This document shows, piece by piece, positions 1 to 64,000 of a DNA stretch of 64,000 nt. The notes under the pieces were generated by a model, which was not told the origin of the DNA, ran no database searches, and worked only from the letters and a program-made list of their open reading frames with translations. The translations under genes and the position numbers were made by a program. The DNA is from Diadema antillarum (taxonomy: Eukaryota): assembly GCF_040938485.1 (NCBI RefSeq), contig NW_027272223.1, positions 1 to 64,000 on the forward strand, given 5' to 3'. Position 1 is the stretch's first letter, and every line of letters begins with the position of its first letter.

Positions 1-219
1 GTTCCTTTTTCGGACATGTTTGTTAAATTGTCGATCAGCAGTTGTGATCATTTGTAGGGGCAGACAAAATTTTCTTTTTGTTTGTTTGTTGTTTTAATTT
101 TTTTGTCTAATGACAGCAATAAAAGATCAGTGAAAGAAAATGGAATCAAATTGAAGAGACATAAAGAAACTTTGTACTCACGAGTTTAAGTATGTCAGTT
201 TCAGCAAAAACAGACTTAA

Positions 220-1134
220 AGGTCCTGTTAATCTTTGGGAGCAGTAACTTTAAAAAAAATGTTCAAGATATCACTTTTGATGCATAATTACGTGTAGGTC
301 ACTAGTATCACAAAACATCCTACCATATGAAATTTTGCAATAAAGCTTAAAATATAAGAAGATATCGCTATTTTTCTCATTAAACCATAACTGTATAGAC
401 GGTTAAATCTGCAGATGGAAACATTTTATAGTTGACAGTACTTAACATCGATTATACTGGTTCAATTTTTTTACATTGGTTGTTTCTATAGCTAACTCAC
501 ATTTCAGAAGTATTTTGAAGCACTAATGCTGGGTTTTTGTTTCATCTGCAAATACAGTCAAACCTGTCTATAGCGGCCACCCAAGGGATACGGAAAAAGT
601 GGCCGTTATAGACAGGTGGCCGCTATAGACAGGTAATCCAACTTTGTGTGCATTGCCTACATGTACATGTATCATCGTTGTATATACATGTACATTTATG
701 TGTGTACGTATGCACACGTGTGTATCATGCATAGAACAATGCCGGTGTTTATGAAATTGTTGCACAGTACACTAGATGTAGCATGTGCACAGTCATGAAT
801 TAGTGCATTGTTGTGACTGAATAAGTGATGAATGCAACGGTGGCGATCACTGAATGTTGCCCAGAAATGACTGGCACGGCTAAAAAGCAGAAAAACACCC
901 TGAATTATCAGCTCGGCTACGGCTCCATCGGGTTTTTGGCCGCTATAGACAGGTTAAAATCTACCGCGGGAAACAAAATTTGTGGCCGCTGGCCGCGTTA
1001 GACAGGTGGCCGCTATACACAGGGTCTTTAACATGGCTTTTCTCTCGGGGGGATTTTTCAGTGGCCGCTATAGACAGGTGGCCGCTATAGAGAGGTGGCC
1101 GCTAAGGCAGGTTTGACTGTAGTAAATTATGCCT
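220..1134. mobile_element. Kolobok-like non-autonomous DNA transposon, interrupted by a Tc1/pogo MITE
   Basis: TTAA (216-219) | AGGTCC ... TGCCT | TTAA (1135-1138). AGG...CCT termini with a TTAA duplication fit Kolobok. A second copy of the family without the nested MITE lies at 34520-34884. Confidence 0.65.
555..1119. mobile_element. Tc1/mariner (pogo/Tigger-type) MITE
   Basis: TIRs CAGTCAAACCTGTCTATAGCGGCCAC / GTGGCCGCTAAGGCAGGTTTGACTG with TA at 553-554 and 1120-1121, plus many subterminal GTGGCCGCTATAGACAG repeats. The empty site CTGCAAA-TA-GTGAATTATGCC is seen at about 34864-34883. Confidence 0.85.
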
Positions 1135-3095
1135 TTAACGGAACGTCTTTCAGTATGAGTGGTTATAATAAATCAGATATCGTATAATAGAATATAATAT
1201 CATGAATATGGTGGACCAATGATATTTAGAACGTATTGGAGACAGGGAAAGTAATATTGATATGAATGACATTGAAGTGCGAATCAAATTAGATGTACAT
1301 TGTATAGACGTCAAAGCTACATGAAAAAAAAAACCGACAATATGAATAGCTGTCACAAGGACGAAGAATTGAATAATTTCTGGGTTTTGACATTTAAAAC
1401 GAAACACTCCACTCTTGTTAAAGTTGAATAGGAAAAGATGCACAAGTTGAGTAGCATTGGTTTCATTTTACAATTTCAATTTTGACTTATTATTGTAACT
1501 TTTTAAATAATACAATATAAAAAACGAAAATACAACAATGATAACATAATGATTATACATAATTGCCAAAATTACAAAAAAGAATGATTTTTAAGGTACA
1601 AAGGGACGAGATAAAGTAGATTAGTGCGTTTTTTGTTCTTTCGTCATTAAAAAAAATATCATAGCTTGAAATTATTGATGCAGGTCATAATAAACAATGA
1701 TGATTTATGAGGCGACAGACTTTTCCTCATAACACAGCTTACATAAGAAAGACTGCATCTTCTCTATACGATTTGCAAGCAAAAGTGCAAAAAAGGGGGA
1801 AAGTGCAAATACAAAAACAATTTAAGAATGAATAGGCGGTGAAATATAGACAAAGAGATGATGTCATAATTCACAAGTCTCTAACTGGGTTATGCTTGCT
1901 ATGATTATCGTTACGTTAATATATAATTATTCAGCAACTATAAACCCATTCTTCACACCCAATAATCATTGCTGTATGAATCGTCATAATTCTAGGACGA
2001 TTTTATGTGCAAGAACATTCTTTTTAACTTCATCCACAACATTATGAGGGAACGTAGAAAAGATTCGGGTTGGAACCAATGGGAGACAGACGTATGAAGC
2101 TATTACACTTTTATCTCATCTACATTGCATTAATTTTGTGCCCGTGGCCGACGTTACTTTTGGGGGAAAACATGTGAAACTTTAAATCAAATATCCAGTA
2201 TGTCTCAGTCCACTTTCATTCAAATTCATGAGATTTTCAGCCTAGTTTTTTTTTTCTAACTGATTAACAAGATGCCCTGCATTGACGTCGATGCAGGGCA
2301 ATTTGTTATTCAGTTGCAATAAGAAACTTTCATTGTTGATTTTACTTGATTAACTTCAGTGAAAGTGTGATGTGAACATGGCAAAAGACGTTTTACTTGA
2401 AAAGTTAAACCTTTCGACCTCTACGCCTGTTTTCTTTCTGTATCTTTCGCTGATATATTCCATCATGCTTTAACTCCTTGTCTTCACATTTGATTAAACA
2501 TTTACCCCTTTGGGGTTGCGAGATCGACATTAAATGTAAGTATACTCAGTGCCGGTCCCGTGGACCTTTTTTTTTTTTTTGTCCCAGAGCTGAGCTCATG
2601 GGCTTTATTTACCTAGTTTTGAGCTCGAAGGTGTGCCCCCACCTCGTGGGATGATCCCTGCTTTGATCCCAATTTTGAATACGAGGATATGACATATTTT
2701 CCCTCCCCCCCCCAAAAAAAAAAGAAAGAAAAGAAAAGAAAAGAAAAGAAAAGAAAAAAAAGAAAAGAACTAATCTCTTGAAAGCGCAGTAATCTTGAAG
2801 AGGATATTACTATCCGAAAGAAGATAATCAATATGGTACTATAACCCAAGACCCCCCTTGGAAAGTTTAACTCCCTACAATCAATATGGCTCTATCTCTG
2901 TGTGCATGGTGCGCGTGGAATTCTTGTTTATTGGAGTAACGGATAAATACTTTTATATGAATACTCTTGATATTTATAAGGTGTGGTTTGTTTCTTAAAC
3001 TTCATTAATATTGGTATAGTCTACACCCAACATTGGTATATCATAGCGAAGAACTCTTTTCAGCAAAAGCCAAGATCCAAGACCGATTTAAGAGG

Positions 3096-6000
3096 ATGAA
3101 GTGTAAGTTAGAAGTCTGTGATGCTCTCCGTCTATGGTATCTGATGATTACTCTTCACCTAGTGTTCGCTCTTGTTCCAGGCGTGGATGCAGCTGTCGAG
3201 CAATACAGACGACAGGTCACATTGGAGGTGAGGGTACTTTGGTTTGATTTGATTTGATTGATTTGGTTTGATTTTCGATTTCTTCTCCAAAGTATTATAA
3301 AACTGAAATACGCATATAGATAAATCATTAAAGATAATACGAGAGGAATCAATCTAATTGTGTTTATTCACATAGTTAATAACATGTAAGCAAACTTCAC
3401 AATAATTGACTTGTGTCGGCGTATATACTTGGTTCTCGTCCTAACTCTACAGGTAACCATGCATGTGTAATATCTAAATTCAGTATCGTATTTTTAAAGA
3501 CCATAATATCTCGTTGGGCTATTGTATACAGCGTTCTGAATTCTAAATGGAATAAATTCACTATCATTCTGATATGTGTAATATACTCCAAACGCATTAA
3601 AATCTATAAGTTTCTGATCCTGTTTGTTGTAATAATTCCTCCACAATATGCCCTTGGTCAATGTGTGCCTCTCGAACGTCTAATTGTCTTTAACATCAAT
3701 AGCGCTCACTGAAGGGGCAAGCAATTTCAATTCATTTACACTTTCTTTTCTTCCAACATAAGGTCGCACATAATACAAAGTATACCCTATTTTTGAAAAA
3801 TTATACTGTTTAACCATTTTTTAAGAAGTACATGTCATAGAGTATGTTACAAAATGATGTATGAATGATTGTGATGATTATAATGATGAGAGGAACAATG
3901 CCTACTGTGCAATAGTGAAAAAAAAAGATAATAATGGAGAAGAGTAAATCTATACCTCTGTAAGACGTGGATCACTCGAAAAGCAATAGATGTCATGCCA
4001 ACGATTATCCAAAATGTATCTATGAACATTTAGTATAGGTTATACGCCAGTAATAACTGATAAAGGGTAATATAAAAGCATAATACTATTTAGAGCTGTT
4101 GGACAATACTTTTTCTTTCTTTTTTTTTAAGAACAGAGGAAATACATTATACCTAAAATGAGATAACAACGTTACTCCACAGACGCTATTCATTGAGCAG
4201 TGTGCACCATAAAATACATCGACAAAAATAATACTTGCACAGATTATAAGAACACACAGTTAAACACACATACCCCCCCCCAAAAAAAAAAACAGCAACA
4301 AACAAACAAACAAACAAAAAGCACTTATAAACACAAGACGCAATATTGTAACAAGAAGAAAGAACATTTTTATATCACAACACAACGAAGAACAACGTGA
4401 AAAAAAGTCAGGAGCAGAGAAGAAAGAAATTGTGGCTTGTGAACATCCCATTCCGTTGTCACGGAGATGCAACATAGTGTCGTCAGACACTGACCACTGA
4501 ACAATTTGACCAGTTGGTTGCACACACTCAGGCCAGAACTTCCAAAAAAGCTCGTGCCCCAATTTGACCTGCCTCCGCTCAGGTCAACGAAGCAATCCCG
4601 ATCTTTCCAAGCTCAGAAAGGTGATCATAAACAGTGCTCCCGTGAACGGCGTTTTGAATCAACGTTTCAAAACACTGATTCTGAACATAAACACACCCTT
4701 ACATAGACTGTAGTCAGATCTCGGTTGTGATAGATCTTTGTCCACCAAGTGGTCGTTCAAGTCCGTGAGTACACCTGTCAGACAGTGATCAAGATAAAAA
4801 GACCTCATTCCGGAATAGTTCCAGGACAATTACCCCCTGGACAAGAAATTACCCCATATCCTTCCTCTGACCCTAACCCTCTTAATCCCGATCCTGAACC
4901 TAATCCTGACCCTAACCCAAACCCTAATCATATATGATCCTGAACCTAATCCTGTTTTCATTGAGCCTGTGGTGGAAAATGTTCGCTTGCGACGGGTAAA
5001 AAAAGAAAAAAAAATGAACCGTTTGATTGCTCTATAATAGAGCCATGATGATATATATACTTATGGGAGGCCAAAGGAATTTATTAGAATATATCTTTCT
5101 CCTTTTTTTTTTGGGGGGGGGGGGGCTTATTTATTGAAACTTACATTTCAGATCGAATAACTTCAAGAACCTTATAGTAGATCATACCTGTACCAGAAAA
5201 AAGAAGCAAATTTTAAGAGATCATGTGTGCAAATATTAACGCTGTAAAGGCCTACATAGCCAAGTCATCAACAGGCTGACGATGGCTGGTTATCTTTTGC
5301 GAAAATCATTTTGCCATTAGTATAGTCTTGGTTTGAAATATGGAGATTTCATTATCGAGATCATTGTGACTCAAAATCTTAATGAATTGAAAGTATACAC
5401 TCGATACATTGCGCTATTACTATGCATGCAGTAGGTCGATTGAGGATCGATCTCGCGCGAGCAGTTGAGGAACTGCTTCATGTTGTCGAATCCAATTTGA
5501 AGGAGTACGCCCTCTTGAGTGCTGATTATTACAGTGATCGCAACGAAGATCGTTTTCATGGATACTGAGTATAAACTTTCACTTTCATACACAGATAAAA
5601 TGATCATGAACGATAATATGTTGTTTACAGAACCAGCGCATACGGTAAAGACTCCAGCTTTTCCGCTTGGTCGTTTTCTCAAAATCTCCCGCTTTAACGT
5701 TTAGCTTCCTCACAAAATATGAAAAGCGAATAGAAAAGTTTGCACGTATTATACGCAAACGCTCACTTTCATGTCAGATAAAGATAGTATACAAATGATG
5801 CACAGGATAGAGTGCGTTAGTGTAGGCGTAAAGTGCACTCGAGGGTATTTACAATTGTGAAACATGCACGAGGCGAAGCCGAGTGCATGTTGCACTATAC
5901 ATTGTAAATGCCCGAGAGTGAGCTACGCCTCCACTAACGCCACGAAATAATCCTGTGCATCATTTGTTTTATAAAATGGGTCGAAAATTCGAAAACTAAC

Positions 6001-9000
6001 AGCATTTGTCAACGTTTTTCACGTACCTTTGTGGGTCAAGACGTCCGAGGATGTTCGTCCCAAACATTTACGCACGTCGCACTCGGAAATCCCGCACATG
6101 TAAGTACTGTACGTGTAAGCGTACACGTACGCCACATGATTGTTGTGCACAAGAAAGGCCGGCTGCAGCCCGAACGAGAAGTTGTTTTATACAGGATTGA
6201 CAGCGCGTATGGTAGCGCGTGACGCACTTGTAACAACTGATTAAGTGCGCACTGCTAGTGTAAACATTGTGACGTCAGTGACTTTACGCCGTGCATGATA
6301 GTAAAAATTAATGCACGCACACGTGACTCATTTCAGCGCTTCCAATTGGCTACATTCTTGAACCCATTTTATAATAATGAATCACGAACACTCTAACATG
6401 GCCTGCATTTTTTTTTTTTTTTTTTGCGACACTCCGGGATAGTACACGCTATAAGACAAGCTGATTGAATGACTAAAAGAGGTTTGACATCCCGATTACT
6501 ATCGTGCTTCCATGCTACTGCAACAAATCATAATGTAAATGTCAGAAATAGAAGCAGCAATAGTAATGTTGATTACGAATGAAGGGATTTCCCCCCTGCG
6601 AAAAGACTAAGGTCACTTGTTTTCTTTTCTTTTCTTTTTTGTTTTTTGTTTTTGCTGTTACCTATACTGTCGGCAGAGCAATAACTTGTGAGCACAGCAT
6701 ATTGTCGATGAAGCAAATGTCGGCGAAAAAAAAATGGCGCGGAGCATTGTCGCGGGGCATATTTATTGCATTTTTCAAAGCAATTGTCGCCGGAGCATGA
6801 TTATGTCATTGAATCGCTACAGCACCTTCGCTGTCTTTCTTTATATTATCGGTCTTTTTTTCTGTTTCCGTCTCCTCTCTATCTTCAGGAATGCTCGGCT
6901 GGCTCCCCTGGTCCTCCTGGCCCACCGGGACCTCCCGGGGAGCAAGGCGAGCCAGGTGCCCCGAGCAGCGTGACCAAGAACTGGAGGCAGTGTTCGTGGT
7001 GGCAGATTAATGATGGTCAAGACTCCGGCCAAGTCAAGGTGAGGTGACCACAGCGTATGAAACTAATGGCGGGGGGCGGGGGTGCACAAAAAAAAGAAAA
7101 ATTAATAAAACGAAGTATTCGTTGTTGGATATAATGATTCAGACTTACACGTTCATCCATGGTAGTAAATGATACTAAGTAGTTTTGTTTTTTTGTTTCT
7201 TTTTGTCTATATTACTGAAAAGAGGGGGGAGGGGGGGCAGAGGGAGGGCAGAGAGGGCAGAGGAGGGCAAAGCGCGCATATAGGCACAGCCTACGCACGC
7301 AATGCACCCAGCGGCTCATCCGCAGTAAGAAATCTAGAGGTAATGGCCAATCCCAAGATGGTGAACGAGTAACACTTTGGTGACTTTAACACGCACATAT
7401 TATTATCGTTAGAAGCAGTAAGTTATGATCATAGTCCTTCGCAGTGATTTTTTTAACTATGTTTAATTCCTTATAGCTTTGTTTCTAAATGCTCTATAAA
7501 CATGACTTTTATACTTTTTTTCTTTCAAAAAGTTCCCACCGTGATGGGAGGGGGTTTATTCCCCCTCGCACACCCTCCCCCGCTCCCTCGCCGAGGATCT
7601 CACACTGTCACATAAATATGCCCCCGTTAGCAAAGTTATAATCATAGTCATAGTGATTTCTTACTATATGTTTAATTCCCTAGAAATTTGTTTATCAAAT
7701 GCTCTACAAACGCGACTTTTATTCTCTGCTTTTACAAAAACAATCAGCGCAGGAACAAAATGCAGGAGACCGCCATCTTAATTGGAAGCTTGATTTTGAT
7801 GACGGCCTCTGAGAATACAAATTTTTCGATGTCTATAGTTCGTGGGCTGCAAGACTCGTGAGTGTCGAGCTCGTGGGATGACCTTCAGGGGAAGGGATAT
7901 ATCCCTCCCCCTGGAGGTCATTTTGTGTCAGTTTGTGGTCGTCTTCTTCGTAAATTTCTGTCATTTTATTCATTTGAATTTCACAATTCAGCAATCTACT
8001 TGTCTTCGATAGTATTGGTTATGATTTTACGATAGTCTTTGAAAGCAGTCATACATTCCAGAAAATTTGCTGGCCCTTTCAAAAAAAAAAATATCTAGGA
8101 TGTAAATTTTGCTAGGCTTTTCAAACACTACAGATAAAAAGAGTGCCCCCCCAAAAAAAAAAAAATTAATTAATTAATTAATAAATAGATAAATAAATAA
8201 ATACATCGTAGACCTGCACATTCACTCTTCTTGATAATCACACATGTTAACGATACTATAATCTCCCCTGTTTTCTGAAAGAGGGAGGTCAAGTACTTTT
8301 TTTTTCATTATGCTAGAAAACTAAAATTTGCTGAATTCTCTTTAAACTTTCTTATATCGTTTTCCATACGTGACAACACGTTTAATGCTGTAGTCTTGTC
8401 GTCCAGCGATATTATGGCGGCACCAAAACTGTTGAAACTTTTGAACGGATCGTCCAATTTTCGTCAAACTTTACTGATGTGTATCAATATTGCTGCATTC
8501 ACTCAATCCATAGTTATATACTTGGGTTTTATTCTCCTTTATCACAGACATGTAGTTTCACGAAGGAGTATTCCGACACGTACCTTTACGTGGCTTGGTC
8601 CGGCAACCTCCGGGTCGCCACAAACAACCCGGCCTGCTGTCGGTGGTACTTCACTTTCAACAACGCGGAATGCTCCAACCCCAATCGGATTGAAGCTGTC
8701 ACGTACGCCGGTGGATACTCGAGCTACAACCTCCACCGTCCCCGAGTTTTGATGGGTGAGTTGCATTGTCAAAACACGTCAAAGCTGTACAGTAAAACTC
8801 CACCCCATGCTTAAAACAACGGAAGTTTCATAAAAATCTGGGAAAACACTCAGAAAATGACATAATTAATCGGTTTAAGTATGCTCTCCCAGAGCATTAA
8901 AACAGGTCGTAAGCCAGCTCGTAGAGTGTCTATACTTTGCGCATGAGTAGGGGAAAAAGTCATTTGTTCTAGTAGGCACGTTGGGTATTTAAAGTCACTG

Positions 9001-9984
9001 GGATAAGCATCTGTGATTATTCAAGTGATCCTTGTAAATGATGCTTACCAGCACATCCAAGTGACAGCAACAGAGTATTCAGTAAAGCCTGGTATTAATA
9101 GAAAAAAAATTATAATGTATTCAGTGCAAAACAAGTGTTAATTGACTTGCCGTTCTGGTAACCTGGGTCCCGTTTCATAAAACTTGTTATTAGTTACAAC
9201 CGCCACATTTCTCTGACAAATTTGCTCTCAGCCAATCAGATGCAAGGATTTCAGTAGCTTGCAACAACTATCGTAACTTGCTCATTCTTTCTTTGAACTT
9301 GAATTCCATAAATTGATACGTCGGGCAAGCTTAATTATATCATTTGTGTCGCTTTGAAATCGAATAAAGTGCCCAACAAACGGAGAATCGTTCGTTCTTT
9401 ACTGATATAAAGAACGATTACACAACATATTCCTACGCAAGCCAATGGGAGAAAAACTGATATGAGGTGATGTCACTTTTTTCTCCGAAGAAGAAAATAA
9501 TATTTCGTTGCTTTTTGTAATAGTTTTACCTTTCTCATCTTAAAGATATAGTAGACTTGAGTAGACTTTTCCTTTGACATTACCGAACGGTCAGAAATAA
9601 ACATTAGTTGACATGGGACAAAATAAGAAAGTTAATGCATTGCAAAGTTGTCATGATGATTATTTTAAGAAATAATGTAATCGGTGCACGGCAGTGGTAC
9701 CAATACTTGTAATTTAGATGATAAACATAAGATGATAAAACTACAAACAATATTATTTTTTGTTAGTTTCGCGGAGGTAAATATTTGTTTGTTTGTTTGT
9801 TTGTTTGTTTGTTTGTTTGTTTGTTTGTTTGTCAGGCTACTGTAAAGGAATCAGCTCCGGAAGCATCACCGTTGGGTTCTGGGTTGGAGCTTGCAGTGGT
9901 TATGGGAACTATGACTGCTACACCGGTTGGAACAGCGCGAGTCACATCATGATTGAAGAAGTCACGCCATCACCCTACGATTAG
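3096..9984 (+). CDS. CTHRC1: CTHRC1-like secreted collagen triple helix repeat-containing protein, copy 1 (212 aa)
   Basis: Exons 3096-3227, 6889-7038, 8548-8755, 9836-9984, all GT-AG with phases 0/0/1 and an open frame. Signal peptide MKCKLEVCDALRLWYLMITLHLVFALVPGVDA, 7 Gly-X-Y triplets, then NWRQCSW..TCSFTK..WSGNLRV..CCRWYFTFNNAECS..GYCKGI..WVGACS..TGWNSASHIMIEE. This matches the recalled CTHRC1 C-terminal domain (NYKQCSW..ECTFTK..FSGSLRL..CCQRWYFTFNGAECS..TGWNSVSRIIIEE). Confidence 0.92.
4860..4950. repeat. Degenerate CCTAAC/CCTGAC hexamer repeat inside a dispersed repeat family
   Basis: CCCTAACCCT..CCTGAACCTAATCCTGACCCTAACCCAAACCCTAAT; the same string recurs at 13903-13953. Confidence 0.6.
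5791..6374. mobile_element. Non-autonomous element with two adjacent inverted-repeat pairs (family uncertain)
   Basis: Perfect 17 bp IR at 5791-5807 / 5951-5967 and perfect 13 bp IR at 5969-5981 / 6362-6374. The segment is absent from the homologous position of copy 2 intron 1 (about 16960-16985). Confidence 0.55.
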
Positions 9985-10033
9985 ACAAACAAATAAACAA
10001 AAGAAAAACAACAACAAACAAACAGGAAAGATC

Positions 10034-10332
10034 AATTCAATTCAATTCATGCTTTATTTCATTTTTCGAAAAGAACATAAACATTTCACTTTCTTTGGTA
10101 ACAGAGAATAAGGTTGCATAGTCAAAACAAATAAATTGAGAAAAATATAATCGAGGAACCTTGGAATAAGAAATACGTTGTAATGAAAATTGACTGAAGT
10201 GATAAAGACGACATAATACGTAAGACATCGAAAAATGGAGGGACCCACTAAAAAGACAATGCTTGTAGAATGTGGGCCCCTCAAGTACAGAATGTCAATA
10301 GAAATTGACATGGGACAACAGAATGTCAATAG
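10034..10332 (-). mobile_element. 5'-truncated retroposon (LINE/SINE 3' end) in the 3' UTR of copy 1
   Basis: Flanked by AAGATC (10028-10033, 10333-10338). The minus strand ends AATAAAGCATGAATTGAATTGAATTG. It is absent from the aligned 3' UTR of copy 2. Confidence 0.6.
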
Positions 10333-13067
10333 AAGATCGAGAAAATATGAGATATTGTTCTGGTTGTTCATGCACAAGATAGGAACATGTTTATAATAGA
10401 TATAGCTGTTATGCAATGAATGTGTTATGTTATGAATTTAGTAAGATGTATACCCGTGAAAAGCAACAACAGTATTTTTTTTTTATTAAAGTACGTTCAG
10501 ACTAAAAAAGGCAACGAGACTTTTCAATGGTACTGATGCCATTGCTTCCCAACTCTCTAATCGGCGGATTATGCTTAAAGAATTATGCATTTTTCTTATT
10601 TATCCAAGCTGGTATTATCCCCTCCATTTTCCAAAATTTTCATTGCTGCATGAATCGTTACAACCCCGGGACTATTTGGGATACGCAGATAACATAGTAT
10701 TCTTCCTCCGTTCACATCAAGAAGCCATTGATGTCAGCATCTCAATATTGCATTCGTGCCTGTGGCCAAGAATGCTAATTGGGGAAACATGTAAAACTGT
10801 GAATCTTAACAGCTGTATATGAATGAAAATTTATCCGTTGTATTTGTTGATTATATTCAGATTGAATGGTTTTTTGGAAAGTCAGACATTTCGCACTGTA
10901 TATGTAAGACTGATCATTTTCTGCTTTTGGCTGATCCACTGCCGATATTTTACTGACTTGATTATCTAGCCCTCGTAGTCGCTCGCCTTTCAAATCAAAC
11001 CACGCATATTGTATGGTAATATAACAAGATAAAAGAAATCAGAGAACTTTGATGCAAACCAAACCAACAGGGAATGAGACTAGCACTGGTAATGAAGGGG
11101 AGGGGAGGGGGAGAGGTGTACACATTTCATGCACGGCTTTATTTTTGTCTGTCTATATGCAAGGAATTGTTGTCATTATCTCCGTCTATACACATACAAC
11201 ATCGTGCACCATGTACAAATCTCTCTATTCATTTATGAGTTCCTGAGAACTCAAATAAACAATCTATATATAATTGCCGGTCATATCCAATCGTTATATA
11301 GGACACAATGTTACGTACATTCCCTCAAATGAGCCTGCTTTCGGCCCGGATATAAATGAGTTTTCTTTCTTAAACGAATACAAATCCACTGAAAGCACGC
11401 AGTCGTTTTGAAGAAGACACGACATTGCGTCGTGACAGAAAGATAACACAAATCGATAAGGCAGTGTTACCCAGATGTAAAGTCTGACTCCTTTCAATCG
11501 ATAACTCTATGTGGCTATACAATGTCATAAGCTGTATAAATATTTTGCGATAGCCGTGTTTTTTAAGTGACGGATGTATGCTTGTATATAACTGATCTTT
11601 CTCGAGTCTAGTATCCTTCTATGTAGAACTTTATTTTTCCCTTTGGTATTCATGATATTATACGACCAACATTGGTATAGCTTATGAGCGAAGAACTTTT
11701 ATCAGCCAACAGTCAGGACCAAGATATAAAGGATGAAGTATAACTAAGAAGTCTGCGATGTGCTCCGTTTATGGTCTCTGGTCATCATTCTCCAAGTACT
11801 CTGCTCTCTTGTACCCGGCGTGAATGCAGCAGTCGAGCAATACAAACGACAAGTGGTATTGGAGGTAAGTGTTTAAGGATTTCATTTCATTTCTGACTAC
11901 TTTTCTGCAGAATACGAACTAACTTTTATAATGCATTTACATAATAATATTATAATCTAAGGTAAAAAAGATTAAACAAATTGAGCTTATTTCACTGGCA
12001 TGTGTTCACTCACAAAATAATAATATACAGAACAAAAGCAAACAATCTAATTCGTCTCCATATATCGGAGAAAAATACATCGTTGCAAAAGCTTAGTTTA
12101 TATCTCACATCTCGTGTATACTAATCGTCAAAAATAATACTTAAACAGATTATAAAAATGAACAGTAAACAAAAATGCACATGATAATTATTGACACAAG
12201 ACGCAATATTGTAGCAAGAAGAAAGAACACAGTGATATTAAAACGCAACGAAGAACAAGAAGAAGAGATAAGGATTCTTTATTTTTTTATGTTCGTTTGT
12301 TTTTCAGTTGCTAATTAAACCACTAAAGGTTTAATTCAAAATCACATACCTTGTATTTTTCAAAGGAGCCTTACAATACAAGCTCTGCTTCAACCAAGAC
12401 TACCTCATCTTTCTTTCCTCTCAAACTCTACTCTGCCACATTCTTGTATATTTTTGTTTAATTTCTGTACTATGTATATTGCTTTCTTTTGCAAGGATTT
12501 GTGTATTCTTTGTTGATACATCTTTAAGCAGACAAATAAATGAACTTGAACTTGAACTAGAAAATGAGAAGAGAAGAAAGAAATACTGTTTATACACACC
12601 CACTCTATCGCCATGGGGATAAAACGTAGCTGTCAAGCAAAGACGACTGAATAATCTGACTAGCTGGTTGCCACATACTATGGCCATCTCAGTTGTGATA
12701 TATATATATCTTGATTGTGGATGACAGGGATATCTACAAAGTGGTATTTCAAGTCCGTGAGTACACTTAGTGACTATGTCCGACAGTGGTCAAGATAAGA
12801 AGGCCTCACTGTGGAATGGTTCTATAGGACAATTCAATTACCCTATTCAATTCAATCAATCATAGTTTATTTCCAATCAACGAAAATCAAAAACATAGTA
12901 CAAAGTATACATGTCATGAAATAATATTGTTCAAACGTTTGCAAAAGATTCATGTAGTATACGAGATAAATTATAGAACAACATATAATTCATATACACA
13001 ACAATTAGGAGGAACAATGTATAGATACTTCGTGGGCGAGCGGAAAATAAATTCGATTATGGAATAT

Positions 13068-13644
13068 AGGGCTTTTTACACTTGTAAAATTTTGCTTAGC
13101 CCCGGACCAACGGTGGGGCTAAGGGGGGGGGGGGGGCCCTTAGCCCCACCGTTGGTATGGGACTATCCTTAGCCCACTTTCTGTTTACACTCGTTTTTGC
13201 CAAAGTGGGCTAGCCCCACCGATAGTACGGTACTATCTGGCCCTGCAAAATAGCAGGGGTTAGCACCGCAATTGCGGTGCTAGCACCGCAATTGCGGTGC
13301 CAAGCAAGTGAGTGTAAACAGAACGAAAAAATAATCCTGGGCTAAGCGACGGAGACGAAGTCCGACCCTCACTGACCAATCAGAAACGAGGTAATCAAGT
13401 GCTGCCGGTGCGTGCGTGTATTACGTGTACAGTACACAGCGTAATTATGAATATTCATGTGGTTTGGAAAGTCCGGGGCTAAGAAATACGAGTGTAAAAA
13501 GGTCAGTTTTCTCCTTAGTCCCGGACAAGAGATAGTACGGGACTAATTGGCGAGTGTAAAAAGCTGAAAAAATTGGTACGGGACTAACGATAGTCCTGGG
13601 TCAGAGAAAGTCCGGGGTTAAGAAACACAAGTGTAAAAAGCCCT
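13068..13644. mobile_element. MITE with (A)GGGC termini (PIF/Harbinger-like)
   Basis: 15 bp TIR AGGGCTTTTTACACT / AGTGTAAAAAGCCCT, with repeated internal TAGTACGGGACTA and TAGCCCCGGAC motifs. No clean target-site duplication is recognisable. Confidence 0.65.
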
Positions 13645-13953
13645 TTTGCATCCACTAAAAAGCAAAGCTTGTCGGACGTGGATCGCTAGATAAATAATGA
13701 GTAAATGATATACTATTCAAGTATTTGATATAAGTTATTCAAGTCATTTATAACAATATACATGTAGTTATTTGAAGATACATAGGTCGGGAGAAAAAAA
13801 AAAGAATACCAATGCTAATGCCCGGACACTGTTCACTGAACCACGTGTACCGGGAAAATATGACAAGGACAACACATTCGTACACACACCCTATAGATGT
13901 CCCCAACCCTAATCCCAATCCTGAACCTAATCCTGACCCTAACCCAAACCCTT

Positions 13954-14083
13954 NNNNNNNNNNNNNNNNNNNNNNNNNNNNNNNNNNNNNNNNNNNNNNN
14001 NNNNNNNNNNNNNNNNNNNNNNNNNNNNNNNNNNNNNNNNNNNNNNNNNNNNNNNNNNNNNNNNNNNNNNNNNNNNNNNNNNN
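13954..14083. other. Assembly gap (130 N)
   Basis: Run of N next to the CCTAAC hexamer repeat. Confidence 0.98.
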
Positions 14084-14515
14084 ATAACATAACACTTAAG
14101 ACAAACATGTTTCAAAGCACTTTACAATTATCAGAAGAAAACAGACATATAAATCAGCGACGAATACAAATAATCAACAATACGTTGTCATTAGAACTGT
14201 TCTTGAAATAAATGGGTTTTGAGTTTCTTTTTTAAAGTGTCAATGAAGGTGATGGAGGACTGAATAATTAGGAGGGAGATTGTTCCAGAGAGAAGGGGTG
14301 CACAAACGGAGAAAGCAAGGCCACCATAACGGTTGTGGGTGCAAGGGCCAAGTTTGAGCTGAGCTGTAGACGATGATCTGAGGTACATGCGTGTAGCCGG
14401 TCTGGGTTTCGATGAGATTAGATGCGTCAAGTATGAGGGCGAGCGGTTATGGATGATAATGTAGGGGATGATGAGAAAGATATTAAACTTAATTCGTTGT
14501 GGGATTAACAACCAG
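14084..14515 (-). mobile_element. L2-type LINE 3' fragment
   Basis: The minus-strand ORF 14191-14511 contains YLRSSS..RYGGLAFSVCAP..LKKKLKTHLF, a typical L2 ORF2 C-terminus. It is followed by a 3' UTR with TGTAAAGTGCTTTGAAAC. Confidence 0.7.
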
Positions 14516-15178
14516 TGTAGATTGCGGATGACAGGGATATATTCCTCAACCTAATCCTATCACTCACCGGTATTTATGCTGGGGATGTCCTGGGGATGTA
14601 ATTGTCCTGATACGCTCTGGAATTGTTTAATTACTGCTTTGGAATTTTTCATTGAGTCTGTAGTCGAAAGTCTTCTTTTGCGAAGGGTATGATCCGTTTC
14701 ATTGCCCCATAGAGCCAATGATGATATAATTTTAGGAGGACAAAGGAATTAATCAGAATTTATCATATTTTTTTTAACTTATTGAAGCTTGCATTTCATG
14801 TAACTTTAAAGAACATTTAAGGACCCCGCACCTCTACCAGAAAAAAAAAAAAATGATGGTCAGGAGCAAATTTTTAGAGATTTGATGTGTGCCAATATTA
14901 AGGCTGAACCAAACCATGTCATCAACAGGTTCAAGATCGCTGTAGTTAATCTGGTGGGGAGATTATTTTTGCTGTTATAGTATAGCCTTGTTTAGAAATG
15001 TGGTAATTTCATTATAGAGATCATTATCAACCAAAGTCTTTTCAATTTGAAAGTATATACTCGATGTATAGCAGTGCGTCGAGGATAGATCGCGCGAGAG
15101 CAGTTTTTGCGCGGCATTATCGTCAAATCAATTTGAAGGGGTGCACCCTCTATAATTTTCTTGAGTGCTGATATTACA

Positions 15179-16725
15179 GGGCTCACACGGGTAAATAATT
15201 CCCCATAGAGACGTGTGTTAAAATTCAAATTTCAAAAAATTCTGTAAAATAGCTGGGAGAAATGAGTTGTTTCATCTTCACTAACCTGAATAAGTGAGAT
15301 ATACCCTTTTATCCATCAGATTTCCAGGGTGGATTGTTCTGCTTTAATTCTGTCCAAGGGTCGGCAAAGCCAGACTACGAGTTCTTGTCACTCAAAAAAT
15401 CACCTATTTTCTGTACACGTACCCAATGAAATATAGTCCCCTCAAATTCCATCAGAGAAGCTTTCATCTTCCAACCAAAATGCAGTTTGTAGAGGAATCC
15501 ATATGTCTACAGCTATTCAGTTTTTTGCCGAACTACATCATTGATTTTTAATTAATTTTTTTCTTCATTTATTTTGGTGTCTTTGGTACGAATTTGTGAA
15601 GGGGTCTGGGACAGTCCATTTCATTTACAGGTGTGAGCCCTATAGTGGAGGTCATATTTCTTATTTGACTTTTTAACATCACAAATGTGTTTTTGGTGAT
15701 ATTTGCCATTACATCATATGAGAAATTACACATTCAAGGCTTATAAAGCTTTTCAAAGGGGACACTTTTGAAAATCATGGCCTTTGGGTTTTTTTTAATA
15801 CATTCTTGCAGTGTTGATCAGTTCTTCATAAGATAAATACATAGATGCAGGCAGTTATCCTTGATTATGGGGGTGTCATCATCACCTTATTGCCTACAAA
15901 GTACTTGAAGAGACTTTGTTTTGTCAAACAGACTAACTTTATGTATTTTGAGCTGTTTCAGTGGTAGCCAAAACAAAGAAATACATTAGAATAACACAGT
16001 CATTCCAAGTTGTGTGATACTGCTGACTGCTACGTACTAAGATCTAGTACCTGGTACCACAAGAACATAATAAGAAAACAAATTGTCGCAAGGCAGAGTG
16101 GGGGGGGGGTAGAGGAGAGGGGTAGGGGGTATGGAGGAGAAGGGGGAGGGAGGGAGGAAGAGATCTGACACAATACAAGACCAACATACACCAGCAGAGC
16201 TTGTATGGGATGTATACTTCCCATAGACTTGCATGTATTGCGTGCATTCTCTATAGGGCTCACACGGGTAAATAATTCCCCATAGAGACGTGTGTTAAAA
16301 TTCAAATTTCAAAAAAAAATTATGTAAAATAGATGGGAGAAATGAGGTGTTTCATCTTCACTAACCTGAATAAGTGAGATAATACCCTTTCATCCATCAG
16401 ATTTCCAGGGTGGGTTGTTCTGCTTTAATTCTGTCCAAGGGTCCGCAAAGCCAGACTACGAGTTCTTGTCACTCAAAAAATCACCTATTTTCCGCACACG
16501 TACGCAATGAAATATAGTCCCCTCAAATTCCATCAGAGAAGCTTTCATCTTCTAACCAAAATGCAGTTTGTAGAGGAATCCATACTCAATGTCTACAGCT
16601 ATTCAGTTTTTTGCCAAACTACATCATTGATCTTTAATTAATATTTTCTTCATTTATTTTGGTATCTTTGGTACGAATTTGTGAAGGGGTCTGGGACAGT
16701 CCATTTTATTTACAGGTGTGAGCCC
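15179..16725. mobile_element. Compound insertion: two direct copies of a ~465 bp MITE (15179-15640, 16256-16725) around a 615 bp spacer
   Basis: Each unit has GGGCTCACAC...GTGTGAGCCC termini. The outer flanks are TACA/TACA and the inner flanks TATA/TATA. The paralogous intron of copy 1 has a single TACA (5530-5533) with matching flanks. Confidence 0.8.
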
Positions 16726-18746
16726 TACAGTGATCGCAAGGAGGATCTTTTTCATGGATATAAGCTTTCACTTTATTATAAATACAGATAAAATAACTGC
16801 AAGAACAATATGTTTACAGAACCAGCGCATACTGCAGAGACTTCAGGTCTTCCGCGTTAAGGACATTCTCTCAAAATCTCCAGCTTAACGTTAGCTTTCT
16901 CACAAAATATGAATATCATACAGAATAGTTTGCACGTATAGTACACTAACGCTCACTTTCATGGCAGAGGATCACAAATATTATAACATGACCTGCATTT
17001 ATTTGTGAGCGCTATGGAAAATAAGCTGATTGAACGATAAATGAGGTTGATATCCCGTTTTGATCGCACTTTTATGTTACTGCAACTAATCAAAATAATG
17101 TAAAGGTCAGAAATAGGATAAGCAGCAATATTAATGTTGATAAAAGAATGGTGGGATTTTTTTTTTTCCTGCGGAAAGACTGAAGTCACTTGTTTTCTTA
17201 TCTTATCTTTTTTTCTTTTCTGTTTTGTTTGCCTATTTGTTTGTTTGTTTGTTTGTTTGTTTTTCCTTTTGCTATTACCTGTACTGTCGGCAGAGCAATT
17301 ATCCGCGAAGTGTCGGCGGAGCAAATGTCGCGGAGTATTGTCGTGGGGTATTTTTGTCGCAATTTTCGGAGTTATGTTGTCGGCGGTGCTACAGCACCTT
17401 CGCTGTCTTTCTTTATACAACGATTATCGGGTTAGTTTTTTTTTTCTCTCTCTCTTCCCGTCTCCTCTCTATATGCAGGAATGCACAGCGGGCTCCCCTG
17501 GTCCTCCTGGACCACCGGGGCCGCCCGGGGAGCAAGGCGAGCCAGGTGCCCCGAGCAGCGTGTCCAAGAACTGGAGGCAGTGTTCGTGGTGGCAGATTAA
17601 TGACGGTCAAGATTCCGGCCAAGTCAAGGTGAGGCGACCACAACGTAACTAGAAAACAAACAAAAACTGCTGAATTCTTTGTACTTCCTTTATGCGTGAC
17701 GTCACGAAATGTTGTAGTCTTCTCTCCCAGCGTTGCCGGCACCGAAAATTTGAAAATTCATAACTTTTGAACGGATCGTTCCATTTTCCTCAAACTGTAC
17801 TGATGTGTAGGCCTCTTAATATTGTTACATTCACTCATTGATAAAACCTGGGTTTTTATTCTCGTTGAACACAGACATGTAGTTTCACCAAGGAGTATTC
17901 CGACACGTACCTATACGTGGCTTGGTCTGGCAACCTCCGGGTCGCAACAAACAACCCGGCCTGTTGTCGGTGGTACTTCACTTTCAACAACGCGGAATGC
18001 TCCAACCCCAATCGGATTGAAGCAGTCACGTACGCCGCTGGATACTCGAGCTACAACCTTCACCGTCCCCGAGTTTTGATGGGTGAGCTATATTGTCAAA
18101 CAAGTCAAAAATGTACCGTAAAACTCCATCCCATAATGCATGCTTCAAGCGACGTTATAACATAAAACAGAACAACGAAAGTTTCTTTAAAATCCGGGAA
18201 AATACTCAGAAAACGACCGTATCATGGATTCTATTTTTTTTTTTTCGTGCGATTCAAAGGCAGGGTAAGAAATTTAATTATCCTGAATTTGACTACCTTT
18301 TTTATTTACGTTTAAGTTTTTATCATTTATTAACTATATTTTTTTGCACAATTCTTGGTTTGTTTGTTTGCCAGGCTATTGTAAAGGGATCAGTGCCGGG
18401 AGTATCACCGTTGGGTTCTGGGTCGGAGCTTGCAGTGGTTATGGGAACTATGACTGCGCCACTGGTTGGAATAGCGCAAGCCACATTATGATTGAAGAAG
18501 TCACTCCATCACCCTATGATTAGAAACACGGACAAACGAACAAACACAAAAGGAAGGATCGAGAAAATAATTATGAGATATCGTAATAGTGGTTTATCTA
18601 TAAACGTAGAGGGCGTCAATGGAGTGAGCACACAATTTTTTGCTTGTCTCAAAAAGGCATCTAATTTTTCCCAAATCGAGTCAAAAGGACACATTCTGTG
18701 GAACTCACGTAAAGCCTGCTTTGAAACATCGACGTAAACTTTCAAA

Positions 18747-19730
18747 ATGGACCAGCAGCTTCAGAAAAGACCAAAGAGGCTGGCCGCCACGAAACCGAAA
18801 AACTACGGCACAACTCACACCATCCGCAAGTCGCCTGTTACTAACTCGAAAAGCCCGCCAAATTCAAATACGTTGCCCGGGTCTGCTGCCGTCGCAAGCA
18901 CCTGTAGCCCTGGAGCTGAACCAACGCCCACACCTACGGCGCAGCAGGAAGACGGCGCTTCGTACATCGCTGAACCTGATATTCAAGACAACATGGCCGC
19001 CATGGACGACTCTGAAGTCCCGCTCGCACCACCTGATATCTCCGACTCCATCCTGTCTCCTATGTCCCTGAAGCTTGATGCATTCTTCACATCTACAACA
19101 GAAAAATTTGAACGCATGATCAGAAACGCGGTGGATAGCTTCATTTCAAAGCTCAGTGACTTGGAAGGAAAAATTGGTGCCTCCTTGGAGTTTGAGCGGG
19201 AAAGAATCGACAACCTGCAAACAAATCAGTCCAAGCTGGAGGAGAGAATGGAGAAAATGGAAAGAGAAATGGAAGAAATGAGAGCCAACGTGAGCAGAAA
19301 CGCAGCAGCTGCAAACAAGAGTGAGCGGTTCCTGAGGAGGAATAACTTCCGTCTTGTTGGAATACAGGAGGTTCCATTGGGTCAACGGGAAAATTGTGTC
19401 GACATCGTAGAGGAAGTCCTGCGAGAGAAATTTGATATGAGCTGCAAGGTGGAAAGAGCCCACAGAGATGGACGACGATCCGAAGGCAAGCCGAGACATA
19501 TCCTGGTCAAGTTGCTCTCCTACAGGCAGAAAGTAGATGTGATGAAACGTGCGCGTGAAGTCCTGAAAAACGAGCCATATTTTATGGTTGATGATCTCAC
19601 CCCAAGCGACCTACAGGAAAAACAGAAACATGTCAAGAAAGTCCAAGACCTGTACAAACAAGGTACTAAACTTCGATTTTTTGCAGGAAAGTGGCGCCAA
19701 ACCGGTGGTGTCCCATTTAATTTTGAGTGA
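18747..19730 (+). CDS. LINE ORF1 protein (coiled coil + L1-type RRM/CTD, 327 aa)
   Basis: Heptad-rich segment followed by RRNNFRLVGIQE..VERAHR..PRHILVKL..DDLT, the motif series of L1/transposase-22-like ORF1p. Confidence 0.85.
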   Translation: MDQQLQKRPKRLAATKPKNYGTTHTIRKSPVTNSKSPPNSNTLPGSAAVASTCSPGAEPTPTPTAQQEDGASYIAEPDIQDNMAAMDDSEVPLAPPDISDSILSPMSLKLDAFFTSTTEKFERMIRNAVDSFISKLSDLEGKIGASLEFERERIDNLQTNQSKLEERMEKMEREMEEMRANVSRNAAAANKSERFLRRNNFRLVGIQEVPLGQRENCVDIVEEVLREKFDMSCKVERAHRDGRRSEGKPRHILVKLLSYRQKVDVMKRAREVLKNEPYFMVDDLTPSDLQEKQKHVKKVQDLYKQGTKLRFFAGKWRQTGGVPFNFE

Positions 19731-22700
19731 GGATTCTCTTTACACCACTTAAACTTACCTTACTAAATGTAGGTTTAAATTTTCAAGACAGGCAGGAATC
19801 CGTTTAACAACCATGTATTGAGTGTATAATTCTGATAGGGAATCAGAATTGTATATAAAAGTTGACGCTGAAAACTTATGTTAAAATTTCTTATAAGACA
19901 AACCGACAGTTTTAAAAATAACTGGTACTGATGCAGTGCTTATATACTCACCTTTTTTGTCCTCAATCACTTTTGGGTGATTGAAAAGTGATTTTGAAAT
20001 AGAAGGATTTTTTTTTTCTATAACATGGAGTGATAAAGTAGAAAAATTACAAATTTACCGTATTTGTTAAAAAAAAAAACTTTTGATCTTCATGCCATGG
20101 CATGATTGCTTATTTTTTTTATCTCTCCCATTCTTGTTGCATTGATAGGAACTGAATAGTTGTTGTTTTTTTTTTTGGATAAATTAGCCTGTCTGTAATC
20201 TTAAGATATAATAAAACAGTCACGTTTAATATGAACGTATTCATATTCTGTAAGTATTATTACTAACGGTAAAAACGGTGACCTATAAACGATTATCTAT
20301 AATTTGAATAAGCCAAATGTTTATTAATTTCCGATTCTCTTTCGTTAAAAGAAACAATAACCAGAGTTAAATACGGATGCTCGGACATTTGATATAAATT
20401 GTGTAATTTGTTTTATGGAGTTTTGATATTGCATCCAATCCGTTGTACAAGCTCAAGCTGGTTATACACTAGCTGCTTGGCATTCAGATAATTTCCTGAC
20501 ACCATCCTATCATGGCAACATTTACTGAATAGAATGGAGTTACTGCATGGATATCTGACACAATATGACAGGTGTACGTAAAATTTTCAGTCATATTAAA
20601 GGAACATTCACTATGATTGTTGTTATAGTTGTTCTATGATGTAAATTCATAAAACATTCTAGATAATGTACATGATTTTTTTTTCGGAGGGCTTCTGCAA
20701 GCGCTATGTTTGATAACATACGCTTGTAATTAGCTGATTTGTGTTTTTTTTCTTTGAGTCATTACAGTCGAAATGCAAACAACCATAATCGCCTCCTACA
20801 ATGTATTTGGCCATCCAGGACCGACTATACAGTCTCTCAATCTGTTCGCCCCCATCAGTATTTATTTATTTTTTTTTTTTGCATAATTTTGCTAGGTTGT
20901 TCTCATGTATCCATTGAGATCATCGCAAAAAGAAAAAGAAGCTATTTCCCACTTGTTACAACATGCTGTGTTTTTCACTATCCTTTTTTATTTACAGCTG
21001 CATGACGGCAGGTGCTCGTTATTGAGTCACTATAGCCCTGTTGTTTTGATCCTTGGTATTCCATCATAGCTAAAACGAAACGGTTGTTTAAAAGAAATGG
21101 ATCAAACAGGACACAAATTTTATAACTGTTGTTGACCATCACTCAAATAACAAGCGATACACCTTTGCAAAGTTTTCACGGTGACTTCATTTTTTTTTCT
21201 TTCTCTCAATGGAAAAAAAAATATATCAAGTTTTATGAGCTATAAATGAATTTCTTTAGAAGAGCTGTTTTTATATAAACTGTTCCTCTTTCTCATTTAT
21301 AGATGCAATAACGGCTGTAAATTTGAATTTCCATTTTGTTGCACCCATACAACGTCTATCTGTTTGATGTAAGTTGTATGTATAGCAGTGTCCTAGTTGA
21401 CTTGAAGTTATAAATAGGAATACTCATCTTCTACTACACCATTATACGGAATAGTTCTTTAGTTGACTCGTAAAACTGATGTGCATGTGCAATCTATAAA
21501 GCAAGTCACATAACGCACGTTTATGACTAGGTCGTCTACGTGTACATTACGAATGTCATTTACGAATATTTCTCGCTTTTTTTTCTCAATGACATGTCTA
21601 CTTTCATTTATGCAGAAACGTTAGCCATCAATCATTTTCTTTTTCCCCGCAACTCGAATATATAATGTTTCTTTTCCATACACGAGCGCAACTATATTTA
21701 TAGTTATGGTAGACATGATCCACGTTTTAGTGAACTATTGTACAAAGCGACTTACTGCCGATTTTCTCCGTAACTTTGTTTTCTCAAAGTTTTCCATGGT
21801 GTTCAGTAAAGCTGGATAAATAGGCCACAGAAATGTCCGTCCTCAATTATGATATTTGTATCACACGATATTTACAGAACGCCCTCGGAAATTTGCACTT
21901 TGTTCATTCTTAATTTCCTTTTCATTTAAGTAGTATTTTTACTTATACGATCATTACTGGTCCCTGTCATTGATGATTATCTACTTACCTTGGCAACGCA
22001 ATCGGCTCTTTAATCAGTGATTATGAACCCTACCCCATAGTTTTTGTCTGCCGTGGTTGCCCCTCGTGACACTGCAACGACGGGGTCCCTCTGAAATGTA
22101 TTGTCATACGGTTCCTTTGTTTGTTAGAATTTTGTTCGAGAATGCGGGCATGTGAGTTCGATTTGCAAATTCTTGTTTCGTGTAAGCCTCTGCTTATAAA
22201 CAACCCAGTATTTGCATGGGTCGTTGTATCATGGACTCATATATAATCAAACGATCTGATTTTTTTCTCATTACTATTATCCTTATAAGTTTGCATCACA
22301 ATGTCAACCTGCCACACACACACACGCATCTCATAGTTATGCAGTTCTGTTATAATGTTAATTTGAACAGATTGCAGTTGTGTTAAAATGTTATATAATA
22401 GAGATCTGTGTACGGTTGTCTGACACCGGGAAATTTTTTCCAGTTATGTTCTGAGTCTGTAAACACTCTCCTAAAACTTCTGGCTTTGTAGCTCTTTTCT
22501 TTCTCAATAGTGATTCGTTCATCGACCCCAAGAATGTTCACGGCTACTCTTCATTTGTTTGAGCTTACGTGTGGGTAGGTTCTATTTGTATGCTGTTCAC
22601 ATTAATGGAGTCGTGGTCACTTACCCTGTGTCCCGGTATGCAGCCTACTACATTGGGATAAAGAACCCTTTGTTTATAATGTGAACAGTCATGTATTATA

Positions 22701-23192
22701 TGTATGCATGACTGTCCCATTAAGTTATCCAGTTAAGTTTTATTCCCACTACATATGATTCTGATTACCTCACAATAATCAAGGAATATAGTTTGATATA
22801 TTTGATTTCTTCCCTTTTTTGCGTATACATGACTACCTTTTCCGTGTTTGCTACTGTTTACTAAAAAAAAAAAACCCGTTAACGGTGTTTAGTTGTCCTT
22901 TTTGTCCCCTACTTTGAAAATTTATCTGATTTGAGACTAGCAATGTTCAATTCTCATGTTACGACACGATTTGCGTATGTATGTATGTTGTCTTTCTGTC
23001 CTTCTTTCTCTGTCATCTTCCTTATGTTTGTCCTCTCTCACCTATCTTCTTTTTCAGAATTCTATGTTTATGTGTATTTGCCTACTCGCTGTTCGATTCG
23101 CGAAACCGGAATTGTTTGTGCTTCACCTACATGTATGTCAAAATATCTTATACCTCAACCCCGGCAGTTGATATGCTTTCATTTTGGATTTT

Positions 23193-26100
23193 ATGCTCCT
23201 CCTTATGGCTAGTCAACTCAATTCAGCGTTTGATTCCCTTAATGATGATGAACTCTATGATTTGTTTAGATGCTCCCCTACAGAATTAAGTTGGATAAAT
23301 TCACGTTCTTCCGCTACTTTTGATAACCTCATTGCCAATAATGTTAATTTATCTTCGAAAGATTTATATGATGATTACGATTGTGAATATGATTCCTCCC
23401 ATATTTCTTCAAAGTATGTTACAGTTGATCAATTCACAGATCTTGTCAAAAGTTTTTCAGAAAGTACATTTTCAATGTTACATCTGAATATCAGTAGTAT
23501 AAATAAGCATTTTGATGATTTACAGATATTATTAGGTAATCAAATGAAAAAACAAATTTCTGTAATAGGTTTAACGGAAACATGGTTATCTTCTGATATT
23601 AATTTACCATACGCATTAAATGGTTATGAGTTAATTGTCAATAATAGAGTGAATAGGACGGGTGGGGGTGTTGCGTTTTATTTATCACAGAAATTTGAGT
23701 TTACTGTTTGTGAGGAATTACAAATTATGAATGATACTATAGAGTCCTTGTTTGTGGAAATTTCCATTCCGCAAAATAAAAACATTATTGTTGGTATTGT
23801 TTATAGACCCCCAAGTTCTAATCCTAAAGATTTTTTGAGTTGTATTGTAAATTTATTGAAAAATCCCCTGTTGGTAAATAAAAATATTTTTATAATGGGT
23901 GATTTTAATATTGATTTGATTAAAAATGACGATAATACGTCACAAGAATTTTTTGAAATATTTTTGTCAGCCTCATATTTGCCATTAATTTCGAAACCCA
24001 CACGTGTTACAAATCATTCCGCCACCCTTCTTGATAATGTTTTCACTAATGTATTGCAAATTTTAAACTCTTCTATTATTTTATCTGATATGACTGATCA
24101 TTTCCCTATTATAGCGTGTTTTGATCTCGGGTATTCGGTAGATAAATTTGGTTTTTCTCCAACCAGACGTAGAGCTACACCAGAAAATTTGGCTCGCCTT
24201 GGTGCTAGCCTAGAAAGGGCTGATTGGTCTAGTGTTTACGATAGTGATGACGTTAATATATCATTTAACAATTTTTCAGGGATAATTAGTAATTATTTAG
24301 ATGAGTATATACCTAACTCAAAAGATAAGTTAGTTATTATAAAACATCCCCCAGATTTCCGTGGATATCAAAATCTCTTCTTCGTTCAATCAATAGGAAA
24401 AATAGGCTATATTATAAATTCAAAATGGAAAAAACTGAGAAGTCAAAAGAAAAATATACTTCCTATAGAAATACTTTAACTAAGATTATACGGTTAGAAA
24501 AGAGGAAATATTATATGTTTCAGTTAGAAAAATATAAACATGACTATGAAGAATACATGGAAGGTTTTGAACCAGGCCATGAATATATCAAAAAAGAAAT
24601 CAAATATTACAACAATAAGATATGGCAACAAAATATATGAAGATCCAAGTGACATAGCTAATATTTTTAACTCTTATTTTTCAATGATTGGGGAGAATTT
24701 GGCTAGAAGGGTACCACAGTCAAATACGCATTTTTCAACATTTTTAGGTCAACCAAACCCAAGTTCCATCTTTTTTGTTCCAACTACGAAATATGAAGTT
24801 ATTGATATTGTTACTGCAATGAATGACAAGCGAAGTGCTGGTTACGATGACATAAGTAATTTTAATTTAAAGGGAATTATATTTTCAATCGCTGACCCAC
24901 TTTCACATATTTTTAACAGATCTATATCATGTGGTGTTTTTCCTGATTTTATGAAAATAGCTAAGGTTTTCTCTTTATTAAAAAAAGGCGATAGTTCTGA
25001 TATGAGTAATTACAGGCCCATTTCTTTGCTTTCATCTTTATCTAAAGTTTTGGAAAAATTGATATTTAAAAGAACAATTAATTTTTTAACTTTTCATAAC
25101 GTTTTTACAAATTCTCAATTTGGGTTTCGACAAAAACACAGTACCATTCATGCCCTTTTGAAGTTTATCGACCACGCAGCGCATACTATTGATAATCATT
25201 CCCATCTTATTGGTATATTCCTGGACTTCTCCAAGGCCTTTGACACAATAAATCATGAAATCTTATTTTACAAGTTGTCTCATTATGGGATAAGGGGGAA
25301 GGCCTTGGAGTGGTTCAGGAGCTACCTGCAAAACCGCAAACAATACGTATCTCTGAACGAGAACGTTTCAAGTCTCGAATTCATTAAGTGTGGCGTCCCA
25401 CAAGGTAGCTTATTAGGTCCTTTACTTTTTATCATTTATATCAATGATTTTTGCAGATCATCCGACGTGTTGTCATTTATACTTTTTGCTGATGATTCAA
25501 ATGTTTTCTTTTCACATCAAAATCCAGATGAACTCGTGCACATTGTTAATTCCGAATTAAAAAAAGTGACCCAATGGATAAGAGCTAACAAATCATCTCT
25601 TAATCTTTTGAAAACTAAGTATATGTTATTTAGTAACTCTACAGAAGTTTTACGTAAAGAGATTATTTTTGATGACATTCAAATAGAACGCGTATCTCAT
25701 ATAAAATTCCTGGGGATTACAGTAGACGATAAATTTTCATAGAGGCCGCATATTATTAACATAAGTACAATAATATCACGTAATATTGGAATCATTAATA
25801 GACTTAAGTTTCATATTCCATTGTCTTCTTTGCTGACGTTATATTTCTCTTTAATTTTACCTTATCTTAACTACGGTCTTTTAGCATGGGGTAACGCTCA
25901 TCAAACTTTACTAGATAGATTACTGGTATTACAAAAAAAGGCATTTCGTGTTATTTGTGGCGTCCCGCCACGTTCCCATACAGATCCATTATTCACTAAA
26001 TATAAGATTTTAAAAATTAAAGATTTGTATTTTTTTCAGCTTGGACAGTTTATGTTTAATTTCAACACAAATGCACTTCCCTGTATATTCAATTCAATGT

Positions 26101-26306
26101 TTGCAAGGAATCAATTTTTCCATAATTATCCCACCAGACAATCTTCTGAGTTTCATCTACCTCTTCTGAGAACATTATTGGCTCAGAATACATTTATATA
26201 CACAGGCCCTAGATTCTGGAATTCATTAAGTAGCGAAATAAAAAATTCTCCTTCTTTGTATTCCTTTAAGCGTAAGTTGAAATCCTTTCTGTTAAACCCT
26301 CTCTGA
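23193..26306 (+). pseudogene. LINE ORF2 (APE endonuclease + reverse transcriptase), inactivated
   Basis: Motifs LHLNISS, GLTETWL, VYRPP, GDFNIDL, TDHFP (APE) and YRPISLL, DFSKAFD, GVPQGSLLGP, FADD (RT). It is broken by a frameshift near 24330, a compensating frameshift near 24545 and TGG>TAG at 25740-25742 (DKFS*RPH versus DEHLTWKE in the second LINE). Confidence 0.9.
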
Positions 26307-28361
26307 TGTTCGTTTTTGTTAATCAAGTTCCAACAACCACAGAGTTTATCATCCAACCATCAATCAATTGATTTCTGAATTCATTAATTTATGAAATAGC
26401 CATTATAATTTCTACACAGCTGTATGCAACCACCGGCTGTTTAAAGAATTTCTTCAATTCCCTCTTCAATTCTCTCTTTCGTTTCTTTGATCAGCGTGTA
26501 GGCATTCTCCTTCTTTCTTCCTTCCTTCATTTCATTTTCCACCTTTCTGTCTAGTCGTGTCATGTTATTGTGTGTCTCCCGTTTGTTTCCGTCTTGTGTA
26601 AATCATACTTGTGTCCAGCATATACAAATAAGTATTTAGTTAGAGTTTTTTGAGTGGTTCACAATCTACAAGCTTGCTTTTTAGTGGACCTCTCAGTTCT
26701 CCTTTTTTTCAACTGAAACAAAGACTTATATTATTTTGCGTATACATAAAATGTTACTTTATTATTGTATCATTTGATATCATTTGTAAGTTGTGTGTAT
26801 ACGATTGTGATAATAACCTAATTCATACTGTGTTGTGTTTTGTTGGAAAAAGGAGAATGAAATAAAATGAAATGAAAAATGAAATAAGATAGGAACACGT
26901 TTATGATAGATATAGCAGTTATGCAAGGATGCCGAAATCAATAATTTCTTGGGAATGATATTTTATTTTAAAAAACACAGCTAGGAACTTCATTTTAAGT
27001 TCAACTTGAATATAGCAAGATGTAAGGGTGAAAAGAAACAACAAAGATTTAGTCTTTTTTTTATTAAAGTAAGTTCAGATTAAAAAGGCAACAATAATTT
27101 TTAATGGTACTGACGCCATCACTTTCCAACTCTCTAATCGGCGGATTATGCTTTAAAGAATGATTTATTTTTTGTAGTTATCCAAGCTAGTATCATCCCC
27201 TCCTTTTTATCTGTTTTTACAAAGTTTTCATTGCTGCATGAAACGATACAGCCCTGGGACTATTCATGTGGGAGTAACATACCGTCCTCCATTCACATCA
27301 AGAAGCCATGTCGTCACCATATCTCATACTGCATTTTTGTGCCTGTTTCCATGCAAAAGCGTTGATTTATGAAACATGTAAAACTGTGAATCTTGAATAA
27401 ATGTATTTGAATGAAACTTAATTAATTGTATTTGTTTGACTATACTGAGATTGAATGGCTTTTTGGAAAGTCAGACTGATCCTTTTCTACTTTTGGCTGA
27501 TCTACTGCCAATATTTTACTCCTTGATTTTACTTTTGATCGTCTAGCCCTGTGTAGTCGCTTGCCTTTTATTCTCATGTTCATTTTACATTCGAAACACG
27601 CAAATTGTATGGTATTAAACTGACCTATAACAATTAAGGTAATAGAAATGAGTAATCAGCAAACTTTCATACAAACCAAACCCACAGGGAATTAGACTAT
27701 AGTAATGGCAATGAAGGGGAGGGGAAGGGGAGAGACCGTACACATTTCGTATACAGTAGTGTGTCTATCTACACTGCAAAGATTAATTGCTATCATCTCC
27801 GCCTACACATACAACATTATGCAGCAAAATAGACAGATCTCGTTTATCTTATGAGTTCCCGAAAGCAAAATACAATGTAAACAGTCTATATTTCATTGCC
27901 CGTCATATCCAATCGTTATAGGGCACAATGTTACGTACATTCCCTAAAATGAGCCTGCTTTCGGCCCGGATGTAAATGAGTTTTCTTTACTTTAACGAGG
28001 ACTAACCCACTGAAAGCACACATTCGTTTTGAAGAAGACACGGCATTACGTCTTGAAAGAACGAAAGAAGAAAAAAAAAATCAATAAGACAGTGTTCCCC
28101 AGATCTCTCTCTGAATAGTCTAACTCCTTTCAATCAATAGTTCTATGTGGCTATACATGTATAGATATTCTGCGGTAGCCATGTTTTTTAAGTGACGGAT
28201 GTATGCTTGTATATGTATAACTGATCTTTCTCGAGTCTAGTATCCTTCTACGTAGAACTTTATTTTTCCCTTTGGTATTCATGATATTATACGACCAACA
28301 TTGGTATAGCTTATGAGCGAAGAACTTTTATCAGCCAACAGTCAGGACCAAGATATAAAGG

Positions 28362-31300
28362 ATGAAGTGTAATTTAGAAGTCTGCGATGTGCTCCGTTTA
28401 TGGTGTCTGGCCGTCAGTCTCCAAGTACTCTGCTCTCTTGTACCCGGCGTGAATGCAGCAGTCGAGCAATACAAACGACAAGTGGTATTGGAGGTAAGTG
28501 TTTAAGGATTTCATTTCATTTCTGCTATGACTACTCCGTCTCAGTATATCAACCAACTACATGTATTATAATGCATTAACATAATTATAGCCGGATAGAA
28601 GAAAGATTGAACAAATAGAGTATGGTATGGTATGTGTTCAATCACAAAAATGACAATATACAGTGTAAAAGCAAACAATCAAATTGGGCTCCATAAATAC
28701 ATATATTTATCGGAAAATAACACATCGTTACAGAAGCTTAGTTTATATATTATATGGAGCGCATCAAGAAGAAAAAAAAGAAACTATGTGCAAGCTTTCA
28801 TCGCTCTTGTGTCATGCATGTATAGATGAGAAGAAAAGATGATTTTATAAACATGCTATATTTATTTTTTTTTTTAATCGCTATTCACGGACTCGTGAAA
28901 ATTGCAGTGAAATAACAGCTCGAGTATCACGAATATTTTGACATTGTATATTATCTAAACGGAGTTAAGTCTAATTATTTTGTATCAGTATTGTGGCCTT
29001 TGATGAAATTAAAACATATTCAAGAAAAGTGTCTGTCATTGTTGAAATTACACCCTGTAGCAATGTTAATCATGAAGATAAGAATGTCAATAATGGTGAT
29101 CTAACGACAATAATGATGACCGTAATGATGTGCAAGATATGATGCTGGAAAGAATAGCAACGTGGCACAGTTTGGTAAGACTATACTGACTTTCAATACT
29201 TAATGGACAAGATGACTTTACCCACCATATCTCTCTCTCAACCCATGTGTATAAATGGGTATACCTGGCAACGCCAAAGGTACTGATAATGACAGGGCCC
29301 TCTGGTAGAACAATGGAAAAAAAACTGGTATGAAATACCCTCGACGAAGAAGATTTCGTCTTTTGTAATGTATGGTTAGTGTAAAAGCCTTGTTTTTGAT
29401 AGTGGAATGTATCTATGGGTACTAGTCTTAGAGAAGGCGCTGTCATTTTTGCCATTCGTATGGCCATGGACTTAATTTTTCTTTGCACTTATTGGTCAAG
29501 AGTATACATTGCGGACAAAACATCTAGTTTGCTACAAAATGTTCTCACCGAAATCTCATCATAACAAAGCCAACGTCTCAATTCATTTGAAGTCCATTCA
29601 AGTCACCAATGGTGATATACAGTCAGTGCAGTCAGTGCACCGTGTCTCAGCTTGGCACTGTGCTGTGGAACCAGAACTTCACGTTGGAGACGAGCAGTCT
29701 ACCCCATCATGCCCCAGCCTGTTCCGTCACAGTCCCCTCCCTCAACGAGGAAATCAACTGCGCTTGTTTGTCAAGTAATCAAGGAGCTGTTGAACAATGA
29801 AGACTACATCAATATGCTCAACAGTGTAGTCAGCAATGCAGTCGACAAGGCCTTCACTAAACTCAACAGCCGTGTTGAAGTGCTTGAAGGTCAAGTCCAT
29901 GATCTCCAAAATGAATGCGACAACAAGTCACACCAGATCACAGTTCTCAAGAAGGAGATAAGTCAGCAGTCAGACCGAATCCAAAATCTTGTCCAGGGTC
30001 AACTCGACCTCGAGCAGTACTCCAGACGTAACTGCATCCGGATCTTCGGTGTCAGAGAAGCAGCAGGGGAATGCACCGACAACATACTGTGCGACATTGC
30101 TCAGAGCAAGCTAGGAATCACCATAAACCCAGCAACAGACATAGACCGGAGCCACCGCACAGGAAGGAAGAAACCTGAATCGGCCTCTCATTCTCCCAGA
30201 CCAATCATCGTCAAAATGACCTCGTACAAAAAGAAGCATCAAATCCTCACAGCAAGAAGAAAACTGAAAGGAAGCGGTATCTCCATTCATGAAGATCTCA
30301 CGAAGCACAACGTCGATCTCCTACGCAAAGCAACACACCACCAGAAAGTGAAGAATGCCTGGTCATCAGACGGTCGTATCATAGTCGAAATACCTGCCTC
30401 ACATGGGAAAACGATCAACAAAGTAATCAGAAGTGAAAGTGATCTGGCCAGATTATGACTTCAACTTCTCAAAGTCCCCCACCTCCATGTATGTATCCTG
30501 TAAGTTTTTGTAGTTTTTGTAAGAGACAACGGGCTCAAGATAATATCTGTTATTTTTGTGCAACCTCTAGTTCCAGTCGCCTGAGGGCATTAGAAGAAGA
30601 TGAAGATGGTGTATCTGTACTTAGTACTGAAACAGAATATTTCATTCCAAGTGAATTTGCCTCTATGATGAATGGTACGTTTTCAGAAATGTTTACGTGT
30701 CTGCATTTCAACTGTCGAAGTTTGAAGGGTAACAGTGATAACTTTATATCGTGCATTAATTCCTTGAATACTGAAATATCTATTATTGCTGTATCTGAAA
30801 CATGGGCACAGGGAAATGAATCCCCTCAGTTTACGTTGCCCCAATATAAATTCCTCGGAAGGGGAAGAACAGATAAGAGAGGTGGAGGTGTTGGTATGTT
30901 CATTAATAAAAAATATAATGTTAAACAGAGATGTGATTTAGAGGTTTTTGATCAATGTATTGAGTCAACATTTGCTGAAATTATCAATTTGAAGGATAAA
31001 ATTGTTATTGGCGTGGTATACAGACCCCCCAATCAATCTCTTCAATCATTTCTTACTGGTCTACAGCCAACATTACAGAATATATCTCGAGAAGGTAAAC
31101 ATTGTATCCTACTTGGTGATTTTAATGTTGATTTATTGAGTTCCGACAGTTCCACTCACCAATTCTTGGACTTAATTCTTACCTCCTCATACACTCCTAC
31201 TATTTTTAAACCAACACGTGTAACAAACCACTCTGCAACCTTACTTGATAATGTATTCATTAATCGTCCTGAAAATGTAGTTAAGTCTGGTATATTGATT

Positions 31301-34300
31301 TCAGATGTGAGTGATCATTTATCACCCTTTGTCATCTATCACCTTGGCCGTCAGCAGGTGAGCACCGAAAAGGAATCATCCACTTATATTTACAAAAGAA
31401 TGATACATGAAGAGGGTATGACAAATTTTTTTTCATTGCTCCAGTCTTATGAGTGGAGCCACCTGGAAAATATTCCAGACATCAATGAGAAATACTCTGT
31501 TTTTATATCTCATTTTATGACCCTGTACGATGAGTGCTTTCCTATAAAGAAACTTGATAAAAAAAAATATGAGAAAAAACAAACTTGGTTTAACAGCCAT
31601 CTGAAGAAGTTGTGTAAAAAGAAATACATTTTGTACCGTAAATACATCAAGAATCCTACAATGTACAGAAAAGAGATTTACGTCAAATATAGAAATTTTG
31701 TGAATAATGAAATACGACGTGTTAAGCGGGAATATTATCATGGTATTTTTGATAGAGTAAAAAATGACCAAAAAGGTACATGGAAGGCGATTAACGAAGT
31801 CTTGAATACATCGAAGTCTAAAACTACATGTGCAAGTATTATGAAAGAAGGTGTTCTGATTGAGGATAAAGAAAACATTGTGAATTTATTCAATGATTAT
31901 TTTAGTAATATTGGTTCTGAGTTGGTTAGAAATATGCCCCCGTGTTCTATGAATAATGATTTTTCAGAGTATTTAAGACCGAGAGTATTACATACTATGT
32001 TTTTTAACCCCATTTCTGAATCTGATTTGATTACAGCTGTATTAAGTATAAAGGATAATAAGAGTTCAGGGCATGATGGCATAGAAGCATTTATTGTCAA
32101 AAAATGCATTCATTTGATTGCATCCCCATTATGCCATATTTTCAATACTTCAATTGAAAAAGGTGTTTTCCCAAGTGATATGAAAATCGCAAAGGTTATC
32201 CCAATCTTTAAATCTGGGGATAAGCGTCTTTGTTCTAATTATAGACCAATTTCTATTTTGTCCATTTTTTCAAAGGTTTTCGAAAAGTTGGTACACAAAC
32301 GATTGATCTCATTCTTGGAAAAAAATGCAATCCTGTATCAAGGGCAATTTGGTTTCAGACAAGGATATAGCACATTTATGGCCCTTTTAGAATTTGTCAA
32401 TAATGCTACTTTGGCTTTTGAAGAAAAAAACATTGTTATTGGATTATTCTTAGACTTATCAAAAGCCTTTGATACTATTGATCACAAAATTCTGATAAGT
32501 AAAATGTATCATTATGGAATTAGAGGCAATGTGTTAAACTGGTTTGAAAGTTATTTGTTAAACAGAAAACAATATGTGTTTATTGATAATCATACTTCAC
32601 AATTTCAACATATCAATGTTGGTGTCCCACAAGGATCAGTGTTAGGTCCATTACTCTTTTTGCTTTATGTAAATGACCTGGCTTTTGTAAGTGATGTTTT
32701 AAAGCCCATTATATTTGCTGATGACACAAACATCTTTCTGTCAGGCAAGGATATCCATGATATGAATGTTGTATTCAATGCAGAACTTGAAAAGGTGTAT
32801 TCCTGGTTTTTATCCAACAAACTCACTATTAATTTTGAAAAAACAAATTTTATGATATTTAGACCTCAGCAATTACAGCTAGATACAGCTTTGTTTGATT
32901 TATCCATTAATGACCAAAAAATAAGTAATGTTAAAAAAATAAAGTTTCTTGGTGTCATTATTGACGAACATCTCACATGGAAAGAACAAGTGCAAAATAT
33001 TTCAGGTAAAATAGCAAAAGCAGTGGGTATTTTAAACAGATTGAAGAGTTTGCTTCCTCTTCGAATTATGTTAAATATTTATAATACCTTGGTTTTGCCA
33101 CATCTTTCATATTGTACTGTTGTATGGGGAAACTGCTCTAAATATCTTTTGGACAGATTGCTTGTTTTGCAGAAACGTGCAGTCCGTTGTGTCTCAAACT
33201 CTCACTTTTTAGCTCCAACAAACCCTTTGTTTGAGAAATTGAAGGTTTTAAAGGTCTTAGATTTGTATACATTGCAGGCAGCATGCTTCATGTACAAATT
33301 TTCTAGGGATTTACTGCCTGATGTTTTTAAAGAGTATTTTATTTGTAATAACAAAGTTAATTTGTATAGAACTAGAAACTCTGATAAATTGTATGTACCA
33401 TTTTACCGTCTTAGCCTGTCAAGAAAGTCAATAAGGTATACAGGCCCAAAAATATGGAACTCAATTACCCCCAGTTTGAAATCATGCCCCACCATTTCAT
33501 CATTCAAAAGACAGTTTAAGTTACAGTTGATTAATGCATACCGGTATTGTTCATAGAACTGTACTGTGTCTATACAGTGCACTGGCTGATTCTCGGCATG
33601 TGTTGTTCTGTGTTCTCTGTTCGGGCGCCTGCTCGGTGACCTTCACCCCGGCGCGCTGGCGGGGTGCGCGCGCCGGGGTGGGGGTCGCCGGGCGGCCGCC
33701 TCGGGTGGAGGATGTAGGGTGGTACAGGTTGGGAATCGCGCGCGTGCCTGTGGTGATTATGATCGGAGCCTTCTACATTCATTGTACAATGTATTACAAT
33801 TATTCTTTTACACTGTACTCAGTACATGTATCGTAATGGAGAGCTCTGATCATGTTGGAAGTGGTGCGCCCTCAGTGGCGGGGCGCGGCTCACGATATTG
33901 CTTGGCATAAATGTACACACTGAAGAATCACGATTATACAGCTGCACACCATATTCAATGATACTCGGTATTATGATGATATGTATTTTTTTTTTTTGTC
34001 TTTGTCGATTCTTATAGAATATTATATGCTCAAACCATATATATATTTCTTAAATTGCATTCAATGATAATTCTTGCCCATTTTTGTCCCACCCTTTTTA
34101 TGGTTGTTTTTGGTATGTCGTGGTTCCTTCCTTTTGGATGTGCTTTTTTTTTTCTTCTTCTTCTTCTTCTTCTTGCCCCTATTTATTGCAAATCCAGTTC
34201 TTTTTTATGCGACTCATGATTTATGTAACAGTGTATAACGACATACAGTTTTAATATTGTATATTTGCTCAGGGGATCAGCCTCGAAAGGCCAATGGCCT

Positions 34301-37002
34301 ACTGCTGATCTCCTCCACCATTTATTTTAATTGTTATGTCAATCTGGAACACACACTTTTTAACTTTTAACTGTGATTATGTATTTATCCAAAATAATTT
34401 TTGGTTTGTATGTATATGTTAGAACTGATTGATTGTGTATTTATATGTTTTTACCTGAACTGTGGAAACAATGGTGAATATTACACCTGTGCCAACCAAG
34501 TTGATGTTCATGTACACAAAGGTCCTGTTTACCCTGGGGAGCAGTGATTTAAACAAATGTTCAAGATATCACATTTGATGCATATATGAGTAGGTCTGTT
34601 GTACCACAAAACATAATATCATACAAAATTTTGGCAATAAAGCGTAAAATATAAGGAGATATCAGTATTTATCTCAATAAACCGTAACTATATGAGACGG
34701 TTTAGTTTGGAAACATTTTTATTTCAACTATTGTTCACATTTTGTATATTAAACAATATTTAACATCGATTTTCCTGATTCAACTTTTTACTGTGATTGT
34801 TTTTATCAAAAACTCACATTTTAGAACCATTCTAAAGCACTAATGCTAGGTTTTTGTTTCATCTGCAAATAGTGAATTATGCCTTTAAAGTATCACTTTC
34901 ATGACAGATAAAGGAATTAAGAACAATATGGTAGCATAACCAGCAGCACTAATGCTGGGTTTTTGTTTCATCTGCAAATGGTGAATTATGCCTTTAAAGT
35001 ATCACTTTCATGACAGATAAAGGAATTAAGAACAATATGGTAGCATAACCAGCAGCACTAATGCTAGGTTTTTGTTTCATCTGCAAATGGTGAATTATGC
35101 CTTTAAAGTATCACTTTCATGACAGATAAAGGAATTAAGAACAATATGGTAGCATAACCAGCAGCACTAATGCTAGGTTTTTGTTTCATCTGCAAATGGT
35201 GAATTATGCCTTTAAAGTATCACTTTCATGACAGATAAAGGAATTAAGAACAATATGGTAGCATAACCAGCAGCACTAATGCTAGGTTTTTGTTTCATCT
35301 GCAAATGGTGAATTATGCCTTTAAAGTATCACTTTCATGACAGATAAAGGAATTAAGAACAATATGGTAGCATAACCAGCAGCACTAATGCTAGGTTTTT
35401 GTTTCATCTGCAAATGGTGAATTATGCCTTTAAAGTATCACTTTCATGACAGATAAAGGAATTAAGAACAATATGGTAGCATAACCAGCAGCACTAATGC
35501 TGGGTTTTTGTTTCATCTGCAAATAGTAAATTATGCCTTTAAAGTATCACTTTCATGACAGATAAAGGAATTAAGAACAATATGGTAGCATAACCAGCAC
35601 ACTATCTGTGACAATCTGGAATTTTTCACATGTATAAAAAAAGAGATCTAGTGATTTATGAATCTATGAAAACCTGTGATAATTTTGCTGAAGAAAATCA
35701 TCAATTCGTCCTTATCACATTGACAACCCTGATTTGTACAGCGTACATATCCTATAATGGAGAAACTGCGTGTATGAACTGATTAAAGTAATTTATTTAG
35801 ATCTGCACAAAATCAGAAAGAAGTTTACATAATGTGATAATTTTGACAAGAAGACACAGGAACATTCATTTCCTAAAATATTTGATGTGTGTTTAGAAAA
35901 TTTGTATAACATTATCATGTTTCTTTCCTGTCTCCTCTCAATCTGCAGGAATGCACAGCGGGCTCCCCTGGTCCTCCTGGCCCACCGGGGCCGCCCGGAG
36001 AGCAAGGCGAGCCAGGTGCCCCGAGCAGCGTGTCCAAGAACTGGAGGCAGTGTTCGTGGTGGCAGATTAATGATGGTCAAGACTCCGGCCAAGTCTATGT
36101 GAGACGAAAAACGATAACCAATTTCAATTTCAATTTATCTTCATTATTCTCACAAATAGTACAGAAAAAACTATGATAAGTTATTATACAATACAAAAGT
36201 TGATGATGATGATGATGAAAGAGCATTTACATAGCGCCATTTATCTGTAGAAACATTCAAAGGAGCCCAGCTCCCACAAAGTGGGAGTTGTACAAGACAC
36301 GAATTAAGAAAATTCACCGGAATGTACGGTAGTCTGTCTCGTTGTAAACAAAAAGGTCTGTACACATCCTTCTTATAGAGTTGAGCTATGGTCATAATAC
36401 GAGAAAAGGGGGCCTGCGTAAAAGCAAGCTTGTACAGCCGCATTTTTGTTTCTTGCAGGTGTCCAGATGGTCAGAAAAAAGAATTATTAGTTATATATAG
36501 CGTCTTTTGATATTCGAATATATATGTTTTGTTCTCTCCCGCTCTGGTGTGGATACGAATTGAGTCCAATACAAGTATATAATTATTATCACCACATAAC
36601 ATAATCTTCACAAACATGACAAGCAGTATTGATGAAGGTCTTAATTCAACCATGGCGTTACATTCAAACGTCCTCGCTCCTGGCACGAGTTTATATACAC
36701 GTGTTTCAAAATGATTATACGCATACACAGTCATGATGTCCCACAAGACAAAATTTCGTCATTCTTGCATGTCCTCTGGAAGTAATCGATATCATCAGCA
36801 CTTTTTTTACCGAATGACAAAGATTTGTTGATCATCTTTAACAATGTTTGTTTGTTTGTTTGTTTGTTTGTTTGTTTTTTATGTACATCCTGTCTGATGT
36901 GAAGAATGTTTTAGAATAACTATATATAGCGCGTTTTTTGTCAAAAAAAAATCCAAAGTTGAGAACCTAGATAAGGTTCAGTCAATCGTGGCTTTATTTC
37001 AT

Positions 37003-37048
<46 letters not shown>

Positions 37049-38955
37049 ACAATAACGTATAATGTGTATAATGATTAATGAAAAGGATGGCTTCGTTTAA
37101 TCTTGACGTAATGACAATACCTTATGGTGAGTTTGATTATCATCAAAATTATCCAAACATTTCCGTTCATAGTGGTCCTGTAAGATTAAATTGATTCATG
37201 TTGGATCACTATGAAAACTTTTACTGTCAAATTCTCACTGCGCAACATTAACCAACTTAGGCTACAGATTGTTTTCTACGTTTTATTTTTACTCGTCTGT
37301 TGCATTAAATTACAAACCACGGAATAAATCTCAGTGACAGGGTCATTTTGTTTTCGTATGCGTGTACACGTATAATCATGCTGTAACTAAATCGACTTTA
37401 ATTTCAATCCTTAAACACAGACATGCAGTTTCACCAAGGAGTATTCGGACACGTACCTCTATGTGGCCTATTCGGGTAACCTCCGGGTGGCGTACAACAA
37501 CCCGGCCTGCTGTCGGTGGTACTTCACGTTCAACAACGCCGAGTGTTCTGATCCGAACAGGATCGAAGCCGTGACGTACGCAGGTGGATACTCCAGCTAT
37601 AACCTCCACCGTCCTCGTGTGTTGCTCGGTAAGCTGCATCCTCAAAAACTTGCAGATTCGAGTTCAAACGAGTCCAATATCTGTCATGTTTAAAGTAACT
37701 ATATAGTACTTAGCACAAAACAGTACATCGAACGTTTAATAAAAACCGGGGGGGGGGGCGGGTAAGAGGGGTTTACAGAATTTATCAGTTTCGGTGATTT
37801 CCCAGAACACTATAAGTCGTATAGATGGATTCATTTGCATACATTGCATTCGACTTCACCAGTCTCCCATCTACTGCTTGCACATGAATCTTCACAATGG
37901 TAACGCCGGGATTGTTGTTGTTCTTGTTGTTGCTTGCGGGAATCCAAGACGAAGACACTTCATCCTTCATTATTTATATTAAAATAATTTTCATTGTAAC
38001 GGCTTAGTATATAGTGCCAGCTTTGTAAGGAAGGGGACCTCCGGAAGATTTTCAGACTTGTACATTTGAACAACTTCAGATAAGTTGTGCTGAGTATAAG
38101 AGTTTTAGAATCTATAGTGACTGGGATGAGGAATGATAATGTTTTCAAAATTTATAACAAATTGCAATGAACAAGGATGATGACATGCAGCCTCACCATA
38201 AGAATGCATCAGTTAGGGCTCAGGAAAAAGAGCAACGGAAGAAGGCATGCATAGACTCTCCACAGGTGAAGTTGTTAAGCAAGCGGTATTGTAATGGAAT
38301 TACACTGCTACATTTCTGAAAATATGTGAGGCTCCTAGATGTTGTCAACACTGTTCAGTATAGTTTGTTTAAGATTTTCAGATTATTGGTTTCTCTGCTC
38401 AGGGGCCACAATAGATAAAATCTATACATGGAGCTGTTGATTTATGTACTATACATCATGTGAAATTATGAAAATCATCTCGAATGCCCCTTTAAAGTTT
38501 CTGAAGAACGATTTTATAACTTTTGTTTTATCTTGGTTTTTTTTCACGAACCGATGGGAGAGTTATGACACCACCGCCTTGTCTGATTTGCATTAATGGT
38601 ATAGTGACTGATATCATAGCTTTGTTTTAATTCCATCATAATTTCGAGAAGGTATTTTCTGTGTTTGTGTGCGTGTTTATGGTTTCGATTCACTATAGGG
38701 TACGAATCTTGTCATGCATCTTGTATTCAAGATGATTTTTGTTTAGTTTCCTATTTACTGCATTACATTTATACTTACTACTTCCATTTGTTCGTTTGTT
38801 TGTCAGGCTACTGCAAAGGGATCAGCTCCGGAAGCGTCACCGTTGGGTTCTGGGTCGGAGCTTGCAGTGGTTATGGGAACTATGACTGCTACACCGGTTG
38901 GAACAGCGCGAGTCATATCATGATTGAAGAAGTCACTCCATCACCTTATGATTAG
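28362..38955 (+). CDS. CTHRC1: CTHRC1-like protein, copy 3 (212 aa)
   Basis: Exons 28362-28493 (MKCNLEVCDVLRLWCLAVSLQVLCSLVPGVNAAVEQYKRQVVLE), 35949-36098, 37421-37628, 38807-38955. All are GT-AG, the frame is open, and exon lengths equal those of copy 1. Confidence 0.9.
29709..30458 (+). CDS. LINE ORF1 protein (coiled coil + RRM, 249 aa)
   Basis: First ATG at 29709 (MPQPVPS). Coiled coil followed by LEQYSRRNCIRIFGVRE..IDRSHR..RPIIVK..IHEDLT..AWSSDGRI. Confidence 0.85.
   Translation: MPQPVPSQSPPSTRKSTALVCQVIKELLNNEDYINMLNSVVSNAVDKAFTKLNSRVEVLEGQVHDLQNECDNKSHQITVLKKEISQQSDRIQNLVQGQLDLEQYSRRNCIRIFGVREAAGECTDNILCDIAQSKLGITINPATDIDRSHRTGRKKPESASHSPRPIIVKMTSYKKKHQILTARRKLKGSGISIHEDLTKHNVDLLRKATHHQKVKNAWSSDGRIIVEIPASHGKTINKVIRSESDLARL
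30455..33556 (+). CDS. LINE ORF2: APE endonuclease + reverse transcriptase (1033 aa, intact)
   Basis: Uninterrupted ORF with LHFNCRSL, AVSETW, VYRPP, GDFNVD, SDHL (APE) and YRPISIL, DLSKAFD, GVPQGSVLGP, FADDT, KFLGV (RT). Its ATG overlaps the ORF1 TGA (ATGA at 30455-30458). Confidence 0.95.
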   Translation: MTSTSQSPPPPCMYPVSFCSFCKRQRAQDNICYFCATSSSSRLRALEEDEDGVSVLSTETEYFIPSEFASMMNGTFSEMFTCLHFNCRSLKGNSDNFISCINSLNTEISIIAVSETWAQGNESPQFTLPQYKFLGRGRTDKRGGGVGMFINKKYNVKQRCDLEVFDQCIESTFAEIINLKDKIVIGVVYRPPNQSLQSFLTGLQPTLQNISREGKHCILLGDFNVDLLSSDSSTHQFLDLILTSSYTPTIFKPTRVTNHSATLLDNVFINRPENVVKSGILISDVSDHLSPFVIYHLGRQQVSTEKESSTYIYKRMIHEEGMTNFFSLLQSYEWSHLENIPDINEKYSVFISHFMTLYDECFPIKKLDKKKYEKKQTWFNSHLKKLCKKKYILYRKYIKNPTMYRKEIYVKYRNFVNNEIRRVKREYYHGIFDRVKNDQKGTWKAINEVLNTSKSKTTCASIMKEGVLIEDKENIVNLFNDYFSNIGSELVRNMPPCSMNNDFSEYLRPRVLHTMFFNPISESDLITAVLSIKDNKSSGHDGIEAFIVKKCIHLIASPLCHIFNTSIEKGVFPSDMKIAKVIPIFKSGDKRLCSNYRPISILSIFSKVFEKLVHKRLISFLEKNAILYQGQFGFRQGYSTFMALLEFVNNATLAFEEKNIVIGLFLDLSKAFDTIDHKILISKMYHYGIRGNVLNWFESYLLNRKQYVFIDNHTSQFQHINVGVPQGSVLGPLLFLLYVNDLAFVSDVLKPIIFADDTNIFLSGKDIHDMNVVFNAELEKVYSWFLSNKLTINFEKTNFMIFRPQQLQLDTALFDLSINDQKISNVKKIKFLGVIIDEHLTWKEQVQNISGKIAKAVGILNRLKSLLPLRIMLNIYNTLVLPHLSYCTVVWGNCSKYLLDRLLVLQKRAVRCVSNSHFLAPTNPLFEKLKVLKVLDLYTLQAACFMYKFSRDLLPDVFKEYFICNNKVNLYRTRNSDKLYVPFYRLSLSRKSIRYTGPKIWNSITPSLKSCPTISSFKRQFKLQLINAYRYCS
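33623..33701 (+). other. Long GC-rich RNA hairpin in the LINE 3' UTR
   Basis: Arms 33623-33656 and 33668-33701: 33 of 34 positions pair on the sense strand, six of them as G-U, with one C-C mismatch and an 11 nt loop. Confidence 0.7.
34520..34884. mobile_element. Kolobok-like non-autonomous element (same family as 220-1134)
   Basis: AGGTCCTGTT ... TATGCCT|TTAA; colinear with 220-554 joined to 1122-1134. Confidence 0.65.
34836..35598. repeat. Tandem array, 7 x 109 bp
   Basis: Units start at 34836, 34945, 35054, 35163, 35272, 35381 and 35490 (AGCACTAATGCT...) and are near-identical. Each unit is the last 49 bp of the Kolobok-like element, TTAA and 56 bp of flank. Confidence 0.95.
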
Positions 38956-39738
38956 ACAAACTAACAAACAGACGGAAGCGAGAAAATATGGGATATTCTC
39001 GTGGTGGTTCCCCATGCTAGATATGTTACATACCGATTATAATTATGCTTCCATTACTTCTACACTAGATATTCCATGCATAAGTTTTATAATAGCCTGA
39101 AGCAGCATTCTGGTTAAAATTCAGTATCTAATAACCTTAAGGGGATTTCCCGAAAAAAAAAATCAGTTCGTGTGTTCCCAATGTAGCGTCAATAATCACG
39201 AATTAAAAACAACATTCGAAAAATTCTTTCGTCGAGATGTTTTTCATTGCAACTGATTGACAAATTGCCCTACGTAAATAAGCACTAAAACACTAAACAA
39301 TTCAGTGCTTATTTACGTCGATGTAGGGAAATTTGTCAATCAGATGCAACAGCATTCAAGCCTATGCTAATATTGGATAGTGACAACGAGAATTGGGCTG
39401 ACGGAAGGACCGACAGACCAAAGATAGGGGCCTACTAACGGAACCTGCGGTATGGTTGATATTGAAAATTACATGTACCATCACAGTTTGGAGCTCAATT
39501 AAAGTGATTCATTTTTTCTTTCTTTTTCTTGTTTAGAAAGACCGCTTTGGAATTTCTGTAGGGGTTTACTAAGTCTTGTAGTATCCAATTCAAGTGTAAG
39601 TATATGTAAAAAGGGGTGAAGTTATAGACAATTCACATCATTTAGTTTGAATGGAACTGTTGAGATAATAATTATGCATAAGGTCATGTGGCAATTATGT
39701 ATCCTTTATTGTCATCGATATTATGTATACGGTCATCC

Positions 39739-40023
39739 CACTAGACCGACACCCACGAGTCATACAGCCCATGAGTTCGACACTATAGGCAAATATAGCC
39801 CATGAGTTCGACACGAGGTAAAACTCATGGGCTGTCTGATGACTAGTGAGCTGTATAACTCATGGGCCGTATGACAAGTGAGCTGTAGGACTCGTGGGCT
39901 GTATGACTCGTGGGCCGTATGACTTGTGAGCTATATGACCCGTGAGCTGTATAACTCATGGGCCGTATGACATGTGAGCTGTATGACTCGTGGGTTGAAT
40001 AACTCGTGGGTGTCGGTCTCGTG
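39739..40023. mobile_element. CACTA/EnSpm-like MITE with 16 bp subterminal tandem repeats
   Basis: CACTAGACCGACACCCACGAGT ... ACTCGTGGGTGTCGGTCTCGTG (18 bp perfect inner TIR). The interior is built from ACTCGTGGGCTGTATG-like units. Confidence 0.6.
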
Positions 40024-41350
40024 ACGTGCACCCTATGCGTCACGCATCAATTCATCGTCATTAACTTAAGCAGTACAGAATTATGCAGTCTGTTCAACTT
40101 CGAGATATAGTCATAATGTCTAAGCAAAGCAACATATTCTCTTGATAAAGAAGTCATTCCATTTCTGAGAGATGAAAAAAAGCATTTACGTTTTAATCTC
40201 ACTTCATTGTTGAAAGGTCTTACCCTACATTTCCATTCAAACAACTTTTTTTCACTACAATCGTCCTGAAATATCGTTTAGATGTACAGTAGTGAATGAC
40301 GTTAAACGTTTTTGAAAAAAGGAAAAGGAAGAAAAAAAAAGGTAATTTTTGATGAGATTCTCCACGCTGTCCTATCCCACCTGTACCAATATTTAAAAAG
40401 AAGCCTATTAACTACAAACTAGCTACCCACGTTCATTTGTAAAACATTTCGTTTCTTTTATAGTTCTATGATAGGACAAATTGTGAAAGTACAAGGTAAT
40501 GTTACTTGATTGCGATGTCGAACGAAAGTGTTGATGGGTGATAAACTATTGATATAAGAACAAAGACAAAGACAATTGCAGTCTGCAGTGCTTTTAACTC
40601 TTTACTTTGTATTTACGAAAATAATGCGCTTTTTCTTGCAGTATTAGATCGCTGTTTTCCATCGCTATACATATACTTTTTGTCTCCATTGCAAAGTATG
40701 CGTTATTTCTATTATTACAATAATAAATTCGTTCACATATTTTGTATCAATCTTTATGATTCGTCTTGCTTACAAATTGTTCATGATATGATGTTAAATG
40801 CATACTTTGTAATTGTATTTTATTTTGTTGGATGGATGGAAATAAAGCACACTTGAATAAGTCATTATTCATTAACCTTTCCATCATTTATGTACAGTAT
40901 AAGTATAAATACCGTGTGAATATATTTGTATATTGTATATATATAGGACAAGGTTCTCTGGCAACCACGCAGAATATATATCATGTTAGTGCCAATATCA
41001 AACCGAACAATGTAACCATCGGTAGCTACAAATACCAAGTAAGAATTCGGTAAATGGCGTGGGAAGAGATGCATATTCTAATCTCAATTCAGATTAACAA
41101 ATAAATCAATTATGCACATTTAAAATGTCGGTTACTGAGATCTTTGGTGTTCTTTGCATCTGTGTTCAAAAGAAAGAGAGAAAGAGAGAGAAAAAAATTT
41201 TCCCATCTCACATTCACTCCTTGTCAAGAGAGAGACAGTGTATAGATAAAGCAACCACAGAATGTATTCCTACCTCAATATCATACTGGTGCATTTATAT
41301 AGGCCTGCAAAATGCTATACATCTGTACAATAATAATCGATAACACTATA

Positions 41351-41643
41351 ACTCTCTAAAAAAATCGAGTGAAAATTTTCACTCTTGAAAGAGTGAATAC
41401 AAAAAAGAGTGAATTTAGAGTGAAATTGGAGTAAACATCGAGTGAAAATATTCATTTTCACTCATTTTGGAGTGACCTCAGGGATCACTCGAAGATTTTG
41501 GAGTGATCCCTGACGTCACTCTAAAACGAGTGAAAATGAACTTTTTCACTCAAAATTCACTCCAATTTCACTCTAAATTCACCCTTTTTTTGTATTCACT
41601 CCTTCAAGAGTGAAAATTTTTCACTCGATTTTTTTTAGAGAGA
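41351..41643. mobile_element. Palindromic MITE (~290 bp) rich in GAGTG/CACTC
   Basis: CTCTCTAAAAAAATCGAGTG ... CACTCGATTTTTTTTAGAGAG. The arms pair along most of the length and TA lies on both sides. Confidence 0.75.
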
Positions 41644-41669
41644 TACATATACATATAAATGCACTTATA

Positions 41670-41832
41670 CAGTGGCGGATCCAGAGGGGGCGCACCGGGC
41701 GCGCCTCCCCCCCCCCCCTTTATTTCTTTTAAACAAAAGAAATAAACAGAAAAAAAATTAATTAAACCCGGAAGTGGCACTAGAAATATTAGTTGCCCCC
41801 CCCCCCTTACAGAATTCCTGGATCCGCCCCTG
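41670..41832. mobile_element. Short MITE
   Basis: CAGTGGCGGATCCAG ... CTGGATCCGCCCCTG inverted termini. Confidence 0.6.
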
Positions 41833-42969
41833 ATTGTACACTTAATGCTGACGTTTCTAAGCTCATTAATACGGAAAATCAAAATATAATACGGCATTAC
41901 GTAAATATATAACAACAAAATTAGATGAGCAATTATAAGGTGTAAGCAATGATTTAGACTTATCTACACTTAAAGCATTTCGAATATACCCTGTATTATA
42001 AAGAGGGAGTTCGTTCCAAAGAGATGGAGAAAACGTATGACAGAAAAGCCCTATCACCATCACGGGTATATACAGGTGCGGGGACCATGGGTTAATATTG
42101 CAGAGTGGACGAAGAACGGAGAGAACGTGTTGGAGTGGAGGAGCGGAAAGAAATCAAGTCTTTGAGATAAGATTGGCCAACATTTCATTTCATTTTCATT
42201 TCATTTTATTACTACATTATTACATGATTATCTTATAAACAGTGAGAAAGATTAGTTCGGGTGTAATCACTTCAGTTGATGTAGGCTTATTACACACTAT
42301 TCCACCAGAGGGCTCGGCAAAATGCTCATGCTCCGCCATTGTCTGGTATCATACAGGTTCAAATCTTTCTCGAGATCAGGGGACACATGGCGTGAAAGAA
42401 TATTGCCTATCATAACAGACAAACAGATCATTACCGGGCGAGAACATTGACCTCGGTACAATATCTCCCGTCTTTAGGCTTCAATATAGATATACAGATC
42501 TGCGATCCCATATGCCTCAATTGAAGTTTTACGCCAAAATGTGGCAGCTACTCGTTGTTTTGATTGTTCGCTGAAAACGCCCTGCCTCACTTTCGAGTAG
42601 ATAAGCTGCAGTCGATACTCGTGCCATTGTAAAGGTGTGGCTCTTTCTTCACACGGGAGCAACTCACAAAGGCAGTCAATTATCGATTGCCTTGAAGAGA
42701 CAGCGCCGACGATCACGAATAAGATTTTTCTTTGTTTTCACCCCTTCATAGGAAGAGCACTAATGATAATTACGGCAACGGTCGTATGTCACACAAATTC
42801 AAGACTCGAGGAATATACACCTTAAATTGCAAACTACATGTACTATATAGGAGCGAAGAGTGCACGGTGAACTTGGATTGTTTTGTTTTCTGTATGGGAA
42901 TATAGCATCCTGTAAATGCATGTCGGGGAGTTGTCTGAAAACATGAATACATTCACGTGGGAGTCGAAA

Positions 42970-43330
42970 ATGTATCCAAAATGGCTTCGGATACTGCTGG
43001 TTATTTGCTTCCTCACCGCTCAAATTTGTGCTGGCCGAGAGCAGCCCGAGACTTATCGCCGTGAAGTTGTTCTTGAGGTAAGAGCAATTCCAGACATTGT
43101 GTTGTATTGTCTAGAGAAACAAGAACTTAATTACGGAGTTACTGTATAATTGGATACAATTTTTGTAATGGAAAGAAGCATCTTCACACTATAGATCTAG
43201 TATCTCTTCTGGTCAGTGTTTACCTGAATAAATTACCTGATGGAATACTTTAAATCAATTTGTGGTTATAGTTCTATCTTGAAATTGATCTTGGTTTATT
43301 TATTGCTAATTCATGTTTTCTGTCCGCTTG

Positions 43331-43382
<52 letters not shown>

Positions 43383-44447
43383 ACAGTCTGCATTTACGAA
43401 ATAGGGTGCACTAAATTTGAACAATGATCAAACACTTTGTATTTATACATAACCAGATATTGTATCCATAGAACACGACTGAAATGGCATACGAAACGGA
43501 ATTTTATTAAAAATAATTATGAGCAAGGATAACCGACAGGAGAAACAAGAAGATAGAAAGGAAAGCAGTTATACCAATGACAGAAGGTTTTCACATAAGT
43601 GTAGAACTGTTTTATGATTTTAAATTGGGCCTTTCATGAGAAGAAAAGTAATCGTAATCATAGCAAGTTTTTTTTTTATTTACAATTGTACTTTCAGTGC
43701 ATTGCCTTGTAGGTGAATTATAATCATGTAATTATCCCCTCAGAACTGAGTGAGATGATACTTTACAGAATACTGTACCTTTCAAGACCATAAAAATTGT
43801 AGACATGGCTGTTATCATTCCAAGCAATATACTCATCCTAGCTGACGTATCTCACTGACTTACAAAAAAAAAGTATAGGACTTTAAAATATTGAGTCATA
43901 TTATCAATGGAGAAAGTATTAGGACAGTCCTATACCATCAGACAAGGGTATTCACCCATGTCTTAATTTCAGAAATCAGCACTCGATGAGCATAAACTTC
44001 ATTCATGAATATTAACGTATAGTACGACGTATATTTGTAAATCAAACAGGGTATTTATTCATTCCTTGTTTTCAAGTAATTTTCACCATTACATCTTAAA
44101 ATCGACCACTTAATTTGCAAGGCGTCCACTATAGTATGGCAGTGTTTTCATTATGTCTCTAAATATTTCCTCGCGCAACTCGTTTATGAAAACTCAACGG
44201 CTTACGTGGAACGAGTCATACACCGTTTAAAAAAAAAGTGCACTCTTATTCATAACTTTTATTTCCGCAAAATCTGGGGCCCGTTGCATAAAAGTTACTA
44301 TTATGGTAACTTTGCCATCCAATGGTAACTACCATGGCAACAATACTCAACAGCCAAACAAAATCAAGAATTCCATGGAAGTTACCATTGGATGGCAAAG
44401 TATTCTTAATAGTTACTTTTATGCAACGGGTCCCTGGTGTGTGTGTG

Positions 44448-44479
<32 letters not shown>

Positions 44480-44751
44480 GTTTTTCTTTTTTATGATTCT
44501 AATCTGGATAGTTTTGGAGTATGCCTCTGACATTCACTTACAAAACATGACATGATCAATAATTTTTGTATTTGTTGTTGTTGTTGTTGATGATGATGAT
44601 GATTGTAGCCTGCGCGTGATGGCCGGACTTCTATCCTCATTTTAGCTGTATCAGTACATAAGTCACATAATCGAGTATTTTATAGAGAATCTGTAAAGCT
44701 ATGTATACCTACGAGTTTATAAAACCTGAGCTCCTTTAGGATGTGTGTGTG

Positions 44752-44796
<45 letters not shown>

Positions 44797-45181
44797 TGAA
44801 ACGAGAAAGGGAAAACTGACCAGAAACAAATAATAAATGGCGAAAACTTTGAGCAAAGAAAATGGGTTTTCATCGGGATTCGAACCCAAGACCTCCGGAT
44901 TACTAGACCGGTGCTCTACCGACTGAGCTATTGAAAGCCCTAGATCGGTGTTCGTCCCAAACCCTTAACTCTCTTTGCTCGTGTGGTCAGAAGCTATAGT
45001 GTGTGTATGTGTGCCACACACACACACATTAACCTGACATAGACCAAAAGGACGTAAATCAACTTTGGAATAAATGCGAGGGATCACCGAAGCGATGCAG
45101 CTTTTTATTTTTTGTAATATAAATTGAAACAAGAAAGGGAAAACTGACCAGAAACAAATAATAAATGGCGAAAACTTTATG

Positions 45182-45214
<33 letters not shown>

Positions 45215-48200
45215 GGCGAAAACTTTGTATATATATATATATATACCCCGTGGGGTATTGCAAAAAGGAAGTTGTGGGGTATATGGGTATTTAAACGAGT
45301 TAACACAGGTCGATGTGTGCATCTATAAAGTAGTATAGGCTTGCTATAATAACGTGCATGTGTTTTGCAGTGGATTTGTTTGTTTGTTTGTTGTAAATGC
45401 TATCTTTTTGTGCTACTGTATACGATGAGGGAAAAGGCAGTGAATACCCTTCCTCAATTCATTTTTGCCATGCATGCAGGAATGTACTGCTGGAACCCCA
45501 GGGCCCCCTGGCCCGCCGGGGCCCCCAGGGGACGAGGGTGAACCCGGTGCTCCTAGTACGGTGTCCACAAACTGGAGACAATGCTCTTGGTGGGCCATCA
45601 ACGACGGGCAGGACTCGGGACAGGTTAAGGTATATTGAAACAAGTAACTTGCTAAAAGCACGTGACAATTAAGGCCAACGCACTCGATGACATCCGTAGG
45701 CCAACCCCCCTTATAAGGATCTCGTTTACAACGAGGTATCGCTTTTTACGGGGTTAATTTCGGCGATCCCTATCTTCATTATTGGTCTCTTCTTTACTAG
45801 TAGGCATCCGTTTACAACGAGATATTGATTGCCTGAACGTGATAAAATGGGAGACCTATACTTATAACGAAGTTTGTCACCATCGATTCATTTGAAAGAT
45901 GTGGTGCTTCATGGAACATCTATAGGGCCAACGAAAGAGTAGCCCCGATGTTCGGCATTTTGCCCTCTAAAGGTCGTTTTCTCCATCTTTCTACATTTTG
46001 AATCTAGAGTTTTCTTCAGTATAAGTATGCATTGCAACTGATTGACAAATTGCCCTACATCGACGTCAATGTAGGGCAATTTTGTCAATCAGTTGCACTG
46101 AAAACATCTCGACGGAAGAATTTCATGAATTTGAATAATTACGCAGTACCCGCTGCATGCTATAAGGATTAGAACCAACACTTGCAGTAGGGCGGAAGGT
46201 CTGTGGTCTAGTGGAGATGACGCCTGTCCGGAGATCAGGAGGTTCGAATCATACTCGAGTATGTACGCCCATGATTGTTTATCATGGCTACTACTAAAAC
46301 ACTGATCAATTCAGTGCTTATTCACGTCGATGTAGGGCAATTTGTCAATAAGTTGCACTGAAAACATCTCGATGGAAGAATGTCATGAATTTGAATAAGT
46401 ATGCATTGTTCTATAAAACCTTCTAAAGCTAATTATGTCTTATTCCATCATGTGAAACGTAACGTGCAATCACATGTATTGCGAGCAGGTCGCATTTTGG
46501 GTGTTTTCTTTCGCGTTATCAAGAGGAGTAAGCCTATACAACCGCAAACATTATCAAGTTATGACACGACCTTACAGTCAGGTGAACGAAGTGCAAATTT
46601 CTGGGTTGCTAGGCGGACAGCAGGACATCTGCTCCTGTAGAGTATAGGCCTGAGTACCACATCCAGAATGTCGATGTCGATGTCCTTTGCATCTTACAGA
46701 CCAGTATCACACTGAAAGCACCTTCAAATGTGCAACTTTGCACCTTTCTGGTCTGAAAGGTGCAAAGTTGCACATTATTCTAATGGTGCTCCCATGCAGT
46801 GTGACACTGGTAAAGATGATCCTATACATATATTTCTTAGAGCGTTTTACATTCATCATGATTGTGCAAAAGGTGAAAAAGGGTATGCCTATTTCCCTTT
46901 ACCAAGACAGTGACCGTCATCATTTTGGTTCCAATTCTCAAGGATCATAATTCCGAAGGTTTGTTAATCCGAAAATGAAATAAAGTTAGTCATTTAGACC
47001 GTTTATCATTCCGAATGTTCGTTAATCCAAAATGAAATAAGGTTCGTTGTTCCAAGGAAAGGTTCGGTAATCCAAAAATGAACGTTATTTTGAAGGTTTC
47101 TAAATCCGAAAATGAAATAGGTTCATTGTTTCCAAGGTTCGCTGATTCGAAAATTTATGAAATGAGCTCCGTTATTCCGAAGGTTCGTTAATCTGAAAAA
47201 TGAAAGAAGGTTTGTAAGTCAGAAGTTCGAAAGTACGCATCGTCTTAATCTTTTTTTTTTTCCGGATTAACAAACCTCTACGTCTACATACGGAAGTTGT
47301 GTTCTTCGGAATAACGAACCTTCGGAATAACGAACATGACCGTCATCTCCTCTTCCTCCTCCTCCCCCCCCCCCCCCCTTTACTCCCACCCTCCAAAATC
47401 ATTTCCATACAGACATGCAGCTTTACAAAGGAGCACTCGGATACATCTCTTTATGTCGCCTGGTCGGGTAACCTCCGGGTCGCCACAAACAACCCGGCAT
47501 GCTGTCGGTGGTACTTCACTTTCAACAGCGCGGAATGCTCCAACCCGAATCGGATTGAAGCTGTCACATACGCCGGCGGGTATTCCAGCTACAACCTCTT
47601 GCGTCCTCGGGTGCTGCTTGGTAAATGAAATATTAAGACAAATTACCCTAGGCAACCACTCTATCCTCCTGAAAATACTATATGCCCTGGTAATGGTTCT
47701 TGTGGCAATGTGGTATTAAAATGAGGCAATTCTTCACATTATCAATATTTGATAATAATGAGTACAGCTAGTGTAGTTGCCACCAGTCAACTAAGCAAAG
47801 CAAATTTTCCTGGAATCTGATTGGCACATTTCTTCTGATCCCGATCATATTTTTTTTTGTATGAGCCCATACACTATTGACAGAAGTGATATTTTACGAC
47901 TTAATATTATCATTAATTTTTTCAGTGTAATATTTTGCGTCAAATTCAGTGATCAGTTCCATAATGAAACTGTGTCATAAGACAGTGTAGGCACACAGTT
48001 CATTAAATCAAATAAATTAAAATTAAGAATTTTGATCTCATGAAAAGTAAGTTAAAGGAAAGTTTTATTGTACAAATAAAGTGAATAATGAAAACTTTCA
48101 CACTGCAGTATAAATACCAGGACACATTTTACCTATTTCTCTGATGTAGTTTGATGCTACACGTGTATTGCTAAATGTTTAAAAAATAATCAAAAATATC

Positions 48201-48411
48201 CTCATGTCGGAAAGCAGCCTTGAAATTATATAACATTGACTTTATTTCACACACACTTACAGGTTACTGTGATGGCATTAGTGCTGGCAGTGTGGAAGTG
48301 GGGTTCTGGGTCGGAGCTTGCAGTGGTTATGGAAACTATGACTGCTACACCGGCTGGAACAGTGCGAGCCACATTATGATAGAAGAGGTCACACCCTCAC
48401 CATATGGCTAG
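42970..48411 (+). CDS. CTHRC1: CTHRC1-like protein, copy 4 (most divergent; 204 aa from ATG 42970, alternative in-frame ATG at 42943)
   Basis: Exons 42970-43077 (MYPKWLRILLVICFLTAQICAGREQPETYRREVVLE), 45480-45629, 47413-47620, 48263-48411. All are GT-AG, the phases are the same as in the other copies, and the frame is open, ending EEVTPSPYG*. Confidence 0.9.
44277..44433. mobile_element. PIF/Harbinger-like MITE
   Basis: TIR GGGCCCGTTGCATAAAAGT / ACTTTTATGCAACGGGTCC with a CTG duplication at 44274-44276 and 44434-44436. Confidence 0.75.
44760..44938 (-). mobile_element. tRNA-derived SINE (head resembles tRNA-Thr(AGT))
   Basis: Minus strand GCTTTCAATAGCTCAGTCGGTAGAGCACCGGTCTAGTAATCCGGAGGTCTTGGGTTCGAATCCCGATGAAAAC has A and B boxes and an imperfect acceptor stem. 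A body and (TA)n follow, and the body recurs at about 45120-45180. Confidence 0.6.
46195..46398 (+). mobile_element. tRNA-derived SINE
   Basis: A box TGGTCTAGTGG (46204-46214) and B box GGTTCGAATC (46241-46250). The body is shared with repeats at about 39230-39350 and 46069-46138. Confidence 0.55.
46922..47336. repeat. Repeat element built of ~30 bp TTCCGAAGGTTCGTTAATCCGAAAATGAAAT units
   Basis: Multiple degenerate units, bracketed by an 11 bp direct repeat TGACCGTCATC (46911-46921, 47337-47347) that could be a Mutator-length TSD. Confidence 0.5.
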
Positions 48412-48493
48412 GGTATCCATTAACATGACCAAGCATACCAAAAGTACACCACCATTGTCAGTCTGACGATGATTGAATATACATGTATGTATG

Positions 48494-48682
48494 NNNNNNN
48501 NNNNNNNNNNNNNNNNNNNNNNNNNNNNNNNNNNNNNNNNNNNNNNNNNNNNNNNNNNNNNNNNNNNNNNNNNNNNNNNNNNNNNNNNNNNNNNNNNNNN
48601 NNNNNNNNNNNNNNNNNNNNNNNNNNNNNNNNNNNNNNNNNNNNNNNNNNNNNNNNNNNNNNNNNNNNNNNNNNNNNNNNNN
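48494..48682. other. Assembly gap (189 N)
   Basis: Run of N about 80 bp after the copy 4 stop codon. Confidence 0.98.
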
Positions 48683-48978
48683 GAACACCCTTATGCTCAA
48701 CATGGACATTGACATCAAAGAGTCATCAAGGTATATAAAAGAATGCATGCTGATAATAGTAGATTTGTGTCATGAAATACACAGTACTTATACTTTTTAT
48801 TTCAAAATACTTTCTGTACCTGAGATTCCTACATTTTGGAGGCTCTTGTGTATATAGAAGCCATTTTCATGTCATTTTCTACTTGATGCATTTCTAGAAA
48901 TAGTGTTTCCTTCCAGTAGATCATCAGTAGTCATATATACTTGCTGTCTGTAAAGCTCAGAACCATGCTCTCTGTACA

Positions 48979-49039
<61 letters not shown>

Positions 49040-49976
49040 TACATATACATGTATATACCAAGTCCTCTATCATGGTATTATTGGCAACAAATCATTTGAA
49101 TGAAGAGGGCATCAAACATGTGAAGTACAGTAGTTGCTACTGCTTATCTATTGCTTAAGGTTGGTTGGGACAAAGGTAAGGTCCATGACCCCTCCTCCCT
49201 TTTATGAAAAGAATCACAGGACAGAACACTCAGAAAGTCATAAGTTTCTAGCGAGGCTATATTTTATCCAACAATTTTTAACAGCTCCTGTAGAGCATAA
49301 AGGCTGGGGCTGCATTACATACAGTGTAGCAACTTTTTTTATGTCTTACAACATACCTTTTATTCATTACTTCATCAAAGAGCTTTCAGAAAGCATGTAC
49401 TCAATTTCAGGATGCAAATTGTTCCAGCATTCAGTGTGAAATATGATAATGTTCCTGCGCTTTTCTTCACATTTCTTTTGAGTACTTGAGTTGTCTTGTA
49501 ATCACCATGATACAAGAGCAGTCGATAAGAAAATGTTTGCTGTCAGTTTGGTAATGAGTATGAGTCAAAGCCCAATGCAACAGTCCAACATATTCACCTC
49601 AAGTGATAGAATCTTAAAGCTACAGTTTTGCTTTGTTTGGGTTTTTTCTTTGTCTTGTTTTTGGTTCTCACGAAATAGGGGTTGTTCTCATTGGTGTAAT
49701 CCTTGTCAAAACTTTCATGATTATCTTCACATGTAAGAATGCAACCTGAGAGGAAAATTATGTAACTGCCTTGTAACTTTTTGTACCTGTGATGTGTATA
49801 ATGCAGACTGTACACTTACTACTTTGTTTCATCTCTTCTTATTGCCAAAAAGTAGAATAGATCAAACAAACTGAATAAAATGTATAAACCAACCTTCTTG
49901 TTCCAAATGTGGATTCATATTAAGTGTGACCACGATAAAACCATACACGACTAATAAATTTGTATTACACCAGATA

Positions 49977-50882
49977 CAGTAAACCTCGCATGAGTCGAAG
50001 CTCTCAGGACTGACAAAAATGCGTCGACATAAGTGAACTTCGACTCTCGCGAGAGTCGATTTTTTTCGACTCACAGTTATGTACATGTATTATAGTACAT
50101 TTGCATGCATGTGTGTGTGTGTGTGCGTGCCCGTGTGTGTTTGTATTCAAATTTGTCTGTTCTTGAAGATAATGTTCTTATTTTGTTCTAAATTGAACAT
50201 GGAATTTGCATCAATACTAGTGTAGTTAAACGTAGTTCTAAGAATGTCTGCGCTAATGTGGCAATGTGCATGTGCTATATCTATGGTGCAACATAGGTAG
50301 CCATCTCTGTCAACCTACCATGAGACAAACACTCTCCCAGGCCCATCCCACCTCCATTGAACAAAACTATACAGCCAGCCAGGCACACACAAACAAGCTC
50401 CGCCCACTTGGCCTGTCACTAAAATATTAAAGCAGCAATTGGTTGACCAAGGAGTTCTGGCTTGACATGGATAAAGTATGGATGTGAAGTGTGTATGGAT
50501 AAAGTATGGATCGATGTGCTGTGTATTATACATGTATACATGTGTATGTATTTGACATGCGTGCGGAGCGGTACGGTGAGTGTGCATGCTTACCTGCAGC
50601 AGGTCAGGGATGGGGTTCTGCGACTGCCGATTTTTTATTCTCCTCTAAATGTAATGAGAATGCTAGAGAAATCTTCTTCGGCTCAAGTGCTGTAAACTAC
50701 GTGTATTTTGTACAAAAGGGACTGAATGTTTTACTTCGACACAGCCGAAATTCGACTCTCGTACTTCGGCTTATCCAAATATTTCTTAGAGAAAATACAT
50801 AGGGAAAAATCGGGACTTTTTATTTTGCTTCGAGTTAAGTGATTTTCGACTCACTCGACGTCGACTTATCCGAGGTTTACTG
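49977..50882. mobile_element. Tc1/mariner (pogo-type) non-autonomous element
   Basis: TA|CAGTAAACCTCG ... CGAGGTTTACTG|TA, with subterminal TCGAC repeats. Confidence 0.7.
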
Positions 50883-53121
50883 TATTAGCAGTACACTTGT
50901 ATTTGGATTTCAAATGACAAAATAATTATTTGTTAATGTTTTGGTTGTTAGCAAGCTAGCCGCCTTACTAAAACAGCAAACTGCCAACACTTTACCTTTG
51001 TCAGCATATTACCTATACCAGCAATGGGGCAGCTTTTTACTGGAGGATATTTCAGGACAAGTAGGACTTAGATACAGTGTATTCCCAAGTGCTTACAAAA
51101 CACGACTATTGCACAAGTCTTCTTTCTTGCACCATCTACATAATGCAAAACATAAGTAACTTCAGTACTGTTCATACACACGACTTATGGAATTGTATGC
51201 AAAACATACCTTTAGTACTGTTCATATACATATGAGTTCCTGAATTCTCTTAACTATAATGATTTTTTTAATGTAAAACTGACATAAGCATTTCCACTCA
51301 CAAAATAATCAGAGAAATACTCCATGTACAAAAATGAACTGTGGTTAATATTACTTCATACCATACATATCTTACTCAAACATTTCAAGGAGCAATATGA
51401 CTGCTCATTCTGTGCTATAAAGGACTCTTTCCTCCAAGATGCAAATTGCAGACAGCTGAATGCCTTATCCACAAGCCCTCATAAATAACCTCACTATTCA
51501 CTAATTACAGTAAATGAATTTGTGGCAATTGAACAAAGACCTGTGTCTTTTTCTTTTTAAGTGAATCTGAATCACAAATTCCCTTTGTCGTTGCTATCAC
51601 CAAAACACTGCAATGTAGAGTGTATTTGAAAACATACAAGTGGCACATTTTAAACATTTTATCATATTTAACATTATTTCAATTTTACCTTTTGACCACA
51701 TTTTGCATGAGCAAAGTCTGGCAGTGAATGGAATTCTCCAAAAATCATCCTGCAGCTTACCACAGAAAATGTCATTCAGGATACTACTATTCATCAGTAT
51801 ATTGATGTCAAAAAAATGATTAAAAAATAAATAAAAATCCTGTATACAGATAGCATGAAATCTACATTAAACCATCATTAGTGCTCACCATGTCGTTGAA
51901 AGTTTCATAAAAAATACAGGACTCTGAGACATGGTGATTTGCAATAGTCCTCAAGGCACTTTGATATTCCTATGAGCAGGTTTAGACTACAGTATTTTGC
52001 AAACATCACTTTTATAACACAGACTTAGATACAGATTCTTTTTGCAAAAATACCAAACATTACATGATTAACTGAACAGACATAATATTGCAACTATTCT
52101 TCACTTCTTTGTACATTCCTGAAGTAAAACAAAGACAGTCTGTGTGTGAAAGAGAGAGAAATATTCAAATTAGTGCCAAAAATAAAGACTTTTAGTACAC
52201 TGTATCAATGATACACTGTATGTCTCAGTCACTTTTTTTCTGGTGCTGGCACCTACAAACATACTTCTTATAACACATTCACAAAGGCTTCTGAGAGTGT
52301 GGGCCCTAACAAACTTACATACATGTAGTTCTGACACTTTACATAATTACAGCAAACCTCTAGCACAGTACAAATATCTCGCATGATTCTGTGTACTTAC
52401 CCTCACTGCAAAGCACAGAACAAATTCCCTGCATTTAACTTGTTGGTAACCTTTGCAGACATTTTTTTTTTTTCATGGCACATGCATCTGGCAGTCGATT
52501 ACAGTGAAGTGGGCTTCAGCTGACTGCCCGTTCCTGACCACGTAAAAGGACGGTGGACATTACCCTTCTACCAAGTTTACAATATGATATTTACAACTAA
52601 TTTCTACAAATGTATTATTTTGTTGTTAGGCAAGTAATGTTATAAACCATGGGTGCAATATAATGATGATGTCACAATCATTTGTTAAAGCTTCGTGCTG
52701 GTTCCACACAAAATACACTTGCACAAGGCTTTCGGCAATGGGTTAAAACCGGGTACAAGGAATGTTAGCAGTCATTGTGATCACAGATATTTGGATTACT
52801 TGAGGCTGTTTAGAATCAGTTTCCATGGCGATGATGTCACACTGCAGTACTCTATACCTGAATACTTGCACTAGGAAAGAGGAAGCCTTTAACCAATGTT
52901 TTCTGGGATTTGATATCCCCCTGCGCACCTGAATCGAGACTAATCGCCATACCTGATCCACGTCTGGAGCTGGTCTGGAGGGTATATCTCTGTAAATCAC
53001 TGTTGCAAATGTGGTCTCACGAGAAGCATGCTTAGTCTACACTCAAGGAAGCAAAGGCCTCAAATCCAAAGGCTATTGAAGAAGAAAAACATACAATGTA
53101 AACACCTATGAGAAGTTTGTA

Positions 53122-55537
53122 TCAAGGGCCTGCTTTGCACGATATTGCCATGGGTTCACAGTCATCATAGAGGCGTAGATGGGGGTTGTCTAGCTCATCC
53201 TCCTCAATGCAAGCACAGCGCCATTTATTAGTTCCCGGGTTGAAGAGCTTGCGAGGCACACCAGTCCACTCACGGCTGATCCCTCCGCTAAAAGAATGTG
53301 GAGAAGGCAGAAATAATACAGAAAATATCCAACATCAACCAAAAGAAACTGATTATAAGCTATGATCACTACCATGCATTTCTGTTATAATGAACACAGT
53401 TTTAACAAAAATCTTCCTCCAACAAAGTAAAAATTCAGGTTCCAAAATTGCCATCCACATGTCTATTTATATACTTTTATTGCTCGTCTGTAAAGAAACT
53501 TCAGTGTAATGAAAAAAAACTGCCATTCCCAAGGACTTTGTTACAATGGGAGTCGCCTGTATTTGGTGATTTTTACATGTTGACCAACATATATAATGTA
53601 TAAAAGGGAAAAAAATCTTTCACATATAATCAACCCTTCTATGCTAATCTTGTTGATGTAAAAAGAATGCTGATGATTACTTCACTTACATCATAAAATG
53701 ACTGACTACTGGCAACTGGTGATATATTGTACACTTGATATTTATAGGGGCAAACTTGAAATACAAATTTGTATGTATCGGCATTAAGCGCATTGATACA
53801 TTTTTTGTAGTAAATAGAGAATTACAATTGAAAACAATATATATCAGCTCCTACAAGTTTCTTAGATTTTTTCCAAACAAGTTGAAGAAATTCCATAATT
53901 TTGACATTGAATATGACCCTTAACCCCAAAGAACTTGCAACTTTAATACTGCAAAAACAAATGAATCAGCAAGATTTGCCCCTTTCATCATTATGAAAAC
54001 ATTTAAGCAGCCATGACAGATGCGTTTAACCATTAGCCAAAACACTTGACATCAAAGCAGGCTATTATCAAGAGGAGCCACTAGCCAGCACAGACCAATG
54101 CAGGGAGAGTTACAGAATTCTCAATCAACAGAGCCTTATACATGATGGACTCGCCGGTTCTTGGCATCATTTTAATCAATGCCCTAAACTGGCTCTTCAC
54201 TGTTTCCTTGCCATTTTTCAGAATAACGAGTAGGATCTGGAAAGAAATATCATGACTTCTGGGATAACATTTACCTGAGCAGCACACTAACCTCTTCTTG
54301 GAGCACCAGACACGAAGGCCAGCCGCCTGGGTCCATTCCGAGTTGCAGAATGGGAAGCGCCTCTGATGAGCAGCCTCGTCCTCTTTGAGTCTTAATCCTT
54401 CCTGAATCATCCTCTGTGCCTCCAGCATGCCGGATGTTGGGTTGCCATGGCTGTCATAGAAGTGACCACTGAGCTTTCCTGTGGGAAGACAATTGTACTT
54501 ATTGATAAAGCCATGTTTTAACTAAATGCAAATCAAAACACAACAGAACAAAACAAAACAAAACAAAATGAACAAAACAAAAAAAATAGGGGAAAAATTG
54601 TATGTCACACTATCAACAAATATTGGGGTGGAAATACAAGATAACTTACCCACATAATCATACTCCTTTTTAAAGAATTTCACCCAGTTCTCTAGATCCA
54701 CCATTTGCTGTGGTGAAAGTCCACTGACATCAGGTGTTAATCCTTCCTCCGTAAAGTCCCCAGAGATGTACGCCTTTGAGCCATCTCGGGCTGCAAAGAA
54801 GTGGTAACTTCCACCAGGAGCATAGTGCCTGGCTCCTTTCTGCACATCAAACACTTTACCCATAATGGCCAGATAGAGACCAGGGCTGTCACTGCTCCCG
54901 TCGTAGCGGTCCAACTCCTTTTCAGTGAAGATTCTGGTAATAGTGTCAGTGGACATCTCTTCCTCTTGTCCAAGGTCTGCACTAGAATTATCCTCCTTGA
55001 TAAACAATTGGATTATCTTGGAGACAATGCCTTGGACACTATTGTCATATAATGCATTTCTAGCTCTTCCTGGCTCCAACACAATGATGATACTTGCAAT
55101 AATTGCCACTAAGATTCCAGTGATGATTCCGAGGGATGCCATCATAGGTCCATTAGATGTACCTAAAACACACAAGGAAAAACAAACAACCGGTATAGAT
55201 CATACCGACAAAATCTGACATTTCTGGCACATCATTTTTCTCAGTAGCACTCATGTTGTAATTGATTACAAAGATTTCTAGTAAGCAGAAATATGGAAGA
55301 TCCTCTTTTCTTTAAAGGTATATTCCTGTATTGCACTGAAACTCTTAACCCCATTGCGGGGTGCTGTAACTAGTAACAGCCCAACACGTACGTGTTGGGG
55401 CCTCTGTTGCGGTTATGAAACTCTGTAAACGTCGCCGTCTCTGTAGGGTCGCCGTGCCAGTGCGGTGAGACCAAAGAGATCATACCACAAGAGGGCATAG
55501 TCCAGAAGCGGAGGCGGCTGAGCAAGGGAGCTGCCAT
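53122..55537 (-). CDS. CYB5D2: Neuferricin / cytochrome b5 domain-containing protein 2 (MAPR family), ~305 aa
   Basis: Exons 55537-55486 (tentative), 55162-54650, 54478-54292, 53287-53122; GT-AG with phases 1/1/2. N-terminal hydrophobic anchor, MAPR heme domain FTEKELDRYDG..LYLAIMGKVFDV..YHFFAARDGSKAYISGDF..W..F...YDYVG, and the neuferricin tail CNSEW..VWCS..GGISREWTGVPRKLFNPG..RCAC..DNPHL..YDDC. Confidence 0.9.
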
Positions 55538-55591
55538 TTTGCATTGTGGGAGCTGCCATTGCTCGGATCCTGTAGTATGTACATTTATTGA

Positions 55592-55605
55592 ACAGTAGAT
55601 GGCAG
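55592..55605 (+). promoter_or_regulatory. Candidate CTCF-type motif near the CYB5D2 start
   Basis: ACAGTAGATGGCAG matches CCASYAGRKGGCRS at 13 of 14 positions. This is a motif match only. Confidence 0.3.
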
Positions 55606-55984
55606 CATACTGTTAAATGCGCTCGACTTGAATATTCGACACAGTCAGCTTTTCGCCATTTTATAGTTACGTCACAATGCTCAAGATCCAAGTATTAAAT
55701 CATAATGTTTAAACGTCATAATGTTGCTGATGTTGTTTGATTTTGATGATGTAAGTGGATATGACAGGATATGTACACGAAACAAACGTCATATGAAATG
55801 CTTCAACTACTTTCTCGTCTACACTCAAGTTAAAATTGTTTATTTTGTGAATAACAAAATGTATGGACTCTAGATTCTACAAGATGGTTCAAATGATGGA
55901 TCATTGTAGAAACTGATATCTAAACAATCAACCACATTGCGTTTCTGAAAAATAAAATGTCATGAAGAATAAAAAAATAGAAAA

Positions 55985-58084
55985 GGGCAAGTCCAAGATA
56001 AGGTCCCCTCAGAAGGCTAAATTTCATCTTTGCTCAATATTGACATGTTTGGTATCATTTTGAAGCTTATGAGTTGAAGTTTTTATGTCTGTGGAGGAAA
56101 AAGTGATATTATGTAAATTTATGCAAATTTCAAGGGCTTCATTTGCATAAATGTGAAACACAGCGTTACGTATGGGACATTTAAAAAAATTCATATTAAT
56201 TCAAAGGAAAGCAAATAATATTTGATTAATATGTGGACATAAGAAGTTCATCACATAGTTTAACTTGGTATGAAAATTTAGGGATTATGCAAATGATTAT
56301 GTAAATTAGCTCGTGTCCTATCATGAGATGTCCCATATGTAACAAAATGAGGTCATTTTTTTAGGTTTTTTCTGAAATTGCTAAGGTTATTTTAATGCCC
56401 TTTTGGAAACTTCTAATTTATTGTTTAGAGAAATCAAATATCACAGAAAAAAGAAAAAAAAGTAAAAGAATTTTTTTTAATTAGGCATTGAAATAATGTT
56501 ACGTATGGGACAAATGCGTTACGTATGGGACATCCTCATACATATTGCATGTGAATGCATGTAGCTAGCTGGGAAGGTCTCTCAGTATACAAATGGTCAA
56601 TCATCCTGAAGAAAGCATCCCAACATTGTAGCTACTTTGTGAGTTATATATAGACACTTGAAACAATACATGAACTTGACTGAACAATTTTCAGAAAGGG
56701 GGAGGGGAAAATGGCAAAATACACAATGAAAAATCATCATTAAAGGGATGGTATAGTTTTTTGTAGAAATGGGGATTCAGTCTTCAACATTTAAAGAGAT
56801 GATTGGAAACCAATTATATGAATTACTAATTAGAGCATAAAATCCTAAGACTAGAGGAATTCAAAGTTTATGTGATGGAGATCCAATTTGAAATGGTTGT
56901 GATATATGTAATAGAAAAAAAAGGGGGTAAAATGATTTTTTTTTATAGCAAGTGATACACAAATTGTCCTTATTCAGTTTTCAGTAGTAGCCACAACAAA
57001 ATTCATGGGTATACATACTGAGGTGTGACTCGAATCAATGACCTGACTGATAGAAAGACATCATATGTCTACTCGATCACTGGTGTTCCACGCAGCAGGT
57101 ATTGCTTATTTATTAAACTTAATATTTCTTGTGTCAAGTTGTTTTTTATTGAAACTAAATGGCAAACTGCCCTTCATCAATGGAAGTAAACACTTTAAAC
57201 TATTCACTTTTTCAGTAGTAACTATCCTGATAAAAATAGGGCATACATACTCAGGTTGGTCATAAAAATATAGAATATGATTGAATGTGATTATGATGGT
57301 AAATATCTGGGGAATATTGTTCCCTTGTCAATCTGGATCAGTATTTGAGTAATTTCAACTGATTCCACCTCAATAATTATGCAAAAATTTGTTTATGGGT
57401 ATTTTGCAAAATTATTTTGCAAAATACCCATAAACATGGTTCTCCACACACTAAACGAATGGGGGACAAAGGGCATGCATACCCAGGTTGGTCATAAAAA
57501 TATAAAAATATGATTGAATATGATTATGATGATGAATATTTGGGGAATATTGTTTCCTTGACAATCTGGATCAGTATTTGAGTAGTTTCAACTGATTTTA
57601 CTTCAATAATTATGCAAAATACCCATAAACATGGTTCTTCACACACTAAATGAATGGGGGACAAACTGTCCCATACGTAACTGTCCCATACGTAACACGT
57701 CATGTCTGTCTTTAATTAGAACCTGTAATTAGAGCTTTTTGCCTCATGACATGAAACTTACCTGTGATAATCTTGAGTGTTGTGACTTTCATCACAGTGA
57801 GTTACAAGTTGTAGAATGATATACTTTCAGAGAGTTTTGAGGTTGAAAAAAATGTTTAAAAAAAACAAAATTTTTCTGGTCCCATACGTAACAGCACTTA
57901 TTTTCTCTTCTAGAATATAATTGTCAAGGTCATTTTTCTCAATTTTTTACATGATTATACTTCTTCTAGATATCAATCACCATGATGAAGTTCAATATGA
58001 TCAAAGGCCATTAACACTATTTTTCAGTTCATAAAAGTCTCTGAATGTCCCATACGTAACGTGCGCGTTATCTTGGACTTGCCC
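55985..58084. mobile_element. 2.1 kb non-autonomous DNA transposon
   Basis: 17 bp TIR GGGCAAGTCCAAGATAA / TTATCTTGGACTTGCCC with AAAA on both sides. Subterminal GTTACGTATGGGACA copies point inward from both ends, and there is an internal ~200 bp tandem duplication at about 57240-57665. No transposase ORF is present. Confidence 0.8.
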
Positions 58085-58506
58085 AAAAGCACTCTGAGAG
58101 CGCAGACCTCCGCCAAGCACACAGCTCATTTCCACCACTGATCTCATTCTTCCATAGAGATATCAGTGATTTCCACCCATATGTACTTATAGCATTGTGT
58201 GCTGAAAGTCGCCCGATTTCCCAATATAGAACTTAGAAGCCTTTGTTACATCATTGTCATAAACCCTCAGCTGCACGGCACGCCTCACCCTAGCAGAAAC
58301 TAGAGTCTAGAGTAGAGCACGCACTTTAGTGTGCGCATGCAAACCTGCATACGCAGACTGAACTCCCAAGTTCATTGACCCTACAAACCTGCCAAAATAT
58401 CAAAAATCCTTCATAAATTTTGATTTATTTTGCACACGGACAAACAAACAAACAAACAAACAAAACCAACGGTAACGAAAACATAACCTCCTCCCTTGGC
58501 GGAGGT
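58085..58506. mobile_element. Dispersed element with ACCTCCGCCAAG / CTTGGCGGAGGT inverted repeats
   Basis: 12 bp perfect IR at 58106-58117 and 58495-58506, with (CAAA)n near the right end. Family not assigned. Confidence 0.5.
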
Positions 58507-58516
58507 ACATCCACAT

Positions 58517-59242
58517 CAGTTCGGGAAACCCACTCACAAGGGGGGTCCCTCCTTATAAGTAACCCGTCCCCCTTATAAGTAACCCCGTCCCCCTTTTAAG
58601 TAACCCCCGGGGCACCCCTTATAAGGAGTCTCCACGGTTTTTTTGCAATGCAACGCGAAAATGAAAGGACTGCGGCAATTCGCTTGATTATGTCCATAAA
58701 GCTTCACAAGTTTCCTAGTTACTCACGAAATTTGAGCAAAATCGGTTTGAGGCATCATATCTAAAATCATGGATTTAAATGCGATGTCAAACGACCCATG
58801 CGAATGCTGAAATGCGAGCTGTTACTGGCGTGAGTGTCGCCAGGCGCGGCGGCGCGGCAATGCTTGACTGGCGACTGAGACTCAGTCGCCACGTCTGCAC
58901 TCAAGCATTGCCGCGCCGCCGCGCCTGGCGACACTCACGCCAGTAATCGCTCGCATTTCAGCATTCGCATGGGTCGTTTGACATCGCATTTAAATCCATG
59001 ATTTTAGATATGATGCCTCAAACCGATTTTGCTCAAATTTCGTGAGTAACTAGGAAACTTGTGAAGCTTTATGGACATAATCAAGCGAATTGCCGCAGTC
59101 CTTTCATTTTCGCGTTGCATTGCAAAAAAGCGTGGAGACTCCTTATAAGGGGTGCCCCGGGGGTTACGGGACGGGGTTACTTATAAGGGGGACGGGTTAC
59201 TTATAAGGAGGGGCCCCCCTTGTGAGTGGGTTTCCCGAACTG
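58517..59242. mobile_element. 726 bp foldback (fully palindromic) element
   Basis: CAGTTCGGGAAACCCACTCACAAG ... CTTGTGAGTGGGTTTCCCGAACTG. The arms pair to a 1 nt loop at 58880, and ACAT is duplicated at 58513-58516 and 59243-59246. Confidence 0.9.
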
Positions 59243-60112
59243 ACATGTAATTACTCCAGATACGATATGAGAGGAGAAGATGTGACTTGAACATAGACTT
59301 ACAATTTGTAGTTACAAATGTAGATCCAGCTGCCTGGATGTGAGGGTGCACTCCTTCAATTCTGGACGCCTCGTTTGTACGCACGCTTGAATATATGCCT
59401 ATGATGGTCATGGATGATGGCGAATGCCTACTCCAGTACTCGGCTACTGATACTGTAAATTAAACTAAATTTAGACCTAAAATTTATAGATATCTAATGA
59501 CAATTTAGCATTACACGTCTAGAGTCTAGATCTATCAGTCGTGTGTCTTAATACTTACCTCTTGCTTGCTACACATCACATAGAAATGAAGATACATACC
59601 GCACAGTATTTACGTAGACCTGCATACTACTGCATACAAACAACATCCACAGTTCCGCAGTTGCTCATGTGGGCTGCCATGTTAGACTCTTTCATTCAAA
59701 GTATATACTCTGGATTCAGATAAGTTTAATATTGTTCTTATTTTACAAAAAAAAATAATTAAATGTTCATTTATTCTTAGTGTCTTTAATATATTTTATA
59801 TTATTCTTAAATTATTTAAATATAGATTTTTTTAGCAAAATTACAAAAAAGTTGGACCAAGCCTGCACCACTCTTGACTTGCTTTCCTTACAGTCTTTCC
59901 TTTTCGTCTACACTTGCACTGTACTAAACTTACTCCGCTCCGCTCACGCAACACTGACGCGCCGTCCCATCTCATCTCGAGCTCGGCTCGGCTCGGCTCG
60001 GTTTATGTTGAAACTCTCGTCATCTAAGCGTAGGCCGCAGCTCAGTTAGAAGTCGAAGAACACCGACTTTCTCTAATCAGATATTTCGCAGGAGGGATCC
60101 TTCCTTGAGAAT

Positions 60113-63100
60113 ATGGCAACACCTGGACCTGGAGTGATTGGAGCAGGAGGTACAGGGGGCAATGCTACTGATACAAGCTGGAGAGTTCCACAATTCAGAC
60201 AAAAAGTTGTGGCTCAAATGTACGTCCCCGGTCTTATTCTTATTAAATTGATAATATTTAAACTTCATTAGTTATTTAATGTGTTCCATGAAATTCTTCC
60301 TTGCTTTGTTTCTGTTTGTGTTTTTGGATCATGTAGTCACTGTTTCTTAATCTGTTCATTTAATTGATCACTGCAGAAAGAAAACATTGCAGATGAAATT
60401 TGAAGTAACACTGTGGCAGATGTTGCACTTACACAGATTAAATTAATCGTGTTGTAAATTAGATTAGACCGAAAGATCAGTCTGTATCGGCACTGCCACT
60501 GGCAGTAAGATTCGACTTCCCCTGCGCCTGCCAAGCAAGGTTTAACCGTGCGCAAAACTGAAAAGCACATACAACATGTAGGTTTCTACATGCAGCAGGT
60601 GGTCAAGTTTTGGATGGTGTTGTGGTCGAATGATGGGCAGCTTTTGTTAAGTGTAAATTTGAATTAGTAAACTTTAAATAGTAAATGCACACCATACCAT
60701 ACACCTCCCATTTCCTTCCATTATTTGTCGATAAAGATCCTTGGCTATCAGAAATATTGGTAATTGAGATAGACCATCTGATGGTTTTATGAAATTTCAA
60801 AGCCAATTTTGGATAAAAAGTAGATGATATATAATATGTACGTAAATGTAAGATAATTCTGTCTCAAAAGTACACTGATCGTGGGCTTTCTCGTAGCACG
60901 ATCGATCACCGATTATGCAGATGAGCAACATTATTATACACAACCACCCATAATCGTGAAATTTATTTAGTAAAACGGCCACTTGTTTGGTCTTGCCCAC
61001 AATAATTACGCCGGCTTGACAGTATAAAAAGGGGAAAGAAAAGGAGTGATCATCTTGTTGCATATGGTGCATGTTTTTGTTTTTTTTTTTTTTGTTTCTT
61101 AATTTTCTCCTGCATGAAATTGCTGCTACCTGTATTAAAGGATCAAAGGATAACAATGTCCAGTGTTCATGGTGTAGTAAAAGAAAAAAGAACAAAAAAG
61201 AAAAGAAAAATGATAGTGAATGCATTAACAGTAGGATCAAAAGTACATCTGTAGGCCTACATGTATTTTCATAGTACAAATTGAGAACTTGAGAGCTACA
61301 GTGTACTGTGCATGATTCTCTGTTCATATGATATTCTGTATGCATTCTGTATGCATTATATTTCTGTGCTTTGTTTCTCCATCTTCAACACTGTACACTC
61401 TTAGGATGAAAACAAAGCTGCCACTTTGCAGGCCAATCCTCAAGTTTTGATTAATTGGTTTTAAGTTGTACAACAGAATCTTTTGTGTCTGAGCAAACCT
61501 ACAGTTTTGTGTCATCAGCAAACATGATGACATTGAACTTAAAATTTTGTACCTACATCTAGGAGATCATTGACAAAGATTTAAAAAAGGGTTGGACCCA
61601 ACACGCTGCCTTGAGGCACGCTACTCAGTTGTTTTCCCCAAGAGGACTCTTTACCACCAACCACTACTCTCTTCCACCTACCCATCAGAAAAGACTTCTG
61701 CCATACAAGAAGGTTATCACGTTTATTAAACCAAAAGATTCCAACTTTACCAGGAGACATTTATTTTTTATTTTTCTTCTACTATTAGTACTAAGACATG
61801 GTGGCCCACCAGTTGGCTGTGGCCCACTGGTTGAGAAGCACTTCTCTATAAGAATACAGTGTACATGTATGTGCTGCTAAAAATGTAATGGGATGCTAAA
61901 TGAAGCCTGATGTTCTGCACCTCCTCTTCCTTGAATGAGTTCATGGAAGTGCAATTGGCAATGCTTGGTGGTAATGAATTCTGTAATGTTAGGAGCATCT
62001 GGGATAAAGGAGGAGGATTAGGATTTTTTGATGGTTTGATCGAGTTTAAATAGAGCTAAAGGGATGTTGAATTTTATGGATTTTCAAGAGACAATGGTCT
62101 AGCTCAGTGACTATTACAAAGAGGTCATGGATCTACATGTATGTGATCAGGCCACAGATTACACCATAAAATCATACACCAGGGCTGCCAACTCTCACGC
62201 ATTGAGCGTGAGACTCACGCATTTTGGTCCTTTCTCACTCTAAAACATTATTTCATTTGCATGCATTTCTATTGATCTCACTCATTTTGACTCCTAAATT
62301 ATAGCATTGGCCTATGGGAGTCTCACTCTCCACTAGTTTCCAGTGTTGGCAGCCCTAGAATACACTCTCGCAAATTAAAGCTGTGCCCTTCTGTCTTCAA
62401 GTGCTGCCCAACTGCATTCTTTGAGCATGATTTGTTGAAAATCCCTGCACAAGAAGCAGGCAAATTGCTGGTGAACCATTTTAGTCCTGGAGATGAATGA
62501 ATCCCAAACTATCCTGTTTTATATACAGTATATCACAGAACCTTTGTCCTGGATGGATAGTCAAGGATATTTCTCTGTAATAGAAAGCTGCCAATAGCAC
62601 TGTCGTTTTCAGAAGTGACATACATGTAGATCTGCATGTCACAAAAGTGTACATCAGATCTCATCTCAGACCTCAATTCCCCCCCCCCCTTTTTTTTTAA
62701 TGGTGACCCCTCATTCTTAACATAATTACAGTGTTTCTGTTCCTTTTTTTCAGATAATGCACATTTTTACAGAAAAAAGACAAAAAGTTTCCATTAATTA
62801 ATTTGAAATTCAGATAAATGTCATTATTGCTCAAGGCAGACAAAAATTGCTGAATGTTCCGTTAATTTTCTAACTTGAACTATCTGTCTGTAATATTCAT
62901 ACTCAGTGTGCCAATACAAGTACTTTGCCTGCTGTGAATACAATCAGAAAAGTTGTTGTGTGCTTATATCAGATTTGATTGTGGTAATGACTGCTGGTTT
63001 AGTATTTAGAGTGGTATAGATCTATCTTCTGCTTTGGTCATAACATATCGCTTCTGAAATCAAGGACTATATCAAGGAGTTGGAATCAGACTTGTCTTGC

Positions 63101-63641
63101 AGGAAATACTTGTAGGAAAAGAGTATCTTTGACAAATATACATGTAAGGACATTTACTGTCTAACCAGTAAAGACAGACTGATTTTGCTGTAACACACAT
63201 TTCCCATATGATAATGTAGACACCTGCCCGAGTATGCTCAGACTACCTACAGTAGTCTTCAATGGGTTAACAGTCAGGAATTACCATTTAGTATTCTTTG
63301 TTTGCATGGGATTTTTATGAAAATTGGGATGAAAAGACTAGTGACTTGCCTGGAGGCTTGTTGAAAAGTCACTATAAGAACTTGTTTGATATATACAGAT
63401 TACCAAGAAAATCAAAAATTTTCATCAGACTCAATAGCGTGTCAGGTAATGCTTGTTGTTTACACTTTGTGCCAAAATAATGTACTTGCTTTTGTAGTGT
63501 TTCTAAAACTTGTAACATCATTATCAGCCATTGTTTGGTTGTTTTTCATCCAGCGATGATGCCTTGCGAGAAGCTTGCAACCCTATCGAAAAGTCTGGTG
63601 CAGAGCTTGAAAATCACATCTACAGTAGAGCCAAGGATAGG
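60113..63641 (+). CDS. MED15: Mediator subunit 15, first two coding exons (KIX domain start); gene continues beyond the window
   Basis: Exon 60113-60219 MATPGPGVIGAGGTGGNATDTSWRVPQFRQKVVAQI and exon 63554-63641 (I)DDALREACNPIEKSGAELENHIYSRAKDR; phase 2 GT-AG join. It matches recalled MED15 ETDWRSTAFRQKLVSQIEDAMRKAG..SKSSKDMESHVFLKAKTR. Confidence 0.85.
61350..61960 (-). mobile_element. Degenerate CR1 reverse-transcriptase relic in MED15 intron 1
   Basis: Minus-strand fragments SFLMGRWKRVVVGGKESSW, SVPQGSVLGPT, FADDTKL and KWQLCFHP, with frameshifts and stops. Confidence 0.75.
62180..62357. mobile_element. hAT-like MITE
   Basis: CAGGGCTGCCAAC ... GTTGGCAGCCCTA termini; the 8 bp flanks TCATACAC / GAATACAC match at 6 of 8. 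Confidence 0.55.
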
Positions 63642-64000
63642 GTGAGTAACATACACTGTGCATATACATTTGGTGGCTGTTGTTGGTTTCATATTTCCTT
63701 TTCTTTGTGTGTGTGTGTATATGTATACTTCTTTGGAGATTATATTTCATTTCATTTTGTTTTTTTAATCTTTCATCAGGGGAGGGGAGGGGGGCAGTGA
63801 TGGAAAAGAGAGCCTTTGCTCATTGTGTTTATGAATAGGGTTTTGTGAATAAGGAGGATTTTTTTTTTCTGTGTGTGTGCTAGGAAGTGTTCAATTATAA
63901 AAAAATTATTTTTTTCTTTTCTTCAGCAGTAGGCAGCCTCCGTTATTTTGCAGTTGTGGTACAATGTAAATCCGGTGGGTTCAGGTTTAATCAAACAGCT

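What the first reader, a model, noticed from the sequence alone, without database searches (positions are those of the whole stretch)
10340..18523. Copy 2 is a 5'-copy-3 / 3'-copy-1 chimera, the anti-Lepore signature of unequal crossing over
Seen: the segment upstream of copy 2 (about 10340-11730) aligns with the segment upstream of copy 3 (about 26888-28360). Exon 1 of copy 2 differs from copy 3 at only 7 of 132 nt, and intron 1 follows copy 3 until about 12103 (AGCTTAGTTTATAT). From about 12125 (AAAAATAATACTT..CAGATTATAA, compare about 4222) it follows copy 1, through exon 3 (8 of 208 differences to copy 1, versus about 36 between copies 1 and 3). Inference: a crossover in intron 1 between an ancestral upstream and downstream gene produced A - (5'B/3'A) - B, putting one paralogue's promoter and signal peptide on the other's mature domain.
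Basis: partly seen in the sequence, partly recalled or inferred. Interest (0 to 1): 0.7.

Follow-up and report, generated by a model that had tools for sequence, protein, structure and literature searches.

The report
Chimeric CTHRC1-like gene from tandem duplication
One of four neighbouring sea-urchin CTHRC1-like genes really is a hybrid, with its front end from the downstream neighbour and its body from the upstream neighbour, made by one old tandem duplication: a tidy but textbook way for a gene family to grow.

Summary
The window holds four tandem CTHRC1-like genes of four exons each.

**The chimera**
- Copy 2 follows copy 3 from about 1.4 kb upstream, through exon 1, to 12103.
- From 12124 it follows copy 1, through 5.3 kb of intron 1 and on to exon 3 and the downstream spacer.
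- The joint lies in continuous sequence, 1.85 kb before the N gap, which is intronic.
- The same joint is on a second contig, C33, the other haplotype, at 98% identity.
- In C33 the two spacers (copy 1 to 2, copy 2 to 3) align end to end at 84%.
- Both halves have similar neutral divergence (p about 0.15 against 0.17; exon 3 dS 0.17-0.19).

This fits one old tandem duplication of about 7.8 kb, running from intron 1 of gene A to intron 1 of gene B. That is the anti-Lepore architecture.

**Caveats**
- The parental introns show no similarity at the joint, so a homology-driven crossover is not shown.
- Exon 2 cannot tell the copies apart. Exon 4 of copy 2 is the outlier, and exon 1 plus the proximal promoter is homogenised with copy 3. 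Later gene conversion explains these.
- This haplotype's copy 2 has a TAA at codon 5. The C33 allele is intact.

The case is ordinary. Earlier notes of this scan describe similar CTHRC1 arrays and patchworks on other DNA of this genome.

The parts
3096..9984 (+). Copy 1 (gene A), CTHRC1-like. Exons 3096-3227, 6889-7038, 8548-8755, 9836-9984.
   Evidence: Open exons with AG/GT borders. Pfam CTHRC1_C PF25815 on exons 2-4 and Collagen on exon 2.
11733..18523 (+). Copy 2, the chimeric gene. Exons 11733-11864 (B-type), 17479-17628, 17875-18082 (A-type), 18375-18523.
   Evidence: Splice sites are intact. Summed exon by exon over exons 2-4, dN/dS against copy 1 is 0.04-0.05.
28362..38955 (+). Copy 3 (gene B). 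Exons 28362-28493, 35949-36098, 37421-37628, 38807-38955.
42970..48411 (+). Copy 4, used as outgroup. Exon 1 about 42970-43077 (weak match), then 45480-45629, 47413-47620, 48263-48411.
4218..12103 (.). First copy of the duplicated unit: 3' part of A, the spacer, and the 5' part of the B-type gene.
   Evidence: Collinear chain of hits to 12124-28748. Repeated on the C33 haplotype.
12124..28748 (.). Second copy of the duplicated unit, enlarged by later transposon insertions.
12104..12123 (+). The only novel joint. It is B-type up to 12103 and A-type from 12124, possibly from about 12110.
   Evidence: The interval is identical in both haplotypes.
11745..11747 (+). TAA at codon 5 of copy 2 (TTA in c1, c3 and the C33 allele of c2). 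It is part of a cluster of three changes within 7 nt that is unique to this contig.
13954..14083 (.). Assembly gap inside intron 1 of copy 2, between a young repeat on its left and an old repeat on its right.
11511..11806 (+). Tract homogenised with copy 3 (28147-28435), covering the proximal promoter/5'UTR and most of exon 1. Difference is 3-5% against 15-20% in the flanks.
9816..10006 (+). Exon 4 of copy 1 plus about 20 nt on each side, close to copy 3 (38787-38977; 92.7% over the whole tract, 8/149 differences within exon 4). A likely c1/c3 conversion tract.
10034..10332 (.). Haplotype-specific 299-nt insertion in the c1-c2 spacer, with duplicated target AAGATC. The site is empty in C33.
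18604..26883 (+). Haplotype-specific 8.28-kb LINE insertion in the c2-c3 spacer. It has open frames at 18747-19730, 23184-24479 and 24540-25742 and an A-rich tail. The site is empty in C33.
12271..12562 (.). Dispersed repeat inserted in the A-type part of intron 1 of copy 2, 85-90% identical to many loci.
13300..13650 (.). Young high-copy repeat, 98-99% identical to 40 scored loci out of more than 1800 candidates. Judged from spacing, it is probably absent from C33.
15175..16732 (.). Pair of 94% identical direct repeats (15175-15647 and 16252-16732) and the sequence between them. This is an insertion relative to copy 1 (5530-5587).

Best explanation
Copy 2 is a real hybrid CTHRC1-like gene. 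It was made by one old tandem duplication of about 7.8 kb that started in intron 1 of the upstream gene A (now copy 1) and ended in intron 1 of the downstream gene B (now copy 3). The duplication created one new joint (12104-12123). That joint places B's promoter, 5'UTR and exon 1 (signal peptide plus about 13 mature residues) and 239 nt of B's intron in front of A's intron 1 remainder, exons 2-4 and 3' flank. It also left two copies of the A-B spacer. This is the architecture of an anti-Lepore product. However, the parental sequences are unrelated at the joint, so the exchange was more likely illegitimate (non-homologous or microhomology-mediated unequal exchange, or a replication error) than a crossover guided by paralogue homology. 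The hybrid then stayed under purifying selection. Short gene conversions later homogenised exon 1 and the proximal promoter with copy 3, and exon 4 between copies 1 and 3. Transposons enlarged the second unit. In the haplotype of this window the hybrid has since acquired a nonsense codon at codon 5, while the other haplotype keeps an intact frame. Shown: the joint, the collinearity, the duplicated spacer, the divergences, the allele difference. Inferred: single event, mechanism of exchange, direction of conversions, function. The confidence given is for the single tandem duplication that made the chimera; that the exchange was illegitimate and not homology-guided I hold at about 0.6.
For: The switch of partner is at 12103/12124. 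A collinear chain links 4218-12103 to 12124-28748 with no inversion. The same joint is on contig C33 at 98% over 1401 nt. C33 is the other haplotype: the assembly statistics match the uncollapsed D. antillarum hifiasm v0.4 assembly, in which both haplotypes are retained (PMC13511894). In C33 the two spacers (1430 and 1531 nt) align from stop codon to ATG at 84%, against 41-44% for shuffles. The unmatched stretches in the window are haplotype-specific transposon insertions with target duplications. Noncoding p-distance is 0.13 for the 5' half (0.15-0.17 without the homogenised tract) and 0.165-0.18 for the 3' half, in both haplotypes. Exon 3 dS c1-c2 is 0.17-0.19, while A-B exon 3 dS is 1.4-1.7. 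Site patterns are 23:2:2 in exon 1 and 1:31:3 in exon 3, Fisher p 1.3e-12. A- and B-type introns show no similarity at the joint, z about 0, against z > 30 for each half and its donor. dN/dS c1-c2 is 0.04-0.05. The assembly holds no other paralogue that could be a donor.
Against: The 5' half is somewhat less diverged than the 3' half (0.13-0.15 against 0.165-0.18), so the equal age is approximate. Conversion or promoter constraint has to be invoked to explain the difference. Exon 4 contradicts the simple model: c1-c2 has 16/149 differences, and synonymous differences are significantly more than in exon 3 (p 0.007-0.0008). ML trees put c2 on a long branch among mixed c1/c3 alleles. Exon 2 is a three-way tie. 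Single-exon AU tests lack power: for exon 3, a tree holding c2+c3 together is not rejected (p 0.15). No species without copy 2 could be examined, and no reads could be laid, so expression, the TAA and the gap are not verified at read level. The absence of homology at the joint today does not prove its absence at the time of the event.
Confidence: 0.85

Rival explanations
1. Classical homologous unequal crossing-over, the true Lepore/anti-Lepore mechanism. Misaligned A and B paired through their similarity and crossed over at equivalent positions of intron 1. The homology at the joint has since decayed. (This is a rival for the mechanism only; it gives the same product as the best explanation.)
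For: It gives the same A - B/A - B product with a duplicated spacer. Exons and exon-proximal introns of A and B are alignable: the first ~100 nt of intron 1 and the 5' part of intron 3. Exchange between these paralogues clearly does occur, as the conversion tracts show.
Against: There is no detectable A/B similarity on either side of the joint (z about 0). The joint is 990 nt from exon 1 in A and 239-255 nt in B, and only about 270 nt of the A side is an identifiable old repeat. A-B synonymous divergence is about 0.5-1.7 in exons 1 and 3. Introns were therefore probably already unalignable when the duplicates (K about 0.2) arose, whereas homologous exchange needs long near-identical stretches (established knowledge).
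Confidence: 0.2
2. Copy 2 began as a whole-gene duplicate of copy 1 (or of copy 3), and one end was later overwritten by a long gene-conversion tract from the other neighbour.
For: Short conversion tracts are demonstrably active in this cluster. The 5' half is slightly younger-looking than the 3' half.
Against: The tract would have to be at least 1.75 kb (5') or at least 6.4 kb (3'). It would have to end in sequence with no homology between donor and acceptor and extend through the entire spacer, which is equivalent to the duplication itself. No second duplication joint is seen in either spacer. Outside the 300-nt homogenised tract the two halves have nearly the same divergence.
Confidence: 0.06
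3. Assembly artefact: a false join of a copy-3-like 5' piece to a copy-1-like 3' piece, for instance at the N gap or by mixing haplotypes.
For: There is a gap in intron 1 of copy 2, and the assembly retains both haplotypes and was gap-patched (PMC13511894).
Against: The joint lies 1.85 kb before the gap in uninterrupted sequence. Matches to copy 1 already begin before the gap. An independently assembled 4.1-Mb contig carries the same joint at 98% identity, and both gap flanks lie on it in order.
Confidence: 0.02

Closest known systems
Haemoglobin anti-Lepore fusion genes (beta-delta hybrids such as Hb Miyada or P-Nilotic, flanked by normal delta and beta). Established knowledge, recalled from memory.
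   Same: The order is A, a 5'B/3'A hybrid, then B. There is a single switch point and a duplicated intergenic spacer, and the hybrid is driven by B's promoter.
   Different: The globin crossovers lie inside about 93% identical coding sequence at equivalent positions. Here the joint is in intron 1, between sequences with no detectable similarity and at different distances from exon 1. The event is also old (K about 0.2), present in both haplotypes and since overlaid by conversion. It is not a rare recent variant.
Chimeric genes formed by tandem duplications that span parts of two neighbouring genes, as catalogued in Drosophila by Rogers, Bedford and Hartl 2009. Recalled from memory, not checked here.
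   Same: A tandem duplication with breakpoints inside two adjacent genes yields one new hybrid gene at the joint and leaves both parents intact. No homology is needed at the breakpoints.
   Different: Here the two parents are themselves paralogues of one family. The hybrid therefore encodes a normal family member and not a new domain combination.
Cthrc1 gene family expansions (Leclere et al. 2020, PMC7058181)
   Same: The proteins are secreted, with a short collagen repeat and the CTHRC1 C-terminal domain. The paper reports lineage-specific diversification, including in an echinoderm, and tandemly duplicated paralogues on one scaffold in cnidarians.
   Different: The paper does not mention gene conversion, and its only two uses of 'tandem' concern duplications in cnidarians (term search). 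The chimeric origin of one member is additional detail.
Concerted evolution / gene-conversion mosaics in tandem families. Earlier notes of this scan describe them for CTHRC1-like, GPCR and UGT clusters of the same genome.
   Same: There are short exon-centred tracts of discordant similarity, covering exon 1 plus promoter, exon 2 and exon 4. Some variants are shared between loci.
   Different: The main 5'/3' switch here is not a conversion tract. It is a structural joint with a duplicated spacer.

Membership tests
CTHRC1 (collagen triple helix repeat containing 1) family | CTHRC1 C-terminal domain (Pfam PF25815) | tested here: met
   Tested exon by exon on copy 1. Exon 3 scores 69.3 bits and exon 4 48.6 bits (cut-off 27). 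Exon 2 scores 21.2 bits for the first 23 profile positions. Together they cover profile positions 1-137. Copies 2-4 differ by only a few residues.
CTHRC1 (collagen triple helix repeat containing 1) family | Short Gly-X-Y collagen repeat before the C-terminal domain | tested here: met
   GSPGPPGPPGPPGEQGEPGAP (seven triplets) can be read in exon 2 of all copies. The Pfam Collagen match has E 3.7e-5 at 23.9 bits, below the 27.2 cut-off, as expected for so short a repeat.
CTHRC1 (collagen triple helix repeat containing 1) family | N-terminal signal peptide (secreted protein) | not tested
   Exon 1 encodes a hydrophobic stretch ending in VPGVNA/VDA. No signal-peptide predictor was available, so this is read by eye only.
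Anti-Lepore-type product of unequal exchange | A hybrid 5'B/3'A gene lying between intact A and B | tested here: met
Anti-Lepore-type product of unequal exchange | The whole A-B spacer is present twice, on either side of the hybrid | tested here: met
   In C33 the spacers of 1430 and 1531 nt align end to end at 84%. In the window the same holds once two haplotype-specific insertions are set aside.
Anti-Lepore-type product of unequal exchange | Both halves of the hybrid date from one event (equal divergence from their donors) | tested here: inconclusive
   p is 0.13-0.17 for the 5' half and 0.165-0.18 for the 3' half, and exon 3 dS is 0.17-0.19. The values are close but not identical, and conversion near exon 1 confounds the comparison.
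Anti-Lepore-type product of unequal exchange | Crossover within homologous sequence, at equivalent positions of the two parents | tested here: inconclusive
   There is no present-day similarity between A and B at the joint (z about 0), and the offsets from exon 1 are unequal (990 against 239-255 nt). Decay since the event cannot be excluded without an outgroup. For this reason I file it as 'same architecture', not as a proven homologous crossover.
Interlocus gene conversion mosaic | Short tracts much more similar than their flanks, with a discordant nearest relative | tested here: met
   Exon 1 plus 220 nt upstream: c2-c3 is 3-5% and dS 0.03, against 15-20% in the flanks. The exon-1 variants AVS and IIL are shared crosswise between c2 and c3 of the two haplotypes. 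Exon 4: c1-c3 has 8/149 differences while the introns are unalignable, with five shared derived sites against copy 4.

The most novel reading that the evidence does not exclude
The cluster may be a live recombination system and not a fossil. Copies 2 and 3 still exchange exon-1/promoter variants between loci within the population. The hybrid also segregates as an intact allele and a nonsense allele. If so, this would be a natural case in which a promoter-swapped paralogue is being lost or kept under balancing conditions, in a species that recently went through mass mortality. It would allow direct measurement of conversion against crossover in an echinoderm gene array.
Probability: 0.15. Interest if true: 0.4.

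Novelty: new member of a known kind. Interest (0 to 1): 0.27.

Why it matters
This is a clean, fully resolved example of how a tandem family gains a member with a swapped promoter and signal-peptide exon. There is one joint, a duplicated spacer and matching ages, and later conversions then partly hide the history. It also gives a practical warning. Exon-only analysis would place the 'breakpoint' in exon 2 and would misread exon 4, and only intron collinearity gives the true joint. For annotators of this assembly, copy 2 on this contig is a nonsense allele while its allele on C33 is intact. The eight genes on the two contigs are four loci times two haplotypes. None of this changes what is known about gene-family evolution.

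Tried and rejected

**Solved structures.** The PDB sequence search with exon 3 gave only chance hits to ribosomal protein L33 (E >= 0.3).

**Other donors.** A search for another paralogue that could have supplied exon 4 or the 5' end of copy 2 found only the 4 + 4 copies on C1335 and C33. Two more distant clusters have about 50% protein identity.

**The nonsense variant elsewhere.** A search for the TAA-bearing exon-1 variant in the rest of the genome found it only in this window.

**Homology at the joint.** No similarity between A- and B-type introns was found at the joint. A ~270-nt old repeat on the A side does not equalise the offsets from exon 1.

**Exon-only tests.** AU tests on single exons have too little power: for exon 3, p is 0.15 for c2+c3 held together. 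Maximum chi-square on exonic sites alone puts the switch inside exon 2. I reject that placement because 5.3 kb of intron before exon 2 is already A-type. Polarising with copy 4 shows that half of those exon-2 sites are changes private to copy 1.

All family scans and dN/dS counts were done exon by exon, so full-length protein searches and look-ups in other species were not made.
- I did not read C33:499508-499999, the stretch opposite the N gap.
- The large protein searches were not used, because Pfam settled the family.
Full report
**What is in the window**

A self-comparison shows four head-to-tail gene copies. Each has four exons of 132 (108 in the weak copy-4 match), 150, 208 and 149 nt, with AG/GT borders.
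- Copy 1: exons 3096-3227, 6889-7038, 8548-8755, 9836-9984.
- Copy 2: exons 11733-11864, 17479-17628, 17875-18082, 18375-18523.
- Copy 3: exons 28362-28493, 35949-36098, 37421-37628, 38807-38955.
- Copy 4: exon 1 about 42970-43077 (weak match), then 45480-45629, 47413-47620, 48263-48411.

Scanned exon by exon, the products match the CTHRC1 C-terminal domain (PF25815). Exon 3 scores 69.3 bits and exon 4 48.6 bits, and exon 2 matches the start of the profile. Exon 2 also carries a seven-triplet Gly-X-Y repeat.

The genome has 1,754,659,819 bases in 2,963 contigs. This matches the uncollapsed hifiasm v0.4 assembly of the sea urchin Diadema antillarum (1,754,675,526 bp, 2,964 contigs, heterozygosity 2.52%). 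That assembly's authors later showed that it retains both haplotypes (PMC13511894). The identification rests on these statistics, not on a direct test.

**The observation**

| Exon | c1-c2 | c1-c3 | c2-c3 | Length (nt) |
|---|---|---|---|---|
| 1 | 28 | 28 | 7 | 132 |
| 2 | 9 | 9 | 6 | 150 |
| 3 | 8 | 36 | 38 | 208 |
| 4 | 16 | 8 | 16 | 149 |

- The region upstream of copy 2 (10376-11732) aligns with that of copy 3 (26886-28361). The alignment continues through exon 1 and 239 nt of intron 1, and stops at AGCTTAGTTTATAT, which ends at 12103.
- From 12124 copy 2 aligns with intron 1 of copy 1 at 4218.
- A chain of collinear hits follows, through the rest of intron 1, exon 2, intron 2, exon 3, intron 3, exon 4 and 26 nt beyond the stop, to 18549 <-> 10011.
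- Copy 3's introns match neither neighbour, except within about 30 nt of exons and in the first ~130 nt of intron 3.
- Each half of copy 2 around the joint matches its donor at z = 31-33 against shuffles, and matches the other parent at z about 0-2.
- Informative sites (c2=c3: c1=c2: c1=c3) are 23:2:2 in exon 1 and 1:31:3 in exon 3. Fisher p is 1.3e-12 and the permutation p of the maximum chi-square is <= 1e-4.

**The gap**

The N run 13954-14083 lies in intron 1 of copy 2, 1.85 kb after the joint and 3.4 kb before exon 2, so frame is not an issue. Matches to copy 1 already begin before the gap (12124-12274, 12518-12834, 13847-13952) and continue in order after it, from 14646.

Both flanks map to one 4.1-Mb contig, C33, on the same strand and in order (12700 <-> 500303, 14084 <-> 499507). 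The distance between those two anchors is about 590 nt shorter in C33. This fits a young high-copy repeat at about 13300-13650 (98-99% identical to the loci scored, out of more than 1,800 candidates) being specific to this haplotype.

**A second haplotype as an independent replicate**

C33 carries the same four genes on its minus strand. It is 95-98% identical to the window outside transposon indels, which agrees with the published heterozygosity.
- It has the same joint: 98% identity over 11300-12700. Partner matches end at query 804 (window 12103) for copy 3 and begin at query 825 (window 12124) for copy 1. The 20-nt interval is identical. This excludes an assembly artefact.
- It explains the parts of the window that did not fit. 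Stretches 10034-10332 (target duplication AAGATC) and 18604-26883 (an 8.28-kb LINE with an A-rich tail) are insertions absent from C33.
- With those insertions removed, the spacer from copy 1 to copy 2 (1430 nt) and the spacer from copy 2 to copy 3 (1531 nt) align from stop codon to ATG at 84%, against 41-44% for shuffles.

A duplicated spacer on both sides of the hybrid is the specific prediction of A - B/A - B by one unequal exchange.

**One event or two?**

With exons masked, p-distances from local alignments were measured in both haplotypes.
- The 5' half gives 0.132-0.133.
- The 3' half gives 0.165-0.18.

A four-sequence alignment of the 5' half shows a ~300-nt tract (11511-11806: proximal promoter, 5'UTR and most of exon 1) at only 3-5%. 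The rest is at 15-20%. Without that tract the 5' half is at about 0.15-0.17.

Exon 3 dS between copies 1 and 2 is 0.17-0.19. Between either of them and copy 3 it is 1.4-1.7. The two halves are therefore of about the same age, roughly eight times the allelic divergence, and the parents A and B were already ancient paralogues. I read this as a single event, and that reading is an inference.

**Mechanism**

The product has the anti-Lepore architecture, but I could not find the hallmark of a homologous crossover.
- A-type sequence before the joint and B-type sequence before it are unrelated, and the same holds after the joint (z about 0).
- The joint lies 990 nt from exon 1 in A, in both haplotypes, and 239-255 nt from exon 1 in B. 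Only about 270 nt of the A side is a recognisable old repeat.
- No shared transposon sits at the two breakpoints.
- Given the A-B synonymous divergence, the introns were probably unalignable when the event happened.

I therefore favour an illegitimate unequal exchange or a replication-based tandem duplication with breakpoints in two neighbouring paralogues. From memory, this is the route catalogued for chimeric genes in Drosophila. A homology-guided crossover keeps about 0.2. After about 17-20% divergence, microhomology at the joint cannot be judged.

**What the simple model does not explain**

- **Exon 2** is a three-way tie (dS 0.20-0.28 for all pairs). Of six c2=c3 sites, three are changes private to copy 1 when polarised with copy 4. 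Exon 2 of A and B was probably already homogenised at the time of the duplication. Exon-only breakpoint mapping wrongly puts the switch inside exon 2.
- **Exon 4** departs from the model. Copy 2 is equally far from copies 1 and 3 (16/149), while those two differ at 8. Synonymous c1-c2 differences are significantly more frequent than in exon 3 (p 0.007-0.0008). Five of the twelve c2-private sites carry the copy-4 state, so copies 1 and 3 share derived bases. ML trees mix c1 and c3 alleles and put copy 2 on a long branch. No other donor exists in the assembly. The most economical reading is that copy 2 keeps the old A-type exon 4 and that copies 1 and 3 have exchanged this exon since (tract about 9816-10006 <-> 38787-38977).
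- **Exon 1.** The window's copy 2 is closer to C33's copy 3 (4 differences) than to its own allele (7). The window's copy 3 is closest to C33's copy 2 (2 differences). The AVS and IIL variants are shared crosswise. Conversion between copies 2 and 3 is therefore recent or ongoing, and part of the '7 of 132' reflects that and not the age of the chimera.

**State of the hybrid gene**

- Exons 2-4 are open and all splice sites are intact in both haplotypes.
- dN/dS against copy 1 is 0.04-0.05, summed exon by exon, so the hybrid has been under purifying selection.
- In this window codon 5 is TAA (11745-11747) where every other copy has TTA. It sits within three changes in 7 nt that occur nowhere else in the assembly. 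There is no in-frame ATG downstream in exon 1. The C33 allele is intact.
- The window therefore carries a null allele, or a local sequence error.
- Exon 1 contributes the signal peptide and about 13 mature residues, as read by eye. The mature domains of copies 1-3 differ at only a handful of residues. The main consequence of the chimera is therefore regulatory: B's promoter drives an A-type body.

**Comparison and verdict**

Lineage-specific expansion of Cthrc1 genes, including in an echinoderm, is published, and so are tandem paralogues on one scaffold in cnidarians (PMC7058181). Hybrid genes from unequal exchange, and conversion mosaics in tandem arrays, are textbook. Earlier notes of this scan report similar CTHRC1 arrays and patchworks elsewhere in this genome.

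It is a new member of a known kind, of modest interest.

Noticed in passing
window 11745-11747 (with 11740 and 11744): Copy 2 of this haplotype has TAA at codon 5 inside a cluster of three changes within 7 nt (Cys3Tyr, a silent change, Leu5stop). The cluster is unique in the assembly, and the C33 allele is intact. It is either a segregating null allele or a local error.
   Followed up: partly
window exon 1 of c2 (11733-11864) and c3 (28362-28493); C33:501139-501270 and 493397-493528: Exon-1 variants (AVS against IIL in the signal peptide) are shared crosswise between copies 2 and 3 of the two haplotypes. This points to recent or ongoing exchange between the two loci.
   Followed up: partly
window 18604-26883: An 8.28-kb LINE with open frames and an A-rich tail is present in this haplotype and absent from C33, where the site is clean and empty (...TCTATAA|GATAGG...). 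It is a polymorphic, probably recent insertion.
   Followed up: partly
window 10034-10332: A 299-nt insertion with target duplication AAGATC is absent from C33. It lies about 45 nt from the position in the other spacer copy that is equivalent to the LINE insertion site.
   Followed up: partly
window 29622-34586 and 34836-35604 (intron 1 of copy 3): About 5 kb is present here and replaced by about 350 nt in C33. Next to it is a 109-nt tandem repeat of about 7 units, against about 5 units in C33.
   Followed up: no
window 13300-13650: A repeat 98-99% identical to the 40 loci scored, out of more than 1,800 candidates. This is a very young and probably active element family. It sits just left of the assembly gap.
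   Followed up: no
window 37421-37628 (exon 3 of copy 3): Exon 3 of copy 3 is as far from copies 1 and 2 (dS 1.4-1.7) as copy 4 is, or farther. Its exons 2 and 4 are only 5-6% away. Copy 3 is itself a mosaic of old and homogenised exons.
   Followed up: partly
C33:502701-517472 (copy 1 of the other haplotype): Copy 1 spans about 14.8 kb in C33 against 6.9 kb in the window, because of extra intronic sequence. Its exon 4 differs from the window's allele at 7 of 149 sites, as much as from copy 3.
   Followed up: no
window 48494-48682: A second assembly gap lies 82 nt after the stop codon of copy 4.
   Followed up: no
G000 contigs C168 (2.68-2.72 Mb) and C833 (0.16-0.20 Mb): A second, more distant CTHRC1-like array (45-53% identity in exon 3) is again present on two contigs, presumably the two haplotypes.
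   Followed up: no

What the first reader, a model, noticed from the sequence alone, without database searches (positions are those of the whole stretch)
15179..16725. Compound transposon: two MITEs in direct orientation carrying 615 bp of cargo, with an empty site in the paralogue
Seen: TACA-[MITE 462 bp]-TATA..spacer..TATA-[MITE 470 bp]-TACA. The homologous intron of copy 1 reads GAGTGCTGATTAT-TACA-GTGATCGCAA with a single TACA, so the whole 1.55 kb is flanked by one 4 bp duplication. The two units are similar but not identical. Inference: either the outer ends moved together as a bacterial-style composite transposon, or a circle holding one MITE in a TATA site recombined into a resident MITE (a cointegrate), which would also explain the matching inner TATA/TATA. 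GGG termini with a 4 bp TSD are compatible with Sola2-like elements (tentative).
Basis: partly seen in the sequence, partly recalled or inferred. Interest (0 to 1): 0.7.

Follow-up and report, generated by a model that had tools for sequence, protein, structure and literature searches.

The report
Two-MITE composite transposon, satellite-forming family
The 1.55-kb insert is real and is one ordinary copy of a family with several hundred copies in this (reportedly sea-urchin) genome, in which two direct copies of a ~465-bp inverted-repeat element bracket a fixed 607-bp core and the whole block moves as one DNA transposon; the same two modules also build tandem arrays, so the "cargo" is not captured host DNA.

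Summary
Observation confirmed. The structure is TACA, M1 (15179-15640), TATA, S (15645-16251), TATA, M2 (16256-16725), TACA. The diverged paralogue holds one TACA at 5530-5533.

The spacer S is a family module, not unique cargo. Whole-assembly counts are about 534 M-to-S junctions, 80 S-to-S junctions, about 25 M-to-M junctions and at least 2,300 M ends. The assembly seems to hold both haplotypes, so haploid numbers are roughly half. Modules always lie head to tail, joined by 4 bp, nearly always TATA. Forms seen: M-S-M (commonest), M-S-S-S-M, (M-S')n-M, M-M, solo M.

In 18 of 23 complete blocks the outer 4-bp flanks match exactly.

Two features are not explained by simple cut-and-paste. The two M copies of a block are each other's nearest relatives (24 of 30 comparisons). 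Arrays may start with S but almost never end with it.

No transposase partner was found, and Sola2 membership is unsupported. This is a new variant of a known kind (macrotransposon, or MITE carrying a satellite). The scan noted another satellite-carrying TIR element elsewhere in this genome.

The parts
15175..15178 (+). Left copy of the 4-bp target-site duplication (TACA)
   Evidence: The paralogue has a single TACA at 5530-5533.
15179..15640 (+). M1, left copy of the ~465-bp non-coding TIR element (MITE). It carries a private 5-bp deletion relative to the 467-bp family norm.
   Evidence: There are 1388 left ends of this type in the assembly.
15179..15196 (+). Left terminal inverted repeat of M1
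15623..15640 (-). Right terminal inverted repeat of M1 (inner end)
15641..15644 (.). Inner linker TATA between M1 and S. It is constant across the family.
15645..16251 (+). S, the 607-bp core module. It is non-coding, has no TIR and shows no similarity to M. It is also the monomer of tandem arrays elsewhere in the genome.
16100..16164 (+). Poly-G / polypurine tract inside S. Its length varies between copies.
16252..16255 (.). Inner linker TATA between S and M2
16256..16725 (+). M2, right copy of the TIR element
16256..16273 (+). Left terminal inverted repeat of M2 (inner end)
16708..16725 (-). Right terminal inverted repeat of M2 (outer end)
16726..16729 (+). Right copy of the 4-bp target-site duplication (TACA)
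5530..5533 (+). Empty target site (single TACA) in the older paralogous gene copy

Best explanation
The insert is one copy of a non-autonomous DNA-transposon family whose usual mobile unit is M-TATA-S-TATA-M. Two direct copies of a ~465-bp TIR element (M) flank a fixed 607-bp core (S). A transposase supplied in trans (not identified) uses the left TIR of the first M and the right TIR of the last M. It inserts the whole block and duplicates 4 bp of target, with consensus TNNA and TATA as the favourite; here the target was TACA. The insertion happened after the host gene duplicated. It predates the split between the two assembled versions of this locus (C1335 and C33, 1.3-1.9% apart in the M copies). 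The inner TATA linkers look like relics of the two founding M insertions and are inherited by all copies. Because every M has both TIRs, any pair of M copies in a block can define a mobile unit. Unequal exchange or repair between the repeated modules then gives solo M, M-M, S-S and long (M-S)n arrays, which is the birth of a satellite. What is shown: the anatomy, the family, the variable matching duplications and the empty site. What is inferred: movement as a unit, the DDE-type enzyme, and how the arrays grow. What is open: why the two M copies of a block are near-identical when it forms, and why arrays end in M but may begin with S.
For: S has at least 82 full-length matches, all next to M or S where the context is visible. 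Whole-assembly junction counts are M-to-S 534, S-to-S 80 and M-to-M about 25, with backwards-read controls at 0. M left ends number 1388, and right ends of an older subfamily number about 930. In an unselected sample of 12 M-to-S junctions, 8 were M-S-M or M-S''-M and one was M-S-S-S-M. The outer 4-bp flanks are identical in 18 of 23 complete blocks, nine of them non-TATA and all different. The paralogue has an empty site. M has 18-bp TIRs. There is no ORF, no Rfam match and no M/S similarity. In the young S' subfamily, 19 M copies are identical across five loci that have different module numbers. The unit order of the C811 block matches the last units of the long C11 array. M and S are also high-copy in runs of a second organism.
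Against: No autonomous element or transposase was found, so the enzyme class is inferred only from the TIRs and the duplication. A composite that simply copied itself should carry inherited left-specific and right-specific differences. None exists. Instead, the two M copies of a block are mutual nearest relatives in 24 of 30 comparisons over 15 loci. For the window copy itself this signal is weak: the partner ranks 4th-5th of 29, and L-R distance is 3.3% against 2.4-2.6% to the nearest other copy. S-M blocks without a left M exist at unique loci (28 of 252 S starts; 8 of 9 fetched are unique host DNA), whereas only 3 of 183 S ends are followed by a base other than the G that begins M or S (Fisher p = 9e-5). 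A pure two-end cut-and-paste model does not predict that polarity. Five of 23 blocks lack a perfect duplication.
Confidence: 0.7

Rival explanations
1. Blocks form through an extrachromosomal or array intermediate that holds a single M template. For example, a 1.08-kb M+S circle pops out by recombination between the two direct M copies, is amplified as a head-to-tail concatemer, and is then cut out and integrated at outer TIRs. Alternatively, blocks are excised from long (M-S)n master arrays that have been homogenised. Either route makes both terminal M copies identical when the block forms.
For: The L and R copies of one block are mutual nearest relatives in 24 of 30 comparisons, and no position is specific to L or to R. 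Module number varies between loci whose M copies are identical. (M-S)n arrays of about 1085-bp period exist on C4, C40 and C44. The S-to-S junction reads exactly like a closed S+TATA circle junction. Arrays show polarity: they always end in M.
Against: No circle or concatemer was observed, and no eukaryotic TIR transposon is known (to my knowledge) to use such a route. Gene conversion between two repeats 0.6 kb apart could mimic the L=R signal. For the window copy the L=R signal is weak.
Confidence: 0.17
2. Cointegrate made in place. A solo M first inserted at TACA. Later a circle carrying S and another M recombined into it by homology.
For: Solo M copies with their own duplications exist (C31). 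Many isolated left ends appear. Outer duplications would be preserved.
Against: This needs two events at each of hundreds of loci. It predicts that L and R are reciprocal chimeras of two unrelated copies, whereas partners are usually nearest relatives. It also does not explain the constant head-to-tail order.
Confidence: 0.06
3. LTR-like miniature retroelement (TRIM-like). M would be the terminal direct repeat, S the internal domain, and solo M the equivalent of a solo LTR.
For: The terminal repeats are near-identical when a block forms. There is a 4-bp duplication. Arrays have n+1 M copies and n S copies. S contains a polypurine tract.
Against: M ends in GGG...CCC with an 18-bp TIR, not TG...CA. 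The polypurine tract lies about 90 bp from M2, and the 13 bases next to M2 are pyrimidine-rich. The linkers on both sides are the same 4 bp as the favourite target, as expected of old duplications. S-S and M-M junctions exist. No reverse-transcriptase partner was sought.
Confidence: 0.04
4. Assembly artefact or local tandem duplication: a single MITE was collapsed or expanded, or the spacer is host DNA that was deleted from copy 1.
For: The region is repetitive, and only contig-level read data could be laid on it.
Against: The same structure sits in the independently assembled C33 copy. M1 and M2 differ at 3.3% of sites plus indels. S is a genome-wide repeat. Both outer junctions are bridged by contigs of run X1.
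Confidence: 0.02

Closest known systems
Macrotransposons / composite transposons: maize Ac/Ds pairs in direct orientation (named from my own knowledge; the papers listed were not read), and bacterial composites bounded by two MITEs (TIME-COMPs, abstract of PMC13367494)
   Same: Two complete copies of one TIR element in direct orientation flank a foreign segment. The outermost ends act together, and the whole block is flanked by one target duplication.
   Different: Here the composite is not a one-off rearrangement. It is a successful family of several hundred copies with a fixed core and fixed 4-bp linkers. Its two end copies are near-identical when each block forms.
Tandem-repeat-containing MITEs and MITE-derived satellites: DTC84 of Donax trunculus (PMC3879986), miDNA4 and Xstir of Xenopus (as reviewed in PMC12628747 and PMC9659126); pearl/CvA of oysters appears only in a table of PMC9659126
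   Same: A non-autonomous TIR element carries an internal unit that is present once or as a short array. Copy number varies between insertions. Longer arrays behave as satellite DNA.
   Different: Here each flank is a complete element with both TIRs, the repeat unit is 607-1050 bp, and M itself takes part in the arrays (M-S-M-S-M, M-M).
Double insertion / TE dimers as seeds of satellites (McGurk and Barbash 2018, as summarised in PMC12628747)
   Same: There is a strong target preference (TATA), element dimers are joined by exactly one target duplication, and the dimers expand into arrays.
   Different: Orientation is almost always head to tail, and a second, non-TIR module is interleaved. Repeated insertion into a palindromic TATA alone does not predict either feature.
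Sola2 DNA transposons
   Same: 4-bp target duplication and short TIRs.
   Different: Sola2 duplications in the literature are AWWT, ATAT, AAAT or ATTT (PMC3627910). Here they are TNNA. No Sola2 transposase has been linked to these TIRs.

Membership tests
MITE (non-autonomous TIR DNA transposon), applied to module M | Terminal inverted repeats at both ends | tested here: met
   18 bp, 16 of 18 complementary, in both M copies.
MITE (non-autonomous TIR DNA transposon), applied to module M | Target-site duplication of fixed length, with an empty site | tested here: met
   4 bp, exact in 18 of 23 blocks. The paralogous empty site has one TACA. The one solo M inspected (C31) has TAAA/TATA, a 3-of-4 match.
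MITE (non-autonomous TIR DNA transposon), applied to module M | Small, non-coding, high copy number | tested here: met
   462-470 bp. No ORF above 44 aa lies wholly within M1 or M2. 1388 plus about 930 ends in the assembly.
MITE (non-autonomous TIR DNA transposon), applied to module M | Autonomous partner sharing the TIRs | tested here: inconclusive
   Pattern searches that exclude M-type subterminal bases gave only mutated or subfamily M ends, with no pair of ends kilobases apart.
Composite transposon / macrotransposon | Two copies of one element flank a segment, and the block has one duplication at its outer ends | tested here: met
   Window: TACA/TACA. Other loci: TTCA, CTTA, TGAA and TATA several times for M-S-M; TCCA, CCTA, TAGA and TGTA for longer blocks.
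Composite transposon / macrotransposon | Independent insertions of the same block at unrelated loci | tested here: met
   At least 10 independent M-S-M or M-S''-M loci, after removing haplotig pairs.
Composite transposon / macrotransposon | Observed mobilisation through the outer ends | not testable with these tools
   This needs a transposition assay, or a polymorphic new insertion with a known donor.
Sola2 superfamily | 4-bp AT-rich duplication (AWWT-type) | tested here: not met
   The length is met. The sequence is TNNA (TACA, TCCA, CCTA, TAGA, TGAA and others), against AWWT/ATAT/AAAT in PMC3627910.
Sola2 superfamily | Sola2 DDE transposase, or terminal bases 1-11 matching a classified Sola2 family (the Repbase rule, PMC4455052) | not testable with these tools
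   No Repbase library was available, and no transposase has been linked to these TIRs.
LTR retrotransposon / TRIM | Terminal repeats begin with TG and end with CA | tested here: not met
   M begins GGGCTC and ends GAGCCC.
LTR retrotransposon / TRIM | Primer-binding site next to the 5' repeat and polypurine tract abutting the 3' repeat | tested here: not met
   The polypurine tract ends about 90 bp before M2. The bases abutting M2 are GCGTGCATTCTC. The PBS was not compared with host tRNAs.
LTR retrotransposon / TRIM | The two terminal repeats are identical at insertion | tested here: met
   Partners are mutual nearest relatives in 24 of 30 comparisons, with d(L,R) of 0-4.3%. Gene conversion or homogenised donors would give the same result.
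Helitron / Helentron non-autonomous elements with tandem repeats | No target duplication; 5' TC and 3' CTRR or a hairpin; insertion at AT or TT | tested here: not met
   There are 4-bp duplications and symmetric 18-bp TIRs.

The most novel reading that the evidence does not exclude
The M/S blocks are made by a polar, replicative route that is new for a eukaryotic TIR transposon. Recombination between the two direct M copies releases an M+S circle. Synthesis primed from a transposase nick at the right TIR rolls out head-to-tail concatemers. The transposase then integrates any stretch that ends in a right TIR. This would explain three things at once: the LTR-like identity of the two end copies, the variable module number among otherwise identical copies, and the rule that arrays may begin with S but end with M. 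It would be a direct mechanism by which a DNA transposon manufactures satellite DNA.
Probability: 0.12. Interest if true: 0.75.

Novelty: new variant of a known kind. Interest (0 to 1): 0.45.

Why it matters
Composite (macro)transposons in eukaryotes are mostly known as rare rearrangements, and MITE-borne satellites as short internal repeats. Here a two-MITE composite has become the main propagating form of its family and is caught at every stage from single block to multi-kilobase array, with young copies that are still identical across loci. That makes it a clean natural system for asking how transposons seed satellite DNA. It also raises the question of how a DNA transposon keeps its two end copies identical. 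For annotation it matters too, because such blocks can be mistaken for LTR elements, gene-carrying transposons or mis-assemblies.

Tried and rejected
Unique host cargo is rejected. S has hundreds of copies, and nearly all are adjacent to M or S.

An S satellite that existed independently and was merely invaded by M finds no support. In every region inspected, S arrays were bounded by M, or on the left by unique DNA plus TATA, and never ended at an arbitrary phase, apart from a few truncated units.

S as a transposon of its own is rejected. It has no TIR, and after the 4-bp linker its 3' end is followed 180 of 183 times by the G that begins M or S.

S derived from M is rejected. There is no similarity beyond 8-18-nt chance matches.

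Structured RNA or coding content is rejected. There is no Rfam match at E up to 1, and only short ORFs, at most 91 aa in the low-complexity tract.

A reading with a TA duplication and CAGGG ends (Tc1/mariner-like) is rejected. Non-TA 4-mers such as TCCA, CCTA and CTTA are duplicated exactly.

Apparent "tail-to-tail" M pairs suggested by the palindromic junction pattern turned out to be direct M-M dimers of an older subfamily.

Searches for the autonomous partner by TIR pattern found nothing. Literature searches with the TIR strings returned no transposon paper among the 10 titles listed (82 papers hold one of the strings). Look-ups of the original Sola paper failed because it is not held.

Only Logan contigs, not raw reads, could be laid on the region, so neither an empty allele nor a long-read span could be assessed.

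Full report
**What is in the window.**
- M1 (15179-15640, 462 bp) and M2 (16256-16725, 470 bp) are direct copies. They are 94.7% identical with small indels, and differ at 3.3% of sites.
- Each copy ends in an 18-bp inverted repeat, GGGCTCACACGGGTAAAT against GGGCTCACACCTGTAAAT. The four ends are the only matches in the 64 kb, where 0.01 are expected by chance.
- Between the copies lie TATA, 607 bp (S, 15645-16251) and TATA.
- Outside them lie TACA (15175-15178) and TACA (16726-16729).

**The empty site.**
The older paralogue of the host gene holds the empty site. The left flank aligns to 4955-5533 and the right flank to 5530-5778, so the two alignments overlap by the single TACA at 5530-5533. 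These flanks are only 65-78% identical. The insertion is therefore much younger than the gene duplication, and a clean deletion from copy 1 is not a reasonable alternative. The host gene looks collagen-triple-helix/CTHRC1-like, judging from an exon near 17500-17650. I did not pursue this further.

**Is it an assembly artefact?**
Only assembled contigs of public runs could be laid on the region, not raw long reads. In run X1 one contig runs from the left flank into M1 (14600-15203). Another runs from M2 into the right flank (16703-17184) without a single difference. Stronger evidence comes from contig C33. It carries the same M-S-M with the same flanks and the same TACA, and is 97.4% identical over 4.07 kb. 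Other loci also come in such pairs: C645/C63, C962/C591 and C11/C1842. The 1.75-Gb assembly therefore appears to hold both haplotypes. All copy numbers below are roughly twice the haploid values.

**The spacer is not cargo.**
A search of the whole assembly with S gave at least 82 strong matches out of 989 candidates. I mapped M and S on the fetched loci and merged overlapping loci into 29 regions. This showed one rule. M and S units always lie head to tail, separated by exactly 4 bp, which is almost always TATA. The forms seen are:
- M-S-M (C1335=C33, C388, C645=C63, C962=C591);
- M-S-S-s-M (C1006);
- long S arrays with an M at the end (C316, C74);
- (M-S')n-M, where S' is an 835-bp variant of S (C1116 with n=3, C811 with n=2, C477 as M-S'-S'-M, and a 13-kb array on C11);
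- M-S''-M, where S'' is about 1030 bp (C1420, C699, C288);
- M-M dimers (C7, C78);
- a solo M (C31).

Pattern counts over the whole assembly, all with backwards-read controls at 0, are:

| Feature counted | Count |
|---|---|
| M-to-S junctions | 534 |
| S-to-S junctions | 80 |
| M-to-M junctions | about 25 |
| M left ends | 1388 |
| Right ends of an older M subfamily | about 930 |

Twelve M-to-S junctions taken in contig order, not by similarity, gave eight M-S-M or M-S''-M blocks, one M-S-S-S-M and three disrupted copies. The window's structure is therefore the commonest form of an abundant family. M and S are non-coding, match no Rfam family and are unrelated to each other. Both are also at very high depth in runs of a second organism.

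**Whole blocks carry one target duplication.**
In 18 of 23 independent complete blocks, the 4 bp outside the first M equal the 4 bp outside the last M. Nine of these pairs are TATA. The other nine are all different: TACA, TTCA, CTTA, TCCA, CCTA, TGTA, TAGA, TTTA and TGAA. The consensus is TNNA, a palindromic preference typical of a dimeric transposase or integrase. It holds for blocks of any length, up to the 13-kb array on C11.

**How it most likely works.**
M has all the marks of a MITE. Because every M carries both TIRs, the left end of one M and the right end of any later M can be used together. The block then moves as a macrotransposon. The constant inner TATA linkers have the same length and sequence as the favourite target. 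They are best read as the duplications left by the two founding M insertions, inherited ever since.

Solo M, M-M, S-S and longer arrays can then arise by unequal exchange between the repeated modules. They can also arise by loss of an internal module between two TATA copies. I infer these steps; they are not shown.

The young S' subfamily shows how fast this goes. Nineteen M copies are identical across five loci whose module strings all differ. Their S' units differ only by a few SNPs and by poly-G length. The two units of the C811 block are of the same variant type as the last two units of the C11 array.

**Two observations that the simple model does not explain.**

*The two M copies of a block resemble each other too closely.* They behave like the two LTRs of a retroelement. 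Over 15 independent loci the partner is the nearest of 28 other copies in 24 of 30 comparisons (chance probability about 1e-29). The distance d(L,R) runs from 0 to 4.3%. No alignment column separates left copies from right copies. A composite that copied itself faithfully should instead accumulate left-specific and right-specific differences. So one of three things holds:
- donors are homogenised arrays;
- both ends are templated from one M, for example by a circle or a concatemer;
- gene conversion acts within blocks.

For the window copy itself the signal is weak. Its L-R distance is 3.3%, against 2.4-2.6% to the nearest other copies.

*The arrays are polar.* The exact 5' end of S is preceded by something other than M or S in 28 of 252 cases. 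Eight of nine such sites I fetched are unique host DNA followed by TATA and S. Six of the eight then continue as S-TATA-M-flank. In contrast, after the 4-bp linker the 3' end of S is followed 180 of 183 times by the G that begins M or S (Fisher p = 9e-5). Blocks can therefore start with S but practically always end with M. The M copies of these S-M elements are scattered among ordinary blocks in the tree, so the form probably arises repeatedly. Excision of either M, microhomology deletion and gap repair are all symmetric, and none of them predicts this. The poly-G/polypurine tract near the 3' part of S, or an unequal role of the two TIRs, are possible causes. I could not test either.

**Rivals.**
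- *Cointegrate with a foreign circle.* This requires two events per locus and predicts unrelated, chimeric end copies. That prediction is contradicted.
- *LTR/TRIM-like retroelement.* This fits the identical end copies, the 4-bp duplication and the n+1/n arrays. It fails on the termini (GGG...CCC with an 18-bp TIR, not TG...CA) and on the polypurine tract, which lies 90 bp from M2. It also fails on the linkers, which equal the preferred target, and on the existence of S-S and M-M junctions.
- *Helitron or Helentron.* These are excluded by the duplications and by the symmetric TIRs.
- *Mis-assembly.* This is addressed above.

**Comparison with what is known.**
The closest kinds are three.
- Macrotransposons formed by two elements in direct orientation (maize Ac/Ds; named from my own knowledge, since the papers listed were not read). 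Bacterial composites bounded by two MITEs are a parallel (abstract).
- MITEs that carry internal tandem repeats and seed satellites: DTC84 (abstract of PMC3879986), miDNA4 and Xstir (reviewed in PMC9659126 and PMC12628747). Pearl/CvA is listed only in a table of PMC9659126.
- Transposon dimers as satellite seeds (McGurk and Barbash, as summarised).

This family differs in four respects. The flanks are complete elements. The composite itself is the successful propagating unit. M takes part in the arrays. The end copies are near-identical when each block forms.

**Superfamily.**
Sola2 membership is not supported. Its published duplications are AWWT-type (PMC3627910), whereas here the consensus is TNNA. 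No transposase could be tied to these TIRs. The superfamily stays open.

**Earlier notes of the scan.**
One note calls this genome a sea urchin (s1-234804); I did not verify that. Another describes a different TIR-bounded element that carries a satellite in this same genome (s1-220781). TE-borne satellites therefore seem to recur here.

**Verdict.**
However, the element is a routine member of a large modular family and not a unique capture event. Its interest lies at the family level: a two-MITE composite that makes satellites, with LTR-like end identity and an unexplained polarity.

Noticed in passing
G000 contig pairs C1335/C33, C645/C63, C962/C591, C11/C1842, C316/C74: The same insertions with the same flanks occur twice at 97.4-99.8% identity in the three pairs measured (C1335/C33, C645/C63, C962/C591). 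The 1.75-Gb assembly therefore appears to contain both haplotypes or many haplotigs, and repeat counts are about double the haploid values.
   Followed up: partly
loci L071-L087 (for example C303:232390-234700): S-TATA-M elements without a left M sit in unique DNA, with TATA on the left in 26 of 28 cases. The mirror form, M-S without a right M, is almost absent (3 of 183).
   Followed up: partly
L071/L080 (C303:~232880 and ~234620): One S-M element sits in a perfect 16-bp palindromic target, GTGCCG-TATA-CGGCAC.
   Followed up: no
window 16100-16164 and the S' units of C11, C1116, C811 and C477: Poly-G runs inside S vary in length between otherwise identical units. The tract could form G-quadruplexes and may be a replication obstacle.
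   Followed up: no
window 13954-14083: This is a run of N, part of 319 N in the window (a masked stretch or a gap).
   Followed up: no
window 17500-17650 (+): An ORF piece reads GPPGPPGPPGEQGEPG followed by NWRQCSW, like collagen triple helix repeat-containing (CTHRC1-like) proteins. This is probably an exon of the tandemly duplicated host gene.
   Followed up: no
window 18747-19730 (+): A 327-aa ORF has a coiled-coil-like middle.
   Followed up: no
C415:804497-808102 and C538:777367-780974: In a haplotig pair, a 1081-bp unrelated insert lies between a truncated M and S. It is probably a secondary insertion into a block.
   Followed up: no
C74:2300735-2321588 and C316:2549981-2565683: The left flank plus the start of an M-S array is repeated about 13 kb (C74) or about 8 kb (C316) apart on the same contig. 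A larger segmental duplication therefore includes the array.
   Followed up: no
runs X3, X4, X20, X21 (organism B): M and S reach very high summed depth in a second organism whose contigs cover the unique flanks only in two short stretches. The family is therefore shared between related species.
   Followed up: no
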